Source: Escherichia coli
GTDB lineage: Bacteria; Pseudomonadota; Gammaproteobacteria; Enterobacterales; Enterobacteriaceae
Length of the DNA stretch: 64,000 nt
Strand: one strand, 5' to 3'
Assembly: GCF_030013205.1 (NCBI RefSeq)
Contig: NZ_CP122648.1
In this document: in pieces, positions 1 to 64,000 of the stretch
Layout of the letters: every line of letters begins with the position of its first letter
Numbering within the stretch: the stretch's first letter is position 1
Notes under the pieces: model-generated
What the model was told of the DNA's origin: nothing
The model's input: the letters and a program-made list of their open reading frames with translations, nothing else
Databases searched by the model: none
Program-made: the position numbers and the translations under genes

Positions 1-11292: not shown

Positions 11293-12536
11293 GCGAGTTG
11301 AGTTATCTGGAAAAATTGCTGGATGGGGTTGTGGTTGAGTGGAAAACCCTTGAGGATATTTCTATAAAGATATCATCTGGAGGAACCCCTAAAACTGGCG
11401 TATCAGAATTTTATGATGGCGACATTCCTTGGTTGCGAACTCAAGAAGTAAACTTTTGTGATATATGGGATACCGAGGTAAAAATAACTGAGTCTGGAGT
11501 TAAAAACTCTAGTGCAAAATGGATACCAAAGAATTGTGTCATTGTTGCTATGTATGGGGCAACTGTGGGGAAAATCGGCATAAACAAAATTCCAATGACA
11601 ACAAATCAAGCGTGCGCAAATATTCAACTTAATGAAGAAGTTGCTCATTATAGATATGTATTTCACTTCTTGTGTAGCCAATACACATATATCAAATCCC
11701 TTGGAACAGGGTCCCAGACAAACATAAATGCGCAGATTGTCAAAAATATTAAGATCCCCATCCCCTGCCCAGAAAACCCGGAAAAATCCCTTGCCATCCA
11801 GTCTGAAATCGTTCGGATTCTGGACAAATTTACTGCACTTACCGCTGAGCTTACCGCTGAGCTTAACATGCGTAAAAAACAGTACAACTACTATCGCGAC
11901 CAGTTGTTGAGTTTTAAAGAGGGTGAGGTTGAGTGGAAAAGTCTGGAAGATATTGCTTTATTTAGACGGGGTTCATTTCCACAGCCATATGGAAATAGTG
12001 AATGGTATGATGGAGAAGGTTGCATGCCTTTTGTTCAGGTAGCTGATGTGGCTGATTCAGGATTTACATTACACACAAAAACCAAACAACAGATTTCTAA
12101 GATTGCACAAAGCAAGAGCGTTTTTGTTGAGGCTGGAACAATTGTTGTGACACTGCAAGGTACTATTGGTCGAGTAGCAATAACACAGTACGATTGTTAT
12201 GTGGATAGAACTCTTGCAATATTTACTAACTTTAAAGTAAAAATAAACAAAAAATACTTTGCTTATCAACTAAAAGCTAAATTCGATTCAGAGAAAGAAT
12301 TTGCAAGAGGAAGTACTTTGAAGACAATTACAAAAGAAGAGTTTTCTAAGTTCCAATTACCTCTTCCCTCAATAAACGAACAAAATCGTATAGTATCACT
12401 ATTGGATAAGTTCGATACACTGGCTCATTCAATAAAACAAGGTCTCCCGCGTGAAATCGAGTTGCGCCAGAAACAATACGAATACTACCGTGATTTACTG
12501 TTCAGTTTCCCGAAACCTGAAACTGCCAGTAATTAA
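11289..12536 (+). CDS. hsdS: Type I restriction-modification system, specificity subunit S (type IC-like, two TAEL repeats in central conserved region)
   Basis: 415 aa with two target-recognition halves each followed by KQYxYYRDxLLSF conserved region; central LTAELTAEL. Confidence 0.85.
11841..11864 (+). repeat. 12-bp tandem repeat (accgctgagctt x2) encoding TAEL-TAEL in hsdS
   Basis: Direct tandem duplication read in sequence; in type IC hsdS genes the copy number of this unit sets the spacer length of the recognition site. Confidence 0.8.
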
Positions 12537-12657
12537 TTGATCATTGCTACCGATCGGACCACCTTAACACCCGGTCAGTATATAGACTATTTTTTACGCG
12601 CCGGAAGTCACCATTACCCCCCTTCCGGCCCTTGCCAGACGGCACAAAGGATGCGCT

Positions 12658-15600
12658 ATGACTCATCAGACACACACCATTGCTGAATCCAATAACTTTA
12701 TCGTTCTTGATAAGTACATCAAAGCTGAGCCAACAGGCGACAGCTACCAGAGCGAATCGGACCTGGAACGTGAACTGATTCAGGACCTGCAAAATCAGGG
12801 TTATGAATTTATTTCCGTAAAATCACAGTCGGCAATGCTATCCAATGTTCGGGAACAGCTTCAGAGCCTCAATGGTGTGATGTTTAATGACAGCGAGTGG
12901 CGGCGCTTCACGGAGCAGTATCTGGACAACCCCAGCGATGGTATTCTGGATAAAACCCGTAAAATCCATATCGACTATATCTGCGACTTTATTTTTGACG
13001 ACGGGCGACTTGAGAACATCTATTTGATAGATAAAAAGAATCTCATGCGCAATAAGGTGCAGATTATCCAGCAGTTTGAACAGACGGGTTCTCATGCTAA
13101 CCGTTATGACGTCACGATCCTGGTTAATGGTTTACCGCTGGTGCAAATCGAACTAAAAAAACGCGGGGTGGCGATTCGTGAGGCTTTCAACCAGATACAT
13201 CGTTACAGTAAAGAGAGTTTTAACAGCGAAAATTCCCTGTTTAAGTATCTGCAACTGTTTGTCATTTCTAACGGCACCGATACCCGTTATTTTGCCAACA
13301 CGACAAAGCGCGATAAAAACAGTTTTGACTTCACCATGAATTGGGCGAAATCAGACAACACGCTGATTAAAGACCTCAAAGACTTTACCGCTACCTTTTT
13401 CCAGAAACATACTCTGCTGAATGTTCTGGTGAACTACAGCGTTTTTGACAGTAGTCAGACGCTACTGGTGATGCGACCGTACCAGATTGCCGCCACCGAG
13501 CGCATTCTGTGGAAAATTAAGAGTTCCTTTACAGCGAAGAACTGGTCAAAACCGGAAAGCGGTGGGTATATCTGGCACACTACCGGTTCTGGTAAAACCC
13601 TCACCAGCTTTAAAGCCGCGCGTCTGGCAACAGAGCTGGACTTTATTGATAAAGTCTTCTTTGTGGTCGACAGGAAAGACCTCGATTACCAGACCATGAA
13701 GGAATATCAGCGTTTTTCGCCAGACAGCGTCAACGGCTCGGAAAATACCGCAGGCCTTAAACGAAATCTGGATAAGGACGATAACAAAATTATCGTCACT
13801 ACTATTCAGAAACTCAATAACCTGATGAAAGCAGAAAGCGACCTGCCTGTATATAATCAGCAAGTGGTGTTTATATTTGATGAATGCCACCGCAGCCAGT
13901 TTGGAGAAGCGCAGAAAAACCTGAAGAAGAAATTCAAACGCTATTATCAGTTTGGTTTTACCGGCACCCCTATTTTCCCGGAAAACGCCTTAGGCTCAGA
14001 AACAACCGCCAGCGTATTTGGTCGTGAATTGCATTCGTATGTAATTACCGATGCGATTCGTGACGAAAAAGTGCTCAAATTCAAAGTGGACTACAACGAT
14101 GTGCGGCCACAGTTTAAGTCTTTAGAGACAGAAACTGACGAGAAAAAACTAAGTGCGGCTGAAAATCAGCAGGCGTTTCTTCATCCCATGCGTATTCAGG
14201 AAATCACGCAATATATTCTGAATAATTTCCGCCAGAAAACTCACCGTACCTTCCCTGGCTCAAAAGGTTTTAATGCTATGTTGGCAGTGAGCAGCGTGGA
14301 TGCCGCGAAAGCCTATTATGCGACGTTTAAACGGTTACAAGAAGAAGCCGCTAATAAATCGGCTACCTATAAACCGCTGCGTATTGCGACAATCTTCTCC
14401 TTTGCCGCCAATGAAGAACAAAATGCCATTGGTGAAATTTCCGATGAAACTTTTGATACCAGCGCAATGGACAGCAGTGCTAAAGAGTTTCTGGACGCTG
14501 CAATTCGTGAATATAACAGCCATTTTAAAACTAACTTTAGCACCGACAGTAACGGTTTTCAGAACTACTATCGTGATTTAGCCCAGCGGGTTAAAAATCA
14601 GGATATCGATCTGCTAATTGTCGTGGGGATGTTTTTAACCGGCTTCGATGCTCCAACATTGAACACGCTATTCGTCGATAAAAACTTGCGTTTTCACGGC
14701 CTGATGCAGGCATTTTCCCGCACCAACCGTATTTATGATGCAACTAAAACCTTCGGTAATATCGTCACTTTCCGGGATCTGGAACGCTCAACTATTGATG
14801 CCATAACGCTGTTTGGTGATAAAAACACCAAAAATGTGGTGTTAGAAAAGAGTTATGCTGAGTATATGGAAGGCTTTACTGATGCTGCTACTGGTGAAGC
14901 TAAACGCGGCTTCATGACAGTAGTTTCAGAACTGGAACAACGGTTCCCTGACCCTGCCAGTATTGAAAGTGAAAAAGAGAAGAAAGACTTCGTTAAACTG
15001 TTTGGCGAATACCTGCGTGCCGAGAACATCCTGCAAAACTATGATGAATTTGCCACGCTAAAAGCCCTGCAACAAATCGATCTTAGCGATCCTGTTGCGG
15101 TAGAAAAATTCAAAGCAGAACATTATGTGGATGATGAAAAGTTCGCTGAATTGCAAACAATTCGTCTCCCTGCTGATCGCAAGATTCAGGATTATCGTTC
15201 TGCCTATAACGATATTCGCGACTGGCAGCGCCGTGAGAAAGAAGCTGAGAAAAAAGAGAAATCAACCACTGACTGGGATGACGTAGTTTTTGAGGTCGAT
15301 TTGCTGAAGTCTCAGGAAATAAACCTGGATTATATCCTTGGACTGATTTTCGAACACAACAGACAAAATAAAGGCAAGGGCGAAATGATCGAAGAGGTCA
15401 AACGCTTAATTCGTTCAAGCCTGGGGAACCGTGCTAAAGAGGGCCTGGTGGTCGATTTTATTCAGCAAACGAACCTGGATGATTTACCGGACAAAGCCAG
15501 CATCATTGACGCATTCTTTACGTTTGCTCAACGCGAACAGCAACGTGAAGCAGAAGCCTTGATCAAAGAAGAAAATCTCAATGAAGAGGCGGCGAAACGC

Positions 15601-15774
15601 TATATTCGCACATCTTTAAAACGCGAATACGCCACCGAAAATGGCACGGAATTAAACGAGACACTGCCCAGACTCAGTCCTTTAAATCCGCAATATAAAA
15701 CGAAAAAACAGACTGTTTTTCAAAAAATTAGCGCATTTATTGAAAAATTTAAGGGGGTGGGTGGAAAGATTTAG
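12658..15774 (+). CDS. hsdR: Type I restriction enzyme endonuclease/helicase subunit R (type IC-like)
   Basis: 1038 aa; SF2 helicase motifs (TGSGKT Walker A, DECHRS DEAH-box); stop codon abuts the IS5 end. Confidence 0.85.
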
Positions 15775-16970
<1,196 letters not shown>

Positions 16971-17163
16971 CTAAGATAATTGGTTTTTAGCGAGTGACGG
17001 GCTAGGTTGTGTCAGTCTGTCTCATGTCGATATTACGGGGATGATGCAAACCTGAATGCTGCGATATTGGCGTGTCAGGGGAGGCATCTTACGGTATCAT
17101 TTACCGCAATTTTTAAGATGCAATGCCCTGCATCGCAGGCTTTTCTTCAGACCAGGATGATTC

Positions 17164-18135
17164 ATGAACGACAAAATCAGTCAGGACACGATCAACAAAG
17201 CCCTGTGGGCCGCGTGTGATACGTTCCGTGGCACCATCAGTGCTGATACCTATAAAGACTTTATCCTTACCATGCTGTTCCTTAAGTACATTTCGGATGT
17301 CTGGCAGGATCATTACGATGAATATAAAAAACAGTATGGTGATGCACCAGAACTCATTGAAGCCATGATGGCGAATGAACGTTTCGTATTGCCGAAAAGC
17401 GCCAGTTTCTATGCGCTGTATGAACGTCGTCATGAACCGGGCAATGGTGAGCGCATCGACCAGGCTCTGCATGCGATTGAAGAAGCTAATGGCACCAAAC
17501 TGAAAGACGCCGGGAAAAGCGTGTTCCAGGATATTTCGTTTAACACCGATCGCCTAGGTGAAGAAAAACAGAAGAACACCATCCTGCGTCAGCTGCTGGA
17601 AGACTTTGCCGGTCAAGATCTTAACCTGAAGCCGAGCCGTGTCGGTACGCTGGACGTTATCGGTAATGCCTACGAATATCTGATCAAAAACTTTGCTGCC
17701 AGCGGTGGGCAGAAAGCCGGGGAATTCTATACCCCACCAGAAGTTTCGGACCTGATTGCAGAACTGCTCGATCCGCAACCGGGTGATACCATCTGCGATC
17801 CAGCCTGTGGTTCCGGTTCATTATTGATGAAGTGTGGGCGTAAAATTGTCTCCGGGCATGATAGTCGTAACTATGCATTGTTCGGTCAGGAAGCGATCGG
17901 TTCTGCGTGGTCGCTGGCGAAAATGAATATGTTCCTGCACGGGGAAGACAACCATAAAATCGAGTGGGGCGATACCATTCGTAACCCGAAGCTGCTCGAT
18001 AAAAATGGCGACCTGATGCTGTTTGATATCGTGACCGCTAACCCACCGTTCAGCCTCGATAAGTGGGGCCATGACGAGGCCGAGAACGATAAGTTTGGCC
18101 GTTTTCGTCGCGGTGTACCGCCGAAGACTAAAGGA
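17164..18135 (+). pseudogene. Second type I hsdM-like methyltransferase gene, 3'-truncated (homology lost after ...GVPPKTKG)
   Basis: SAM motif DPACGSGSLL and NPPF present; C-terminal third of HsdM missing; ORF tail after 18135 is non-homologous and a different frame opens. Confidence 0.7.
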
Positions 18136-18136
18136 G

Positions 18137-19471
18137 GTATGGGATGCCTGCGCCAATATGGAGCGCTATATCCAGTACGGCTTTACCCCGCAAGAGCGCC
18201 ACCGTCTGTTTGGTGAGAGCGACTGGGGTCAGTTTGTGCCCCGTGATTTTGCCCATCTGCTTGATCTGCTAGGATCCCCAAACACGGCCGACGCTGCCGA
18301 TAAAAGCCGTGCAGCTGCCGGTAGCCAAGGGCGCACCTTGTTGGCCATTTTGCAGGATGACAAGCTTGATGGTGAGCAGACGGTGGAGGAGGAGAGCGCA
18401 GGCTCCGAGCGCTTTAACAGCGTCATCAACTTCTCCAACTTCTTGCTCCATGTGCTGCGACTCGTGAGCCGCGACCCGGGTGATACGGAGGGGGTGCCGC
18501 TTGATGATAAACAACTGGTCGATCAGTTTGAGCTGCGAGTGATAAGGCAACCGGATCCAGTAGCGGCAGTTCAGCGTTTTATCTATGGCCTGTTAAAGAG
18601 CAAGTATCTGTTTGATCAGTTCATCATCAAGCGCGAGTTTGCCGATGGCAAGGATAGTTGGAGTTTGAAGCGGCTGCACAGGTATTCGGAAAAGAGCGTC
18701 AGTTACATCAATACCTTTGACAAGGATGAAAATGAGAATGGTTTCTCTGGTGTTAACCGGCGGGTCCTGATGTTGCTGTCGGCGTTTCATGTGTCGACCC
18801 CGACCCTGGTTTACAAACATTGGCTGAATGGTGCACTGAGATATCTGTTCGACAATTGTCACCCTGATCAACCGGTGGATGCCGGGGCTTATCTGTCCTA
18901 TCTGGAGAGTCAGGCTCGCCGCTTTGTCTTCCAGCGCTTTTTGGCGCCTGGTGAAGGGGCTTCCTATTACCAGATGCTCTACCTTGATAACGCCCTGTTG
19001 CCCGCCATCAATGTGGATGAGAGTTGGCACAAGGTGATTACATCCAAACTTCGCTTCGGTCATATCGAGAACAACTTTGTCTTCAACTTCCTCGACTATC
19101 TGCTGTGGGTACGAGATCGGAATAGCGACAAAGTTGCTGGCTCCTTTGAGTTCACTTTCCGCAGCTCGGTGGAGCACTTCTCACCCCAGCATCCGATGGA
19201 TGGCTATAAACCGGTTGAGCAGAGTGCACTCCATTCGTTTGGCAACCTTTGCCTTATCAGCCACAGCAAGAACTCGCGCTTGAGTAACTTCCAGCCGCAA
19301 CAGAAGCAGGAGCACTTTGAAGCAAGCCTTGCCAATAACCAGACTGATAGTCTTAAATTGCTTGCTATGATTCGGCTGATGAAAGATAAAGGTCGTTGGC
19401 TGGAAGATGAGATAGCTGTGCATCAACAAGATATGTTGCAGGTCTTACTATCCAATCAAATTCAGCAATAA
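18137..19471 (+). CDS. DUF1524-like (GmrSD C-terminal-type His-Me finger nuclease) region; probably a 5'-truncated gene joined to the hsdM remnant, possibly a stand-alone ~437-aa protein from ATG 18158
   Basis: C-terminal motifs [13 protein letters not shown]...[18 protein letters not shown] resemble DUF1524; no DUF262 DGQQR motif seen upstream. Confidence 0.45.
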
Positions 19472-19645
19472 CGGATTGAATCTGTTTATGAAATTTGGCT
19501 GCTATCAACTAATGGGCGTTAAGTTGATTGTATGATCTGATTGATAAAGAAGGGGAGACTAAAAATCTCCTCTTCTTTGCAGCAGTTTACTGCGGTCTTT
19601 TTGTGATGCATCAGCATAAAACGTTTTACTTGTGGACCCTAAGAA

Positions 19646-22600
19646 ATGGAGAACATTATGTCGACTGTAGATACCTCTATAGCAGAGGAACTCAATCAAG
19701 GAGGCTCAGATTTTATTCTGACTTCCCTCGAGGCTATGCGTAAGAAGTTATTGGACCTTACGTCTCGAAATCGACTTTTGAATTTCCCTATCACTCAAAA
19801 AGGGTCTTCACTACGTATTGTTGATGAATTACCAGAACAGCTTTATGAAACCCTTTGCTCGGAAATCCCGATGGAATTTGCTCCTGTGCCCGATCCAACT
19901 AGAGCGCAGCTGTTAGAGCATGGCTATCTCAAAGTTGGGCCAGATGGTAAAGATATACAGTTAAGAGCTCATCCTAGCGCTAAGGATTGGGCGCACGTCT
20001 TAGGAATCCGTACAGATTTTGATTTACCAGATAGCCATAAAACGGTTGTTTCTGATTCAGATAGAGAGTTGCTGGAAAAAGCCCATCAGTTTATCTTGCA
20101 ATATGCCCAAGGCCAGAATGGAAAATTAACAGGGATTCGTTCTGAATACGTTAATCAAGGTATAGCTTTGTCAGCGTTGAAGGAGGCGTGCTGCTTAGCA
20201 GGCTATGAAGGGCTTGAGGATTTTGAACGACAGGCAAAGGCTGGGAATGAGATTAGTATATCTTCTTCCAATCCCTCTCATGACGATAATCGGATACAGG
20301 CTCTGCTTTATCCAAATGAACTGGAAGCTTGTTTGCGCGCCATCTATGGTAAGGCTCAAACTGCTTTGGAGGAGAGTGGCGCCAACATCTTGTATTTGGC
20401 GTTAGGGTTCCTTGAGTGGTATGAAAGCGATTCCTCTGAAAAGGCACGTTATGCACCGTTATTTACAATTCCGGTGAGATGTGAACGAGGAAAATTAGAT
20501 CCGAAGGATGGTCTTTACAAGTTTCAACTTTATTACACGGGTGAAGATATTTTGCCCAATCTCTCTTTGAAGGAAAAACTTCAGGCTGACTTTGGCCTCG
20601 CTCTTCCTTTGTTCAATGAAGAGGAAACTCCAGAGTCTTATTTTGCTTCGGTGAAGAAGGTTGTAGAGCAGCACAAACCTAAATGGTCTGTGAAACGTTA
20701 TGGTGCACTTAGCTTGCTCAATTTTGGCAAGATGATGATGTATCTTGACCTCGATCCTGCCCGCTGGCCTTGTGACAAGCGCAATATATTGTCTCATGAA
20801 GTAATTCGTCGCTTTTTCACCAGTCAGAGCTGTGGTCAAGAGAATTCCGGCTTACCTGGTGGCTTCGGTCAGCATGAGTACTGCATCGATAGTTACCCTG
20901 ATATTCATGACAAGGTTCCACTAATCGATGATGCGGATAGCTCGCAGCACAGTGCGTTGATCGATGCTATCCGTGGTCAAAACTTAGTCATTGAGGGCCC
21001 TCCTGGTAGTGGCAAATCACAAACGATCACCAACTTGATTGCAGCAGCTCTGCTCAACGGTAAGAAAGTCCTGTTTGTGGCAGAGAAGATGGCTGCACTG
21101 GAGGTCGTCAAACGTCGCTTGGATCGTGCGGGGCTAGGTCAATTTTGCTTAGAGTTGCACAGTCATAAAACTCATAAGCGCAAGGTGCTGGATGATATTA
21201 ATGCTCGCTTGGTGAGTCAGGCGACCATGCCTACTATGGAAGAGATTGATGCTCAGATTTTGCGTTATGAAGATCTTAAGCAGCAGCTCAATGAATATGC
21301 CGCATTGATCAATAACCAATGGGCGCAAACAGGCAAAACGATCCATCAGATTTTGAGTGGTGCAACCCGTTATCGTCACAAATTAGATATTGATGCAACA
21401 GCACTTCATATCGAAAACCTTTCCGGGAAGCAGTTGGATAAAGTGACCCAATTACGGCTGCGTGACCAAATAGTAGAGTTTAGCCGCATCTACAAAGAGG
21501 TTCGTGAGCAGGTGGGGGCTAATGCAGAAATATATGAGCACCCTTGGAGCGGTGTGAATAACACACAAATTCAATTGTTTGACAGCGCTCGTATAGTCGA
21601 TTTGCTACAAACTTGGCAGACATCAATTATCGACTTTCAACATAGCTATCAAGAATATGTAGATAAGTGGGCGTTAGAAGGCGAAAGCCTTAATACGCTT
21701 CAATATATTGAGCAATTGGTAGAAGATCAGTCGAATCTTCCAGTGTTGTGTGGTTCAGAGCATTTCCCAGCACTTAGTGAGCTAGATTCACCCGATGCCA
21801 TTGCACGGGTGCGTCACTATTTAGATAGGTTCGAGTTGCTACAAGGTCATTATGTGGCCTTGAGCCAGGTTATCGAGCCTCAAAAGCTACGACTTTTAGA
21901 ACAAGGACAATCGTGTGACTTTCCTCGTGAAGAGCTGGAAAAATATGGTGCAGCAGAGGATTTCACTTTACGTGATTTGGTCAGGTGGCTTGAATCCATC
22001 CAATCAATTCATGATGAGTTATCATCTATTTATGCGCAATTAAACGATTTCAAAAATGCTTTGCCAGATGGTATTGCTTCGTATATCGATGATTCGCAAG
22101 CTGGATTGCTATTCTGCTCTGAGTTGTTGTCGATTCTGGGTGCTTTACCGACTGAGCTTATTAGAGTTCGAGATCCTCTTTTTGATGATGATGATATCGA
22201 TGCAGTATTGCGCGACTTAATGTGTCAAATCGAAACATTGCGTCCTTTAAGAGATGGTCTATCTACTTTGTATCAATTGGACCAGTTGCCTTCCCAAGAG
22301 ATGCTCGCGCATGCCGTTGCTGTTATCCAGCAAGGGGGATTATTTGCATGGTTTAAGAGTGATTGGCGTAGTGCCAAGGCACTGCTCATGGCGCAATCTC
22401 GTAAGCCCGACACTAAGTTTGCTGAGTTAAAACGCTGCTCAGCTGATTTGCTCAAGTATTCGGAGCTGTTACAACGGTTTGAACAAAGTGACTTTGGTAA
22501 TCAACTTGGTAATGCATTCCGAGGGTTGGACACCGACTGTGAACAACTCATGTTATTGCGTGATTGGTACAAGAAGGTCCGAGCTTGTTACGGGATAGGT

Positions 22601-25393
22601 TTTGGAAAGCGAGTTGCGATAGGCTCTGGATTATTTAACCTAGATGGTGAGATTATCAAAGGTGTGCATTTAATCGAGAAATCGCAGATTAGCTCAAGAT
22701 TAATGACTTTGGTTAAACGGGTCGAGCACGAGGCTAAGTTATTACCGCGTATTTCTAGCTTGTTGGAAGAACATGCATCTTGGTTAGGTGAGCAAGGTGT
22801 ATTGATGCAATCTTACCGACAGGTGCGGAATACTCTCATTGCCTTGCAGGGATGGTTTATCAATCCAGATATATCATTAGAGCAGATGACTCATTCCTCC
22901 GAGATTTTGCAAAACATAAACGATCTTCAGATATCCCTTGAAAATGACTCGTTACAGTTAGGGGCGTTTTTACAATTAACCCCATTGGCTTGCGGTGCGT
23001 ATAAAAATAATCAACTGACGTTAGACACTATTAACGACACGCTGAATTTTGCCGAGCAACTGGTTGATAAGATAAATTGCGTATCCTTGGCTACCCAGAT
23101 CAGACATTTGGCTAGTGGTAGTGATTACGATTTACTATGTCGTGATGGTGGGGAAATAGTTTCGAAATGGAATGAACAGATTAAAAATGCTGAGTTATAT
23201 GCGCTAGAAACAAAGTTAGAGCGGAGTCAGTGGCTCAAGTCGACTGATGGTTCTCTTAATACATTAATCGAGCGCAACGAAAGAGCAATACAGCAACCCC
23301 GTTGGTTGAACGGGTGGGTTAACTTTATTCGTTGTTACGAGCAGATGGATGAAAACGGATTGCAGCGAATCTGGAGTGCTGTACTTGCGGGCTCGCTCCC
23401 GATTGAAAAAGTTGAATTGGGTTTAGCATTAGCAATTCATGACCAGCTGGCGCGGGAGGTTATTCACATCCACCCTGAATTGATGAGAGTTTCCGGCTCA
23501 CAGCGCAATGCTTTGCAGAAGTCATTTAAAGATTACGACAAAAAACTGATTGAATTACAACGTCAGCGGATTGCAGCAAAAATTGCTTGCCGAAATATAC
23601 CAGAAGGGAATTCTGGTGGTAAGAAAAGCGAATATACAGAACTAGCTTTGATCAAAAATGAGTTGGGTAAAAAAACCAGACATATTCCAATTAGACAATT
23701 GGTTAACCGTGCATGTAATGCGCTGGTTGCAATTAAACCTTGTTTCATGATGGGGCCAATGTCAGCAGCTCATTACCTAGAACCTGGACGAATGGAATTT
23801 GATCTGGTGGTGATGGACGAAGCGTCTCAGGTGAAGCCAGAGGATGCATTGGGTGTCATCGCGAGGGGCAAGCAACTAGTGGTCGTTGGTGACCCGAAAC
23901 AGCTACCACCAACCAGTTTCTTTGATCGAAGTGCCGACGGAGAAGATGACGATGATGCCGCGGCTTTAAGTGATACTGACAGCATTTTGGATGCTGCTTT
24001 GCCACTGTTTCCTATGAGACGTTTGCGTTGGCACTATCGTTCACGACATGAAAAGTTGATTGCATACTCTAACCGCCATTTTTATAACAGTGATTTGGTG
24101 ATATTCCCTTCCCCAAATGCTGAGTCTCCAGAGTATGGGATTAAATTTACCTATGTGTCAAAAGGTCGGTTCTCCAATCAACACAATATTGAAGAAGCCC
24201 AAGCAGTTGCTGAGGCCGTACTTCATCATGCGCAACACCGGCCGGGTGAGTCACTCGGGGTAGTGGCCATGAGTTCCAAGCAACGCGATCAAATTGAGCG
24301 CGCTATCGATGAATTGCGCCGAAATCGCCCTGAATTTAACGATGCAATCGATGGCTTATATGCCATGGAAGAGCCACTTTTTGTGAAAAACCTTGAGAAC
24401 GTTCAAGGGGATGAGCGTGATGTAATCTTTATTTCCTTTACCTATGGACCTTCTGAGCATGGTGGAAAGGTTTATCAACGCTTTGGACCTATCAATTCCG
24501 ATGTTGGCTGGCGTCGCTTGAATGTGCTTTTCACTCGATCAAAAAAACGGATGCATGTGTTTAGTTCAATGCGTTCTGAAGATGTATTGACGAGTGAAAC
24601 CAGTAAACTTGGTGTTATTTCGTTGAAAGGTTTTTTACAGTTTGCCGAAAGTGGCAAACTAGATTCCCTCACAACGCATACCGGCAGGGCTCCAGATAGT
24701 GACTTTGAGGTTGCTGTAATGGAAGCACTCAATCACGCTGGGTTTGAGTGTGAACCTCAGGTAGGGGTTGCAGGATTCTTTATTGATCTAGCTGTGAAAG
24801 ATCCAGGTTGTCCTGGCCGTTACTTAATGGGCATAGAGTGTGATGGTGCGGCTTATCACTCAGCTAAATCTGCTCGTGATCGTGACCGTTTGCGTCAAGA
24901 GGTTCTGGAGCGTTTGGGTTGGAGAATTAGCCGCATTTGGTCCACTGATTGGTTCAGTAATCCTGATGAGGTTCTATCTCCGATTATCCGTAAACTCCAT
25001 GAGCTTAAAACATTGGCTCCAGACGTTGTTGTACCTTCCTATGAATATGTAGAAACGATTGAGTCAAGCGCTGAAGTGGCGTCTGACTCAATTGATTCTC
25101 TTATGCCCAATTTGGGGCTTAAGGAGCAACTTAAGTATTTTGCCACACATGTCATTGAGGTTGAGCTTCCTAATGTTGATGCTGATCGTCGTTTGTTGCG
25201 GCCCGCAATGCTTGAGGCTTTGCTGGAACATCAGCCTTTATCACGTTCCGAGTTTGTTGAACGAATACCTCATTATCTGCGGCAAGCAACAGATGTATAC
25301 GAAGCGCAACGCTTTCTTGACCGAGTCTTGGCATTAATTGATGGCGCAGAGGCTGAAGCGAATGATGCAGCGTTTGAGTCTGAATTGGCATAA
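19646..25393 (+). CDS. Large (1915-aa) DUF4011 / SF1 Upf1-like helicase / Vsr-like (PD-(D/E)xK) endonuclease / DUF3320-type protein; architecture matches the single-gene Hhe-type defence family
   Basis: N-terminal LLDLTSRNRLLNF; Walker A GPPGSGKSQT; Walker B VVMDEASQ; motif III VVGDPKQLPPT; motif VI NVLFTRSKKR; C-terminal GIECDGAAYHSAKSARDRDRLRQEVLERLGWRISRIWSTDW. Start may be ATG 19658 (better-spaced GGAG). Confidence 0.8.
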   Translation: MENIMSTVDTSIAEELNQGGSDFILTSLEAMRKKLLDLTSRNRLLNFPITQKGSSLRIVDELPEQLYETLCSEIPMEFAPVPDPTRAQLLEHGYLKVGPDGKDIQLRAHPSAKDWAHVLGIRTDFDLPDSHKTVVSDSDRELLEKAHQFILQYAQGQNGKLTGIRSEYVNQGIALSALKEACCLAGYEGLEDFERQAKAGNEISISSSNPSHDDNRIQALLYPNELEACLRAIYGKAQTALEESGANILYLALGFLEWYESDSSEKARYAPLFTIPVRCERGKLDPKDGLYKFQLYYTGEDILPNLSLKEKLQADFGLALPLFNEEETPESYFASVKKVVEQHKPKWSVKRYGALSLLNFGKMMMYLDLDPARWPCDKRNILSHEVIRRFFTSQSCGQENSGLPGGFGQHEYCIDSYPDIHDKVPLIDDADSSQHSALIDAIRGQNLVIEGPPGSGKSQTITNLIAAALLNGKKVLFVAEKMAALEVVKRRLDRAGLGQFCLELHSHKTHKRKVLDDINARLVSQATMPTMEEIDAQILRYEDLKQQLNEYAALINNQWAQTGKTIHQILSGATRYRHKLDIDATALHIENLSGKQLDKVTQLRLRDQIVEFSRIYKEVREQVGANAEIYEHPWSGVNNTQIQLFDSARIVDLLQTWQTSIIDFQHSYQEYVDKWALEGESLNTLQYIEQLVEDQSNLPVLCGSEHFPALSELDSPDAIARVRHYLDRFELLQGHYVALSQVIEPQKLRLLEQGQSCDFPREELEKYGAAEDFTLRDLVRWLESIQSIHDELSSIYAQLNDFKNALPDGIASYIDDSQAGLLFCSELLSILGALPTELIRVRDPLFDDDDIDAVLRDLMCQIETLRPLRDGLSTLYQLDQLPSQEMLAHAVAVIQQGGLFAWFKSDWRSAKALLMAQSRKPDTKFAELKRCSADLLKYSELLQRFEQSDFGNQLGNAFRGLDTDCEQLMLLRDWYKKVRACYGIGFGKRVAIGSGLFNLDGEIIKGVHLIEKSQISSRLMTLVKRVEHEAKLLPRISSLLEEHASWLGEQGVLMQSYRQVRNTLIALQGWFINPDISLEQMTHSSEILQNINDLQISLENDSLQLGAFLQLTPLACGAYKNNQLTLDTINDTLNFAEQLVDKINCVSLATQIRHLASGSDYDLLCRDGGEIVSKWNEQIKNAELYALETKLERSQWLKSTDGSLNTLIERNERAIQQPRWLNGWVNFIRCYEQMDENGLQRIWSAVLAGSLPIEKVELGLALAIHDQLAREVIHIHPELMRVSGSQRNALQKSFKDYDKKLIELQRQRIAAKIACRNIPEGNSGGKKSEYTELALIKNELGKKTRHIPIRQLVNRACNALVAIKPCFMMGPMSAAHYLEPGRMEFDLVVMDEASQVKPEDALGVIARGKQLVVVGDPKQLPPTSFFDRSADGEDDDDAAALSDTDSILDAALPLFPMRRLRWHYRSRHEKLIAYSNRHFYNSDLVIFPSPNAESPEYGIKFTYVSKGRFSNQHNIEEAQAVAEAVLHHAQHRPGESLGVVAMSSKQRDQIERAIDELRRNRPEFNDAIDGLYAMEEPLFVKNLENVQGDERDVIFISFTYGPSEHGGKVYQRFGPINSDVGWRRLNVLFTRSKKRMHVFSSMRSEDVLTSETSKLGVISLKGFLQFAESGKLDSLTTHTGRAPDSDFEVAVMEALNHAGFECEPQVGVAGFFIDLAVKDPGCPGRYLMGIECDGAAYHSAKSARDRDRLRQEVLERLGWRISRIWSTDWFSNPDEVLSPIIRKLHELKTLAPDVVVPSYEYVETIESSAEVASDSIDSLMPNLGLKEQLKYFATHVIEVELPNVDADRRLLRPAMLEALLEHQPLSRSEFVERIPHYLRQATDVYEAQRFLDRVLALIDGAEAEANDAAFESELA

Positions 25394-25415
25394 TTAGTTA
25401 AAGGTAATAAGAACA

Positions 25416-25586
25416 GTGACAACTGTCGGACAACGTGAACGCGCAACTCAACAGCGCGTAATCAGGTTTTTTATTGAGGAATTGGGCTATCGTTATCTAG
25501 GCGATTGGCACAAGCGTCCTAACAACCGTAATGTTGAGCCTGATTTGCTCAGTCATTGGTTGATTGACCGTGGTGTTGTGGACTGA
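25416..25586 (+). pseudogene. N-terminal stub (56 codons) resembling a restriction R-subunit-type N-terminus, truncated by IS3-family insertion
   Basis: GTG-initiated ORF VTTVGQRERATQQRVIRFFIEELGYRYLGDW... ends in the TGA formed by the first bases of the IS at 25584. Confidence 0.45.
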
Positions 25587-25613
25587 CCCCACGCCCGTAG
25601 ACAAATTCTGTCC

Positions 25614-26062
25614 TCACGACGAGGCCTGTTCGAAGGCCTCCGGACTGACGCCGCCGAGGTGACTGTGGCGCCGGGCCCGGTTGTAGAACACTTCAATGTA
25701 ATCGAAGATATCCGCCCGGGCTAGATCCCGGGTTTTGTATATTCTCTTCCTGATGCGCTCTTTTTTCAGTGAACTGAAGAACGATTCGGCCACCGCATTA
25801 TCCCAGCAGTTGCCACGCCGGCTCATGCTCGGGACCAGGTTATTAGCCCGGCAGAAGTGCTGCCAGTCGTCACTGCCGTACTGGCTTCCCTGGTCTGAGT
25901 GCACGATGACCTCGCCGTCGGGTTTACGTCGCCAGACCGCCATCATCAGTGCATCCAGCGCCAGTTCGCGTGAGAGAGTGGGCTTCATCGACCAGCCCAC
26001 CACGTTACGGGCGAAGAGATCGATAACCACCGCCAGATACAGCCAGCCCTGCCAGGTGCGGA
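25614..26062 (-). pseudogene. IS3-family transposase OrfB, 3' exon (DDE domain C-terminal part) downstream of intron
   Basis: ...RTWQGWLYLAVVIDLFARNVVGWSMKP...HSDQGSQYGS...GNCWDNAVAESFF...; joins in frame with DVTYI on the other side of the intron. Confidence 0.8.
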
Positions 26063-26113
26063 GTAGAGTAAGAGGCAGGGCGTAGTCGGACTATTTCCCT
26101 GCCTCTCCTCCCC

Positions 26114-26147
26114 GAACCGGACGTGCACCTTTCAGCGCATCCGGCTC
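26114..26147 (-). ncRNA. Group II intron domain V (catalytic hairpin)
   Basis: Minus strand reads GAGCCGGAUGCGCUGAAAGGUGCACGUCCGGUUC, matching the domain V consensus pattern (GAGC...GAAA...GUUC). Confidence 0.8.
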
Positions 26148-26152
26148 TCCAT

Positions 26153-27676
26153 TTAAATGCTGGCGAACGCCATTGCCACTTCTGTAAAGCGCGATGTATA
26201 CGTGTTTCTGGTCTCCGTCCTCAGATAGGGATTACCTTCGGGTAGCCGCCAGCGGAACAGCTTCTTGCCTTGCCCCACCAACCGGTACAGTATTTCGCCG
26301 CTGAGCTTGCCGTGATTGGTTTTACCAAATAAAACCCACGTTTTGCTCTGACCCGGTTTCGGTGATTTACACCACCACCTCATCAGGGAAGCGATACCTG
26401 TACGGTATTTGTGGGCCAGCCAGTGAGCCAGCTTCCAGAACACGACACGGTCGATATAACTGAAGACTTTGGCCTTAAAATCAACGAACTGATAGAACAT
26501 GGCCCAGCCTTTCAGTTTTCGGTTGAGTTGTTCAGCCATATCGACTTTGCTTTCACTGTAGTTGCCTGATAACAGTGCTGTCAGCGATGCGGCGAAGTTT
26601 CTGGCTTTCTCCTGCGGGATCGTTGAGACCACTCGCATCTCGCCATAACGACTGCGTTTGCGAATGATCCTGTGCCCCAGAAAGATAAAGCCGTCATTAA
26701 CATGGGTGATTTTAGTCTTATCCATGTTCAGCCTGAGTTTCAGACTGCCTTTGAGCACACCCCGACACTCCTCCCTGATGGCTTCCGCCTGTGCTTTGGT
26801 GCCTTTGACGATGAGGACAAAATCATCGGCATAGCGGCAGTACGCCACCGCGGGTTTCCACTGCCAGTTTTCTCTGACCGCCGTACTTCGGCCCCGTTGG
26901 ATACTGTTATTCCAGTACCACCGATCTTTTCTGGCTTTCCCGCTCAGGTAGCGCTCATGCAGGTATTGATCGAACTCATTCAGCATGATGTTCGATAATA
27001 GCGGCGATATAACACCGCCCTGTGGCACACCTTCACTGGCCGCCCGAAAGAGACCGACATCGATATGTCCCGCCTTGATGGTTTTCCACAGCAGAGTCAT
27101 GAAACGTGCGTCACTGATCCTGCGGCGTACAGCCTTCATCAGCAGTCGATGATGTACGGTGTCGAAGTAACTGGACAGGTCGCCTTCAATCACCCAGCGT
27201 CCCCGGGTTTCACCACAGTCTGTGAGCTGTAATTTCACCGTGCGGATCGCGTGGTGGACACTGCGCTCAGGCCGGAAGCCATATGAGAGCGTATGAAAAT
27301 CACTCTCCCATATCGGCTCCATCGCCATCAGCATGGCCCGCTGAACAATACGATCCCGCAACGCGGGGATACCCAGTGGTCGCAGTTTGCCGTTGCTTTT
27401 AGGGATGTAAACCCGTCTGGCGGGCAAGGGCTGGTAGTGGCCTGAGAGTAATTCATCCCTGAGGATTTGCAGCTCAACAGCCAGTCTGGCCTGTAGCATT
27501 GTTTTGTTCACGCCATCAACGCCGGGGGTATGGGCCCCCTTTGATGAAAGCGTGATCCGCGCCGCTTCAGCCAGCCATTCTGGTTGTGTTATCAGACGCA
27601 GCAGCCGTTGAATCCGTAGGGACGGATCGGTGGCTGCCCATGTGGCAAGCTTGCGTTGCATTTCGCTGATTATCAA
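26153..27676 (-). CDS. Group II intron-encoded reverse transcriptase/maturase
   Basis: 507-aa ORF with RT motifs incl. YADDFV; no HNH-type endonuclease cysteine motifs seen at C-terminus. Confidence 0.85.
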   Translation of the reverse strand: MIISEMQRKLATWAATDPSLRIQRLLRLITQPEWLAEAARITLSSKGAHTPGVDGVNKTMLQARLAVELQILRDELLSGHYQPLPARRVYIPKSNGKLRPLGIPALRDRIVQRAMLMAMEPIWESDFHTLSYGFRPERSVHHAIRTVKLQLTDCGETRGRWVIEGDLSSYFDTVHHRLLMKAVRRRISDARFMTLLWKTIKAGHIDVGLFRAASEGVPQGGVISPLLSNIMLNEFDQYLHERYLSGKARKDRWYWNNSIQRGRSTAVRENWQWKPAVAYCRYADDFVLIVKGTKAQAEAIREECRGVLKGSLKLRLNMDKTKITHVNDGFIFLGHRIIRKRSRYGEMRVVSTIPQEKARNFAASLTALLSGNYSESKVDMAEQLNRKLKGWAMFYQFVDFKAKVFSYIDRVVFWKLAHWLAHKYRTGIASLMRWWCKSPKPGQSKTWVLFGKTNHGKLSGEILYRLVGQGKKLFRWRLPEGNPYLRTETRNTYTSRFTEVAMAFASI

Positions 27677-28332
27677 AGGTCTTCACCTCGTTAGGTCAGT
27701 TAATTCACGTCGTAAACACATTCAAACTGCTTCCCTTCGCCATGTAATGGGCTTTCCCCATCGCGGACTACTACGGAAGCTCCGCCAGCCAGCGCGTCAT
27801 CGGAGCCATGCCCCCTTAACATCCGTCGCTGACCTTCCCCGGTTTACCTGCCTGGACTCAGGCATACTGAGGAGGCTGCCCGTCGCACTCTTTATCCTTG
27901 CTTGCCGCAAGTTGGCAGAAGTCAGCAACGCAAGCGTGATAGACGCTGCTGCCCCGGTGTTTCGCATACATGTCAAAACACCTTCGACCGGCAGTGCTTA
28001 CGTATCACTGCCAGTTCCTCCTGCACGGCCTGTCAGATCACGTAGGCCGTGGTGACGTTTTCAACCCACAGAGGCGGATTAACGGGTTCATGTTCTTCAG
28101 CCTTTCAGTACTTAACCTTGAGGATCATCTCGGCTTAGTGATCTCGCCTCAATCCCCGTTGTCAGCGGGTTACATCACCTTGCGGGCATGCCGCAGGTCA
28201 CTGCCGCTCAGGTTCTCCACCGTCACACCCGGTGGGATTGTTGGGTTTCTCATCGTGAGTTACCGGTTCAATATTCCAGACAGATTCGCGGTTCATTTAA
28301 GCATCCATGCCCGCCCTGAACTCCGGGCACAC

Positions 28333-28761
28333 TATAGGTCACATCACCGCACCACACCTGATTTGGCTCGGTCACGGCGAACTGCCGTTCAAGGTAGTTA
28401 GGGATAGCAACGTGCTCATGACCGCCACGCTTATACCGGTGAGTCGGCTGCTGGCAACTGACCAGTCCCAGCTCTTTCATGAGTCTGCCAGCAAGCCAGC
28501 GCCCCATCTGGTAGCCTCTCCGGGTTGCCATTGTGGCGATGCTTCTTGCTCCGGCAGAGCCGTGGCTGATGCCATGCAGTTCAAGTACCTGGCTGCGTAA
28601 TACAGCCCGTCTGCCGTCTGGCTTTTCAGGACGGTTTTTCCAGTATTTGTAGCTGCTGCGATGGACCCCGAACACATGGCAGAGAGTGGCCACAGGATAA
28701 CGCGCCCTGAGTTTCCCGATTATCGAGAACTGTTCAGGGAGTCTGACATCAAGAGCGCGGT
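28333..28761 (-). pseudogene. IS3-family transposase OrfB, 5' part (between IS30 and intron)
   Basis: ...[44 protein letters not shown]...[11 protein letters not shown] then intron 5' end. Confidence 0.7.
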
Positions 28762-29982
28762 TGTAGATTCAATTGGTCAACGCAACAGTTATGTGAAAAC
28801 ATGGGGTTGCGGAGTTTTTTTGAATGAGACGAACATTTACAGCAGAGGAAAAAGCCTCTGTTTTTGAACTATGGAAGAACGGAACAGGCTTCAGTGAAAT
28901 AGCGAATATCCTGGGTTCAAAACCCGGAACGATCTTCACTATGTTAAGGGATACTGGCGGCATAAAACCCCATGAGCGTAAGCGGGCTGTAGCTCACCTG
29001 ACACTGTCTGAGCGCGAGGAGATACGAGCTGGTTTGTCAGCCAAAATGAGCATTCGTGCGATAGCTACTGCGCTGAATCGCAGTCCTTCGACGATCTCAC
29101 GTGAAGTTCAGCGTAATCGGGGCAGACGCTATTACAAAGCTGTTGATGCTAATAACCGAGCCAACAGAATGGCGAAAAGGCCAAAACCGTGCTTACTGGA
29201 TCAAAATTTGCCATTGCGAAAGCTTGTTCTGGAAAAGCTGGAGATGAAATGGTCTCCAGAGCAAATATCAGGATGGTTAAGGCGAACAAAACCACGTCAA
29301 AAAACGCTGCGAATATCACCTGAGACAATTTATAAAACGCTGTACTTTCGTAGCCGTGAAGCGCTACACCACCTGAATATACAGCATCTGCGACGGTCGC
29401 ATAGCCTTCGCCATGGCAGGCGTCATACCCGCAAAGGCGAAAGAGGTACGATTAACATAGTGAACGGAACACCAATTCACGAACGCTCCCGAAATATCGA
29501 TAACAGACGCTCTCTGGGGCATTGGGAGGGCGATTTAGTCTCAGGTACAAAAAACTCTCATATAGCCACACTTGTAGACCGAAAATCACGTTATACGATC
29601 ATCCTTAGACTCAGGGGCAAAGATTCTGTCTCAGTAAATCAGGCTCTTACCGACAAATTCCTGAGTTTACCGTCAGAACTCAGAAAATCACTGACATGGG
29701 ACAGAGGAATGGAACTGGCCAGACATCTAGAATTTACTGTCAGCACCGGCGTTAAAGTTTACTTCTGCGATCCTCAGAGTCCTTGGCAGCGGGGAACAAA
29801 TGAGAACACAAATGGGCTAATTCGGCAGTACTTTCCTAAAAAGACATGTCTTGCCCAATATACTCAACATGAACTAGATCTGGTTGCTGCTCAGCTAAAC
29901 AACAGACCGAGAAAGACACTGAAGTTCAAAACACCGAAAGAGATAATTGAAAGGGGTGTTGCATTGACAGATTGAATCTACA
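28762..29982 (+). mobile_element. IS30 insertion sequence (1221 bp) nested in the IS3-family element
   Basis: Terminal IRs TGTAGATTCAATTGGTCAACGCAA ... TTGCATTGACAGATTGAATCTACA; length as expected for IS30. Confidence 0.9.
28824..29975 (+). CDS. insI: IS30 transposase
   Basis: 383-aa ORF MRRTFTAEEKASVFELWKNGTGFSEIANILGSKPGTIF... Confidence 0.9.
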   Translation: MRRTFTAEEKASVFELWKNGTGFSEIANILGSKPGTIFTMLRDTGGIKPHERKRAVAHLTLSEREEIRAGLSAKMSIRAIATALNRSPSTISREVQRNRGRRYYKAVDANNRANRMAKRPKPCLLDQNLPLRKLVLEKLEMKWSPEQISGWLRRTKPRQKTLRISPETIYKTLYFRSREALHHLNIQHLRRSHSLRHGRRHTRKGERGTINIVNGTPIHERSRNIDNRRSLGHWEGDLVSGTKNSHIATLVDRKSRYTIILRLRGKDSVSVNQALTDKFLSLPSELRKSLTWDRGMELARHLEFTVSTGVKVYFCDPQSPWQRGTNENTNGLIRQYFPKKTCLAQYTQHELDLVAAQLNNRPRKTLKFKTPKEIIERGVALTD

Positions 29983-30239
29983 GCGGCTTTTTTTAATATG
30001 TCCCGTTCGTCGGTAACCCGTTTCAGCTCTTTCTGGAGACGGCGGATCTCGGCCTGAGCATCTGACTGTTCTTTATTAGTGGAAGAATCCGGACCGTACT
30101 TCTTTATCCAGGCATAAAGGCTGTGGGTGGTGATATCGAGACGTGTTGCAACGCTGGCAACAGAATAACCACGATCAACAACCTGTTTGACTGCTTCAGT
30201 TTTAAACTCTTCGGGATAACGCTTACCGCTCATGGGCAC
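29983..30239 (-). pseudogene. IS3-family OrfA (HTH transposase N-terminal protein), 3' end disrupted by IS30
   Basis: MSGKRYPEEFKTEAVKQVVDRGYSVASVATRLDITTHSLYAWIKKY...; ORF then runs into the IS30 terminus. Confidence 0.75.
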
Positions 30240-30927
30240 CTCTCTTTAAGCCATCTTAAATGACTCTGAGGTGTCTGTTAAACCCGTGGCGATTCACGTA
30301 TCGCATTGGGCAAACTAAAGATGTGTATGTCTATTACCCAACTGTGAGAGATACTGAAATTACAACATTTGAAGAAACTCTGGATAACCTCCTACAACGC
30401 CGACGAGCATTGGCCAGAGATATGCTCTGCGCTACTCCCGATTTGAACTGTGCGGATTTTGAGACCATTTTGAAGGGAGCCTAACCGATATGAGCGGCAA
30501 TACTGCCAGTTGCCAAACCTGAAATAACACTTAGCTGTGATGATTCGCTATTACCTACCGATAGCTTCGGAAAACATAAATTAAAAATGCCCAGGGGAGT
30601 ACTATTATCGTTAGCATTACCCGAACGCCGTATTAACGGTTATTTATTGGTAAGTGCTACGTTCCATGGCAAGAGTTCATCAACACGGTTAGCCGACAGT
30701 ATATTGAGTATATGGCGCAGATATGCTTGCGGATTGATACCATTCAGACAGCAGGTCCCGCTCAGCCCGTACAGTAGAGCGCCGTTCACTACCGTAATCA
30801 CTGCCGAAAAACACATTGATTGCCCCTCAATAATCCTGCCGTCAACGTCAAAATTGCTGGTCGGGCTCGACTTATTTAATTGTGTAAACAGGGCCTCTCA
30901 GCGAAGGCCCTTATGCATCACCTGATG

Positions 30928-31359
30928 TTAAAAGTCACTACATCCAAGATGACGTTCAATGGCACCATGCGATTCAATGTAAGCCTGGGCCGTCTGTTCC
31001 AGTACACCAGGCTCAGCGTTGTATGTGTTAGCTGCATCAAATACCAACGACAACACTTCGGGATACACAACCAGATGTGTAACGGAGTTATCTTCATCCA
31101 ATACTTTTCCCCACGCCTGCTCAATTAGATTTCTGAGAACCACCACCTCACGACTCTTACACCAGACATCGTTATTAAGTAGCAGCACCATAAGATAAGG
31201 AGTGGCATCGTTAGCCACAGCTTCCCTACTCCAGAGGTAATATAAAGGGGTGGGCTCGACTGATTTATCTTTACGTCGCTTACACTGCAAATGTTCAGAA
31301 ATTAGTCTATGCAGTTCACCAGTAAAATCAACCATCAGAGAAGGAATTGCCTTATTCAT
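30928..31359 (-). CDS. Hypothetical protein (143 aa), unknown function
   Basis: Uninterrupted ORF only; IS1 remnant inserted ~6 bp upstream of its start codon. Confidence 0.35.
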   Translation of the reverse strand: MNKAIPSLMVDFTGELHRLISEHLQCKRRKDKSVEPTPLYYLWSREAVANDATPYLMVLLLNNDVWCKSREVVVLRNLIEQAWGKVLDEDNSVTHLVVYPEVLSLVFDAANTYNAEPGVLEQTAQAYIESHGAIERHLGCSDF

Positions 31360-31373
31360 ACCAGGGCAATGTA

Positions 31374-32032
31374 GGTAATGACTCCAACTTACTGATAGTG
31401 TTTTATGTTCAGATAATGCCCGATGACTTTGTCATGCAGCTCCACCGATTTTGAGAACGACAGCGACTTCCGTCCCAGCCGTGCCAGGTGCTGCCTCAGA
31501 TTCAGGTTATGCCGCTCAATTCGCTGCGTATATCGCTTGCTGATTACGTGCAGCTTTCCCTTCAGGCGGGATTCATACAGCGGCCAGCCATCCGTCCTCC
31601 ATATCCTGTCATACGCGTAAAACAACCAGCGCCGACGTAACCCCACTGTTCGTCCATTTCCGCGCAAACAATGACGTCACTGCCCGGTTGTATGCATGAG
31701 TTTACCGACTGCGGCCTGAGTTTTTTAAGTGTCGTAAAATCGTGTTGAGGCCAACGCCTATAATGCGTGCACTGGCGCGACATCCGACGCCATTCATGGC
31801 CATATCAATAATTTTCTGGTGTGTACCGGGCTGAGAGGCGGTGTAAGTGAACTATAGCTGCCATGTTTTACGGCAGTGAGAGCAGAGATAGCGCTGATGT
31901 CCGGCAGTACTTTTACCGTTACGCACCACGCCTTCAGTAGCTGAGCAGGAGGGACAACTGATGGAGATGGAAGCCACGGGAGCACCTCAAAAACACCATC
32001 GTACACTAAATCAGTAAGTTGGCACCATTACC
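31374..32032 (-). mobile_element. IS1 copy with ~109-bp internal deletion (659 bp vs 768 bp), insA/insB degenerate
   Basis: IS1 termini GGTAATGACTCCAACTTA... and ...CATTACC; 9-bp target duplication GGCAATGTA on both sides (31365-31373 and 32033-32041); InsB reads [15 protein letters not shown], lacking an internal segment. Confidence 0.85.
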
Positions 32033-33280
32033 GGCAATGTATTATTTAAACTGTAATAATTTAATTTTAGGATGTGTAGCAGCAGCCCGATACAGAGTTG
32101 CAAGGACACACTTTTGCCAGAGGGCGTTACAGGAAAGCTTAATGTTTGATTCTGTATACATAATAAATCACCTTATAGTTACAATAGGTCAAAAACCGCT
32201 GTAGCCAAAGTTACGCTGGCCTGATGCTTTAGTGTCGAACTTCGTCAAATAATCCAGACGTACCAATAAGCGCTGGTACTGCTCTGGGAAATCAGGATCG
32301 TTAATATCCAGGATGTAACGCCCATTAGTAGGGAAATGAACTAATCCCTGGTGATCTTCCAGTTCCAACCCTAAGGCACTGTACCAGGCTCCGGTAATTA
32401 ACCCTCTCAGGGTGTCAGAGCGCTCATAGTCTCCCAGGTGGTAATAGGCGTCTTTGTTAAACAACAGGCAGACGTGATAATGACATTTAAAGGACTGTGT
32501 ATATTCTTTCGCCCAGATAATACAAACCGACGTTGCGTAGGTGCGTTTGCCTTATTGTTTTTTACGGTGTTGATCTGCATTAATTTTCGCATTCAGCGAG
32601 TTACGGAAACGAGATATCTCTCCGGGGATCAGGTTAGGGAAACAGGTAATGGTATCCCCGTTGTCAATCACAGGAGGGTAATGGAGATCCACCCGTATTG
32701 CTGTTATTCTGGAAGTATTTTTAATATTCGTATTGATAGTTCTCAGAGATATATCACACTCTAGATATTTTAATTAAGTATCAGTTCGATATCGGCATAT
32801 TGTACACTACCTCAGGTAGATGATGAGATCAGATACAGGGATCAACTGACGGTGAACGCAGTTCCCACATTTTATCCAGGGCTTACTGCATATTCCCAAC
32901 AGCCATTCGTTAGCCAGGTAGACGAATACCCTTTCCGCTGGTTTTGCTTTCCCATCGAAGGGCCCATACATCATCACGCCCGCGAAACAACCGACGAAAT
33001 AATGCAACCTTCTCGTCGGTGGATAATACGAAAACGCACTGCACAGGGCTCTGCGGTTTACGTCACCATTCAATCCCATGAGCTTCAAGTTATGTTTGCC
33101 CTTAGTGCAGCTAATTCATCATTGTCAGATTTATGAACTATATGCGTTACCTGTACCTGCCCCACGGGGTACCACCACAGAAGATGAAGTGTCATAGTCC
33201 CCTGCGCTGAGGACAAAACTACGCATTAACGACAAATCCACGCGATAACTTACGATGGTTCGGGCATAAGCCCCCGTAAT

Positions 33281-33844
33281 TCAGTTATGTCGTGGTCGGC
33301 CGCGGTTACTTTTTTCGGGAAGCCTGCTACGGCCCAGAATAATACCGTGTTCTTTCTGATCTTGTTTAGCCAGGTAGCTGAGGGCGTAACGTAAGTCGTC
33401 TACCGCGGACTTATCACTATAGTGAATCACGTGATCGATACGCACCGGGTATTTATCTTTAGCCCGGCACAGATGAAAATAACCCTCCCCTTCCGTGATC
33501 CGCCTCCAGATATCTCCCAGTTGCCTGGATATCTGATAAGAGTTCTTGTGACGTTGTCCATCCAGATAGCCGATAAAATGAATATGAAGCCCTTTGTCTG
33601 GTGTATATTCCATTACCCAGTAATATCCCGCCAACATCGTCTGGGTTTCGCTAAGTAAACGGTATATTTCCATACACATACTGTGCTTACAGGAATGCCC
33701 GAAACTGGGCGTGTCTTTCCTGTAGGCAAAATCAATTCTGAAAGGTAACAGTTTAGAAAAACGTTGAAACAATCCCTCCATGTGTTCATTCACATCTTTC
33801 AGAATCGCGAAATTCATTTCGTAATTGGGATTGGCATTATACAT
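33281..33844 (-). CDS. YfjJ/YagK-family (inovirus Gp2-like) protein, possibly 3'-truncated
   Basis: 187-aa ORF resembling the CP4-57 YfjJ family as recalled; downstream short ORFs (32189-33088) may be frameshifted remnants. Confidence 0.5.
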   Translation of the reverse strand: MYNANPNYEMNFAILKDVNEHMEGLFQRFSKLLPFRIDFAYRKDTPSFGHSCKHSMCMEIYRLLSETQTMLAGYYWVMEYTPDKGLHIHFIGYLDGQRHKNSYQISRQLGDIWRRITEGEGYFHLCRAKDKYPVRIDHVIHYSDKSAVDDLRYALSYLAKQDQKEHGIILGRSRLPEKSNRGRPRHN

Positions 33845-34975
33845 TTTATAGTCCTTAATTTATAAAACTCACAGGAAGAGGAAATTATGTAAATACTGAG
33901 AGAACATAAACGCCGTACCACGGCATTAATAAACGAAGTAAACCAGCAGCACAGACACCCTGATAAAACTGTTTTGTATTACCGCATCGCTGTAACGAGG
34001 TAATACTTCAGAATACAGTGAGGCTCTCTTAAACAGAGGACCAGTAAGAATTACAATGGTAAAAACACACCTCATAGAATTGAGTTTAAGGAAGCACCAT
34101 TCACTCAACCTGACATTCACAAAAGTCAGTACCAGGTGGCCTCAGGTAACATCGCTATTAATATTATCCTGCCATTAAGTAAAAACAGAAACTCTGTGAG
34201 GAAGCCTCACCAATATTTGACCAGTAGCATAAAGAATAACGATATGAGAGATACGCCCACACCAGAGATGATTACCCCATACAAAAAAATAATATTTATT
34301 AATACCACCGAACCTCAATAGAGTAATAACACACTAATAGCGTCTTGGTACACACTTAACACTAACTATGCACCAGACACACACTCAGGATTAACATTCC
34401 CAACATTTATGATACTCTCAAAGAGTATAATTCACCACACAGGTAAACTCTCACACCAGTAGTATGGAGATAATGCTGTACACATACTTACAGAGTAAAG
34501 TGTACAGTTAGCATACAGTGGCGAGCAGACATTACAACATAAAGACATAAGATAGCATAATAAGAACATAACAAAACTCCCACTAATAATACTAATTAAC
34601 CTTAATTCTTTTTTGAACAGGAAATCAACATTGCTCCAGACCTCTTCAGGTCATACACTTTTGTATTGGATGTTCAATGTGTACTTCTGCACAAACAAAA
34701 AAATAAAACCCGCAAAATAAAATATCAGCCCCAAAAATACAGCGTGAAACACCACGTTATGGATATGTTTTCATATCACCAGAAGCATATTTCACACATA
34801 CAATACAGAAACAATTCATCATATAATCAGGGTTACTGTTCACTCCTCTCGGTTATCCGCGAGACGATAAAACATGACACTAATCACAAAAACGAGAGAT
34901 AGTATTTGCGAAATATAAACAACATAAAAATCAATGCGTTGCGATTTTTTATTTTTTCAGACATGCATGCCCCCT

Positions 34976-35011
34976 CTGCTATTGTTGCTAGCCGGCTAGC
35001 AACAATAGCAG
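34976..35011. repeat. Perfect 36-bp palindrome (ctgctattgttgctagcc|ggctagcaacaatagcag)
   Basis: Exact inverted repeat with no loop, immediately 3' of the IS2-split unknown gene. Confidence 0.8.
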
Positions 35012-35053
35012 GGATATACAAACATCGGATGCCAAAAACACGTTCCGATAATA

Positions 35054-35653
35054 TCATCGAGGATCTGACTGGTTGTTTTTAGTATCATCACCACAAATGA
35101 TGGTTAATGCGTTGTAGATCAGTCTGCGTCTGTTCTTGTTTTCAGCATTATTTCCATACAACATCATGACGTTTTTAATATCATCAACCGGTGATATTAC
35201 ATAATCAACCAATACGCCAAGCTTCTCAATACATTGCAGTAAAGTATATTTGTGTCTGCCCGTAAATAATCCTATCAGGTTTTCTTTACTTTCACGACTG
35301 GATAATATTTTGTTCTCTGTAATTAATTCAGCCAACGTTTCACCATCGTAAACACGTTCTTTATCTATCAGAATATTTATCTTATCTAACGCCCTCTCTA
35401 CATTATCAAGAAGACCTGTAATATACGGAGGCTGAATATCTGACTTTGTACTAATATTTGCAAGCATCGAATTATACATTTTAATGATACGCATCAGAGT
35501 AAAATTATTCGCATCATATTGTATTTCATCTTCATTATACGCAGGATCCGTCACGACCCTTAAGTCCATAAATGCATCCTGATAAGCTTTTACATAATCA
35601 AGTAATTCGAACAGTGAACCATGCTTTATTTTCTCCCTGTTTAATTTGATCTC
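35054..35653 (-). pseudogene. Unknown AT-rich gene, C-terminal part (codons ~409-607) separated from its 5' part by IS2
   Basis: Reading frame continues EI-KLNREKIKHGSLFELL... across the IS2 target duplication; see 36990-38213. Confidence 0.7.
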
Positions 35654-35744
35654 TAGACTGGCCCCCTGAATCTCCAGACAACCAGTATCACTTAAATAAG
35701 TGATAGTCTTAATACTAGTTTTTAGACTAGTCATTGGAGAACAG

Positions 35745-36110
35745 ATGATTGATGTCTTAGGGCCGGAGAAACGCAGACGGCGTACCACACAGGAAAAGAT
35801 CGCAATTGTTCAGCAGAGCTTTGAACCGGGGATGACGGTCTCCCTCGTTGCCCGGCAACATGGTGTAGCAGCCAGCCAGTTATTTCTCTGGCGTAAGCAA
35901 TACCAGGAAGGAAGTCTTACTGCTGTCGCCGCCGGAGAACAGGTTGTTCCTGCCTCTGAACTTGCTGCCGCCATGAAGCAGATTAAAGAACTCCAGCGCC
36001 TGCTCGGCAAGAAAACGATGGAAAATGAACTCCTCAAAGAAGCCGTTGAATATGGACGGGCAAAAAAGTGGATAGCGCACGCGCCCTTATTGCCCGGGGA
36101 TGGGGAGTAA
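35745..36110 (+). CDS. insC: IS2 OrfA (InsC)
   Basis: [41 protein letters not shown]... Confidence 0.9.
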
Positions 36111-36973
36111 GCTTAGTCAGCCGTTGTCTCCGGGTGTCGCGTGCGCAGTTGCACGTCATTCTCAGACGAACCGATGACTGGATGGATGGCCGCCGCAGTC
36201 GTCACACTGATGATACGGATGTGCTTCTCCGTATACACCATGTTATCGGAGAGCTGCCCACGTATGGTTATCGTCGGGTATGGGCGCTGCTTCGCAGACA
36301 GGCAGAACTTGATGGTATGTCTGCGATCAATGCCAAACGTGTTTACCGGATCATGCGCCAGAATGCGCTGTTGCTTGAGCGAAAACCTGCTGTACCGCCA
36401 TCGAAACGGGCACATACAGGCAGAGTGGCCGTGAAAGAAAGCAATCAGCGATGGTGCTCTGACGGGTTCGAGTTCTGCTGTGATAACGGAGAGAGACTGC
36501 GTGTCACGTTCGCGCTGGACTGCTGTGATCGTGAGGCACTGCACTGGGCGGTGACTACCGGCGGCTTCAACAGTGAAACAGTACAGGACGTCATGCTGGG
36601 AGCGGTGGAACGCCGCTTCGGCAACGATCTTCCGTCGTCTCCAGTGGAGTGGCTGACGGATAATGGTTCATGCTACCGGGCTAATGAAACACGCCAGTTC
36701 GCCCGGATGTTGGGACTTGAACCGAAGAACACGGCGGTGCGGAGTCCGGAGAGTAACGGAATAGCAGAGAGCTTCGTGAAAACGATAAAGCGTGACTACA
36801 TCAGTATCATGCCCAAACCAGACGGGTTAACGGCAGCAAAGAACCTTGCAGAGGCGTTCGAGCATTATAACGAATGGCATCCGCATAGTGCGCTGGGTTA
36901 TCGCTCGCCACGGGAATATCTGCGGCAGCGGGCTTGTAATGGGTTAAGTGATAACAGATGTCTGGAAATATAG
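36068..36973 (+). CDS. insD: IS2 OrfB transposase (InsD)
   Basis: 301-aa DDE transposase ORF overlapping insC. Confidence 0.9.
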
Positions 36974-36989
36974 GGGCAAATCCAATCTC

Positions 36990-38213
36990 CAGCGCTATCC
37001 TGAGAACTGAAAAAGCGCCGGGAAGATACCCAGAAGGTAACTCGTATTTTGGGGATTCATCATAAAACCGAAGAGCTTTGTGGAGTTTGTTCCGCCGAAT
37101 CAGATAAATAAGGACGGCCAGTAACATGTAGCACCTGGTCACATAACCACGGGCATTCTGCAACTGTTCAAAATAATTAATAATGTTTTCCAGATATACA
37201 TCATCATAACTTTTCTTATCAGAAAGATTAAACACCATATCTTTTAAAGATTCGATATATTCTTGTGATTTATCATCAAGTGACACAATATAACGAGTTA
37301 ATGCTCCTTTGGGGCCACTCTCAAACTCATGAAACCGTTCAAGTAATGCTCTTGCATAAGGCGTTGTGTCAAAAATATTAAAATCATAAAGATAGCGTGC
37401 AGCGTAGCCATACAACCCATGTACCCAAAGCCCTTCTCTTATCAGCACTCTGAGATAATATGCAATACTGTCAAGTATCTTTACCTTCCGTTGCATATCA
37501 AGCAAAATACTTAATGAATAAAATGCATAATAGAACTTGTCAATGTTGTTGAGTATTCTGTCCAGCTCACTCTTATCAAGCTTCTTCTCTCTGTAATCCT
37601 TCTTGTATTCATTCTTACAGGCCTTTATATATTGTTTCATAAGGCTCTTCCTTTTACCGTACCCTTTTCGAATAGTCCCCTGGTATTTTCCCAGCTCATA
37701 CATTTTTCCGTTTTCCCGAAAATCTTCTCTGTTAAATCCCAGTTCAGCAAGATACTCCCGGAGATAACGTTTAACGGCAGCCTCATCGCTTTCTGTACCA
37801 GAGTAATCCAGGCAGGGACAATATGATTTTTGCAAAAAATTATAGATATGATAATAAAACCCTGTTTCATTCTCCGGACGATATGTGTTATATATATCCA
37901 GAACAATAAAAACAACTCCAAAGCTTTTCAGAAAATAGTTACGGATATATTCGGACTTTAATGTTGAATACACAGGGTAAGAATTCATCATGTAATAAAA
38001 ATATTCATACCGGGAAAATATAATTCGCCGTTGTTCCAGACTATACACCCCTTCAGCATCAATAATGTGACTGAGCTCATTATAACGTTGATCCCAGAAT
38101 CTTTGATGCGCTCCAAAATCAGTACTCTTCCGCTTATCTCTCGGACTCTCTCCTTCCTTAAACAACTCAAAAACTGTACAAATATCATACAAAAGATTTG
38201 TAAACATGCGCAT
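36990..38213 (-). pseudogene. Unknown AT-rich gene, N-terminal part (codons 1-408), interrupted by IS2; divergent from alpA
   Basis: Long K/Y/N-rich ORF MRMFTNLLYDICTVFELFKEGESPRDKRK...; no family recognised by eye. Confidence 0.7.
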
Positions 38214-38301
38214 CTGCTCTGATCTCCGGTTGGTTTCCGTTTTATCACAGGGGACATTCTGGCCTTAACGTAGCAAATTAATGACATAGCCTTCAACTCA
38301 C

Positions 38302-38562
38302 ATGGAGAACAATATGTCAACCCAGACCGGACATTTTTATACCCCCTCACGCATCCTGCGTATGGCTGAACTTACCCGACTCCTTGGTATATCAAGATCG
38401 ACCATCTACGAAAAAATGAATCCGGCATCAAAATACTACGATGCCACCTTTCCCCGGCCTGTCCGGCTTGGGAGTTCGGCTGTAGGCTGGCGGGCATCTG
38501 CCATTGATGAGTGGTTAACTTTACATACAACACCAACCAGATCCGTAACTAAGGATAAATAA
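38302..38562 (+). CDS. alpA: AlpA-family phage/island transcriptional regulator (MerR-like HTH)
   Basis: ...ILRMAELTRLLGISRSTIYEKMNPASKYYDATFPRPVRLGSSAVGWRASAIDEWL... matches the AlpA pattern; true start may be an internal Met. Confidence 0.75.
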   Translation: MENNMSTQTGHFYTPSRILRMAELTRLLGISRSTIYEKMNPASKYYDATFPRPVRLGSSAVGWRASAIDEWLTLHTTPTRSVTKDK

Positions 38563-38577
38563 GGAAAACTGTACGCC

Positions 38578-39678
38578 ATGACAAAATTATCCCCCCCTGA
38601 ACTTGACATAACTAAACTGCCTGACAGGTGCCAGGCATTACTTGATGAAATGCATGAAGAAACGGGAATAAGCCGTGAAATACTGCTGTCTGTTATGCTG
38701 ACGGTCAAGGCTGCCTCGGTCCAGGATACGCATGAAGTTGAACTTTCTGGAGGGCAGCGTACCAGTCTTCAGATATATATGTGTCTTTCATCAGCATCAG
38801 GCAGTGGAAAAACCTCTGCCTGCGCAAAATTAATCGCCCCTGTTCATGAAACAGAAGAAGAACTACATCAGGCATATATCGACGATAAAAAAAACTATGA
38901 TCGCATGATGGAAATGTGGACAACAGATAAAAAAATCCTGGAGCGGAGATATAAAAAGGAAATGGAAAGATCCCCGGAAAATGCTGCTGCTGCACGAGCA
39001 GCGCTTGAAAAGTGTATAGCAAATAAACCCGTACCTCCCGTACAACAGGTTCTCATCGTGAATGACGCGACACCAGAAGGGATAGCTTTGAAACTCAGCC
39101 AGTCACCTTCTCTTCTGTTGCTGTCTGATGAAGGAGGAACTATTCTGGATAAGCGTTTCGAACGCAAATCGGCGCTGTACAACACATTATGGAGTGGGCA
39201 ACCAGTCACCGTAGAACGGGCATCCAGACCCGGGTTCCGGGTAAAGGATTCCCGTCTCACTATGCTTATACTGACTCAACCGGTAATATTTGATAAGTTT
39301 TTTACTCTCACTGGCGACCAGATCCGGGGCAATGGCTTTCTGGCCCGGGTGCTATTTTGCGAACCCGGAGCAAATAAAATAATGACGACAGAACCGCATA
39401 CTGCCACTCCTGTTGTAACGCAGCAATGTGCAACCTGTTTTCATGAGAAAAGTTTTGGCAGTCAGATCAGAGACTCTCTGAGAGCGTCCCGGGAAAGGCG
39501 TGCAAAAGGTGAGCAACGCATCCGCATGACATTATCACACGCAGCATCCCACGATCTGGAAATCTTTCACGAAGAAAATATGAGTGCCGTCAGGCAGAAC
39601 CCACGTATGACCACTTTCGAAGACATTATCGTCAGGAAAAGAGAACAGGCTGTTCGAATAGCCGCACTTCTGGAGCTG
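38578..39678 (+). pseudogene. YfjI-like (DUF3987-type) island protein, 5' part, interrupted by IS1
   Basis: Follows alpA as yfjI does in CP4-57; frame resumes after IS1 (ALLEL-ENNPHG...). Confidence 0.6.
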
Positions 39679-39693
39679 GGTAATGACTCCAAC

Positions 39694-40197
39694 TTACTGA
39701 TAGTGTTTTATGTTCAGATAATGCCCGATGACCTTGTCATGCAGCTCCACCGATTTTGAGAACGACAGTGACTTCCGTCCCAGCCTTGCCAGATGTTGTC
39801 TCAGATTCAGGTTATGCCGCTCAATGCGCTGAGTATAACGCTTGCTGATAACGTGCAGCTTTCCCTTCAGGCGTGATTCATACAGCGGCCAGCCATCCGT
39901 CATCCATACCACGACCTCAAAGGCCGACAGCAGGCTCAGAAGACGCTCCAGTGTGGCCAGAGTGCGTTCACCGAAGACGTGCGCCACAACCGTCCTCCGC
40001 ATCCTGTCATACGCGTAAAACAGCCAGCGCTGACGTGATTTAGCACCGACGTAGCCCCACTGTTCGTCCATTTCAGCGCAGACAATCACATCACTGCCCG
40101 GTTGTATGCGCGAGGTTACCGACTGCGGCCTGAGTTTTTTAAGTGGCGGAAAATCGTGTTGAGGCCAACGCCAATAATGCGTGCACTGGCGCGACAT
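39694..40197 (-). CDS. insB: IS1 InsB
   Basis: 167-aa [30 protein letters not shown]... Confidence 0.85.
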
Positions 40198-40391
40198 CCG
40201 ACGCCATTCATGGCCATATCAATGATTTTCTGGTGCGTACCGGGCTGAGAGGCGGCGTAAGTGAACTGTAGTTGCCATGTTTTACGGCAGTGAGAGCAGA
40301 GATAGCGCTGATGTCCGGCGGTGCTTTTGCCGTTACGCACCACCCCGTCAGTAGCTGAACAGGAGGGACAGCTGATAGAAACAGAAGCCAC
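40116..40391 (-). CDS. insA: IS1 InsA
   Basis: 91-aa [46 protein letters not shown]... Confidence 0.85.
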
Positions 40392-40446
40392 TGGAGCACC
40401 TCAAAAACACCATCATACACTAAATCAGTAAGTTGGCAGCATCACC

Positions 40447-40920
40447 CTGGAGCTGGAGAACAATCCACATGGTACAGTAATAACACGAGAAAGTATCAAT
40501 AGTGCTATTTATCTCGTTGATTTTTATTTTCAGCATCTTATATCCAAACTGGAATCACTTCGGGAAATATCTCCTGCAGAAAAACTGGATAAATGGCTCA
40601 GAGAAAATATCATCCGGGTAAAAGGATACGAATATCAAAAAAGCCATATACTACAATATGGTCCATATGCTCTCAGGAATAAATGTGTTCTTGATGAAGC
40701 ACTTGATATACTTGCAGAACAGAAAAAAATCGTAATTGATTATTCAATCGGCCAAAAAATCATTTATATCGGTGACGCGATTACACCTTGTGAATTAGCA
40801 AATGAGGCAAACATCCCGATAATGGAACGTGGAATGTTTATAGTCTGTTGGGACCATAAGCTGAATAAGTACAGAAATGAAGAACAGACTAAAATATGGA
40901 ACATAACTACAAAAAATTAA
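40447..40920 (+). pseudogene. YfjI-like protein, 3' part after IS1
   Basis: In-frame continuation to a stop at 40918-40920. Confidence 0.6.
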
Positions 40921-40964
40921 AATTCCCGTCTTTTATCATTCAGTTACCAACCTGATTATCTGAA

Positions 40965-41005
40965 ACAATGCCAGACATCGGTTACAGACTGGCATTGTTT
41001 TTATC
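40965..41005 (+). terminator. Hairpin (caatgccag...ctggcattg) followed by T-run
   Basis: 9-bp stem inverted repeat then TTTTTATCATT, seen 3' of the yfjI-like gene. Confidence 0.5.
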
Positions 41006-41143
41006 ATTCAATTTATAAACTACAATATTACGTATTATTTTTATATTTATGTCATTGCAAATATCAGACAAACAAGCATTATAACTCAATAAGTATATTT
41101 TTCGTGATTACAGACGGCATCTGCAAATCTGTGAGATGTGATT

Positions 41144-42352
41144 TCATCGCTGGTTTTCCATAATCTGAGACATCACATAATCCGCCCATGCCTGCATCAT
41201 CGGTATACGCTGATCCAGCAGATCAGTCCGGTGATATGCCGCCTCAACCTTATTTTTCAGCGTGTGGGCAAGCGCCCTTTCCGCCAAATCCCGCGAATAT
41301 CCCTGTTCGCTACACCAGTCCCTGAATGTTGAACGAAAACCATGTGCTGTAGCCACTCGTCCGGGTATATCACTGATGGCCTTCTTTTTACGCAGAAAAC
41401 TCGTCAACACCATATCTGAAAGGATCTGCTGCTTTCTGGGAGAAGGAAACACCAGTTCGTCATGCAGACCACGTATATTTTCCAGAACGTGAATGGCCTG
41501 TCGGGATAAAGGAACACGATGCTGTATCCTGGCTTTCATTCTTTCTGCGGGTATCGTCCATATCCGCTTATGAAAATCAATTTCAGCCCAGCGCATTCCC
41601 CTTGCCTCGCCCGAGCGGGTTGCTGTCAGTATCACCATTAATAACAGTGCCCGGGTAACATTATAAGGTTCATCTGTATACACACTGGTCGCCACAAAAA
41701 GCGGTAACTGCCTCCAGGGCATTGCCGGCTGGTGTTCATCACGTCCTCTTGATTGCTGTGGAAGCAAATGATCAACCACATCAACAGGATTCGCCACACA
41801 AAAACCATGCGCCCAGCCCCACTGCATAACAACATGAATGCGCTGTTTAACCCGGCTTGCCGTTTCTGACAAGGTTAACCAGACTGGACGCAGTGTTTCT
41901 GCCACGTCCGCAGCCGTAATCGAATCCAGCGTTTTTGCTCCCAGTTGAGGAAACGCGTAATTCTCAAGCGTCGATAACCACTGCCTTACATGCTTTGGAT
42001 TTTCCCATCCAGGAGACAATTCTGCATGTACACGCCGGGCTGCATCGGCAAATGTTGGGATAACAACTTTTTCAGCTTCAGCCTTTTTAATCTCCAGAGG
42101 ATCATCACCTGCAGCAAGTTGCTCTCGCATTATCCGGGCAGTACGTGCAGCTTCAGCAATACTGACCTCAGGGTAAGTTCCCAATCCAGCATTACGCCTT
42201 TTTTGTGTCACCGGACTTACATAACGAAAAACCCATTTACCCCTCCCCTTTACTGAAGAAGGATGAAGAGTCAGTCCTGTAATTCCCCCATGGGGCAATG
42301 GTTTGTCATCAGGTTTGATATGCCTTGCTTTAGTATCCGTCAATACTGCCAT
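41144..42352 (-). CDS. Tyrosine site-specific integrase (P4/CP4-type)
   Basis: 402-aa ORF with phage-integrase-like N-terminal region and C-terminal catalytic-domain-like H..R...Y spacing; adjacent to the att repeat. Confidence 0.85.
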   Translation of the reverse strand: MAVLTDTKARHIKPDDKPLPHGGITGLTLHPSSVKGRGKWVFRYVSPVTQKRRNAGLGTYPEVSIAEAARTARIMREQLAAGDDPLEIKKAEAEKVVIPTFADAARRVHAELSPGWENPKHVRQWLSTLENYAFPQLGAKTLDSITAADVAETLRPVWLTLSETASRVKQRIHVVMQWGWAHGFCVANPVDVVDHLLPQQSRGRDEHQPAMPWRQLPLFVATSVYTDEPYNVTRALLLMVILTATRSGEARGMRWAEIDFHKRIWTIPAERMKARIQHRVPLSRQAIHVLENIRGLHDELVFPSPRKQQILSDMVLTSFLRKKKAISDIPGRVATAHGFRSTFRDWCSEQGYSRDLAERALAHTLKNKVEAAYHRTDLLDQRIPMMQAWADYVMSQIMENQR

Positions 42353-42512
42353 ACGCTAATTCCTGTTACTCTGGTATGCCATTCAGTATGCCATTAGTCT
42401 CTCACTTCACTAAGAATACATTAGATAACATCGGACAGCAAAAATTGTAATGCATTGTTTATAATGAGGTTATATAACACTCCCGGATTAAGTCAGATTT
42501 ATTTCAGGCGGT

Positions 42513-42526
42513 CCCCCTCACCGCCA
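42513..42526 (+). repeat. attR-like direct repeat of the tRNA-Ser 3' end (ccccctcaccgcca)
   Basis: 14-bp match to 5489-5502 in the same orientation; marks the distal island boundary. Confidence 0.7.
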
Positions 42527-42539
42527 TCTTTAAAGAAGA

Positions 42540-42568
42540 GCTCGTACGAAGGTACGGGCTTTTTTTTC
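42540..42568 (+). terminator. Hairpin + T8 run after the tRNA 3'-end repeat
   Basis: gctcgtac-gaag-gtacgggc followed by TTTTTTTT. Confidence 0.5.
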
Positions 42569-42630
42569 GTATATTGCATAGACCGGGGGGATGAGAAGCC
42601 CCAGGCGGAGGTCGACAACTAGCGACAGAC

Positions 42631-43998
42631 TCATTCATCATCCTTGCGGTTGATAAGAATTTCTGCCTCTTTTACTACCACCTTATTACGCCCGGTCTCT
42701 TTCGCCTCGTATAGTGCGTTATCAGCCAGTCGATAGATCTCATTCGGGTTTAACGCATTTTCCTGAGTCACAACAGCGCCAATACTAATCGTCACTTTTT
42801 GTGGTATGGCGTATTCAGGATTATCACCAGTTAAACGCTCAACATTTTCCCGAATCCTTTCCGCTAAAGCTTTCGCACGTTCAGTATCGATGTCCGTCAG
42901 CAAGACGCCAAACTCTTCGCCGCCGACGCGCGCAAAAAGGTCATCTGGCCGTATGCTTTTCCCAATGATACTCACCACTGTTTTTATCACCTGATCGCCA
43001 ACCGGATGCCCCCAGGTGTCGTTGACTTTTTTGAAGTGGTCGATATCCATAATCATGACGCAATAAGGCGTTTTTTTGGCCGATGCTGATTGAACTGTCA
43101 GTTCATTAAAAAAATAATTTCTGTTAAATATATTGGTTAAGGAATCGCGATGTGCAATGTCCTTTGTTACTCGTAGCGCACTGAATATATGGCACATAAA
43201 TATTACCATAACGGTTAACTTACTGACTACTTCAATAGTGCGACTAATATACCAAATGGACACGCTATACCTGCTCATAAATAAAAGAGAGACATTGTAC
43301 AGTACGGCACAAAAAGCAATCACCGTCACTCCATTCCAGATATCACAGCGTAAACCATTAAAGTATAGATTAACTGAAAGCAAGGTTAACCACATGAAAA
43401 TCATTATGGTAACATATGATGTTTTCCAAACCACCTGATCATTTTCATTGGTTAACTCGGCAATGTGTAAATTGTAGCTCTCATAATGACTAGAAAGTAT
43501 GTGAGCAACTATCGGCCCCCCAACAACAAAAAACAAACTTATGCACAAAGTCATTTTTTTGGAAAATAAATTGCGCTGTTTTGTGTTTTCACTAACTTTA
43601 TTCACCAATGCCAGAAATATTAATATGCACAAACTCATCTGACGAAACAAATAATAGATTGCAATGTCATTTTGAACAACACTGCTTGTCAAACGCCCCT
43701 CAATAATTTGCTGAATGATAATGACGGTTTTAACAAAGTAAATCAAACAACTCAGAAAAGCCAAACTAAGTATACAGTTTGAAAATTGCCTACGGTCATA
43801 AATGAAATACAACTGCATAAAAATAAATGCAACAGTATCGATAAAAAATAAAGCAATCATTACCATCAGATAGGTTGATCGTGGAACAACTTCCTCAACG
43901 CCTGGCTGATTAAAGCAACTATTCACCAAAACCAAAGCAAGCCCAAACAATAAGCTCACTAATACAGTACTACTAATTCTCAAATAGTCTTTTTCCAT
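42631..43998 (-). CDS. dgcT: Diguanylate cyclase DgcT (YcdT), membrane-anchored GGDEF protein
   Basis: Multiple TM segments then GGDEF domain (RVGGEEFGVLL); start placed at MEKDYLRISS. Confidence 0.85.
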   Translation of the reverse strand: MEKDYLRISSTVLVSLLFGLALVLVNSCFNQPGVEEVVPRSTYLMVMIALFFIDTVAFIFMQLYFIYDRRQFSNCILSLAFLSCLIYFVKTVIIIQQIIEGRLTSSVVQNDIAIYYLFRQMSLCILIFLALVNKVSENTKQRNLFSKKMTLCISLFFVVGGPIVAHILSSHYESYNLHIAELTNENDQVVWKTSYVTIMIFMWLTLLSVNLYFNGLRCDIWNGVTVIAFCAVLYNVSLLFMSRYSVSIWYISRTIEVVSKLTVMVIFMCHIFSALRVTKDIAHRDSLTNIFNRNYFFNELTVQSASAKKTPYCVMIMDIDHFKKVNDTWGHPVGDQVIKTVVSIIGKSIRPDDLFARVGGEEFGVLLTDIDTERAKALAERIRENVERLTGDNPEYAIPQKVTISIGAVVTQENALNPNEIYRLADNALYEAKETGRNKVVVKEAEILINRKDDE

Positions 43999-44588
43999 AA
44001 AGCTACACCAATCTGTAGGTTGTAGATCCCTTTCTATTATTAATAGATATAAGAACTGTACTGTTGTCAATATGAAATTCCGCCCACAAACAATACCGAT
44101 GATGATAGTTGCATACCGCAATTATTATTACCTTAGTGCTTTATACATTCTTCGCGACAAGACAGGCTTGCAAATACATATAAATGGTTATAAGGAAATC
44201 CTTATAAAACATTAATTCATAGATATATTAGGAATAACAATTGAATCCGTGAGTACAGTAACGCTGCACTTCATCAGGACTTTCGAAAAATCCGATATCA
44301 TGCATCGGAATTTACTGATTTAATTATTTTAATCCTAATTTATTTTGAAAAAGGCATTGGGATTTATGCCGTATTCCTGAAGTTCCTCATCATTGGAATG
44401 GATTTTCAGGCGAGAAAAGGATTTTATATGGATACTCTACTCATCATTTCTTCTTCTCATCATCAACAATTCACGTCTCTCTTCCGCGTTTAATAACGGA
44501 TTATGATGTGCAAAAAAAATATCTTTCGTTTCAGTTACCTGTAATTAGATACAGAGAGAGATTTTGGCAATACATGGAGTAATACAGG

Positions 44589-47012
44589 ATGTATTCAAGT
44601 AGCAGAAAAAGGTGCCCGAAAACCAAATGGGCTTTGAAAATTCTTACTGCCGCATTTTTAGCAGCGAGTCCCGCGGCGAAGAGTGCTGCTAATAATGCCT
44701 ATGATGCATTGATTATCGAAGCTCGCAAGGGAAATACTCAGCCAGCTTTGTTATGGTTTGCACAAAAATCAGCACTCAGTAATAACCAAATTGCTGACTG
44801 GTTACAGATTGCCTTATGGGCCGGGCAAGATAAACAGGTTATTACCGTTTACAACCGCTACCGTCATCAGCAATTACCAGCGCGTGGTTATGCAGCTGTC
44901 GCCGTCGCTTATCGTAACCTGCAACAATGGCAAAACTCGCTTACACTGTGGCAAAAGGCACTCTCTCTGGAGTCGCAAAATAAGGATTATCAACGGGGAC
45001 AAATTTTAACCCTGGCAGATGCGGGTCACTATGATTCTGCGCTGGTTAAACTTAAGCAGCTTAACTCTGGAGCACCGGACAAAGCTAATTTACTCGCAGA
45101 AGCCTATATCTATAAACTGGCGGGGCGGCATGAGGATGAATTACGGGCGATGACAGGGTCATTACCTGAAAATGCCTTAACGCAACAATATCCCACAGAA
45201 TACGTGCAGGCATTACGGAATAATCAACTTGCTGCCGCGATTGACGATGCCAATTTAACGCCAGATATTCGCGCTGATATTCATGCCGAACTGGTCAGAC
45301 TGTCGTTTATGCCTACGCGCAGTGAAAGTGAACGTTATGCCATTGCCGATCGCGCCCTCGCCCAATACGCTGCATTAGAAATTCTGTGGCATGATAACCC
45401 TGACCGCACTGCCCAGTACCAGCGTATTCAGGTTGATCATCTTGGCGCGTTATTAACTCGCGATCGTTATAAAGACGTTATTTCTCACTATCAGCGTTTA
45501 AAAAAGACGGGGCAAATTATTCCGCCCTGGGCGCAATATTGGGTTGCGTCGGCTTATCTCAAAGAACATCAGCCAAAAAAAGCACAGTCAATAATGACAG
45601 AGCTCTTTTATCACAAGGAGACCATTGCCCCGGATTTATCCGATGAAGAACTTGCGGATCTCTTTTACAGCCACCTGGAGAGTGAAAATTATCCCGGCGC
45701 GCTAACTGTCACCCAACATACCATTAATACTTCGCCGCCTTTCCTTCGGTTAATGGGCACGCCTACGAGCATCCCGAATGATACCTGGTTACAGGGGCAT
45801 TCGTTTCTCTCAACCGTAGCTAAATATAGTAATGATCTTCCTCAGGCTGAAATGACAGCCAGAGAGCTTGCTTATAACGCACCAGGAAATCAGGGACTGC
45901 GCATTGATTACGCGAGTGTGTTACAAGCCCGCGGTTGGCCTCGTGCGGCAGAAAATGAATTAAAAAAAGCAGAAGTGATCGAGCCACGTAATATTAATCT
46001 GGAGGTTGAACAAGCCTGGACAGCATTAACGTTACAAGAATGGCAGCAGGCAGCGGTCTTAACGCACGATGTTGTCGAACGTGAACCGCAAGATCCCGGC
46101 GTTGTACGTTTAAAACGTGCGGTTGATGTACATAATCTTGCAGAGCTTCGTATCGCTGGCTCAACAGGAATTGATGCCGAAGGTCCGGATAGTGGCAAAC
46201 ATGATGTCGACTTAACCACCATCGTTTATTCACCACCGCTGAATGATAACTGGCGCGGTTTTGCTGGATTCGGTTATGCCGATGGACAATTTAGCGAAGG
46301 AAAAGGGATTATTCGCGACTGGCTTGCGGGTGTTGAGTGGCGGTCACGTAATATCTGGCTTGAGGCGGAGTACACCGAACGCTTTTTCAATCATGAGCAT
46401 AAACCCGGCGCGCGCCTGTCTGGCTGGTATGATTTTAATGATAACTGGCGTATTGGTTCGCAACTGGAACGCCTCTCTCACCGCGTTCCATTACGGGCAA
46501 TGAAAAATGGTGTTACAGGCAACAGTGCACAGGCTTATGTTCGCTGGTATCAAAATGAGCGGCGTAAGTACGGTGTCTCTTGGGCTTTCACTGATTTTTC
46601 TGACAGTAATCAGCGTCATGAAGTCTCACTTGAGGGTCAGGAACGCATCTGGTCTTCACCATATTTGATTGTCGATTTCCTCCCCAATCTGTATTACGAA
46701 CAAAATACAGAACACGACACCCCATACTACAACCCTGTAAAAATGTTCGATATTGTTCCGGCATTTGAGGCAAGTCATTTGTTATGGCGAAGCTATGAAA
46801 ATAGCTGGGAGCAAATATTCAGCGCAGGTGTTGGTGCCTCCTGGCAAAAACATTATGGCACGGATGTCGTCACCCAACTCGGCTACGGGCAACGCATTAG
46901 CTGGAATGACGTGATTGATGCTGGCGCAACGCTACGCTGGGAAAAACGACCTTATGACGGTGACAGAGAACACAACTTATACGTTGAATTCGATATGACA
47001 TTCAGATTTTAA
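44589..47012 (+). CDS. pgaA: PGA export outer-membrane porin PgaA (TPR + beta-barrel)
   Basis: 807-aa ORF, first gene of pgaABCD. Confidence 0.9.
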   Translation: MYSSSRKRCPKTKWALKILTAAFLAASPAAKSAANNAYDALIIEARKGNTQPALLWFAQKSALSNNQIADWLQIALWAGQDKQVITVYNRYRHQQLPARGYAAVAVAYRNLQQWQNSLTLWQKALSLESQNKDYQRGQILTLADAGHYDSALVKLKQLNSGAPDKANLLAEAYIYKLAGRHEDELRAMTGSLPENALTQQYPTEYVQALRNNQLAAAIDDANLTPDIRADIHAELVRLSFMPTRSESERYAIADRALAQYAALEILWHDNPDRTAQYQRIQVDHLGALLTRDRYKDVISHYQRLKKTGQIIPPWAQYWVASAYLKEHQPKKAQSIMTELFYHKETIAPDLSDEELADLFYSHLESENYPGALTVTQHTINTSPPFLRLMGTPTSIPNDTWLQGHSFLSTVAKYSNDLPQAEMTARELAYNAPGNQGLRIDYASVLQARGWPRAAENELKKAEVIEPRNINLEVEQAWTALTLQEWQQAAVLTHDVVEREPQDPGVVRLKRAVDVHNLAELRIAGSTGIDAEGPDSGKHDVDLTTIVYSPPLNDNWRGFAGFGYADGQFSEGKGIIRDWLAGVEWRSRNIWLEAEYTERFFNHEHKPGARLSGWYDFNDNWRIGSQLERLSHRVPLRAMKNGVTGNSAQAYVRWYQNERRKYGVSWAFTDFSDSNQRHEVSLEGQERIWSSPYLIVDFLPNLYYEQNTEHDTPYYNPVKMFDIVPAFEASHLLWRSYENSWEQIFSAGVGASWQKHYGTDVVTQLGYGQRISWNDVIDAGATLRWEKRPYDGDREHNLYVEFDMTFRF

Positions 47013-47020
47013 GGATAAAT

Positions 47021-49039
47021 ATGTTACGTAATGGAAATAAATATCTCCTGATGCTGGTGAGTATAATTATGCTCACTGCGTGCATTAGCCAGTCAAGAAC
47101 ATCATTTATACCGCCACAGGATCGCGAATCTTTACTCGCCGAGCAACCGTGGCCGCATAATGGTTTTGTGGCGATTTCATGGCATAACGTTGAAGACGAA
47201 GCTGCCAACCAGCGTTTTATGTCAGTGCGGACATCAGCACTGCGTGAACAATTTGCCTGGCTGCGCGAGAACGGTTATCAACCGGTCAGTATTGCTCAAA
47301 TTCGTGAAGCACATCGAGGAGGAAAACCGCTACCGGAAAAAGCAGTAGTGCTGACTTTTGATGACGGCTACCAGAGTTTTTATACCCGCGTCTTCCCAAT
47401 TCTTCAGGCCTTCCAGTGGCCTGCTGTATGGGCCCCCGTCGGCAGTTGGGTCGATACGCCAGCGGATGAACAAGTAAAATTTGGCGATGAGATGGTCGAT
47501 CGAGAATATTTTGCCACGTGGCAACAAGTGCGAGAAGTTGCGCGTTCCCGGCTCGTTGAGGTCGCTTCTCATACATGGAATTCTCACTACGGTATTCAGG
47601 CTAATGCCACCGGCAGCTTATTGCCTGTATATGTAAATCGTGCATATTTTACTGACCACGCACGGTATGAAACCGCAGCAGAATACCGGGAAAGAATTCG
47701 TCTGGATGCTGTAAAAATGACGGAATACCTGCGTACAAAGGCTAAGGTAAATCCACACGTTTTTGTTTGGCCTTATGGCGAAGCGAATGGCATAGCGATA
47801 GAGGAATTAAAAAAACTCGGTTATGACATGTTCTTCACCCTTGAATCAGGTTTGGCAAATGCGTCACAATTGGATTCCATTCCGCGAGTATTAATCGCCA
47901 ATAATCCCTCATTAAAAGAGTTTGCCCAGCAAATTATTACCGTACAGGAAAAATCACCACAACGGATAATGCATATCGATCTTGATTACGTTTATGACGA
48001 AAACCGCCAGCAAATGGATCGCAATATTGATGTGCTAATTCAGCGGGTGAAAGATATGCAAATATCAACCGTGTATTTGCAGGCATTTGCTGATCCCGAT
48101 GGTGATGGGCTGGTCAAAGAGGTCTGGTTTCCAAATCGTTTGCTACCAATGAAAGCAGATATTTTTAGTCGGGTTGCCTGGCAATTACGTACCCGCTCAG
48201 GTGTAAACATCTATGCGTGGATGCCGGTATTAAGCTGGGATTTAGATCCCACATTAACGCGAGTAAAATACTTACCGACTGGGGAGAAAAAAGCACAAAT
48301 TCATCCTGAACAATATCGCCGTCTCTCTCCTTTCGATGACAGAGTCAGAGCACAAGTTGGCATGTTATATGAAGATCTTGCCGGACATGCTGCTTTTGAT
48401 GGCATATTGTTCCACGATGATGCTTTGCTTTCAGATTATGAAGATGCCAGTGCACCGGCTATCACGGCTTATCAGCAAGCAGGCTTTAGCGGGAGTCTGA
48501 GCGAAATTCGACAAAACCCGGAGCAATTTAAACAGTGGACCCGCTTTAAAAGTCGTGCGTTAACTGACTTCACTTTAGAACTTAGTGCGCGCGTAAAAGC
48601 CATTCGCGGTCCACATGTTAAAACTGCACGAAATATTTTTGCACTTCCGGTAATACAACCTGAAAGTGAAGCCTGGTTTGCACAGAATTATGCTGATTTC
48701 CTAAAAAGCTATGACTGGACCGCTATTATGGCTATGCCTTATATGGAAGGTGTCGCAGAAAAATCGGCTGACCAATGGTTAATACAATTGACCAATCAAA
48801 TTAAAAACATCCCTCAGGCTAAAGACAAATCTATTTTAGAATTACAGGCACAAAACTGGCAGAAAAATGGTCAGCATCAGGCTATTTCTTCGCAACAACT
48901 CGCTCACTGGATGAGCCTATTACAACTGAATGGAGGGAAAAACTATGGTTATTATCCCGACAATTTTCTGCATAACCAACCTGAAATAGACGTTATTCGT
49001 CCTGAGTTTTCAACAGCCTGGTATCCGAAAAATGATTAA
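47021..49039 (+). CDS. pgaB: Poly-beta-1,6-N-acetylglucosamine N-deacetylase lipoprotein PgaB
   Basis: 672-aa ORF with lipobox (LTAC). Confidence 0.9.
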
Positions 49040-50357
49040 TCGCATCGTATCGTTTTTTATATTATGTCTGGTGTTATGCATCCCCCTATGCGTAGCGTAC
49101 TTTCACTCTGGTGAACTGATGATGAGGTTCGTTTTCTTCTGGCCGTTTTTTATGTCTATTATGTGGATTGTTGGCGGCGTCTATTTCTGGGTCTATCGTG
49201 AACGCCACTGGCCGTGGGGAGAAAACGCACCAGCCCCCCAGTTGAAAGATAATCCGTCTATCTCCATTATCATTCCCTGTTTTAATGAGGAGAAAAACGT
49301 TGAGGAAACCATACACGCCGCTTTAGCACAGCGTTATGAGAACATTGAAGTTATTGCCGTAAATGACGGTTCAACAGACAAAACCCGTGCCATCCTGGAT
49401 CGCATGGCTGCACAAATTCCCCACCTGCGGGTCATTCATCTGGCGCAAAACCAGGGGAAAGCCATTGCGCTTAAAACCGGAGCTGCCGCGGCGAAAAGTG
49501 AATATCTGGTGTGCATTGATGGCGATGCGTTATTAGACCGCGATGCGGCGGCATATATTGTGGAACCGATGTTGTACAACCCGCGTGTGGGTGCCGTAAC
49601 CGGCAATCCTCGTATTCGAACACGTTCTACCCTGGTGGGTAAAATTCAGGTTGGCGAGTATTCCTCAATTATTGGTTTGATCAAGCGAACCCAGCGTATC
49701 TATGGAAACGTATTTACCGTTTCCGGTGTTATTGCCGCATTTCGTCGCAGCGCCCTGGCAGAAGTGGGTTACTGGAGTGACGATATGATCACCGAAGATA
49801 TTGATATTAGCTGGAAGCTGCAGTTGAATCAGTGGGCGATTTTTTACGAGCCACGGGCGCTGTGCTGGATATTAATGCCTGAAACGTTAAAAGGGCTGTG
49901 GAAACAGCGCCTGCGCTGGGCTCAGGGCGGTGCAGAAGTATTCCTCAAAAATATGACAAGGTTGTGGCGCAAAGAAAACTTTCGAATGTGGCCGCTGTTT
50001 TTTGAATACTGCCTGACGACAATATGGGCCTTCACTTGCCTAGTCGGTTTCATTATTTACGCAGTCCAACTTGCCGGTGTACCGTTAAATATTGAATTGA
50101 CACATATCGCTGCGACACATACTGCCGGAATATTATTGTGTACGTTATGTTTACTGCAATTTATTGTCAGCCTGATGATCGAGAATCGCTATGAGCATAA
50201 TCTGACTTCATCGCTTTTCTGGATTATTTGGTTCCCGGTTATTTTCTGGATGCTGAGTCTGGCAACGACATTGGTATCATTTACACGAGTCATGTTGATG
50301 CCTAAAAAGCAACGCGCCCGTTGGGTAAGTCCCGATCGCGGGATTCTGAGAGGTTAA
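49032..50357 (+). CDS. pgaC: PGA synthase glycosyltransferase PgaC (GT2 family)
   Basis: 441-aa membrane GT2 ORF with QRLRW-type motif (QRLRWAQG). Confidence 0.9.
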
Positions 50358-50358
50358 T

Positions 50359-50772
50359 ATGAACAATTTAATTATTACGACCCGACAATCGCCAGTACGT
50401 TTAATGGTTGATTATGTTGCCACAACCATCTTATGGACATTATTTGCTTTGTTCATATTCTTATTCGCAATGGATCTGCTGACGGGTTATTACTGGCAAA
50501 GCGAGGCCAGAAGCCGACTTCAGTTCTATTTTTTGCTGGCAGTGGCGAATGCCGTCGTGTTAATTGTCTGGGCGCTGTACAATAAGCTACGTTTTCAAAA
50601 ACAGCAGCATCATGCAGCCTACCAATATACGCCGCAAGAATATGCTGAGAGCTTAGCAATACCTGATGAGCTCTATCAGCAACTACAAAAAAGCCACAGG
50701 ATGAGCGTACACTTCACCAGCCAGGGGCAAATAAAAATGGTGGTTTCAGAAAAAGCGCTAGTCCGGGCGTAA
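50359..50772 (+). CDS. pgaD: PGA synthase accessory protein PgaD
   Basis: 137-aa membrane ORF following pgaC. Confidence 0.85.
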
Positions 50773-50821
50773 ACACCCAAAACAAAGCCCGGTTCGCCCG
50801 GGCTCTGCGCCGATAATACAC

Positions 50822-51886
50822 TTAACTGTATGCATGTAGCGTACGTTGGCAAAGTGCCGAACGTACGCAATCCTCTTTACCGAATCGGACGATCCCGACC
50901 ATTTCATCTTCTTCGAAACGTTCCAGCGCGTCACTTAATCCGGAGCGCACGCCGCGAGGCAAATCGCATTGCGTGATATCACCGTTGACGATAACCGTCA
51001 CGTTCTCCCCGAGGCGGGTTAAAAACATTTTCATTTGCGCGGCAGTCACATTCTGCGCCTCGTCAAGAATGACGACTGCATTTTCAAAGGTACGTCCACG
51101 CATATAGGCGAACGGCGCAATTTCCACCTTCCCTATTTCCGGTCGCAGGCAGTACTGCATAAAGGAAGCCCCTAAGCGCCGGACCAGCACGTCGTAAACC
51201 GGGCGAAAATAGGGAGCAAACTTTTCTGCGATATCTCCAGGTAAGAAGCCAAGATCTTCATCGGCTTGCAGAACTGGACGGGTGACGATAATCCTGTCGA
51301 CATCCTTATGTATCAGGGCCTCTGCTGCTTTTGCTGCGCTGATCCAGGTTTTTCCGCACCCGGCTTCGCCCGTGGCGAATATCAGCTGCTTACTCTCAAT
51401 AGCCTTCAGATAGTGCAATTGCGCTTCATTTCGCGCGAGGATGGGCGAGGTATCGCGACTGTCGCGGGCCATACCAATGGCTTCTACGCCGCTCATCTGC
51501 ACAAGCGAGGTGACCGATTCTTCTTCACGCTGCTTATGGCTGCGCGAATCCCGTCTCAGCACACGTTTTGCCTCGCGACGAGCTTTGATCACTGCTTTTT
51601 GTCTTCCCATGGAGAGCACCTTGAGTTGTTTGTATTCATCACACGCGCCGTTGGCAGCGCGATTATGCGCACGAACATCAGAGGGTTGGCTTCCTTGTAA
51701 GCCATAGTTTGCTTTTGGATAAAATGCCGAAAAACGGCTACGCGCACCGTTTACGGCGTCGGTAACACATGAAAAGAAAGGATGAGGTTGAAAATACAAA
51801 GTGACGAGATGACTACCGGAGGAGAAATCTCCGCGAGTGGTGGCGCGCTGATTATCTAAAACATGTCCAGTACAGGACGTTACCAT
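50822..51886 (-). CDS. phoH: PhoH ATPase (phosphate-starvation inducible)
   Basis: 354-aa ORF with P-loop GEAGCGKT. Confidence 0.9.
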   Translation of the reverse strand: MVTSCTGHVLDNQRATTRGDFSSGSHLVTLYFQPHPFFSCVTDAVNGARSRFSAFYPKANYGLQGSQPSDVRAHNRAANGACDEYKQLKVLSMGRQKAVIKARREAKRVLRRDSRSHKQREEESVTSLVQMSGVEAIGMARDSRDTSPILARNEAQLHYLKAIESKQLIFATGEAGCGKTWISAAKAAEALIHKDVDRIIVTRPVLQADEDLGFLPGDIAEKFAPYFRPVYDVLVRRLGASFMQYCLRPEIGKVEIAPFAYMRGRTFENAVVILDEAQNVTAAQMKMFLTRLGENVTVIVNGDITQCDLPRGVRSGLSDALERFEEDEMVGIVRFGKEDCVRSALCQRTLHAYS

Positions 51887-52034
51887 CCGCGATCTCCATA
51901 GTGACTGACTATCACTGCCGGGAACTTCCGCTGCTACTTAATAATTACAACAGAACTCGCATTCATTGCAACAATATATTCACTTATACTTAACGATAAA
52001 CACCCATTTCGGTGACATTAGTTTCTACTGGAAA

Positions 52035-52056
52035 GATGACAGAGTGATGACAGAGA
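52035..52056 (-). promoter_or_regulatory. Pho box upstream of phoH (CTGTCATCACTCTGTCATC)
   Basis: Two CTGTCAT direct repeats 4 bp apart on the phoH strand. Confidence 0.65.
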
Positions 52057-52096
52057 TGAAAAAAGCTGTGTGCTTTCAGCAGGATTCGCAGTACTG

Positions 52097-52150
52097 GTAA
52101 AAGCTTGCCGGATGCGGCGTGAACGCCTTACCCGACCTACAAGTGATTAA
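52097..52150. repeat. REP-type extragenic palindromic element
   Basis: gccggatgcggcgtgaacgccttacccgacctac, the typical E. coli REP motif. Confidence 0.6.
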
Positions 52151-52208
52151 TAATTTGTGCACCAAACTCATGCCCGATAAACCTGCGCATCGGGCATATT
52201 TGCGTCGT

Positions 52209-53480
52209 TCAAACCTGTAATAGCGCCCTTCCCAGATAATCGTTCGCGTCCTTCACCCCCGGCAGCGCAAAGAAATAGCCTCCACCGATAGGTTTGACAT
52301 ATTCCTCCAGCGCTTCGCCATTGAGCCTTTTTTGTACTGTCAGGAAGCCTTTTTCCAGATCGTGTTGGTAACAGACAAACAATAGCCCCATATCCAGTTG
52401 TCCGGAGTTGGTGACGCCCAACGAATAACTGTAGCCACGACGCAGCATCAGGCTGGACTCACTCTCTGGCGTGCGGGGATTCGCCAGCCGGATATGGCTG
52501 TCCAGCGCAATCACCTTCCCCTCCGGATCGCTGGCGTAATCGGGAACATCATGCTCATGCTGCATTCCCAGCGGCGCACCGGTTTGTTTGTCGCGACCAA
52601 AAATCGTCTGCTGTTCTTTCAGTGGCGTTCTGTCCCAAAACTCCACCCGAAACTGAATCAACCGCACCGCCTGGTAGCTGCCGCCGATTGTCCACGCAGG
52701 CTCCTGCTGATCTGCCGTCACCCACACCACTTGTTGCATCAACTTATCATTCTGGCTATCGGGATTGGCAGTGCCGTCTTTGAAACCCAGCAAATTTATC
52801 GGCGTCTCTTTGCCTTTACTACGCGCCGCGTGATCGGAAATAAACCCTTCCCGCTTCCAGCGCACACTGAGCAAATCCGGCGTGTGTTTGATGATATCGC
52901 GCAGCGCATGGATCACCGTATCCTGGGTGTTGGCGCAAATTTGTAGCAACACATCACCATGACATAACGCTGCATCAAGCGAGTCATTGGGGAAACGCGT
53001 CATCTTCTGCAGCTTTTTCGGCATCTGCGACGCAAGGCCAAACCGCTCATCAAACAATGAGTGACCCACCGATAACGTGATGGTGAGATTATCGGGCGCA
53101 ATGTAGCCGCCAAGAATGCCGGAATCGAGTGGTGGCAGGCGCGGATTTGGCGTTTCTGGTGCTGCTCCGCCCTGAGTCAGAAAAGCAAAACGCTGAGTCA
53201 ACAAGCGAAACAACCGCTCAAGATCGGGTTTATCGCTGGCAAGCACATCAAACGCCACCAGCATCATTGCGGCCTGTTGTGGCGTCAGAATCCCTGCCTG
53301 ATGCTCACCATAAAACGGCTGTTTCTCATTGCGTGCATCCGGTGAAAGCGTGCCCGGTGCACTTTGCGTTTTTTGTGCATGAACGACCGGACAACTTCCC
53401 GCCAGCGCCAGCGCACCAATCCCTTTCAGTAAACGTCGGCGTGACGGTTCATTCACGCCGTTTTCATCTTCATACTGCAT
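52209..53480 (-). CDS. efeB: Dye-decolorizing peroxidase EfeB (Tat-secreted)
   Basis: 423-aa ORF with twin-arginine signal (SRRRLL). Confidence 0.9.
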
Positions 53481-53485
53481 AACGC

Positions 53486-54613
53486 TTAATCCAGCCCCAG
53501 CACACCGCGAATTTGCGCCAGATCTTCCGCCAGCGCAGTAATCGGCCCTTTCAGCGCATTACGGTCAGCATCGGTCAATTTGTCGTAGGTTTCAAAACCG
53601 TCTTTAGTACGGTATTTCGCCAGAATGGTATCGACCTTTTTGAAATTGGCATCGACTTTTGCCAGCAGTTCCGGGTTGGCCTTTTGCAGTTGTGGACGCA
53701 GCAGATCGACAATTTTCTGCGAGCCTTCAACGTTAGCCTGGAAATCCCACAGATCGGTGTGGCTGTAGCGATCTTCTTCACCGCTGATTTTGCTGGCTGC
53801 CACTTCCTCAATCAGTCCGGCTGCACCGCCGACCACTTTTGAAGGTGGGAAAGCCAGTTCACTGATGCGTTTTTGCAAATCGACCACATCGGTATAAAGC
53901 TGGTCAGCGTACTTATCCATCCCTTTAGTGGTGTTATCGCCAAACAATGCTTTTTCCAGACGGTGGAAACCGGTGAATTTTGGATCGGCGGCTTTTTGCT
54001 CGTAATCATCTTCACGGGCGTCAATGCTACCATCCAGATCGGAGAACAGTTCAGCAATCGGTTCAATGCGCTCATAGTGCTGGCGCGTCGGCGCATACAG
54101 TGCTTTTGCTTTTTCGATATCGCCTGCTTTAATAGCGTCGGTAAAGGCTTTGGTGTCGGTCACCAGCTGCGTGGTTTCCGCCATGACATACGCTTTATAT
54201 GCAGTAATTGCACCACCAAGACTTAACAGCGCATCACTTTGCGCCGCATCCGCCGTTGCCTCACCTTTGACGATCAACTTCCCTTTCGGGTTAGTCAGCA
54301 GACCGCAGGTCATATCGTATTCGCCAGGCTGTAAATTCGCCGTCATTTTCTGGCTAAAGCCAGGGGCGATATTTTCCCGCTCTTCCACCACCATCACGCC
54401 TTTGAGGATCTCCCACTCCAGCGCCTTCTGGCTGTGGTTCTGAATAATGAACTGTGTTTTCCCGGCGTTAACCGTAATGGTCATCGGTTCGCACTGCTTA
54501 TCCGTCACGGTCACTTTGACCTGCGGCACATCAGCGGCGTTAGCCATAAAAGCAGAAGAAAACAGCGCAGCCACGCTCAACTGCAATGCGTTACGGCGGA
54601 AGTTAATGGTCAT
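53486..54613 (-). CDS. efeO: Ferrous iron transport periplasmic protein EfeO
   Basis: 375-aa ORF with signal peptide, between efeU and efeB. Confidence 0.9.
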
Positions 54614-54670
54614 GACGAGACTATCCCTTTAAAGTATGTTGTAACTAAGCAAGAGTTTGCGTCGTATTTG

Positions 54671-55501
54671 TTACGCGGAGCGAGACGCTGTCGCCCCTGC
54701 GTGTGGTGGCAGAGCAAATGCCACCAGCGCCGGGATGAGATAAATAAACCAGACGGCGACTTCGCTGACACTTGGCGCTTCCTGATAGCCAAAAATCCCT
54801 TCCATCAGCGTGCCAAACAGCGAGTGAGTTGAGAGCACCGCACTCATATCGAAGGCGATTTCCTGAAAGTGGTTCCACAATCCGGCTTCATGAAATGCGC
54901 GAATGGCACCAGCCGCCAGCCCTGCGGCGACGAAGAGAATAAACAGGCTGGTCCATTTAAAAAATGCACCAAGATTGAGGCGAATACCGCCCCAGTAGAG
55001 CAGGAAGCCGAGCACCACGGCTGTAGCAAGACCGAGCATTGCACCCAGCGGCGGCCAGATCCCGACATCTTGTTGAAATGCCGCCAGCAGGAAAAAGACC
55101 GACTCCAGCCCTTCCCTTGCAACGGCAAAAAAGACCATCATCACCAGCGCCCAGCCATGATGATTTCCACGCTGCAATGCGCTATCGACTGCCTGCTCCA
55201 GTTGTACTTTGACGTTGCGCGACACTTTGCGCATCCAGAAAACCATCCAGGTAAGGATCACCACGGCGATCACCGCCACGATACCTTCAAACAGTTCCTG
55301 TTCTTTTTGCGGAAATTCGCCGGTGGTTTCGTTAATGAAGATACCCAAGCCCAGGCACAACGCAGCGGCAAGCAACACGCCAATCCACATCACACCAATC
55401 CATCGGCCTCGTTGGGTACGCTTAAGATAGCTGGCAATCAAACTGACAATCAGCGCGGCTTCAAGTCCTTCGCGCAACATAATGAGAAATGGAACAAACA
55501 T
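54671..55501 (-). CDS. efeU: Ferrous iron permease EfeU (FTR1 family), apparently intact
   Basis: Continuous 276-codon frame from MFVPFLIMLREG with REGLE motifs. Confidence 0.85.
   Translation of the reverse strand: MFVPFLIMLREGLEAALIVSLIASYLKRTQRGRWIGVMWIGVLLAAALCLGLGIFINETTGEFPQKEQELFEGIVAVIAVVILTWMVFWMRKVSRNVKVQLEQAVDSALQRGNHHGWALVMMVFFAVAREGLESVFFLLAAFQQDVGIWPPLGAMLGLATAVVLGFLLYWGGIRLNLGAFFKWTSLFILFVAAGLAAGAIRAFHEAGLWNHFQEIAFDMSAVLSTHSLFGTLMEGIFGYQEAPSVSEVAVWFIYLIPALVAFALPPHAGATASRSA

Positions 55502-64000: not shown

Follow-up and report, generated by a model that had tools for sequence, protein, structure and literature searches.

The anti-phage gene hhe of Escherichia coli is cargo in a decayed type I restriction-modification operon and encodes a helicase-nuclease with a long insertion in its motor

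Here we describe an intact copy of hhe in a window of 64,000 nucleotides from an Escherichia coli chromosome. The gene is already known and is routinely named by PGAP and PADLOC. It sits in a genomic island of ~37 kb at tRNA-Ser, where it is cargo in a second type I restriction-modification (R-M) operon (ψhsdM ... hhe ... hsdR´). The rest of this operon has decayed, and hhe is its sole intact gene. The encoded protein is probably an effector in which a helicase is coupled to a DNA nuclease. Its motor domain is split by a long helical insertion, for which we put forward a tentative structural reading.

An intact gene for Hhe

19646-25393, + strand: hhe CDS, ATG to TAA, 1915 codons plus stop

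The original prediction of an intact gene for a 1915-aa protein was borne out. Its open reading frame (ORF) is the longest listed within 8-36 kb, in line with the claim that this is the largest gene, and is followed by HsdR at 1038 aa. Because 5.7 kb remain uninterrupted in DNA of 44% GC, a chance origin is ruled out, and the 1915-codon ORF is an intact, genuine gene. Translation is likely to start at the ATG at 19658, which is the start used by PGAP and gives a protein of 1911 aa; this start is favoured by a GGAG at 19648-19651.

The gene is, with near certainty, hhe (HheA), a catalogued stand-alone anti-phage gene of E. coli. The identification follows from a score above a curated threshold, an end-to-end match to the PADLOC model and the domain architecture of Hhe. 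The NCBIfam equivalog model NF042953 (curated cutoff 2000 bits) scores 2738.3 bits over residues 27-1898, and the PADLOC Hhe model (PDLC02194) scores 4300.8 bits, aligning residues 5-1915 with model positions 1-1911 of 1911. The protein is 100% identical to P0001, a cluster with 4010 member sequences named Hhe by their sources. It agrees with catalogued Hhe in model match, length, domain order, E1731 numbering and species, and no difference was found in any testable feature. The Hhe family had been named correctly at the outset; the label "candidate" defence protein was too cautious for a gene that is experimentally reported as a defence gene and named by PGAP. RefSeq/PGAP annotates hhe in 308 of 5426 complete E. 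coli genomes, and the copies are often disrupted by IS elements or truncated.

In published work, hhe counts as a single-gene system (bioRxiv 10.1101/2022.06.16.496414; bioRxiv 10.1101/2024.10.10.617714). The phage range, as given in one preprint with reference to Gao et al. 2020 Science, comprises lambda, T3, T7 and PhiV-1, and not T4 (bioRxiv 10.1101/2022.06.16.496414). The same source describes the anti-T7 activity as "very weak" in one laboratory and reports that the substitution E1731A abolishes defence. This numbering fits the window protein, in which E1731 falls inside the motif IECDG. The literature searched contained no biochemistry of Hhe; on mechanism and trigger it offered the one nuclease-site mutant and, from a phage knockout screen, candidates for triggers and counters, and nothing further. 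For this literature, the earlier statement that both are uncharacterised holds.

Domain architecture

Residues 1-430: N-terminal alpha/beta region, containing DUF4011
19745-20581, + strand: DUF4011 domain (residues 34-312, Pfam E 2.7e-37)
20936-21175, + strand: first half of RecA domain 1A (residues 431-510), containing Walker A
20996-21019, + strand: Walker A, GPPGSGKS (residues 451-458)
21176-23680, + strand: helical insertion in RecA 1A (residues ~511-1345, ~835 residues)
23681-24580, + strand: rest of RecA 1A and RecA 2A (residues ~1346-1645)
23816-23827, + strand: DEAS, Walker B (residues 1391-1394)
Residues 1415-1422: GDPKQLPP
Residues 1587-1592: QGDERD
Residues 1629-1634: FTRSKK
24704-24997, + strand: Vsr-like endonuclease of PD-(D/E)xK type (residues 1687-1784, MTES_1575 E 7.5e-37)
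24836-24838, + strand: GAG codon of E1731, in the nuclease catalytic-site motif IECDG (residues 1730-1734)
24998-25390, + strand: C-terminal region (residues 1785-1915), with a conserved block at ~1850-1895

Hhe has the SF1 motif set and a two-RecA core with an Upf1-like fold, and the four SF1 motifs named in the original prediction (GPPGSGKS, DEAS, GDPKQLPP and FTRSKK) were all located. The C-terminal Vsr-like nuclease was likewise found, with a Pfam DUF559 (Vsr-like) match at residues 1728-1784 (E 3.4e-05) in addition to MTES_1575. As regards the proposed Pfam content, DUF4011 and AAA_12 (residues 1459-1641) match, AAA_11 matches in two parts (residues 431-622 and 1382-1424), and DUF3320 gives no match in the window protein even at E <= 10. 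The order DUF4011, AAA_11/AAA_12, Vsr-like nuclease is accompanied by an identical Pfam set in 120 of 120 closest homologs, and PF11784 (DUF3320) is absent from all 120. A divergent DUF3320 at the C-terminus of Hhe was considered and is not supported: the position is equivalent, and the hhalign E value is 0.26 in a crude comparison whose template alignment is led by a poor sequence. The family alignment has invariant columns at G451-N463 and at the nuclease residues D1714, E1731, D1733 and H1738; K457, D1391-E1392 and E1731 are all present in the window protein and family-invariant. The DUF4011 domain of Hhe has no structural relative.

DUF3320 belongs to the sister family ProA (NF058533) and not detectably to Hhe. 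ProA and PDC-S37 share with Hhe the combination of DUF4011, Upf1-like helicase and MTES_1575 nuclease, can be aligned with it over almost the full length, and have in common with it the insertion motifs HPWxG and FGxxWxGxxTD. ProA differs in several respects. The distance from Walker A to Walker B is 616-674 residues vs 940 in the window protein, the insertion blocks at ~700-850 and ~1000-1165 of Hhe are missing, DUF3320 follows the nuclease (L033, E 5e-15), and the model extends a further ~355 aa at the N-terminus. The window protein is not a ProA, with 1135.6 bits against NF058533 (cutoff 1500), compared to 1659.8 for the true member L033. No papers on ProA or PDC-S37 were found in the literature searched.

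The two-RecA fold is common to Hhe and the Upf1-like SF1B helicases (Upf1, IGHMBP2, Sen1/SETX, Dna2, RecD2/Dda), from which Hhe is set apart by its all-helical insertion. Dna2 carries an N-terminal, RecB-like nuclease, whereas that of Hhe is C-terminal and Vsr-like. Upf1, IGHMBP2 and Sen1/SETX, which come closest to Hhe in structure, act chiefly as RNA helicases, and this leaves room for RNA or R-loops as the substrate.

The helical insertion

The insertion at residues ~511-1345 is predicted to consist of helices only, about 40 short ones, the longest predicted to span 31 residues. These ~835 residues have no structural match. The conserved motif HPWxG lies at 632-636, and a conserved island at ~851-1000 includes T963, W974, Y975, R979, G983, F986 and G987. 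The Walker A-to-B spacing of 940 residues in the window protein falls inside the range of the Hhe class (~887-944 residues; class ranges drawn from 78 proteins).

Two features of the length variation point to a fold-back. First, the insertion is without indels among Hhe-class proteins and changes in steps between classes, from ~630 residues in ProA to ~935 in Hhe and ~1220 in a longer class. Second, the changes are paired, at ~700-850 and ~1000-1165, and are mirrored about residue ~928, with ~140-165 residues gained at each of the two sites per step. The insertion may fold back on itself, forming an arm whose tip is conserved. The fuller proposal, in which a fold-back arm with a conserved tip has its length set in discrete evolutionary steps, is one that we regard as possible and rather doubtful. 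In being all-helical and in having outgoing and returning halves matched by length changes, the insertion resembles the arms of SMC/Rad50-type proteins; it differs from them in having no long continuous coiled-coil helices and is more like stacked helical bundles.

No internal sequence repeat was detected in the insertion: sliding hhalign self-comparison returned only faint off-diagonal matches (probability <=13%). For antiparallel covariation, the anti-diagonal enrichment of mutual information was 2.5x, which is within the permutation range; the top pairs were conservation artefacts, and most of the signal came from columns with almost no variation and from outlier sequences. The literature searched contained no description of a comparable arm or ruler design for any SF1 helicase or defence protein.

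Proposed mechanism

We favour the reading that Hhe is a helicase-coupled DNA nuclease effector and consider it likely. In the uninfected cell, Hhe would be kept inactive. Phage DNA metabolism would then provide a substrate or state that licenses loading of the enzyme, such as ssDNA, forks or the free 5´ tails of phage DNA undergoing replication or recombination. The motor would consume ATP and travel 5´ to 3´ on one strand, a polarity suggested by the SF1B fold, and the fused endonuclease would cleave the DNA and thereby halt phage replication; spill-over might be toxic to the host. Sensing, autoinhibition or self-association would likely fall to the DUF4011 region and to the helical insertion. 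The proposed trigger and arm function are speculative, and we give them about one chance in three at best.

A DNA intermediate as trigger is suggested by two results of PhageMaP. Seven T7 class II DNA-metabolism genes, with a span of g1.4-g2, are candidate triggers, and the toxicity of Bas63 g40 is confined to cells with hhe; the authors favour sensing of a function over sensing of a protein (bioRxiv 10.1101/2024.10.10.617714). A possible parallel in working mode, judged by analogy, is found in Nhi, Hna, Hachiman (HamAB), Druantia DruE-DruH and Mokosh, in which a motor surveys nucleic acid and licenses a nuclease, and in the published mechanisms of Hachiman and Druantia III activation is tied to DNA damage or to forked DNA structures. 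Mokosh MkoA and MkoC also have similarity to Hhe in the helicase core (PADLOC). The likeness does not amount to membership: these systems have other helicase clades or nucleases, most are two-component, and both DUF4011 and the long helical insertion are lacking in all of them.

The substrate could instead be RNA, R-loops or transcription complexes, with Hhe sensing phage transcription or the shut-off of host RNA polymerase and the nuclease cutting the associated nucleic acid. Upf1, IGHMBP2 and Sen1/SETX act on such substrates, and the T7 range g1.4-g2 includes gp2, an inhibitor of host RNA polymerase. We nevertheless judge this explanation unlikely, although the best placed of those competing with DNA cleavage, given that the effector comes from a family of DNA endonucleases (Vsr/DUF559/MTES_1575) and that the candidate triggers are described as DNA-metabolism genes.

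A decayed type I operon around hhe

9736-15774, + strand: intact type I hsdM-hsdS-hsdR (hsdM 651 bits, hsdR 767 bits, both above cutoffs; PGAP)
15922-16902, - strand: ISKpn26 (PGAP)
17164-18136, + strand: ψhsdM, 5´ part (TIGR00497 positions 4-324 of 515; PADLOC MTase_I)
18136-19471, + strand: ψDUF262/GmrSD, 3´ part, GmrSD_C (DUF1524) kept (PF07510, E 2.3e-11)
19577-19595, + strand: terminator-like hairpin between the upstream remnant and hhe (consensus scan only)
25416-25586, + strand: hsdR´ stub, first 56 codons (Pfam HSDR_N model positions 2-41 of 198, E 0.0038)
25614-26030, - strand: C-terminal fragment of an IS3-family transposase, adjoining hsdR´ (NF033516, 187.6 bits; PGAP)

hhe is located between ψhsdM and hsdR´, on the same strand as both. 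The three flanking remnants named in the original prediction are real. The hsdM-like ORF spans 17164-18216, of which ψhsdM proper ends at nt 18136, a deletion junction mapped against L082; the deletion, of 3.4 kb, fused ψhsdM to the ψGmrSD/DUF1524 remnant (ORF 18071-19471). In most hhe-positive E. coli, an intact 680-aa gene of the GmrSD family and a 483-aa DUF262 partner lie upstream of hhe; in L082 this pair spans 11850-15336. Downstream, hsdR´ begins 22 nt past the hhe stop codon and ends ~27 nt before the ORF of the IS3 fragment (25614). Its 56 codons match the starts of annotated HsdR proteins with 46-58% identity over 49-56 of 56 residues (tblastn; H125, H127-H129), and the stub occurs, unannotated, in 294 E. 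coli genomes. No other ORF of at least 80 aa was found downstream of hhe besides the transposase fragment, and the hsdS of the second operon is absent at the hhe locus. The complete type I system that had been noted upstream is present and distinct, its hsdM having only 30% identity to ψhsdM; it is not directly upstream of hhe, as ISKpn26 and the remnants lie between.

Cargo of the PrrC type is known from type I R-M operons. A similar embedding is seen in pSTEC1012_1, where an operon with an HsdR of the same lineage as that at hhe is organized as hsdM-hsdS-DUF4433-macro-hsdR; correspondingly, hsdM and hsdR enclose hhe, which in most E. coli carriers is accompanied by the two DUF262 genes. The difference is that the carrier of hhe is ruined, with hsdM truncated, hsdS absent and hsdR reduced to 56 codons. 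The gene is also found on plasmids and moves between islands, and the hhe-hsdR´ module is present on ~294 E. coli chromosomes and ~200 Klebsiella plasmids.

This setting raises the question of whether Hhe is a working accessory of type I R-M, using, for example, the methylation of the operon or HsdR to tell self from non-self. The position of hhe and the other cargo held between hsdS and hsdR in the related operon with full-length HsdR are in keeping with such a role. Among 80 Hhe/ProA loci from other species, type I genes flank the gene in 10, including 7 of the 27 Hhe-class loci, and at one (L031) it is placed between hsdM and hsdR. At the remaining 70, none was found within 7 kb, and the type I genes that do occur vary in side and order. 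The published description as a one-gene system and the ~294 E. coli genomes that retain hhe with a mere hsdR stub also argue against dependence and fit an autonomous cargo in a decayed carrier. Taken together, we find an accessory function improbable. Under it, the copy described here, being without its operon, would be crippled or unregulated.

Nor did the same 80 loci yield a conserved partner of another kind. No neighbour family occurs in more than 8 loci, the family that reaches 8 stands beside the Hhe class once, the type I R-M families are found in 6 loci each, and no counterpart of the upstream GmrSD remnant lies beside any other Hhe. As far as gene neighbourhoods can tell, Hhe is a single-gene system without an obligatory partner. 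The original suggestion of a defence hotspot or a former multi-gene system is therefore right as to a decayed type I operon around hhe, and should not be taken to mean functional dependence, since no partner is shared across species.

Two further explanations concern the activity itself. Abortive infection by depletion of NAD+ or adenine nucleotides, suggested by the PhageMaP authors, draws on the finding that phage NAD+-synthesis genes are mild counters of hhe: deletion of Bas63 g79 or g80 leads to smaller plaques and lower competitive fitness on hhe cells, an effect that is mild and common to unrelated systems (bioRxiv 10.1101/2024.10.10.617714). Scans of the whole protein with Pfam, NCBIfam and PADLOC detected no SIR2, TIR, NADase or nucleosidase domain and defence requires the endonuclease residue E1731, so that this explanation is very improbable. 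Counters of this kind are not predicted by pure DNA cutting. Least probable of all is a housekeeping helicase-nuclease of DNA repair or recombination with incidental defence, for although a core gene that borders a defence hotspot in all P. aeruginosa isolates encodes DUF4011 and the architecture is Dna2-like, hhe is an accessory gene in E. coli, frequently broken, island-borne and mobile, with a GC content of 0.443 vs ~0.49 in the flanking core.

Conclusion

In conclusion, the locus is a clean case of defence cargo that has outlived its carrier operon. The anatomy of Hhe, with its SF1B core, its length-quantised insertion and DUF4011, supplies concrete constructs for biochemistry. If the proposal of a stepwise fold-back arm is true, the ATP site of DUF4011 helicase-nucleases is linked to a distal sensing head by a modular "reach" or ruler element, which could set the DNA structure or the distance that licenses the nuclease.

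Identity and domain organization of the gene

The 1915-codon open reading frame on which the original prediction was built runs intact from ATG to TAA (19646-25393, + strand). A GGAG at 19648-19651 favours ATG 19658, the start also picked by PGAP, and the true start is therefore more likely there, giving a protein of 1911 residues. All four quoted helicase motifs were located, together with the following Pfam domains:

Motifs and domains of the protein (residues)
34-312, DUF4011 (E 2.7e-37)
431-622 and 1382-1424, AAA_11, in two separated pieces
451-458, GPPGSGKS, the Walker A motif
1391-1394, DEAS
1415-1422, GDPKQLPP
1459-1641, AAA_12
1629-1634, FTRSKK
1687-1784, MTES_1575, restriction-endonuclease-like (E 7.5e-37)
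1728-1784, DUF559, a Vsr-like family

With every motif present, the SF1B motor is intact, as is the Vsr-like endonuclease domain, and beside motor and nuclease stand two large conserved regions, DUF4011 and a helical insertion. Pfam and PADLOC searches thus matched DUF4011, AAA_11, AAA_12, the nuclease and Hhe as claimed. The exception is DUF3320, which gave no Pfam match in this protein even at E <= 10 and is absent from all 120 nearest homologs. In the sister family ProA (example locus L033), DUF3320 follows the nuclease (E 5e-15), whereas Hhe is without it; the earlier naming of this domain is explained by its presence in ProA.

The assignment to the Hhe family was borne out. The PADLOC Hhe model matches end to end (4300.8 bits), and at 2738 bits the protein clears the cutoff of 2000 set for the NCBIfam equivalog 'DUF4011 domain-containing anti-phage protein Hhe'. 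The protein is 100% identical to a cluster of 4010 member sequences, and the glutamate of its IECDG motif (residues 1730-1734) is E1731, the site of the published catalytic mutant E1731A. From these model matches, the cluster identity and the coincidence at E1731, the gene is almost certainly a copy of the known hhe. The finding is an ordinary one, as hhe is already known and routinely annotated: of 5426 complete E. coli genomes, 308 contain its DNA (301 of them at >=99% identity), and RefSeq names it hhe. Several E. coli copies are truncated or interrupted by IS1203, IS5 or IS100. In Pseudomonas aeruginosa, a large DUF4011 gene is reported to flank the defence hotspot cDHS1 as a core gene of every isolate, in contrast to the accessory, island-borne hhe of E. 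coli.

The island and the remains of a type I operon

The gene lies on an island of ~37 kb that has tRNA-Ser as its insertion site and an integrase at its other end; ghrA and dgcT/pgaA flank it. The chromosome of E. coli ETEC4070 matches the window at 99.99% identity.

Features of the island
5415-42352, the island
5415-5502, tRNA-Ser, one boundary
9736-15774, intact type I hsdM-S-R upstream of hhe, followed by ISKpn26
17164-18136, 5' part of a second hsdM, fused at nt 18136 to a GmrSD-family 3' part
19577-19595, terminator-like hairpin separating hhe from the upstream remnant
25416-25586, hsdR' stub, a 56-codon ORF starting 22 nt past the hhe stop
25614-26030, - strand, IS3 fragment ORF following the stub
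26153-27676, - strand, ltrA, group II intron reverse transcriptase/maturase (TIGR04416, 340 bits)
41144-42352, - strand, tyrosine integrase, the other boundary

According to the ETEC4070 annotation, the island also carries a CbtA/CbeA toxin-antitoxin pair, an antirestriction gene, a truncated autotransporter, a GTPase, two inovirus Gp2-like genes, a DUF3987 gene split by IS1 and a pseudogenised 'TOTE conflict system' primase fragment (32816-33141); pgaB (about 47021-49040) is frameshifted in the same record. The intron sits in a fragmented IS3-family element (25614-28760, - strand), beyond which lie IS30 and more transposase debris.

The hsdM-like, DUF1524-like and hsdR-stub remnants reported around hhe are all real. 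The truncated hsdM is just 30% identical to that of the intact system, and the GmrSD-family part retains its GmrSD_C/DUF1524 domain. The stub matches positions 2-41 of the Pfam HSDR_N model (E 0.0038), and 49-56 of the 56 residues of its peptide align at 46-58% identity with the starts of annotated plasmid HsdR genes. None of the 294 carrier E. coli genomes has the stub annotated, nor do the Klebsiella plasmid records among the matches listed.

The hsdM-GmrSD fusion is common to only 15 E. coli genomes. Most hhe-positive genomes instead have an intact, overlapping DUF262 pair (first gene 483 aa; second gene 680 aa, including DUF1524) directly upstream of hhe. Relative to these, the window carries a 3,420-bp deletion, with the junction at 18136 and the missing part corresponding to 10581-14000 of the comparison locus L082. 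For this pair there is no NCBIfam name, and models of HEC-06, Orf5, SspE and type IV restriction match it at domain level only; it could represent a two-gene GmrSD-like module that is still uncharacterised. The ancestral order was hsdM-(hsdS)-DUF262-DUF262-hhe-hsdR. On E. coli plasmid pSTEC1012_1 (6456-15096), a full-length relative of the stub HsdR belongs to the operon hsdM-hsdS-DUF4433-macro domain-hsdR, where the DUF4433 and macro-domain proteins take the slot of hhe. This cargo resembles a DarT/DarG-like pair.

GC content is clearly lower in the intact type I genes (0.433) and hhe (0.443) than in the intervening hsdM/GmrSD remnant (0.506) or the flanking chromosome (about 0.49), which points to different origins of adjacent island pieces. 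The hhe-hsdR' module is found in 294 E. coli genomes, and the stub recurs on about 200 Klebsiella plasmids; the plasmid matches overall are mostly typed as conjugative. From this distribution, the module moves between chromosomal islands and plasmids. On the single Klebsiella plasmid inspected (K. pneumoniae NZ_CP022125, 1-7168; conjugative IncF), hhe is split by the Tn3-like IS3000, and ISKpn24 follows the stub; this copy is inactivated.

A helical insertion of quantised length

In this protein, 940 residues separate Walker A from Walker B. In an AlphaFold2 model of residues 431-1630 (from 60 sequences; mean pLDDT 87.3), the first RecA domain is predicted to assemble from its two halves, and residues ~511 to ~1345 form about 40 helices, each <=31 residues, and nothing else. 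Between residues 250 and 1900, 35 Hhe homologs (identity down to 45%) show no indel, and identity drops to 23-37% in residues 650-950 and 1000-1200.

A family scan with one genome per species gave 80 loci, which span many bacterial phyla and include two archaea. In 78 of the proteins encoded by the main ORFs of these loci, bacterial and archaeal, the distance from Walker A to Walker B falls into three sharp classes with no intermediates:

Spacing classes
616-674 residues, short class (ProA), 48 proteins
887-944 residues, Hhe class, 26 proteins
1215-1241 residues, long class, 4 proteins

The short class is NCBIfam ProA (cutoff 1500 bits; L033 reaches 1660). Compared with Hhe, ProA is missing the blocks that span about 700-850 and about 1000-1165, whereas the long class has about 140 residues more at each of these sites. 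A conserved island at about 851-1000 sits between the two variable blocks, and the paired length changes are mirrored about residue ~928: the boundaries 511 and 1345, 700 and 1165, and 850 and 1000 each total about 1850-1865. The simplest reading is a putative helical arm that folds back on itself, with a conserved tip and halves that lengthen together. No internal repeat was detectable by sequence within the insertion. A classical two-stranded coiled coil would need longer helices than those of the model.

Autonomy and proposed mode of action

In the literature searched, Hhe is named mostly in defence-system inventories, and no structure or biochemistry was found. One preprint states the Vsr nuclease domain and relays activity against lambda, T3, T7 and PhiV-1 from Gao et al. 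2020; in its authors' hands the anti-T7 effect was very weak and was lost with E1731A, and T4 was not restricted whatever its DNA-modification state (10.1101/2022.06.16.496414). In PhageMaP, seven T7 class II genes (g1.4-g2, g2.8) were candidate triggers, read by the authors as a function being sensed and not a protein, and the Bas63 NAD+-synthesis genes g79 and g80 were mild counters (10.1101/2024.10.10.617714).

Is hhe a stand-alone gene? The most recurrent neighbouring gene family occurs at just 8 of the 80 loci, almost all of them of the short class, and its pattern resembles synteny conserved within lineages. Three further families follow with 6 loci each; two of these are type I hsdM and hsdR, whose side and order change from locus to locus. 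No counterpart of the GmrSD remnant accompanies any other Hhe at these loci. Because of this lack of a recurrent neighbour or GmrSD counterpart, the upstream hairpin and the published handling of hhe as a single-gene system (10.1101/2022.06.16.496414; 10.1101/2024.10.10.617714), gene content and order speak for hhe as an autonomous gene, one frequently carried within type I operons and defence islands; membership of a larger machine is not supported. The earlier alternative of a defence hotspot or former multi-gene system thus stands as regards a former type I operon, seen in the ancestral layout, and is not supported as regards multi-gene dependence.

Defence depends on nuclease residue E1731 (10.1101/2022.06.16.496414), and the candidate triggers are phage DNA-metabolism functions (10.1101/2024.10.10.617714). 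The effector is probably a motor-coupled DNA nuclease. Hhe would be kept inactive until phage replication or recombination yields a loading substrate, e.g. ssDNA, forks or 5' tails; the motor would then travel 5'->3' with ATP while the fused nuclease cuts DNA. Such cutting would halt the phage and may harm the host too, which would fit the toxicity of Bas63 gene 40 solely in hhe-carrying cells (10.1101/2024.10.10.617714). DUF4011 and the putative arm may be sensing, autoinhibitory or self-association parts. These roles of trigger and arm are tentative. RNA or an R-loop as substrate, as in Upf1 and Sen1, is unlikely beside a DNA-directed motor-nuclease, and dependence on type I restriction, for all the hsd genes near hhe, is more doubtful still, given their varying order. 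Action through NAD+ or nucleotide depletion, which the mild effect of g79 and g80 might bring to mind, is very improbable, and a housekeeping repair role slightly more so.

The observation underlying the original prediction is confirmed and its interpretation supported, DUF3320 apart. The length-quantised helical insertion is the sole feature here for which we found no prior description, and it belongs to the whole family, not to this locus in particular.

Follow-up and report, generated by a model that had tools for sequence, protein, structure and literature searches.

The group II intron E.c.I4 homes into IS3-like transposase genes, its described hosts being IS629, IS911, ISEc16 and ISEc31 (PMC3522654), and ectopic recombination has been predicted to occur readily in tandems of introns and insertion sequences (ISs) (PMC3522654; Leclercq & Cordaux 2012). 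In the passages of PMC9333248 on its transposition, IS30 targets hot spots, makes a 2-bp duplication and, when it transposes intramolecularly, generates deletions and inversions. Both elements occur in the CP4-6 region of E. coli K-12 MG1655, which runs IS911A (335 bp), IS30A (1221 bp), IS911A-1 (429 bp), E.c.I4-tr1 (ykfC/eyeA) and IS5A, and the KpLE2 locus of K-12 runs IS911B, IS30D, an IS600 fragment and IS911B-1. The window analyzed here, a 64,000-nucleotide stretch of the E. coli contig NZ_CP122648.1, contained a block of about 4.7 kb (25579-30296) in a defence island, in which comparable pieces were arranged differently (Table 1). As in CP4-6, IS30 was situated at the identical position in the tail of an IS911 orfA (…GGCTAC|IS30|ACCGCGCTC), the same 429-bp IS911 piece separated it from the intron with the same IS30|ACCGCGCTCTTG junction (that of IS911A-1), and the intron occupied the same orfB site. 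In K-12, however, the two IS911 pieces make up one IS911, the IS30 runs the other way and keeps its AC duplication, and the intron is truncated by IS5, whereas the window had a 5' piece from one IS3-family element, exon 2 from another (working names X and Y, respectively), a full-length intron and no duplications. KpLE2 resembles the window in that its IS30, at the same homologous hot spot and again with no matching duplication, is bordered by pieces of two different IS3-family elements, but its partner IS is IS600, which is inverted, and the intron is missing. Both kinds of join are already known from E. coli K-12, and the mosaic is an ordinary one.

Table 1. The five pieces of the block and its two flanks, in window coordinates.
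Feature	Position	Strand	Content
Left flank, 55-codon ORF remnant	25416..25578	+	weak HsdR N-terminal match; downstream of intact hhe (19646-25393)
IS3-family Y, 3' half	25579..26062	-	orfB C-terminal half and right terminal repeat ending TGGACTGACCCC; exon 2 of intron
Group II intron E.c.I4, full-length, 2270 bp	26063..28332	-	intact reverse transcriptase/maturase ORF 26153-27676
IS911/ISEc52-type fragment, 429 bp	28333..28761	-	orfA tail and orfB N-terminal part; exon 1 of intron
IS30, 1221 bp	28762..29982	+	intact transposase ORF 28824-29975
IS3-family X, 5' end, 314 bp	29983..30296	-	left terminal repeat TGAATCGCCACGGG and orfA up to slippery run
Right flank, zorD last 62 codons and stop	30297..30484	+	type I Zorya SNF2-like helicase

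The five pieces were each identified and their bounds fixed at the positions given. An earlier note on this DNA had read the block as one IS3-family element at 25584-30296, carrying a 2270-bp group II intron in orfB and a 1221-bp IS30 at the 3' end of orfA. The order, sizes and insertion points of the pieces were all borne out by the mapped boundaries: both intron junctions could be set to the base, IS30 sat in the 3' end of orfA just past the A7G slippery run, and the IS3-family sequence, put at about 1.2 kb, came to 1227 bp (484 + 429 + 314) in three fragments. The right end at 30296 also held, but the left end lay at 25579, where intact copies of Y end in the terminal repeat listed in Table 1. 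What had been taken for a flanking GAC was therefore IS sequence; the actual flanks were GTTG (25575-25578) and CGT(A) (30297-30300), which form no direct target duplication of 3-4 bp, and the absence of a target duplication stated in the note was confirmed. A GAC/GAC target duplication considered for strain ET76 was an artefact of the same 5-bp boundary error, as GAC is part of the terminal TGGAC of Y.

Each of the three fragments belongs to the IS3 family on the basis of OrfA/OrfB DDE transposase homology. The profile NF033516 (IS3 transposase) matched them at its positions 1-81 (62.6 bits), 89-225 (116.2 bits) and 226-369 (208.8 bits), and, as expected for fragments, only the 208.8-bit piece, from Y, exceeded the whole-protein cut-off of 160. 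Comparison with other copies showed that the fragments derive from three different insertion sequences and not from one element. The 3' half of Y was 99.6-99.8% identical to intact copies of about 1230 bp (in L010 and L008) and 94.4% identical to that in L007, and its protein shared only 45% amino-acid identity with the C terminus of IS911 OrfB. The middle piece was 97.9% identical both to an ISEc52-annotated copy (L009) and to L004, and 26% identical at the amino-acid level to the N terminus of Y OrfB; its 22 differences from the ET76 allele clustered at 28387-28706. K-12 IS911A-1 was rejected as its donor, being 96.0% identical compared with the 97.9% of the closer ISEc52-annotated copies. 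The 5' end of X was 99.7% identical to L005 and L004. Native X copies of 1229 bp, whose terminal repeats match, occur on plasmids of Pantoea and Klebsiella; the window piece was 97% identical to these, and its similarity to native X ended exactly at base 314. The OrfA of X was 33% identical to that of IS911 and 49% identical to that of Y, giving a range of 26-49% amino-acid identity among the three sources. The termini of the block were likewise not matched inverted repeats of one element: the left end was the right repeat of Y (TGGACTGACCCCACGCCCGTAGAC), whose true partner is TGGACTGACCCCACCCCGGTAGAC, and the right end was the left repeat of X (TGAATCGCCACGGGTTT), whose true partner is TGAATCGCCACGGATAATC. 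X may resemble the 1229-bp ISEhe3, and Y could be ISEc16, a reported host of E.c.I4. The PGAP annotation names relatives only; Y falls under ISEc24-family (at 86%) and the middle piece under ISEc52-family.

The intron started with GTGTG at 28332 on the minus strand and ended in domains V/VI, matched by the Rfam model Intron_gpII (RF00029) at 26063-26149 with 64.9 bits (threshold, 40). Its ORF encoded a reverse transcriptase/maturase, recognized by TIGR04416 (339.8 bits; cut-off, 300) and by Pfam RVT_1 and GIIM, in which a Pfam profile search found no HNH domain; PGAP annotated this ORF at 26153-27661. The intron was 99.5% identical to the 1764-bp K-12 CP4-6 fragment, which is named E.c.I4-tr1 of MG1655 in the supplement of PMC3522654, and judging from this similarity it is E.c.I4, which we found in 2664 of 5426 E. 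coli genomes. Its junctions were fixed by intron-less alleles that are contiguous across the site, both IS911-type (GTGACCTATA|TCTGGACGGG in L006 and L021) and Y-type (ACTTATA|TCCGCACCTGG in L007 and L010). A simple complementarity search for EBS-IBS pairing returned ambiguous candidates. Exon 1 was IS911-type through its last base and exon 2 was Y-type from its first base, which located the switch from one type to the other between exon positions -5 and +3. The intron, its specific position in orfB and its IS3-family host thus correspond to the published E.c.I4 (PMC3522654), but the exons in the window came from two host ISs, apparently as a product of recombination and not of simple homing.

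The IS30 copy had the features expected of its family, with terminal inverted repeats of about 26 bp (TGTAGATTCAAT.../...GAATCTACA) and an intact transposase of the IS30 family (NF033563, 276 bits), and shared 99.6% identity with IS30A as annotated in K-12. It was flanked by GT (28760-28761) and GC (29983-29984), without a 2-bp duplication, whereas IS30 at the same IS911 site is bounded by perfect 2-bp duplications in ET76 (GT/GT) and in K-12 (AC/AC). Toward the middle piece its flank was the IS911::IS30 junction of those two strains (|ACCGCGCTC), and on the other side it was an X::IS30 junction (AAAGCCGC|) that also occurs in L004 and L007. As IS30 was found at one homologous position in IS911, IS600 and X, and in both orientations, the target just past the frameshift run behaves as a hot spot. 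The relevant passages of PMC9333248 can account for repeated insertion at one site, for the 2-bp duplication and for an IS30 left with non-matching flanks; that work used model plasmids, and those passages do not mention the frameshift region of IS3-family elements, which behaves here as a natural hot spot.

The flanking genes had been described in the earlier note as unrelated fragments, and this was confirmed by a short ORF remnant on the left and a zorD stump on the right. The HSDR_N match of the remnant was weak (Pfam, E = 0.0038), and an NCBIfam search on this short fragment gave noise only. The 185 bp at 25394-25578 were present in 294 E. coli genomes, none of which has a gene annotated there. 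The left junction, between the remnant and the end of Y, is old: it is common to the 294 E. coli genomes and recurs on a Klebsiella plasmid, with the remnant itself on more than 200 Klebsiella plasmids. The right flank, named by DNA similarity, was 98.2% identical to the end of an annotated intact zorD in ECOD1 and 95% identical to that in O157 genomes. The junction between block and right flank fell inside zorD, and the upstream zorD sequence was absent from the window, leaving a type I Zorya system that was incomplete, with only the last 62 codons of zorD. ECOD1 has the same island type with intact zorABCD; zorABC and about 3 kb of zorD were missing here. The earlier suggestion that an adjacent deletion would help to explain the decayed defence genes was therefore upheld for gene loss at the right junction, but not for IS3 as its cause.

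Every parental configuration of these pieces was observed. Y and IS911-type elements are both known with E.c.I4 inside, and 107 genomes held a complete Y carrying the intron; in the two of these that we inspected, S43 and 13C1065T, the intron-bearing Y was at the hhe locus with the same left junction as in the window. Fifteen ET76-type genomes had the same left part, but their 5' end was that of a true IS911 and they continued into another right flank; their IS911 and IS30 were 99.4% identical to IS911B and IS30D of KpLE2. From these differences, the ET76-type genomes appear to be a second, different recombinant.

We consider it probable that 25579-30296 is a recombination scar, with its joins at the intron and IS30 copies, and not a working nested element. 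E.c.I4 inserts after ...TATA in orfB, and IS30 inserts where orfA ends, just past the frameshift slippery run, so that identical intron or IS30 copies come to lie inside different IS3-family hosts in genome and plasmids; joining two such copies would swap the halves of the host ISs, along with everything beyond them. We infer that the joins arose by homologous recombination (possibly by IS30 transposition for the IS30 join) and in the following order. The ancestral locus would have comprised hhe, the remnant and a Y carrying E.c.I4; this Y would have been joined via the intron to an IS911-type element already holding IS30, and at IS30 the IS911-type piece would connect with the 5' end of an X sitting in zorD. 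The expected outcome is the 3' half of Y, intron, IS911 middle, IS30 and 5' end of X, with the Hhe module abutting the last 62 codons of zorD. Because the IS types switch exactly at the intron and at IS30, neither IS30 nor the block would be left with a target duplication, and the missing duplications would be explained by the joining of different intron and IS30 copies, not by an IS3 transposase deletion. The events are probably older than this lineage; IS30 and the intron each occur only once on the chromosome of the related strain EC556, and these IS types likewise have no further copy there. The reciprocal product was not found. SNP patterns in the intron (against S43, ET76, L004 and L005) comprised five private SNPs with no 5'/3' partition that would place a crossover, and those in IS30 (against K-12 IS30A and IS30D, ET76 and L007) were private SNPs only. 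The predicted junction of the zorD 5' part, CGT and an IS911-type right repeat was present in 0 of 5,426 genomes, so that an opening step by simple X-type insertion in zorD is undocumented.

That a single IS3-family element took up the intron in orfB and IS30 in orfA, after which its transposase made an adjacent deletion, is very hard to reconcile with these data. The order of the pieces does mimic a single IS3 element, with orfA, frameshift site and orfB in succession and consecutive NF033516 segments, and such a history would fit the lack of a flanking duplication and the loss of the Zorya genes. The outer ends are also loosely alike (TGA..CCACG...AGAC), which is explained by the relatedness of X and Y seen in their OrfA proteins. 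However, the fragments matched three ISs at 98-99.8% whose counterparts share so little amino-acid identity, the ends are repeats with known true partners elsewhere, and no uninterrupted copy of the reconstructed element (at least 80% covered in one place) was found in 5,426 complete E. coli genomes. Moreover, IS30 lacked the duplication that it has in ET76 and K-12, and the left junction also occurs in genomes holding a complete Y. The earlier proposal of an adjacent deletion mediated by one IS3 element thus fails, as the ends come from different ISs and the middle is IS911-type. It is also unlikely, though somewhat less so, that an IS911/Y hybrid IS (5' part IS911-type, 3' part Y-type) arose first by recombination within conserved transposase sequence and that E.c.I4 homed into it later, in which case the join would owe nothing to the intron. 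IS3-family hybrids do exist and transpose (one of X/IS911 type, in plasmid L021, is flanked by the 3-bp duplication TAC), and Y shares with IS911-type elements a conserved stretch of about 55 bases upstream of the homing site, but the switch between types fell exactly at the intron, an intron-less IS911/Y hybrid was found in 0 of 5,426 genomes, and intron copies in both complete Y and IS911-type elements were available to recombine.

A real but lesser possibility is that the same chimera acquired its IS30 join by transposition, when an IS911-borne IS30 attacked the hot spot of X within the same molecule, leaving after deletion or inversion an old flank on one side and a new one on the other. 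The transposase ORF is intact, the homologous position has been hit in all three ISs and in both orientations, and hot-spot insertion with intramolecular deletions and inversions is described in the pertinent passages of PMC9333248. Sequence alone does not distinguish such an event from homologous recombination of one IS30 copy with another, for which the independent X::IS30 junctions in L004 and L007 suggest that a second IS30, in X, was available; transposition would also leave the intron join unexplained.

What looks like one IS with two passengers is a three-way chimera, and to read its lack of a target duplication as an IS3-mediated deletion would be wrong. The locus offers natural evidence for the idea put forward in PMC3522654, in that site-specific inserters (E.c.I4 and IS30) seed different IS hosts with identical sequence and so promote ectopic joining, which here links the Hhe module to a Zorya stump in a defence island. 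The case mainly serves to correct a misreading and as a worked example, and it implies no new mechanism, function or type of element. More tentatively, IS30 might act as a portable homology block that shuffles halves of IS3-family elements, and an arrangement of X 5' end, IS30 and IS911 like that in the window might be a stage on the way to an X/IS911 hybrid IS, which would form when IS30 is lost by microhomology. X/IS911 hybrid junctions read AAAGCCGC|GCTCTTG in L005 and AAAGCCGC|TCTTG in L021 and L006, which fits the product expected if the CCGC or GC repeats on either side of the window's IS30 had served for a deletion. In the hybrid of the Klebsiella plasmid L021, orfA and orfB were fused in one frame and the element was bounded by its 3-bp target duplication.

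All three kinds of mobile element described in the earlier note were found in the block, and the boundaries it gave for the IS30 copy and the group II intron were exact. For the IS3-family sequence, sizes and positions also held, apart from the left end, which lies at 25579 and not 25584 (5 bp off): intact copies of the element terminate in TGGACTGACCCC at both ends, so that the 'GAC' read as flank is part of the element. The interpretation as a single IS3-family element was not upheld. When the intron and IS30 were removed and the remainder joined (1222 bp), no uninterrupted counterpart was found in 5,426 complete E. coli genomes, and nowhere was at least 80% of it covered in one place. Judged by sequence identity, the three IS3-family fragments each match a different insertion sequence, two of which we call Y and X.

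Components of the block, island defence genes and related arrangements in comparison sequences (L numbers) from other genomes and plasmids
Feature	Position	Strand	Description
Type I restriction-modification system	island		intact
hsdM and HNH genes	island		truncated
TOTE and Zorya genes	island		fragments
hhe	19646-25393		intact
Y fragment	25579-26062		3' half of IS3-family element
Group II intron	26063-28332	minus	2270 bp; starts GTGTG
IS911/ISEc52-type fragment	28333-28761		429 bp
IS30	28762-29982		1221 bp; terminal repeats TGTAGATTCAAT.../...GAATCTACA
X fragment	29983-30296		first 314 bp of X
IS30 at shared site	window 28757-28765, 29979-29990		
IS30 at shared site	L015 2030-2045, 3258-3275		
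IS30 at shared site	L016 2950-2965, 4175-4190		
IS30 at shared site	L004 4305-4320		
IS30 at shared site	L007 3810-3825, 5035-5050		
X/IS911 hybrid IS	L021 2501-3723		K. pneumoniae plasmid pCR14_4
X/IS911 hybrid IS	L005 4001-~7560		
X/IS911 hybrid IS	L006 3001-~4250		

The Y fragment matched the 3' half of intact ~1230-bp elements, at 99.6-99.8% identity in L010 (1810-3039) and L008 and at 94% in L007; these are IS3-family elements with a programmed frameshift and matched terminal repeats. Their left 41-bp end is tandemly duplicated in L010 (1769-1850) and L007 (2269-2350), where TGGACTGACCCC...CTATAGTT occurs twice; at the yecA locus, the copies of Y that were examined lacked a matching target duplication. 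The middle fragment was 97.9% identical to copies labelled by PGAP as ISEc52-family (L009, L004) and 96% to the curated K-12 feature IS911A-1, with which it shares its extent. Native X (1229 bp; L023 2001-3229 is one copy) resides on Pantoea and Klebsiella plasmids. Its copies have matched repeats TGAATCGCCACGG, one of them is flanked by a GTG target duplication, and their identity to the window is 91-97% as far as base 314, past which they are unrelated. X OrfA shared 33% amino-acid identity with IS911 OrfA and 49% with Y OrfA, while IS911-type and Y OrfB shared 26% at the N-terminus and 45% at the C-terminus. The block looked like one element because its outer ends resemble each other, a loose likeness that reflects the relatedness of X and Y. 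No IS3-family transposase can be made from the block.

The intron matched Rfam Intron_gpII at 26063-26149 (64.9 bits, threshold 40), and its ORF encodes a reverse transcriptase/maturase (TIGR04416, 339.8 bits), in which a domain search found RVT_1 and GIIM and no HNH domain. As both exon types have intron-less alleles that are contiguous over the site, the intron junctions are fixed to the base. At 99.5% identity to a 1764-bp fragment in the K-12 prophage CP4-6, listed as E.c.I4-tr1 in the supplement of Leclercq & Cordaux (PMC3522654), the window intron is E.c.I4. According to Leclercq & Cordaux (PMC3522654), it inserts at specific positions within IS3-like transposases, those of IS629, IS911, ISEc16 and ISEc31. 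It was present in 2,664 of the 5,426 E. coli genomes, at up to 20 places per genome.

The IS30 copy was 99.6% identical to the curated K-12 IS30A feature, with an intact transposase ORF of 383 codons (NF033563, 276 bits). According to PMC9333248, IS30 targets hot spots, where it duplicates 2 bp, and produces deletions and inversions. If 2 nt are removed at the IS30 junction, the usual layout returns, orfA being in frame 0 and orfB in frame -1. IS30 occupies the same homologous position in three different IS3-family elements, 8-9 bases past the A6-7G frameshift run and in both orientations, with junctions ...GGCTAC| in IS911, ...GCAAC| in IS600 and ...GCCGC| in X; the site appears to be a natural hot spot for IS30.

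The switches between fragments coincide with the two inserted elements: IS911-type sequence changes to Y-type between exon positions -5 and +3, at the intron, and to X-type at IS30. On the side of the middle fragment, the junction IS30|ACCGCGCTCTTG is that of IS911::IS30 in K-12 CP4-6 and strain ET76, in both of which a perfect 2-bp duplication flanks IS30 (AC/AC, read on the IS911 strand). The other junction, AAAGCCGC|IS30, is of the X::IS30 kind and was also found in L004 and L007. The window IS30 is flanked by GT and GC because one flank derives from each kind of insertion.

Comparison with related genomes recovered parental configurations of the left flank, of IS911::IS30 and of zorABCD. 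The 185 bp left of Y were present in 294 E. coli genomes, and strain S43 has the order hhe, 185 bp, Y 3' half, E.c.I4, Y 5' half and yecA, which is a complete Y with the intron inside. The junction of Y exon 1 with the intron occurred in 107 genomes, among them 13C1065T at the same hhe locus as S43; in strain 203740 the Y of this locus is interrupted by an IS66 element in place of the intron. The 15 ET76-type genomes have the left flank, Y 3' half, intron, IS911-type middle and IS30 in common with the window, but past IS30 they continue into the true IS911 5' end and then a right flank unlike the window's, and their middle fragment carries 22 clustered differences from the window's and is 100% identical to K-12 IS911B-1. 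At least two recombinant products thus descend from a locus of Y with the intron.

The best-supported mechanism is that copies of the intron and of IS30 in different IS3-family hosts were joined together, which would have united unrelated flanks with loss of the sequence between them. Of the routes to the intron join, only homologous recombination is plausible, and Leclercq & Cordaux (PMC3522654) suggested a particular susceptibility of intron/IS tandems to ectopic recombination. The IS30 join could have arisen by homologous exchange or by an intramolecular transposition in which IS30 entered the X hot spot, and either would leave the same product. Comparison of copies gave no mappable crossover point in the intron or IS30, and no reciprocal product was found; the chromosome of the related strain EC556 has a single copy of each. 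Joining of intron and IS30 copies probably predates the window lineage, and the island may have arrived with its mosaic structure already in place. IS30 keeps an intact transposase and the intron an intact protein, and the two elements may still be mobile.

An adjacent deletion by one IS3-family element, which the earlier note had proposed, does not fit the left junction, which is ancient and widely shared: the same remnant|Y-end junction lies on a Klebsiella plasmid and the remnant itself on >200 Klebsiella plasmids, and the junction is therefore old. The absence of a target duplication and the description of the flanks as unrelated remnants were both borne out. The right flank consists of the final 62 codons of zorD, and strain ECOD1 has an intact zorABCD in the same island type; decay of neighbouring defence genes thus stands in so far as Zorya was lost at the right junction, and not as the work of a single IS3-family element.

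E. coli was already known to contain each of the components and both kinds of join. K-12 CP4-6, arranged as IS911A (335 bp), IS30A, IS911A-1 (429 bp), an E.c.I4 fragment and IS5, resembles the nested picture of the earlier note, although there all IS911 parts belong to one element. In K-12 KpLE2 (IS911B, IS30D, IS600'), IS30 lies between two different IS3-family elements. A hybrid insertion sequence joins the first 314 bp of X to IS911-type sequence that starts at the IS30 site and runs as far as the IS911 right repeat; its junctions, AAAGCCGC|GCTCTTG and AAAGCCGC|TCTTG, are those expected if IS30 was lost between flanking CCGC or GC microhomologies. On pCR14_4 its orfA and orfB are fused in a single frame, with a TAC target duplication. 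The X 5' end occurred on 1,976 plasmid records (native and hybrid forms pooled). At the cob locus of E. coli EC17CM12 (L004 4001-9321) nesting is deeper than in the window: the X 5' end is followed by the first 250 bp of IS30, a complete ISEc52-type element with E.c.I4, the remaining IS30 and an inverted X 5' end. JE86-ST05 (L005) has at the same locus the hybrid with the intron and without IS30.

Window positions 25400-30500 were 100% identical to 15 complete genomes (pig ETEC/O139:H1 strains) and matched two further genomes at 99.8%. The island holding the block, bounded by tRNA-Ser (5415-5499) and dgcT/pgaA, is rich in defence genes. Its tyrosine integrase is at the dgcT end (~41100-42400, by alignment to L001 37680-38888), and the usual distal CP4-type genes (cbtA/cbeA, antirestriction, Ag43, GTPase) are at the tRNA-Ser end; either the usual layout has been inverted here or two islands have fused. 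An Rfam IS102 RNA match (8246-8482, minus strand, 73.3 bits) has the truncated Ag43 gene on one side and the GTPase gene on the other, a position without IS annotation in EC556. The pga operon region downstream of the island contains a full-length Rfam match to the Yersinia sRNA Ysr251 (50827-51020, plus strand, 192.8 bits), which probably reflects conservation of a sequence antisense to a pga/hms gene.

The zorD 3' remnants in L012 (~8994-9010), L019 (~6000-6010) and the window (30297) end within 8 bp of one position in unrelated contexts. In IBS28 the neighbour is a microcin island and in OSUCMP42NDM a PTS operon, and neither junction retains an IS; this suggests an old break that was re-joined several times. 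Two window-lineage genomes, ETEC4068 and ETEC4075 (search matches H271 and H272), keep an intact zorD elsewhere on the chromosome (~694 kb), so loss of Zorya at the locus does not always mean a strain without Zorya. In ETEC1701, of the same lineage, an additional ~1.3 kb IS3-family element with a programmed frameshift (L003 8038-9266) is inserted in the region of the zorD remnant, ~200 bp past the X 5' end, and IS activity at the locus is therefore continuing.

Follow-up and report, generated by a model that had tools for sequence, protein, structure and literature searches.

A full-length E.c.I4 group II intron within a hybrid IS3-family element beside hhe in Escherichia coli

The window analyzed here, a stretch of 64,000 nucleotides of Escherichia coli (contig NZ_CP122648.1), contains on its minus strand a complete group II intron of 2,270 nt at positions 26063 to 28332, delimited by alignment to published copies of E.c.I4. 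By direct reading, the 5' junction (28333|28332) is ...GTGACCTATA|GTGTGCCCGG and the 3' junction (26063|26062) is ...CTTACTCTAC|TCCGCACC, both on the minus strand. The intron opens with the 5' splice-site consensus GUGUG (GUGYG; 28328 to 28332, minus strand), which is the same in every E.c.I4 copy compared, and closes with UAC, the last base of which is 26063 and which fits the group II AY rule. The ends initially proposed, GUGUGCC at 28332 and AC at 26063, are exact, and published E.c.I4 copies end identically. Compared with E.c.I4-10 of E. coli IAI39 (NC_011750, 489783 to 492052; catalogued in Table S3 of PMC3522654), the window intron is 99.69% identical, with 7 mismatches, no gaps, the same length of 2,270 nt, and identical terminal bases; compared with E.c.I4-2b of E24377A, the identity is 99.60% over the intron. 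In the Zimmerly database, group II intron copies that are more than 95% identical receive one name (PMC3552965), and with 99.6 to 99.7% full-length nucleotide identity the window intron falls under E.c.I4. Judged from its sequence, it is a known, named element that is very common and not new. Matches to E.c.I4 occur in 2,664 of the 5,426 complete E. coli genomes, about half, and in 2,181 plasmids; the element was named and surveyed more than 20 years ago, and RefSeq annotates it automatically. Among the matches listed, the 100%-identical intron appears in 15 records, which all derive from isolates of swine or wild boar, and is the sole intron copy in each of these listed records. The window copy carries five private G-to-A changes, two of which are nonsynonymous (E304K and R417H). 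Another ORF of 502 aa in the window, at 56155 to 57663, is putP, which rules out a second intron copy there.

Rfam model RF00029 (domains V/VI) aligns along its whole length to positions 26149 to 26063 of the minus strand, with 64.9 bits (gathering threshold, 40) and an E value of 1.7e-10, and the terminus of the alignment coincides with the intron end at 26063. Within this match, domain V (26114 to 26147, minus strand; GAGCCGGAUGCGCUGAAAGGUGCACGUCCGGUUC) is the catalytic hairpin, with its AGC triad, 2-nt bulge, and GAAA loop. The domain V model RF04356 matches precisely the same interval, and in the centroid fold it forms the canonical helix, including the 2-nt bulge and the GAAA tetraloop (z = -4.8; 0 of 200 shuffles as good). 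Domain V therefore lies and reads as first described. Domain VI, together with the 3' end ...UAC (26063 to 26111, minus strand; placed by the Rfam alignment and by folding), forms a long helix (z = -5.2). The MFE and centroid structures both display a single bulged A (26069), the putative branch point, which lies 7 nt from the 3' end and also agrees with the Rfam structure line. Domains I to III lie 5' of the ORF, at approximately 27677 to 28332 (minus strand). For this region, RNAalifold, applied to the window copy and its relatives from Klebsiella (91% identity over the full intron), Yersinia (about 92 to 95%), and Salmonella (about 85%), returned a plausible multihelix consensus of 187 pairs, only 5 of which show compensatory changes. 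A single-sequence MFE fold of the same region gave no domain-by-domain picture. In a permissive scan, no Rfam group II D1-D4 family matched the intron, the DV/DVI models alone doing so.

Exon-binding sites can be proposed as candidates. Candidate EBS1 (28065 to 28070, minus strand; intron nt 263 to 268, UGUGGG) would pair with exon positions -6 to -1 (CCUAUA) and is the top-scoring site, with 17 of 18 pairs across three natural target types, a score equaled by 178 of 300 shuffles. For the stretch adjoining IBS1 (exon positions -12 to -7), the top site is candidate EBS2 (28172 to 28177, minus strand; intron nt 156 to 161, UGAUGU), again with 17 of 18 pairs over the three target types (equaled by 124 of 300 shuffles) and unpaired in the consensus fold. 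An alternative EBS2 candidate is found at intron nt 275 to 280. The contiguous arrangement that it would form with EBS1 (nt 263 to 269) had been favored by the change from C276:G-10 to U276:A-10 in the Klebsiella and Yersinia relatives. However, E.c.I4 itself is found in targets with A at -10, and the contiguous arrangement was dropped because nt 156 to 161 suits all target types better. In both cases 40 to 60% of shuffled sequences score as high, and neither arrangement is significant.

The intron-encoded protein is specified by ltrA, which lies in domain IV (26153 to 27661, minus strand), and is a 502-aa product with RT and maturase (X) regions according to TIGR04416, Pfam, and the RefSeq annotation, in which the identical ORF is ltrA, WP_063085042.1. 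The TIGR04416 group II RT/maturase model gives 339.8 bits (cutoff, 300; E = 1.8e-101). The sole Pfam matches are RVT_1 at residues 91 to 337 (E = 1.2e-34) and GIIM at residues 361 to 426 (E = 3.3e-10), in the numbering of the 507-aa TTG-start form; no HNH or zinc-finger Pfam domain was detected in the protein, and its last 100 residues contain one Cys, three His, and no CxxC pairs. The early reading of an RT and maturase protein devoid of HNH is thereby upheld. The absence of HNH agrees with the assignment of E.c.I4 to bacterial class A, En-less (PMC3552965), in which we place the protein. The YADD motif at 277 is intact and there is no internal stop; the ORF, like the ribozyme, looks intact. 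The private changes E304K and R417H nevertheless replace residues that are retained in the Klebsiella relative, at 91% nucleotide identity, and the window copy may be impaired.

The intron lies in the orfB gene of an IS3-family element, three codons past the first Asp of the catalytic DDE triad (..W..D(V/I)TY|I..), a site that is conserved in IS3-family transposase genes. Ligation of the exons yields a single open frame, the Pfam rve domain (integrase core, E = 1e-29) crosses the exon junction, and both flanks match the NF033516 IS3 transposase, at profile positions 104 to 225 and 227 to 369. Empty sites are available in the intron-free IS3-family copies L004 and L005, which are colinear through the junction ...GTGACCTATA|TC... 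with no gap. The agreement of the intron and its junctions with these models and controls goes far beyond what chance would give. The insertion point is identical in loci L002, L003, and L007 to L010, and E.c.I4 occupies it in three distinct IS3-family exon contexts, the Klebsiella relative representing a fourth. These observations bear out two further proposals of the preliminary description, namely, that the junctions exactly restore an IS3-family OrfB frame and that the intron homes into mobile-element targets. The latter matches the published properties of E.c.I4 (PMC3522654, PMC3552965), the targets of which are IS629, IS911, ISEc16, and ISEc31 (PMC3522654).

The host is a composite of three IS3-family lineages and an IS30. 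Exon 1 (28333 to 28761, minus strand; NF033516 positions 104 to 225) is the 5' portion of an orfB of the IS911/ISEc52-like type and ends with ...GDVTY and the first base of Ile. It is 97 to 98% identical to exon 1 of L003, L005, L009, and L010, and together with IS30 it is about 98 to 99% identical to L014/L015. Exon 2 (25579 to 26062, minus strand; NF033516 positions 227 to 369) is the 3' portion of another IS3-family orfB, with its stop codon at 25614 to 25616 and a right terminal repeat ...GGGGTCAGTCCA that corresponds to the left repeat, TGGACTGACCCC..., in the L008/L006 element. With the downstream flank, it is 99.8% identical to L007/L008, whereas its identity to exon 2 of L014/L015 is 54 to 74%. 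Identity to ISEc52 is 98 to 100% in exon 1, before the intron site, but 56 to 68% beyond it, and the reverse is seen with the ATCC 8739 element (92 to 98% in exon 2 but 72 to 82% before the intron site). By blastn, no similarity was found between exon 1 of L007/L008 and that of the window. The third lineage provides the left terminal repeat and orfA (29983 to 30296, minus strand; NF033516 positions 1 to 82), with the repeat TGAATCGCCACGGG... starting at 30296 and the ATG at 30233. This part is 99.7% identical to the orfA part of L010 and 65% to ISEc52, and it is colinear with L004 from the terminal repeat.

Between orfA and orfB lies IS30 (1,221 bp; 28762 to 29982, plus strand), with its transposase at 28824 to 29975 (NF033563, 276 bits) and terminal repeats TGTAGATTCAAT... 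at both ends; IS30 is also annotated at the identical locus in RefSeq. It is inserted 5 nt after the frameshift heptamer TTAAAAAAAGCCGC that ends orfA. No clean 2-bp duplication flanks the window IS30 (..GCCGC| and |ACCGCGCTC..), unlike the IS30 of L014/L015 (..GGCTAC|IS30|ACCGCG..). The frameshift region of IS3-family elements (TTAAAAAAAGC...) may be a recurrent IS30 hot spot. The terminal repeats of the host element, left TGAATCGCCACGGG... and right (reverse complement) TGGACTGACCCCACGCCC..., are mismatched and come from different elements, no target duplication was found around it, and its flanks are unrelated gene fragments. In its repeats, its orfA-orfB contiguity, and its target duplication, the host thus departs from a functional IS3-family IS.

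This organization contradicts the suggestion that transposase expression would depend on splicing. Since IS30 parts orfA and the frameshift site from orfB and the exons come from two different IS3-family elements, the most that splicing could yield is a hybrid OrfB without the DNA-binding part of OrfA. In addition, the transcription of the window intron copy is doubtful, because the sole upstream sigma-70-like site is located past the antisense IS30. On gene order and exon composition, the transposase gene is irreparable by splicing and the host is already dead. The lesson is that an intron whose removal exactly restores a reading frame does not imply expression dependent on splicing.

Very probably, the full-length E.c.I4 resides in a host that became hybrid through homologous recombination between two intron copies, with a further joint at or within IS30. 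From what is known of the family, E.c.I4, a self-splicing ribozyme, would have spread by retrohoming, the spliced RNA and the protein reverse-splicing into DNA before cDNA copying. The upstream parent would have had the arrangement IS911-like::IS30::E.c.I4 and the downstream parent that of a different IS3-family element::E.c.I4 beside hhe, with its exon 2 and terminal repeat; both arrangements are known from other E. coli genomes. A crossover between the two E.c.I4 copies, for which the 2.27-kb intron would serve as portable homology, may then have joined them, and the additional joint would be placed at or inside IS30. The parental loci considered here are taken from other strains and stand for types rather than demonstrated ancestors. 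In L014/L015, IS30, exon 1, and the intron are 98 to 99% identical to those of the window, but exon 2 and the right terminal repeat are different. Within the intron, SNPs at nt 700 and 1085 agree with the left-hand parent; these are the only two informative sites between copies that are about 99.6% identical. From the flanks and these two SNPs, we infer that the crossover occurred within the intron. E.c.I4 is followed by a window-type exon 2 in 138 genomes, among which are 27 hybrids, i.e., the hybrid arrangement is present in 27 of 5,426 genomes. In the parent-type loci L004 to L010, no match to the window upstream flank was found, save a short type I R-M fragment.

The order of events could also be reversed, the hybrid IS arising first through IS3-family recombination at the conserved ..TATATC.. 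motif and E.c.I4 retrohoming into it later. E.c.I4 tolerates diverse IS3-family targets and IS3-family elements are mosaic here, as illustrated by L010, in which the left end is of type 1 and the right end of the IS911 type. Yet the stretch in which the two exon lineages agree at the junction is only about 6 nt, insufficient for homologous recombination, and none of the 5,426 complete E. coli genomes has an intron-free copy that spans 80% or more of the hybrid IS. Moreover, both intron-containing, nonhybrid parents were found, one in the same position beside hhe, and the two SNPs track the left-hand parent, which makes a hybrid that preceded the intron improbable. Even less probable is an origin during intron mobility, whether by reverse splicing that stayed partial or by homing that depends on recombination and co-converts the donor 5' exon into the recipient, as in yeast mitochondrial introns. 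Such an event would place a donor-type exon 1 before a recipient-type exon 2 and change from one to the other precisely at the intron, as is observed, but the replacement here reaches far past exon 1, taking in IS30, orfA, and the left terminal repeat as well as unrelated genes in the flank. Its resolution would need upstream homology, of which blastn detects none between the exon-1 lineages, and the region upstream of the IS is not syntenic between the hybrid and L008-type loci. In bacteria, En-less introns insert by complete reverse splicing and are not known to co-convert their flanks, which also counts against this route.

The neighborhood could suggest something other than an intron, namely, a retron or defense-associated RT in a defense island beside Hhe, since the element adjoins the antiphage gene hhe and type I R-M genes and gives subthreshold matches to retron, Drt2, and Drt3a RT models. 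These matches reach 18 to 54 bits against cutoffs of 200 to 600, while TIGR04416 passes its own. The maturase domain, the Rfam DV/DVI matches, the exact junctions with empty sites, and the near identity to a named intron refute such an identity, to which we attach no probability. The domain V/VI models, the RT/maturase ORF, and the exact junctions all agree with the group II intron originally proposed, and recombination between two copies of this intron, E.c.I4, is the origin of the hybrid that we retain.

A broader reading, to which we give even chances, is that two nested ectopic recombinations, one between E.c.I4 copies and one involving IS30, produced the three-lineage hybrid IS3-family element and joined two unrelated island segments beside hhe, the product being fixed in a lineage in which swine pathogenic strains predominate. 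Should this hold generally, tandems of an intron within an IS would measurably drive the reshuffling of defense islands in E. coli.

The window intron resembles the published E.c.I4 copies of IAI39 and E24377A in its length, its ends, its IS3-family orfB site, and its En-less RT/maturase; unlike them, it carries the five private G-to-A changes, exons from two elements, and an IS30 upstream. S.f.I1 of Shigella flexneri is 99% identical to E.c.I4. More distant is the relative on a Klebsiella pneumoniae IncN plasmid (L012; ltrA, WP_032417327.1), which has the same length of 2,270 nt and the same architecture and follows ..VTDITY| of an IS3-family-like target; at 91% nucleotide identity, with 38 differing residues in the protein, it falls below the 95% naming threshold. 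A fragment on Yersinia pestis pMT (about 92 to 95% identity) is truncated at intron nt 1159, and the Salmonella pESI-like relative (about 85%) has a 5' end of GUAUA; both likewise fall below the naming threshold. These three relatives may share the DI-DIII fold with the window intron, with a few compensatory changes.

The same working principle is found in RmInt1 of Sinorhizobium meliloti, a class D, En-less RT/maturase intron whose natural homing site lies inside an IS transposase gene, that of ISRm2011-2. RmInt1 is described as being without a DNA-binding/endonuclease domain (PMC4615759). The two introns differ in class (D versus A) and in the family of the host IS, and no significant nucleotide similarity was found beyond short DIII/DV-like matches to Sinorhizobium plasmids. 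As for recombination, Leclercq and Cordaux argued that intron/IS tandems of more than 3 kb are prone to homologous recombination (PMC3522654), and Hudson et al., working with a culture of K. pneumoniae, reported that about 4% of molecules were recombinant across the repeats of the rRNA operon and of the group II intron, each present in 8 copies (PMC4048246). In comparison with these cases, the product described here has reached fixation in a lineage (27 of 5,426 genomes), and both parental arrangements are identifiable. The locus very probably offers a clear worked example of genome rearrangement for which a mobile intron supplies the portable homology, a phenomenon previously predicted and seen at the level of subpopulations.

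The intron on the minus strand of the window (26063-28332) is E.c.I4, as follows from its near-identity to published copies, from the IS3-like targets published for that element, and from its listing in class A. It can be aligned over all 2,270 nt, without gaps and with identical first and last bases, to the IAI39 copy E.c.I4-10 (99.69% identity) and to the E24377A copy E.c.I4-2b (99.60%), whose coordinates were given by Leclercq and Cordaux (PMC3522654). The published targets of E.c.I4 are specific sites within the IS3-like transposases of IS629, IS911, ISEc16, and ISEc31 (PMC3522654), and the intron belongs, with S.f.I1, to ORF class A, among the classes that lack an endonuclease domain (Toro and Martínez-Abarca, PMC3552965). 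The element is already named, classified, and surveyed, and it is very common: among 5,426 complete genomes of E. coli, 2,664 have matches, and 1,873 contain a site that spans 80% or more of the intron; a further 2,181 matching plasmids come from genera that include Escherichia, Klebsiella, Salmonella, Enterobacter, and Yersinia. An approximately 85%-identical relative on a Salmonella Infantis pESI-like plasmid (L013, ~2196-2200) starts with GUAUA instead of GUGUG, has no ltrA annotation beneath it, and is probably a decayed copy.

Both junctions can be read directly on the minus strand, as ...GGTGATGTGACCTATA/GTGTGCCCGGAG... at 28333/28332 and ...CCTCTTACTCTAC/TCCGCACCTGGCAG... at 26063/26062. 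Scanning the entire window with Rfam at the gathering threshold yielded RF00029 (gathering score, 40) as the sole group II intron match, covering the full model at 26149-26063 on the minus strand (64.9 bits, E=1.7e-10), and the domain-V-only model RF04356 places domain V exactly at 26114-26147. Folded in isolation, domain V adopts the canonical centroid structure of helix, 2-nt bulge, helix, and GAAA loop (z=-4.8), and domain VI forms a long helix (z=-5.2) from which a single A bulges at 26069, 7 nt before the 3' end; none of 200 shuffles folded as well as either domain. Rfam lacks a D1-D4 model for the E.c.I4 class; folding DI-DIII together with three relatives gave a plausible consensus, with only five compensatory pairs. 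The intron-encoded protein, labeled ltrA in RefSeq, is a 502-aa ORF on the minus strand (ATG 27661 to stop 26153-26155) that scores 339.8 bits against TIGR04416 (group II intron RT/maturase; curated cut-off, 300) and keeps an intact YADD motif. Pfam detects RVT_1 and GIIM in it and no other domain, and CxxC and HNH features are absent from its C-terminal tail. Upstream of ltrA, in the ribozyme part, RefSeq also annotates a 40-aa "hypothetical protein," WP_258055306.1 (6511-6633 of the identical locus L001, window ~27700-27822, minus strand), which is almost certainly a spurious call inside structured RNA.

The ligated exons (28333-28761 and 25579-26062, minus strand) form a single open frame, and a Pfam integrase-core domain spans their junction. 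Intron-less IS3-family copies in other E. coli strains are colinear through the insertion point, with no gap. The preliminary description of the intron thus held in every detail, from the 3' end at 26063, the base on which RF00029 terminates, and domain V to an ORF with RT and maturase features lacking HNH motifs and the exon joining that restores the OrfB frame; its classification was also correct, the type now being resolved as E.c.I4, class A (PMC3552965).

E.c.I4 occupies one insertion point in three exon contexts (...GGTGATGTGACCTATA/TC, ...GGAGATATTACGTATA/TC, and ...CCGACATTACTTATA/TC), with a fourth in the 91%-identical Klebsiella relative. At the protein level, the insertion point reads W..D(V/I)TY/I, which we take, from the Pfam rve match and what is generally known of this fold, to lie three codons past the first catalytic Asp in the DDE triad. 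One intron would thereby be able to use many IS3-family members. The sequences at intron nt 263-268 (UGUGGG) and nt 156-161 (UGAUGU) each form 17 of 18 pairs over three target types, but since 40-60% of shuffles equal their scores, they are candidates only for EBS1 and EBS2, respectively.

One earlier proposal, that expression of the host transposase depends on splicing, fails for this copy. A complete IS30 (28762-29982, transposase on the plus strand) lies upstream of exon 1, 5 nt past the IS3-family slippery heptamer (...TTAAAAAAAGCCGC/IS30/ACCGCGCTCTTGATG...). OrfA (ATG 30233) is on its far side, as is the left terminal repeat (TGAATCGCCACGGG..., from 30296). Because IS30 splits orfA and the heptamer from orfB, an OrfAB fusion transposase is impossible regardless of the intron. 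Moreover, judged by sequence similarity, the two exons differ in ancestry. Up to the intron site, exon 1 shares 98-100% identity with an ISEc52 copy (L005), which falls to 56-68% beyond it; exon 2 shares 92-98% identity with the ATCC 8739 element (L006), with only 72-82% identity before the site. The partner of the right terminal repeat (...GTCTACGGGCGTGGGGTCAGTCCA, ending at 25579) is the left repeat TGGACTGACCCCACCCCGGTAGAC of the L006/L008 element, not the left repeat in the window. No uninterrupted copy of the hybrid IS is present in the 5,426 genomes. The gene fragments on either side of the IS (25416-25578 and 30297-30484, both plus strand) are unrelated: one is N-terminal and resembles by eye the start of a type I restriction HsdR, the other is C-terminal with an SNF2-helicase-like ..RIGQTKDVYVYY.. 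motif. No target-site duplication is present, in keeping with a rearrangement and not with a simple insertion.

IS30 is found directly after the IS3-family -1 frameshift heptamer (TTAAAAAA(A/G)GC../TGTAGATTC) at several places: 29976-29996 in the window (minus strand), ~2304 in L006, ~5265 and, on the minus strand, ~1252 in comparison locus L009, and ~2480-2500 in L014/L015. Since these comprise at least three orfA lineages and both orientations, they suggest a recurrent hot-spot for IS30 insertion in the frameshift window, which consists of the A-run plus GC.

The window copy of E.c.I4 retains an open ORF and intact ribozyme landmarks. Its five private substitutions (intron nt 48, 153, 620, 1581, and 1921; window 28285, 28180, 27713, 26752, and 26412) are all G-to-A on the intron sense strand, a pattern in which five changes are too few for interpretation. 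Two alter the protein, E304K and, in the maturase domain, R417H, at residues conserved even in the Klebsiella relative. The only upstream sigma-70-like site on the intron strand, a consensus match at 30281-30253, belongs to the left end of the IS and is separated from the intron by the antisense IS30.

The surroundings resemble a defence island associated with a tRNA and ending before pgaABC (44589-50357). After tRNA-Ser(GGA) (5415-5502, plus strand) come the full set of type I R-M genes (hsdM, hsdS, hsdR; 9736-15774, plus strand) and an IS5 (15922-16902, minus strand). The DUF4011 anti-phage protein Hhe, a 1,915-aa ORF (19646-25393, plus strand; NF042953, 2,738 bits against a cut-off of 2,000), directly adjoins the intron-bearing IS, and the pair is syntenic in other strains. 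An Rfam match to IS102 RNA (8246-8482, minus strand, 73.3 bits), adjoining ORFs at 7340-8302 and 8450-9322, indicates a further IS-related element in the island. Beyond the island lie putP (56155-57663), putA (58020-62048), and a sequence that Rfam matches over the full length of Ysr251 (Yersinia sRNA 251; 50827-51020, plus strand, 192.8 bits, E=2e-52), antisense to a 354-aa ORF at 50822-51886.

Two arrangements in other strains would account for the mosaic host. In ETEC O6:H16 M9682-C1 and strain S43 (L007/L008), an E.c.I4 copy is followed by the window-type exon 2, downstream flank, and hhe gene, and exon 1, from the cognate element, shows no blastn similarity to that of the window. Strain B27 and plasmid p1046-3E9 (L014/L015) carry the window-type IS30, exon 1, and intron at 98-99% identity but differ in exon 2 and in the right repeat. 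The window combines the left part of the latter with the right part of the former, the intron alone being common to both. Recombination between E.c.I4 copies would thus join the IS30 and exon 1 side to the exon 2 and hhe side. Since the only two informative SNPs in the intron (nt 700 and nt 1085) agree with the left-hand parent, the crossover most likely fell within intron nt 1086-2270. IS30 in L014/L015 has a clean 2-bp target duplication (..GGCTAC/IS30/ACCGCG..), whereas the left IS30 junction of the window (..GCCGC/) belongs to a further orfA lineage, 99.7% identical to L010. An additional joint therefore lies at or inside IS30. Swine or wild boar are the source of all 17 best-matching records of the hybrid (99.8-100% identity), among them ETEC and O139:H1 strains, and in each of 15 records with a 100% identical intron, among the matches listed, that intron is the sole copy. 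The mosaic host is a neat example of a known effect of nested mobile elements: ectopic recombination across intron copies was proposed for precisely such intron/IS tandems (PMC3522654), and in Klebsiella such recombinants were seen at the sub-population level (PMC4048246), whereas the full hybrid arrangement described here is present in 27 of 5,426 genomes.

Follow-up and report, generated by a model that had tools for sequence, protein, structure and literature searches.

The window analysed here, 64,000 nucleotides of an Escherichia coli chromosome (contig NZ_CP122648.1, assembly GCF_030013205.1), carries a degenerate IS1 next to a 143-codon open reading frame (ORF), as well as an orphan 62-codon reading frame at the boundary of an IS3-family element. 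This raises the question of whether the IS1 controls a small gene of its own or whether both reading frames are what remains of larger genes. We find that the region is very probably the debris of three separate lesions: a zorD gene cut by an insertion sequence, a YagK/YfjJ-family gene disrupted by IS1, and an IS1 copy that is itself dead. The features around the IS1 are as follows.

30928–31359, minus strand: 143-aa ORF (WP_077881224.1), beginning at ancestral Met46 and comprising the last 143 codons of a 188-codon gene
30928–31373, minus strand: 3' part of the disrupted 188-codon YagK/YfjJ-family gene, from PF11726 and alignment to the 188-aa orthologue
31365–31373: first copy of the target-site duplication, GGCAATGTA, directly abutting the IS1
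31374–32032, minus strand: defective IS1 of 659 bp, insA followed by insB, co-oriented with the disrupted gene
32033–32041: second copy of the target-site duplication, GGCAATGTA, directly abutting the IS1
32042–32161, minus strand: 5' part of the 188-codon gene, with an ATG at 32161 preceded by AAGGTG, 39 codons and then TAA

The ORF at 30928–31359 exists as it was described in a sequence-only reading of this DNA (143 codons, minus strand), but its product, which that reading left as unknown, matches PF11726 with 41 bits against a cut-off of 25.8 (E 2.4e-10, profile positions 27–135 of 170). No NCBIfam match was obtained for it, and RefSeq/PGAP annotates it as a CDS for a YagK/YfjJ domain-containing protein. 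The domain is incomplete, the first 45 ancestral residues having been split off by the IS1 and a frameshift. Strains ET120 and A134_1EC retain an intact 188-aa orthologue, WP_000287905.1, and the window ORF is the counterpart of its C-terminal 143 residues; the reconstructed window protein differs from it at 10 of the 188 residues. The 188–191-aa form is also the common one in protein databases, where it accounts for clusters of 3028 and 193 member sequences. It had further been considered that the 143-codon and 62-codon frames might lack homologues and be non-coding DNA, whereas both have clear homologues, as fragments of genes.

When the IS1 and one copy of the duplication are removed and the DNA is aligned to STEC1590, ET120 and A134_1EC, homology runs unbroken through the insertion point up to the ATG at 32161. 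The site of the duplication and IS1 corresponds to codons 41–44 of the ancestral gene. A 1-bp deletion (TTTAAATTAATA to TTTAAATAATA), 2–4 bp from the duplication, creates the TAA at 32042–32044. STEC1590 has neither the IS1 nor this deletion, and all 188 of its codons are open, of which PGAP annotates only 135. The proposed sequence of events is thus that IS1 would have inserted within codons 41–44, generating the 9-bp duplication, with the 1-bp deletion arising close by; the gene would have been split in two, leaving a 39-codon head, still with its Shine-Dalgarno sequence, and a body of 143 codons whose start is an internal Met with no ribosome-binding site.

The same arrangement had been read as an IS1 lying upstream of a gene, where it may supply or disrupt the promoter. 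The 143-aa ORF would then be free-standing, and the IS1 would control it either through an outward or hybrid promoter or by removal of the native one. The IS1 is in the same orientation, with its end 14 bp from the ATG of the ORF (itself 5 bp from the duplication), and PGAP does annotate the ORF as a CDS; IS1 ends are moreover able to form hybrid promoters. With the IS1 removed, however, the frame runs upstream through 45 more codons that are conserved in three other strains. The ATG proves to be an internal Met, and no Shine-Dalgarno-like sequence is found in the 15 nt that precede it. A promoter and terminator scan of 30200–32900, the result of which was not above shuffled expectation, detected no minus-strand promoter-like site near 31360–31420, at the IS1 end, and Rfam models gave no RNA family match in the region under study. 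Furthermore, residues 13–40, which form helix 1 and strand 1 of the fold in a medium-confidence structure model, would be missing from the 143-aa product. Promoter control of a free-standing gene is hence very improbable. Because the frame continues upstream into conserved codons, with neither a Shine-Dalgarno sequence for Met46 nor a promoter at the IS1 end, the insertion is best read as an intragenic gene disruption and the 143-aa ORF as a pseudogene fragment, rather than as a promoter effect. Read-through transcription of the fragment from the same-direction IS1 may occur. For annotation, this implies a correction: RefSeq CDS WP_077881224.1 represents a fragment of the 188-codon gene.

The IS1 had been described as a 659-bp degenerate copy with perfect 9-bp duplications, and both of its ends and the flush copies of GGCAATGTA were recovered. 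The IRR-side repeat, GGTAATGACTCCAACTTA, lies at 31374–31391 with no mismatches, and the IRL-side repeat at 32015–32032 with three; the IRL of this IS1 carries two changes. The 9-mer is not rare, with three occurrences in the window against 0.67 expected, so that its identification as the target-site duplication relies on its position flush against both inverted repeats and not on rarity. The copy thus keeps the terminal inverted repeats of known IS1 elements (~23 bp, beginning GGTRATG, as judged by alignment over the whole element), the direct duplication of the target (typically 9 bp) and the insA–insB' layout. It differs in length and in coding capacity. Compared with the intact 768-bp IS1 at 39679–40446, to which it is 93% identical, it has lost 16 bp and 93 bp (109 bp), both within insB; the first deletion shifts the frame and the second is in-frame. 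This bears out the estimate that about 35 codons of insB are missing. In contrast, insA had been taken to be out of frame, and its frame is in fact kept but ended by a nonsense change (CAG to TAG) at codon 42. Lacking both the intact insA and insB' needed for the InsAB' transposase and the usual length of ~768 bp, the element is a defective derivative that is unable to transpose on its own.

In the full-length copy, the segments that correspond to the two insB deletions each lie between short direct repeats (GCGCT...GCGCT and GACGG...GACGG), a configuration that would be typical of slippage. The nearest full-length relatives, isoforms annotated as IS1X4-like, are 97–97.8% identical. Of the 14 substitutions relative to the nearest of them, nine fall within the first 88 bp, a clustering more suggestive of a mosaic isoform than of uniform, clock-like decay.

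It had been proposed that the IS1 was intact on insertion and has since decayed where it lies. In 17 porcine ETEC/O139:H1 genomes the doubly deleted form is present once each, always at this locus and nowhere else, an observation that favours decay in place, although a full-length IS1 at this site was seen in none of 5,426 genomes. Candidates H18–H20, which had appeared to carry such a copy, were rejected as unrelated IS1A copies joined by the piece-merging of the search. No intermediate genome was found, either with a full-length IS1 here or with an IS1 but no 1-bp deletion, and for this reason we infer, rather than observe, both the order of the lesions and decay in place.

Alternatively, the IS1 could have arrived with its insB deletions and insA nonsense codon already in place, mobilised in trans by another genomic IS1, in which case the duplication would be uninformative on decay. 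Both inverted repeats are present, and the host chromosomes hold 13–22 other IS1 matches each. The disrupted gene, too, leaves little time for decay since the IS1 insertion, given that it shows no relaxed selection: dN/dS is 0.18–0.20 among the ET120, STEC1590 and repaired window alleles of the 188-codon gene, and the window branch, with 10 synonymous and 7 non-synonymous changes, is no more relaxed than the intact alleles, indicating a recent disruption. The absence of full-length copies from the site in all 5,426 genomes also fits arrival in a defective state. Against this stand the single-copy status of the doubly deleted form and its absence from other places in E. coli genomes, plasmids and metagenome contigs. 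A plasmid search with the IS1 and its flanks returned only full-length IS1 copies of at most 97.8% identity, and a scan of metagenome contigs for the 93-bp-deletion junction (as a 30-mer) gave no match. The insB deletions are, in addition, simple repeat-mediated events that recur independently: an IS1A-like copy on ETEC plasmid NZ_LR883001.1 has the identical 93-bp deletion, and its presence in a different isoform elsewhere marks it as a recurrent, independent event. IS1 transposase also acts preferentially in cis, which disfavours mobilisation in trans. We therefore regard arrival in a defective state as rather unlikely. In situ acquisition of the insB deletions is the simpler reading of these comparisons and a plausible one; the insA nonsense codon and the two deletions between short direct repeats would then, most simply, have killed the element where it now lies.

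The second reading frame lies on the opposite strand, between the IS3-family boundary and the 143-aa ORF.

30297–30484, plus strand: zorD 3' remnant, ZorD residues 1019–1080 of 1080 and the stop codon, from tblastn and PADLOC
30640–30816, minus strand: C-terminal remnant of an IS66-family transposase, 58 aa, PF13817 (DDE_Tnp_IS66_C), E 2.7e-10

This in-frame tail had been considered the 3' end of a lost gene at the IS3-family boundary, which holds, and the gene can now be named: by homology the 62 codons are the 3' end of a type I Zorya zorD. A tblastn search with ZorD of O157:H7 aligned window positions 30296–30481 to residues 1019–1080 with 95.2% identity over 62 aa (E 3.8e-32). At the DNA level, a distant-mode search of E. 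coli genomes showed the tail to be 95% identical to annotated zorD 3' ends in O157:H7. In the O157:H7 strain 17B6-2, the homologous DNA closes an intact zorA1-zorB1-zorC-zorD operon, beyond which come an IS66 remnant, an inovirus-type Gp2 gene, YfjI, an HTH gene and an integrase. Window 30297–30959 is collinear with the corresponding O157:H7 locus (L003, 14001–14660), the tail and its 3' flank being 91–95% identical. The two loci share the stop codon, the 3' spacer and the IS66 remnant, the latter following an intact zorD in O157:H7; the rest of the IS66-family transposase is absent. On the other hand, the window lacks 94% of zorD and all of zorA, zorB and zorC: tblastn with ZorA, ZorB, ZorC and ZorD found nothing else in the window, the 5' part of zorD included. 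The zorA-zorB-zorC-zorD operon context of a type I Zorya system, present at the O157:H7 locus, is thus missing here, and Zorya ancestry is inferred from the 95% identity and synteny with another strain rather than from the context of the window itself.

Profile searches at first suggest another name for the tail. In PADLOC it aligned with the C termini of ZorD models, as well as with that of a single model named DpdE, and the NCBIfam ZorD equivalog gave a weak partial match, the fragment being so short. Since the best PADLOC model is DpdE (PDLC02854, E 6.5e-34), ahead of ZorD (PDLC00632, E 1.2e-24), the tail might stem from a DpdE helicase of the Dpd 7-deazaguanine DNA-modification system. However, on the O157:H7 ZorD encoded within the zorA1-zorB1-zorC-zorD operon, the DpdE model again scores higher than the ZorD models. 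As this is a genuine ZorD, the ranking can be explained by overlap in model naming. The 91–95% identity of the tail and 3' flank to the O157:H7 zor locus likewise argues against DpdE, and we consider such an origin extremely improbable.

If the tail is read as zorD, all that it retains is the last part of SNF2 motif VI (YRIGQTK) followed by the C-terminus of the protein. The full-length SNF2-type ATPase/nuclease core (E651, DEAQ at 730–731) and the N-terminal domain are absent. EcZorD is a protein of 1080 aa whose nuclease activity requires E651 and D730/E731, and the whole Zorya system requires ZorAB (PMC11946911). With only 62 codons, and without the DEAQ box, the ATP-binding residues and the N-terminal half, the zorD tail cannot function. 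A pseudogene otherwise left unlabelled as 'hypothetical, missing N-terminus' can accordingly be recognised as a likely zorD fossil.

The truncation of zorD coincides with the right end of a composite mobile element.

25585–30296, minus strand: IS3-family composite element, its right end truncating zorD, with an IS30 and a group II intron inserted in it
29895–30239, minus strand: IS3-family orfA
25614–26072 and 28268–28693, minus strand: pieces of IS3-family orfB
28757–28787 and 29957–29987: IS30 inverted repeats, inside the IS3-family element
26153–27676: intron reverse transcriptase, inside the IS3-family element
26063–26149: Rfam Intron_gpII match, inside the IS3-family element

The element begins with TGACCCC... 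at 25585 and ends with ...GATTCA at 30296, and the zorD tail starts exactly at this terminal ...CA (30296/30297). The flanking triplets differ (gac versus cgt), so no target duplication is present, and on its left the element borders a fragment resembling HsdR_N, which follows hhe. These observations indicate chimeric junctions, with IS-associated deletion or recombination after insertion. We propose that a type I Zorya system (zorA-zorB-zorC-zorD) and the IS66 remnant once stood here as in O157:H7, that the IS3-family element landed in zorD at codon 1019, and that everything upstream of this codon would subsequently have been lost by such a deletion or recombination, leaving the IS abutting unrelated DNA. 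Other strains have lost zorD at different points. It is cut 7 bp further in, by another IS3-family-like end, in STEC1590 and 171 bp earlier, with an IS3, in CUWW10, and some truncations are deeper still. Strain 23AR0885 had been a candidate for sharing the IS3/zorD junction of the window; its actual junction is 1 bp further in, without an IS.

These lesions lie in the variable arm of a genomic island, delimited as follows.

5415–5502: tRNA-Ser(GGA), one island boundary
41144–42352: tyrosine integrase, beside the 14-bp repeat
42513–42526: 14-bp repeat of the tRNA 3' end, the other island boundary, adjoining the tyrosine integrase

The island spans ~37 kb, is integrated at tRNA-Ser(GGA) and contains the IS1, the split 188-codon gene and the zorD remnant. 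Its cargo comprises a type I restriction-modification system, the Hhe anti-phage gene, several insertion sequences and three YagK/YfjJ-type genes. While the O157:H7 Zorya island adjoins clpA, the window island lies at tRNA-Ser by ghrA and dgcT. Window positions 30240–32300 are found at 100% identity in the chromosomes of the 17 porcine ETEC/O139:H1 genomes, and no genome beyond these covers at least 80% of the interval among the 5,426 complete genomes searched. Relative to both CUWW10 and O157:H7, positions 30960–33186 form an additional segment, which holds the split 188-codon gene, its 204-aa partner as a pseudogene and a fragment of a TOTE primase. The variable arm carries defence cargo, within which the region studied here is probably non-functional debris, presumably not expressed. 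On a small scale, the region illustrates cleanly how defence cargo turns over in an E. coli island: Zorya appears to have been eroded by IS3-family elements, with truncation points that vary by strain, and Hhe and type I restriction-modification occupy the neighbouring space. Known processes of IS-driven defence-island decay suffice for such a history; no new mechanism is implied, and the import beyond annotation is small.

The disrupted gene belongs to a family for which a literature search on YagK/YfjJ returned no functional study. PF11726 is described as inovirus-Gp2/Rep-like, and the 188-codon gene would encode a putative Rep/HUH-like fold, for which HUH rolling-circle Rep and parvovirus NS1 nuclease domains are the structural comparison. 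With the 'inovirus-type Gp2' (YagK/YfjJ) genes of CP4-6/CP4-57-like islands, the window gene shares an above-threshold Pfam match. A phmmer search of 1.84 billion representatives returned mostly fragments of the same E. coli 188-aa protein and only about six distant full-length relatives (31–34% identical, 178–215 aa). The search yielded a thin alignment and a structure model of medium confidence. The subfamily has almost no relatives outside E. coli.

The split gene has a canonical neighbour directly upstream.

32189–32752, minus strand: partner gene of the canonical inovirus-Gp2/YagK-YfjJ type with HYH; here a pseudogene, interrupted by an internal stop and with its 5' end replaced

This partner matches PF11726 (E 6.7e-28) over its C-terminal 91 aa. 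Against the 204-aa WP_000628304.1 of ET120, it shows a Q-to-stop change and a divergent N-terminus; RefSeq records an 'internal stop'. The window gene occupies the same position as WP_000287905.1, directly downstream of the 204-aa canonical Gp2-family gene, but it is IS1-split and frameshifted where WP_000287905.1 is intact. Canonical relatives, the 204-aa neighbour among them, carry H-Y-H, with hydrophobic residues behind it, as well as a Y-x-x-K towards the C terminus. In contrast, the 188-aa subfamily has neither: in its intact alleles as well, P-Y-L replaces HYH, and LEQ-TAQ stands without the tyrosine of Y-x-x-K. The 188-aa gene always lies 27 bp downstream of the canonical 204-aa Gp2/Rep-like gene. 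The subfamily nevertheless evolves under purifying selection (dN/dS about 0.2), so that its intact form may be more than junk. Conceivably, though we put this forward tentatively, the intact 188-aa protein is a non-catalytic partner or regulator of the island Rep-like protein, and the pair would make up a so far uncharacterised module of two genes in E. coli integrative islands. If so, the window shows that module being lost.

The last 62 codons of zorD, the helicase gene of a type I Zorya system, are left in the window as a remnant. Three lineages have zorD cut inside a single 8-bp span, each with a different left-hand partner, and a fourth is cut further upstream:

30297-30304 span (window): left partner is the end of an IS3-family element
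L009 about 7008 (strain 23AR0885): no IS at left; junction 1 bp from that of the window
L002 about 12001 (STEC1590): left partner is another IS3-like end
L004 11832 (fourth lineage, CUWW10): cut 171 bp upstream

Two readings could account for this pattern: a hotspot for insertion, or nested deletions forming a ladder.

To the left of the remnant, the following features are found:

17164-19471, + strand: truncated second hsdM that continues into a truncated GmrSD_C/HNH-type endonuclease ORF, both annotated as partial genes
19646-25393, + strand: intact Hhe anti-phage gene of 1915 aa, with DUF4011, helicase and MTES_1575 nuclease domains
25416-25583, + strand: fragment of 56 codons that looks like the N-terminal end of a type I restriction R subunit (sub-threshold PF04313 match, E 0.0036)

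The PADLOC Hhe model matches along the full length of the 1915-aa product, and this intact gene occupies the place expected for the remainder of Zorya. The PF04313-like fragment, which carries no RefSeq annotation, lies close behind hhe and is truncated where the IS3-family element has its left end. The truncated hsdM and GmrSD_C/HNH-type ORFs lie downstream of an ISKpn26. With respect to model naming, PADLOC PDLC02854 (named DpdE) scores 2435 bits on ZorD of a genuine zorABCD operon, as compared to 1559 bits for the best ZorD model, and could give Zorya helicases a wrong label.

The junction of the 93-bp deletion in the defective 659-bp IS1 is located at 31596/31597. An unrelated IS1A-type copy on the ETEC plasmid NZ_LR883001.1 contains the identical in-frame insB deletion, situated between GACGG repeats; IS1 therefore has a hotspot of recurrent slippage here. 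In the defective copy (window 31374-31461; the left 88 bp in the element's own orientation are 31945-32032), nine of the 14 substitutions that set it apart from its nearest full-length relative, two of them in IRL, lie within the first 88 bp. This clustering suggests a recombinant left end.

In the intact locus (L005 8267-9475), a canonical 204-aa Gp2/YagK-type gene with the HYH motif is followed, after 27 bp, by a 188-aa paralogue that lacks the motif, a tandem arrangement conserved in ET120 and A134_1EC. In the window the two genes are both pseudogenes (32189-32752 and 30928-32161, - strand). The full 188-codon ORF is open in STEC1590 (L002 12625-13191), while PGAP gives the orthologue only 135 aa by placing its start at an internal Met; the shorter annotation appears to come from a wrongly called start site and to have spread through protein clusters.

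Further features of the window are:

32816-33141, - strand: fragment with a frameshift and an internal stop, annotated as TOTE conflict-system archaeo-eukaryotic primase domain
39679-40446: second IS1, intact, splitting a DUF3987 (YfjI-like) gene
50827-51020, + strand: Ysr251, Rfam gathering-level match, 193 bits
8246-8482, - strand: IS102 RNA, Rfam gathering-level match, 73 bits

The primase fragment is flanked by two Gp2-type genes. A CTGGAGCTGG repeat is present on the flanks of the intact IS1, and looks like a 9-10-bp duplication. Both Rfam matches are located away from the region of the defective IS1 and the zorD remnant.

Follow-up and report, generated by a model that had tools for sequence, protein, structure and literature searches.

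The stretch of Escherichia coli DNA analyzed here (64,000 nucleotides, hereafter the window) contains a gene for a YfjI-like, DUF3987-containing protein that is present as two fragments separated by an IS1 element, which raises the question of how the gene came to be split and what the interruption removed from its product. The 5' fragment (38578-39678, plus strand) carries codons 1-367 and is annotated by PGAP as a pseudogene 'missing C-terminus', and the 3' fragment (40456-40920, plus strand) carries codons 368-521 followed by the stop codon. We consider it very likely, at a probability of roughly 0.93, that a functional non-consensus copy of IS1 transposed into the YfjI-like gene of an island integrated at serX, and that this explains the locus as a whole.

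The element between the two fragments extends from 39679 to 40446 and is thus exactly 768 bp long, as the original prediction had it; PGAP labels it 'IS1 family transposase' (WP_236281370.1) with a programmed frameshift. Both extremities are canonical IS1 ends without a single mismatch, namely IRR, GGTAATGACTCCAACTTACTGAT, at 39679-39701 and IRL, GGTGATGCTGCCAACTTACTGAT, at 40424-40446 on the minus strand, and in shuffled sequence zero matches to these terminal repeats are expected by chance. The placement of the GGTGATGCTGCCAACTTACTGAT end on the minus strand implies that the element lies in the minus orientation. It is abutted on both sides by perfect copies of a 9-bp target-site duplication, CTGGAGCTG, the left one (39670-39678) corresponding to codons L365-E366-L367 and the right one occupying 40447-40455; this duplication, too, had been predicted, and the probability that 9 bp agree by chance at a given position is about 4e-6. 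In the alleles of sister strains with an empty site CTGGAGCTG occurs only once. As the base G follows each 9-bp copy, a 10-bp duplication bordering a 767-bp element is formally possible; we rejected this partition since the canonical GGT... end favors the reading with 9 and 768 bp.

The coding capacity of the element is likewise complete, in line with the earlier claim of intact insA and insB. The insA gene (40116-40391, minus strand, GTG start) encodes the 91-aa repressor with its zinc ribbon (Pfam Zn_ribbon_InsA, E 3e-21) and HTH (HTH_Tnp_IS1, E 4.4e-28), and 87 of the 91 residues are those of K-12 InsA. The insB frame (39694-40197, minus strand) is an open reading frame of 167 aa containing the DDE catalytic part (DDE_Tnp_IS1, E 1.1e-74; 150/167 residues shared with K-12 InsB), which is expressed only as the fusion InsAB'. 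The two are joined by an intact A6C slippery site (AAAAAAC, 40134-40140, minus strand; positions 307-313 of the IS), where a -1 frameshift yields an InsAB' of 232 aa that matches the full-length profile of the NCBIfam transpos_IS1 equivalog (242.8 bits, cutoff 100). A length of 768 bp, the A6C motif and a duplication of 8 or 9 bp are the described hallmarks of IS1 (PMC12428005).

Copies of this isoform at an identity of at least 99% were found in 150 of 9,595 matching records, and the best 40 matches are all 100% identical and all from pig strains, where they lie on both chromosomes and plasmids. Strains with the occupied locus carry additional copies, again 100% identical, on plasmids and at other chromosomal loci such as selB, and IS1 occupies about 13-22 places per genome. 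The selB copy is common to the occupied strains and to ETEC4068, in which the site studied here is empty, so that a donor existed before the insertion event. For non-consensus IS1 copies of K-12, such as IS1F, transposition is reported to be all but absent (PMC12428005). The dispersed identical copies suggest, at the level of sequence, that the present isoform has been active and mobile recently in this lineage.

Excision of the element in silico, together with one copy of the duplication, restores an open reading frame of 521 aa from 38578 to 40920 that is devoid of internal stops and whose product is 100% identical to WP_000164162.1, the DUF3987 protein (521 aa) encoded by the intact gene of ETEC4068. 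The restored frame of about 521 aa that had been predicted is thus real, and the check named beforehand, excision followed by alignment to the YfjI family, returned an uninterrupted homolog of that family. Over the surrounding locus the excised window differs from ETEC4068 by 2 mismatches in 14,124 bp. The YfjI-like identity of the product, also claimed at the outset, is borne out by a match to Pfam DUF3987 (PF13148; E 1.9e-63, 215.3 bits, cutoff 27) that aligns residues 33-395 with positions 4-358 of the 364-position model, and by a BLASTP alignment with K-12 YfjI that runs end to end (residues 11-476 against 9-468; 25% identity, E 3e-45). Additionally, the restored protein matches PHROG 2373 'DNA helicase' (E 6e-41), and its NCBI cluster bears the name 'YfjI family protein'.

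A word-indexed search for homologs gave 4 proteins, too few to align, and an exhaustive HMMER search was used instead, which recovered 5,539 representatives of the family (E <= 0.001); these are mostly 470-530 aa long, and their alignments reach residue ~460-495. In an alignment of 133 sequences K78, Q234, G253 and R257 are invariant and S74, G75, E185, R360, A384, P437, R441 and L453 nearly so. The conserved positions thus fall into the ranges 74-360 and 384-453, so that conservation extends to either side of the insertion. Searches of the PDB, by phmmer with the 521-aa protein and by hmmsearch with the 133-sequence profile, returned no significant match. Fold comparison pointed to an AAA+ fold closest to that of MCM with a winged helix at the C-terminus; the relationship to MCM rests on the fold and on a published profile-profile comparison, in which DUF3987 proteins are described as replicative helicases related to SF6/MCM with a C-terminal wHTH (PMC4889955). 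Furthermore, AgaPH, in which a PriCT domain is combined with DUF3987, is a 5'-3' helicase dependent on its Walker A and B motifs (PMC11724360). An MCM-like AAA+ fold with a winged helix is thus predicted with high confidence for the product of the disrupted gene, which we take to be a superfamily 6 helicase; by analogy the YfjI-like protein would possess helicase activity. Neither NCBIfam nor PADLOC has a model for this protein or for the product of a neighboring 585-aa gene split by IS2 (see below), and a tblastn search of a phage collection produced one weak match (20% identity), indicating that close relatives are not found among sequenced phages. A search of the literature for YfjI returned no functional data.

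The gene lies near one end of a tRNA-integrated island with a P4-type integrase, for which the tyrosine integrase, the tRNA target and the flanking direct repeats are all present. Only 15 bp upstream of it ends a gene (38314-38562, plus strand; WP_001349431.1) for an AlpA-like HTH regulator (Pfam Phage_AlpA, E 6.9e-19) that is 49% identical to K-12 AlpA, which reproduces the alpA-yfjI pairing of the CP4-57 element. The two genes probably form one operon and would be transcribed together, and the DUF3987 protein would most likely serve the island as its replicative helicase. Downstream, the integrase gene (41144-42352, minus strand; Pfam Arm-DNA-bind_3, Phage_int_M and Phage_integrase; WP_000279862.1) is convergent, so that no downstream gene is affected by the insertion and no polar effect is expected. 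Between the two convergent genes lies a hairpin followed by a T-run (40962-41006; -19.8 kcal/mol, z = -3.15), which may be a terminator; a general scan for promoters and terminators did no better than on shuffled sequence. The target of the island is serX, the gene for tRNA-Ser(GGA), at 5415-5502, whose 3' end (5489-5502) recurs as a 14-bp direct repeat, CCCCCTCACCGCCA, at 42513-42526 on the plus strand. This repeat is weakly significant when taken alone (E 0.046 in the window) and is located 160 bp beyond the integrase start, between int and dgcT, as expected; it is the probable distal att site of an island of ~37 kb.

The cargo of this island includes cbtA/cbeA, a type I R-M system, Hhe, a group II intron, an IS5-like element, IS30 and remnants of IS3. 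A decayed IS1 with its own 9-bp duplication, GGCAATGTA, is found at 31374-32032, and IS2 (35654-36984, 1331 bp) is inserted cleanly, with the 5-bp duplication ATCTC, in the 585-aa hypothetical gene mentioned above, which is intact in CUVM53. As this IS2 is present in both the occupied and the empty-site strains, its insertion preceded that of the IS1. The original prediction had contrasted the clean IS1 insertion with rearranged IS5 and IS3-family elements elsewhere in the island. This holds for the IS5-like element (15775-16970), whose unmatched flanks, TTAG and CTAA, are consistent with rearrangement, but not for IS2, which is a clean insertion too. Given the other IS insertions and the pseudogenes of the island, the helicase may already have been functionally irrelevant before the IS1 insertion.

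To trace the insertion we used positions 38300-41200 of the window (2,901 bp) as a megablast query against 5,426 complete E. coli genomes. The occupied locus is found, identical, in 7 of these, all of them porcine ETEC (ETEC4067, 4069, 4070, 4071, 4079, 1748 and K_EC180); the 1-bp difference in K_EC180 is a change from A7 to A6 in the homopolymer at 38923-38929, either a sequencing error or secondary decay. ETEC4067, whose chromosome differs from the window by 5 mismatches in 50 kb, was isolated in Belgium and K_EC180 in South Korea, and the other five belong to the strain-name and accession series of ETEC4067. The PGAP annotation of the ETEC4067 chromosome gives two DUF3987 pseudogene fragments flanking an 'IS1 family transposase'; a literature search for this strain found no paper. 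The occurrence in both Belgium and South Korea implies that the insertion predates the spread of a putative sub-clone and extends beyond a single strain. One further candidate, CUVM53, had appeared as an independent IS1 insertion with 100% coverage and was rejected, as its IS1A lies on the upstream side of alpA and leaves the DUF3987 gene intact.

The persistence of the insertion through spread to two continents raises the question of whether the knockout was selected. Loss of the helicase could stop replication of the excised island, or a costly activity triggered by AlpA, thereby locking the island in the chromosome with its defense genes (type I R-M, Hhe and CbtA/CbeA). The nature of this cargo would favor such a scenario, as would the Japanese pig strain EC581, in which the same DUF3987 gene was independently cut, at nt 1355, by an element of the IS66 family. 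However, two insertions in a 1.6-kb gene of IS-rich genomes fit relaxed selection equally well. Furthermore, an allele at least 99% identical is present in 167 genomes, and the matches sampled from these mostly contain it as an uninterrupted 1566-bp piece, the IS1-occupied genomes being the exception. We accordingly regard selection for immobilization as improbable. Equally doubtful is the broader combination in which the isoform would represent an IS1 lineage that is carried by plasmids, is actively expanding and is restricted to porcine ETEC and edema-disease E. coli, and in which the insertions in the helicase gene, by IS1 and by IS66 in EC581, would reflect selection immobilizing a defense-carrying island instead of neutral decay.

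The extent of the loss depends on what the interrupted frame still encodes. The IS1 lies between codons 367 and 368, at the end of the helix formed by residues 354-369 and just past the near-invariant R360. The frame runs into the element up to 39759, resulting in a protein of 393 aa, of which 367 are native and 26 are encoded by the IS. The 3' fragment offers no in-frame start codon before 40822, where 32 aa remain to be read, which makes its separate expression unlikely. This fragment encodes the last lid helix (378-402), the winged-helix domain (~405-475) and a helix at the C-terminus, and with the cut after codon 367 and no usable start beyond it all three are lost. The truncated protein could conceivably remain active, for instance by hydrolyzing ATP or by acting as a dominant-negative subunit, in which case the function would have been modified and not abolished. 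It does retain both Walker A (S74, G75 and K78) and Walker B (E185) as well as R257 and R360, which are conserved, all of them upstream of the cut, and most of the AAA+ core (residues ~50-370). Nevertheless, the part that is gone holds the nearly invariant, family-conserved A384, P437, R441 and L453 and the winged helix that is conserved in the family (PMC4889955), and the IS-encoded tail of 26 aa takes the place of part of the lid. Residual activity of the truncated form thus appears quite unlikely, and most probably the YfjI-like gene was inactivated by the insertion.

The direction of the change is indicated by the empty sites. These are recognized by a 2,124-bp match at 100% identity, precisely the length of the query less the element and one copy of the duplication (2,901 - 768 - 9), and among pig strains are found in ETEC4068, 4075, 6333, 6334, 1701, O139:H1 W13-16 and P15-25. 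Were the IS1-bearing allele ancestral, precise excision between the 9-bp repeats would generate exactly the empty site that is observed. Against such an origin, the empty site is present in alleles of at least 99% identity from isolates of pig, human, chicken, dog and water origin, as well as in 90%-diverged alleles, and the occupied site is confined to the 7 near-identical pig genomes. Moreover, precise excision of IS1 is very rare. An ancestral IS1 is on these grounds highly improbable. A recent insertion is supported by the narrow distribution together with the perfect duplication and the identity of the flanks; other copies in these genomes match the IS at 100% identity and the site is empty in sister strains, so that the description of the event as recent and simple stands. 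Least probable of all is an artefact in which a hybrid assembly misplaced an IS1 repeat: multi-copy IS1 elements, which occupy 19-22 places per genome, are a classic source of misassembly, but the same junctions and perfect 9-bp duplication recur in 7 independent complete assemblies from two countries besides the window, and misassembly does not create target-site duplications. Taken together, artefact, later excision, selected immobilization and functional truncation are unlikely or, with the present data, indistinguishable from neutral decay.

Transposition of a functional IS1 into the helicase gene would have proceeded as follows. The isoform is envisaged as circulating among porcine ETEC and edema-disease E. 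coli, on chromosomes as well as plasmids. Its transposase InsAB', produced by the -1 frameshift at A6C, would make cuts staggered by 9 bp at CTGGAGCTG, at the junction of codons 367 and 368; the 9-bp duplication would arise when the resulting gaps were repaired. The outcome would be the 393-aa product with its Walker A, Walker B and arginine motifs, deprived of the last lid helix and of the winged helix and C-terminal helix that follow it. We infer that the event was neutral. It amounts to an ordinary IS1 knockout of a gene for a YfjI-like helicase of MCM fold in a decaying island, a state of affairs already known from the RefSeq annotation, and it accounts for the split pseudogene given there. 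Its significance beyond bookkeeping is small. The junction could provide a clonal PCR marker, with products of ~1.1 kb against ~0.33 kb across 39.5-40.6 kb, for the putative porcine ETEC sub-clone from Belgium and South Korea, and the dispersed identical copies point to a non-consensus IS1 isoform that was recently mobile in this lineage. A modestly useful by-product is the predicted MCM-like AAA+ winged-helix fold for YfjI/DUF3987, a protein listed as uncharacterized in E. coli, which agrees with the published predictions.

Compared with known systems, the element conforms to the IS1 family, as represented by the IS1A/IS1E consensus and by IS1F of K-12, in its 768 bp, its identical terminal repeats, its overlapping insA and insB, the -1 frameshift at A6C giving InsAB' and the 9-bp target duplication. 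It differs from K-12 IS1A by 51 substitutions without indels (93.4% identity) and is closest to copies of the IS1F type (~96% identity), making it a non-consensus isoform; unlike the named isoforms it bears in PGAP merely the generic label of an IS1 family transposase. As one of several IS insertions in the island, the event resembles the IS-mediated pseudogenization seen in decaying islands and cryptic prophages. It is the youngest of them, being absent from sister strains that have the others. Phage-inducible chromosomal islands (PICIs) combine an int-alpA-replication module with packaging or capsid-redirection genes in ~10-15 kb and are induced by helper phages. The present island, in contrast, joins an alpA-helicase-int module to ~37 kb of defense and IS cargo, and we do not file it as a PICI.

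Relative to MCM/SF6 helicases and to AgaPH, the protein lacks the N-terminal OB/zinc domain of MCM as well as the PriCT domain, and its gene adjoins no intact primase gene, an AEP-primase pseudogene being situated at 32816-33141. AgaPH is only a distant DUF3987 relative, and the ATP-dependent unwinding of DNA by a ring oligomer that has been demonstrated for it is predicted here. A further parallel is YfjI of CP4-57 in K-12, which shares the PF13148 domain, the end-to-end alignment and conserved Walker A and B motifs, and which is likewise encoded directly downstream of an alpA homolog in an island with a P4-type integrase. The two proteins are 25% identical, and that of the serX island is longer (521 against 469 aa) and has an extra C-terminal helix. 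The islands differ in that the integrase gene is convergent and downstream here and upstream in CP4-57, and in that serX is the site of integration here and ssrA there.

The IS1 isoform inserted in the YfjI-like/DUF3987 helicase gene (window 39679-40446) encodes the transposase WP_236281370.1, and among the matches listed (H31-H70) IS1 copies 100% identical to this isoform are found only in pig-associated E. coli, where they sit on both plasmids and chromosomes. With all isoforms taken together, strains carrying this insertion have 19-22 IS1 places per chromosome, as against 13-20 in sister pig genomes with an empty site. In K-12, near-immobility has been reported for non-consensus IS1 copies (PMC12428005). 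The window additionally contains a second, decayed IS1 of 659 bp (31374-32032), labeled by PGAP as a frameshifted IS1 pseudogene, which has lost about 109 bp internally, shows 92-95% identity to the main IS1 and is flanked by its own 9-bp duplication, GGCAATGTA.

A gene for a 585-aa hypothetical protein, which has no match in Pfam, NCBIfam or PADLOC, is cleanly interrupted by a 1331-bp IS2 (35654-36984) with a perfect 5-bp duplication, ATCTC. Its fragments lie on the minus strand at 35054-35734 and about 36985-38213, and an uninterrupted copy is present in CUVM53 (positions 4257-6014 of that locus, L003). The IS2 insertion is common to strains with and without the main IS1 and so predates the arrival of the latter.

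In the Japanese pig isolate EC581 (NZ_AP027432.1, L007 4001-8029) an IS66-family element encoding tnpA/tnpB/tnpC has truncated the same DUF3987 gene at nt 1355 in an independent event. In K_EC180 a homopolymer in the 5' fragment (window 38923-38929) is A6 rather than the A7 of the window, and for this reason PGAP calls that fragment frameshifted; the missing A is a sequencing error or else secondary decay postdating the IS1 insertion. A frameshifted remnant of an archaeo-eukaryotic primase gene (32816-33141; 'TOTE conflict system AEP domain' in PGAP) lies some 5 kb away from the helicase gene. Given that AEP primases often partner DUF3987 helicases (PMC4889955), this remnant may be the decayed partner of the helicase.

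Elsewhere in the island, a 1196-bp IS5-like (ISKpn26-type) element (15775-16970) has differing 4-bp flanks (TTAG versus CTAA). On one side of it is an intact hsdR and on the other a second type I M-subunit gene that is truncated, an arrangement suggestive of deletion or recombination mediated by the IS. The island also carries a large Hhe (DUF4011) anti-phage gene (19658-25393), and ltrA (26153-27661), which encodes the reverse transcriptase/maturase of a group II intron, sits within an IS3-family remnant.

The island is bounded by serX, a tRNA-Ser (GGA) gene (5415-5502), and by a 14-bp repeat of the serX 3' end, CCCCCTCACCGCCA (42513-42526). The cbtA/cbeA end adjoins the tRNA and the integrase occupies the tRNA-distal end, 160 bp off the distal repeat. 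CUVM53 has ycdU between int and dgcT, whereas ycdU is absent from the window.

Follow-up and report, generated by a model that had tools for sequence, protein, structure and literature searches.

A minority Escherichia coli allele of the pgaABCD mRNA leader that is very probably equivalent in function to the CsrA- and Rho-controlled leader of K-12

Leaders with several CsrA binding sites have been described for glgC, cstA, nhaR and dgcZ/ydeH as well as for pgaA; they carry GGA or ANGGA motifs, one of them over the Shine-Dalgarno (SD) sequence, and CsrA binds as a dimer that spans two sites, in competition with the ribosome (PMC7652899, PMC4066749). Compared with the other four, the pgaA leader has the most sites, six, and in no other member of the group does CsrA expose a rut site by unfolding a hairpin. 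The primary mapping paper for the K-12 pgaABCD leader is reportedly that of Wang et al. 2005. In K-12, the 5' UTR of pgaABCD comprises 234 nt and the ATG begins at +235 (PMC4052769, PMC3571907), a single promoter has been described (PMC4052769, PMC7652899, PMC3571907), and fragments spanning -124 to +234 or -116 to +234 give regulated expression (PMC4052769, PMC3571907). The two distal of the six CsrA sites cover the SD and the AUG and are required for translational repression (PMC4052769, PMC7652899), while the 5'-proximal pair lies within +61 to +81, the deletion of which removes both (PMC4052769). Nucleotides +61 to +107 form an imperfect hairpin with CsrA sites 1 and 2 on its left arm and the 5' half of rut as its right arm; CsrA opens this hairpin, leading to Rho termination within the leader, and a bubble of C over G extends from +50 to +130 (PMC4052769). 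In vivo CLIP-seq of CsrA in K-12 gives a peak in the pgaA 5' UTR, at -218 to -100 (PMC5694010, supplementary file 3).

The window analysed here, a stretch of 64,000 nt, carries the dgcT–pgaABCD locus of E. coli. It is the locus of the K-12 pgaABCD 5' UTR studied by Figueroa-Bossi et al. (2014, PMC4052769), with the same flanking genes, dgcT and pgaA, and approximately 97% identity in the leader; the gene identities and the homology to K-12 are observed directly in the window.

42631–43998, - strand: dgcT (ycdT), GGDEF diguanylate cyclase, 455 aa (TIGR00254, E = 8e-46; RefSeq)
44589–47012, + strand: pgaA coding sequence, 807 aa (NCBIfam equivalog NF007468, 1443 bits against a cut-off of 1043; RefSeq)

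Downstream of pgaA, which begins with the ATG at 44589, follow pgaB and then pgaC, recognised by the equivalogs NF011177 (PgaB) and TIGR03937 (PgaC) above cut-off. Because dgcT starts at the ATG at 43998 in the RefSeq annotation of every matching genome, the intergenic region comprises 43999–44588 (590 bp). An earlier sequence-only reading had placed the left limit of the pgaA leader at 44122, which does not hold, as this position is only where the longest possible ORF (with a TTG start) ends. A 47-aa ORF at 44072–44215 was considered as a gene and rejected, since the stretch is hypervariable and K-12 has a 1-nt indel that disrupts the reading frame. Of 5426 complete E. coli genomes, 4284 have a match to a 701-base query (44000–44700); an O169:H41 strain is 100% identical to it, and the majority allele, which is of the K-12 type, reaches about 95%.

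Pairwise alignment with K-12 MG1655 delimits the leader and shows six substitutions together with one 3-nt insertion (AAA).

44352–44588, + strand: pgaA 5' untranslated leader, 237 nt, by alignment to the mapped K-12 MG1655 UTR
44383 (+32), + strand: substitution A>U relative to K-12
44408 (+57), + strand: substitution G>A relative to K-12
44433 (+82), + strand: substitution C>U relative to K-12
44439 (+88), + strand: substitution G>A relative to K-12
44507 (+156), + strand: substitution G>U relative to K-12
44512–44519, + strand: A8 run (A5 in K-12), the sole length difference in the leader
44528 (+174), + strand: substitution U>G relative to K-12

Carried over from K-12 by this alignment, the equivalent of the transcription start is 44352 ± 1, and the leader has 237 nt instead of 234 nt because the A-run is 3 nt longer here; among alleles, this run is found as A5, A6, A8 or A9. 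We consider it very probable that the pgaABCD mRNA has 44352–44588 as its 5' leader and that this minority E. coli allele functions as the K-12 leader does. The exact leader allele (at least 99% identity over 261 nt) is present in 192 of the 5426 complete genomes, and K-12-type strains are 96.6% identical to it over 261 nt. All GGAs of the K-12 leader are present in register and no substitution or indel hits a GGA, so that the alignment to the MG1655 leader, which the sequence-only reading had proposed as its check, finds the GGA sites neither absent nor displaced. The arms of the +61 to +107 hairpin, the rut tract and the SD/AUG context are likewise the same in both; the differences are A8 in place of A5, the six substitutions and, upstream of the leader, a divergence of about 13% in 44117–44285. 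The strain keeps the complete textbook CsrA/Rho region of the operon for poly-N-acetylglucosamine (PNAG), and the K-12 annotation can therefore be transferred with confidence. A CsrA-controlled pgaA leader is, in itself, an already known, ordinary and expected feature.

The CsrA sites, every one of which is retained in the window, are distributed over the leader as follows.

44412–44432, + strand: left arm of the hairpin (+61 to +81) with CsrA sites 1 and 2, 21 nt identical to K-12
44419–44421, + strand: GGA of CsrA site 1, AAGGA (PMC4052769 and K-12 identity)
44430–44432, + strand: GGA of CsrA site 2, AUGGA (PMC4052769 and K-12 identity)
44496–44500, + strand: ACGGA, putative CsrA site 3 (primary motif type, PMC4066749, Table 2), identical to K-12
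44553–44561, + strand: AGAGAGAGA, putative non-GGA CsrA site 4 (AGAGA motif), identical to K-12
44576–44579, + strand: Shine-Dalgarno GGAG, CsrA site 5 (the SD-overlapping site in PMC4052769 and PMC7652899)
44587–44591, + strand: GGAUG, CsrA site 6, in which a GGA runs into the pgaA AUG (the AUG-overlapping site in PMC4052769 and PMC7652899)

Site 2 has the context GGAU here as opposed to GGAC in K-12. Table 2 of PMC4066749 gives ACGGA as a primary CsrA motif and, with the pgaA study as its reference, AGAGA as a secondary one; by this secondary source the AGAGA run at 44553–44561 is probably site 4, and ACGGA at 44496–44500 is probably site 3, its GGA at 44498 being the lone GGA between the +61 to +107 hairpin and the SD. 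The SD GGAG lies inside CAUGGAGU (44573–44580), 9 nt before the AUG, and the start-codon GGA inside ACAGGAUG (44584–44591); both stretches are the same as in K-12 and invariant in nine aligned alleles. The sequence-only reading had merged these two sites: its 'aggatg' is indeed present at the start codon ('caggatg', 44585–44591), but the A of its GGA (44587–44589) is the first base of the start codon and this GGA lies outside the SD, whereas the GGA that does overlap the SD is a separate motif, 11 nt further upstream. Its expectation of translational repression of pgaABCD by CsrA is supported, by analogy, through the K-12 literature (PMC4052769, PMC7652899) and the identity of the leader, but not as the sole mode of control, because Rho-dependent termination through the upstream sites would act as well (PMC4052769). 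Three further GGAs in the first 60 nt (44360, 44395 and 44400) are outside the six published sites; the K-12 CLIP-seq peak sequence maps to approximately 44369–44486 in the window and includes 44395 and 44400, and these three conserved GGAs could be additional contacts for CsrA.

Predicted hairpins and a C-rich tract accompany these sites, the hairpins by folding prediction and the composition of the tract by direct count in the window.

44353–44370, + strand: 5'-terminal hairpin GGCAU[UGGGAUUU]AUGCC with GGA 44360 in the loop, predicted at -6.7 kcal/mol
44376–44410, + strand: predicted second leader hairpin with GGAs 44395 and 44400, inside the K-12 CLIP-seq peak
44433–44458, + strand: segment downstream of the left arm, carrying the allele-specific U 44433 and A 44439 (PMC4052769)
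44433–44490, + strand: C-rich, G-poor rut tract (58 nt, of which 20 are C and 3 are G)
44569–44595, + strand: possible weak hairpin AAUACAU[GGAGUAAUACAGG]AUGUAUU, a 7-bp perfect inverted repeat, predicted at -3.5 kcal/mol

The 5'-terminal hairpin is predicted in nine of nine alleles. The second hairpin is predicted at -11.9 kcal/mol here and at -14.8 in K-12, that is, 3 kcal/mol weaker because of the U at 44383. For the anti-terminator hairpin at +61 to +107, the minimum free energy (MFE) is -6.0 kcal/mol here and -6.4 in K-12, and the ensemble energy -7.4 and -7.8, respectively, while the centroid structure loses its upper stem in the window allele (-3.8 versus -5.8 kcal/mol). In the possible hairpin around the start codon, the AUG would belong to the stem, and the two distal GGAs would sit within the loop or at its edge. 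A GGA at a hairpin loop is the usual geometry of a CsrA site. The fold of the whole leader is no stabler than that of shuffled sequence (z = +0.3), and with a z-score near zero overall folding stability is uninformative for this leader. An Rfam covariance-model search of the leader gave only chance-level matches (E = 0.14 and 0.89), far under the gathering scores. The rut tract is nearly invariant, even in an allele of 80% identity; its 20-mer TTTCTTCTTCTCATCATCAA, scanned across genome contigs, gave nine chance matches in unrelated taxa and zero in Escherichia, and is uninformative across species.

By analogy with the K-12 experiments, which are the source for the transcription start, the binding of CsrA and the action of Rho, the window allele would be expected to behave as the K-12 leader does. 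Transcription would proceed from a single NhaR-activated promoter, with a start some 237 nt before the pgaA AUG, and CsrA dimers would bind the GGA-containing RNA sites and act at two steps. At the first, CsrA on the GGAs at 44419 and 44430 in the left arm would open the +61 to +107 hairpin and expose the rut tract at 44433–44490, so that Rho terminates transcription within the leader; at the second, in transcripts that escape, CsrA on the SD GGAG at 44576 and on the AUG-fused GGA at 44587 would block binding of the 30S subunit, with the result that translation is repressed and the message destabilised.

Upstream of the transcription start, the DNA divides into a conserved promoter and a variable distal part.

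44188–44207: inverted repeat TTATAAGGA/TCCTTATAA, upstream of the promoter fragment
44228–44351, + strand: pgaABCD promoter fragment, -124 to -1, after the literature fragments
44287–44313: inverted repeat AAAATCCGAT/ATCGGAATTT, within the promoter fragment

Judged by the spacing to the mapped K-12 start, the -10 element is likely TATTTT at 44341–44346; a good -35 element is missing from the fragment, and a consensus promoter scan returned zero + strand sigma-70 sites for pgaABCD. A weak sigma-70 consensus is expected at the pgaA promoter, since it depends on an activator, NhaR. The core promoter (44297–44351) is identical to K-12, there is one change at -56, and the block 44305–44336 is invariant in nine alleles, the 80%-identical one included; the repeat AAAATCCGAT/ATCGGAATTT may be protein-binding DNA. 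Further upstream, 44117–44285 is hypervariable, with 23 mismatches in 170 bp relative to K-12.

The sequence-only reading was right that several GGA motifs precede pgaA: the + strand of 44122–44600 has 12 (at 44194, 44231, 44277, 44307, 44360, 44395, 44400, 44419, 44430, 44498, 44576 and 44587), a density matched by 2.5% of equal-sized windows of 479 nt in the 64 kb (mean 5.7). Within the leader there are 8 GGAs per 240 nt, a count that 1.3% of windows reach (mean 2.9), and dinucleotide shuffles of the leader have 4.6 on average (P = 0.02); about ten other places in the 64 kb also reach 8 per 240 nt. The enrichment in the leader is real but modest. Four of the 12 (44194, 44231, 44277 and 44307) precede the transcription start and are not part of the pgaA mRNA; two of these four sit in the DNA inverted repeats TTATAAGGA/TCCTTATAA and AAAATCCGAT/ATCGGAATTT.

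The scatter of GGAs over the entire stretch is what would speak for a single leader of about 450 bp (44122–44588), as the sequence-only reading had it, with every GGA a potential CsrA site on the mRNA, and the start position in the window strain is extrapolated from K-12. Such a leader is nevertheless highly improbable: the K-12 UTR has 234 nt behind its single promoter (PMC4052769, PMC7652899, PMC3571907), corresponding to 237 nt here, regulation is kept in the constructs beginning at -116 or -124, and the CLIP-seq peak stops at about +18 with nothing further upstream. The hypervariability of 44117–44285 also speaks against it, as do the absence of the GGA at 44194 from K-12, O157 and ST131 and the loss of those at 44231 and 44277 in the divergent allele of strain 1916D6. 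The flagged region is better divided into a proximal half, which is the leader, and a remainder made up of the NhaR-dependent promoter and the control region of the divergent dgcT. For the leader itself, the moderate enrichment (P about 0.01–0.02), the ten or so equally dense places in the window and a GGA conservation in the divergent allele that does not significantly exceed expectation would all suit GGAs that simply reflect base composition and the usual purine runs resembling an SD, and that regulate nothing in the window allele. We give this account very little credence, as the GGAs match, base for base, sites that were footprinted, mutagenised and recovered by CLIP-seq in a sequence of 97% identity, and none of the sampled alleles departs from the GGAs of the SD, the AUG and site 1.

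Retention of the K-12 mechanism with a different set-point is a separate matter: the changes of this haplotype (U44433/A44439 at the hairpin apex, U44383/A44408 in the second hairpin, the A8 run, U44507, i.e. T in the DNA, and G44528) would shift the amount of CsrA needed for Rho termination and thereby alter basal PNAG production. Changes of 2–3 nt in the hairpin move expression strongly in either direction (PMC4052769), and the loss of the upper stem from the centroid, the weaker second hairpin, the change of site 2 from GGAC to GGAU and the standing of the haplotype as a stable minority (424 exact 82-mers versus 3221 of the K-12 type) are all compatible with such a shift. However, the MFE and ensemble energies of the anti-terminator differ by just 0.3–0.4 kcal/mol, and the hairpin apex is free to vary in other alleles, which suggests low constraint; we therefore hold a shifted set-point to be unlikely, and equivalence to the K-12 leader remains our preferred reading. 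If the shift were nonetheless true, a different CsrA/Rho threshold in the minority haplotype would mean lineage-specific basal production of the biofilm polysaccharide PNAG.

The comparison of alleles covers nine aligned alleles, of which only one, that of strain 1916D6 (80% identical), is truly divergent. None of the nine has lost the GGAs of the SD, the AUG and site 1 or the three 5' GGAs; strain 1916D6 has GAA at site 2, and at site 3 both this strain and strain 07-4299 have GGG. In strain 1916D6, six of the eight leader GGAs thus persist, sites 2 and 3 being lost, where about four would be expected by chance at 20% divergence. With a single divergent allele and six of eight retained against about four expected, the comparative support is weak, and the case for a CsrA-controlled leader consequently rests on the K-12 experiments and on the near-identity of the two leaders. 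Positions 82 and 88 pair in the K-12 MFE structure (C:G; this would become U:A here), and exact 82-mers are found with CG in 3221 genomes (K-12 type), with UA in 424 and with CA in none, UG having zero full-length matches. We rejected C82U/G88A as a compensatory pair, because the two alleles are linked, deeply diverged haplotypes, the apex varies otherwise in three further alleles, and the U:A pair is absent from the MFE structure of the window allele. Upstream of more distant pgaA homologues (about 43% amino-acid identity; Klebsiella, Plesiomonas and Enterobacter-type plasmids), the sequence is unrelated and has 2–5 GGAs, which says nothing either way on the E. coli leader. The residual value of the locus lies in a record of natural variants of a leader with a hairpin that experiments have shown to be finely tuned, and this record could guide allele-swap work on biofilm differences between strains.

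The leader of dgcT (ycdT) shares the intergenic region and is also repressed by CsrA, but it lies on the opposite strand. Mutation of csrA raises the ribosome footprints on dgcT by log2 4.4 (PMC5694010, supplementary file 4), and a single CsrA site has been reported (PMC4066749, PMC6028588). Candidate GGAs for dgcT, outside the pgaA leader, are found at 44029–44027 on the - strand and in an AUGGA at its start codon.

Comparison of the region between dgcT (ycdT) and pgaA with K-12 showed that divergence is concentrated locally at 44117-44285, which separates the two oppositely oriented promoters and has 23 mismatches in ~170 bp, whereas dgcT, the leader of pgaA and pgaA itself differ from K-12 by only ~2%. 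Allele alignment of this segment distinguished at least three classes, the type found in the window, a K-12/O157 type and an ST131 type, and the divergence could stem either from a relaxation of constraint or from recombination long ago in this patch. The hypervariable segment is overlapped by one intergenic reading frame:

44072-44215, plus strand, 47-aa ORF with an ATG start

This ORF is very probably not a gene, because a 1-nt indel breaks the frame in K-12 and because of its overlap with the hypervariable segment.

Two hairpins were predicted within the leader's first 60 nt (44353-44370 and 44376-44410), which together carry three conserved GGA motifs located outside the six published CsrA sites. 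The predicted hairpin at 44353-44370 displays GGGA in an 8-nt loop, while the one predicted at 44376-44410 falls within the CsrA CLIP-seq peak of K-12, and its predicted stability in the window allele is lower by 3 kcal/mol.

A considerably more diverged version of the locus is present in E. coli strain 1916D6:

NZ_CP046003.1, 2650-3257, pga locus with a leader only ~80% identical

The 1916D6 leader retains the promoter core, the C-rich Rho-utilisation (rut) tract and the GGA motifs at the Shine-Dalgarno sequence and at the AUG, and GGA is absent at CsrA sites 2 and 3. The lower stem of its anti-terminator hairpin is changed, with a predicted energy of -3.8 kcal/mol. The pga locus of this strain offers a naturally occurring case on which the attenuation model can be tested.

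On the opposite strand, dgcT is itself a reported CsrA target, and in a csrA mutant its ribosome footprints were up by log2 4.4 (supplement of PMC5694010). Two motifs were found in the sequence of its start region:

43998-43994, minus strand, AUGGA at the dgcT start (ATG 43998-43996, GGA 43996-43994)
44030-44025, minus strand, GGGAUC, ~30 nt upstream of the dgcT start

Judged from the sequence, both motifs (43994-44030) are candidates for the single CsrA site of dgcT.

Regarding distribution, the region between dgcT and pgaA was without a match in 1142 out of 5426 complete E. coli genomes (~21%), and seven of the matches obtained sit on plasmid-labelled records. When each species was represented by one genome, a scan with a 20-mer from the rut tract gave zero Escherichia matches, suggesting that the species representative either lacks the locus or differs in the 20-mer.

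Downstream of dgcT (39694-42352, minus strand), two features related to mobile elements were detected:

41144-42352, minus strand, integrase-family ORF (E = 3e-54, under the curated cut-off)
39694-40197, minus strand, IS1 transposase fragment

At the same position K-12 carries IS3, whereas an EAL-domain gene occupies it in the strain that matches the 701-base query (44000-44700) at 100% identity. The junction downstream of dgcT is variable and rich in mobile elements. The window as a whole contains a sole tRNA gene:

5415-5502, plus strand, tRNA-Ser (anticodon GGA)
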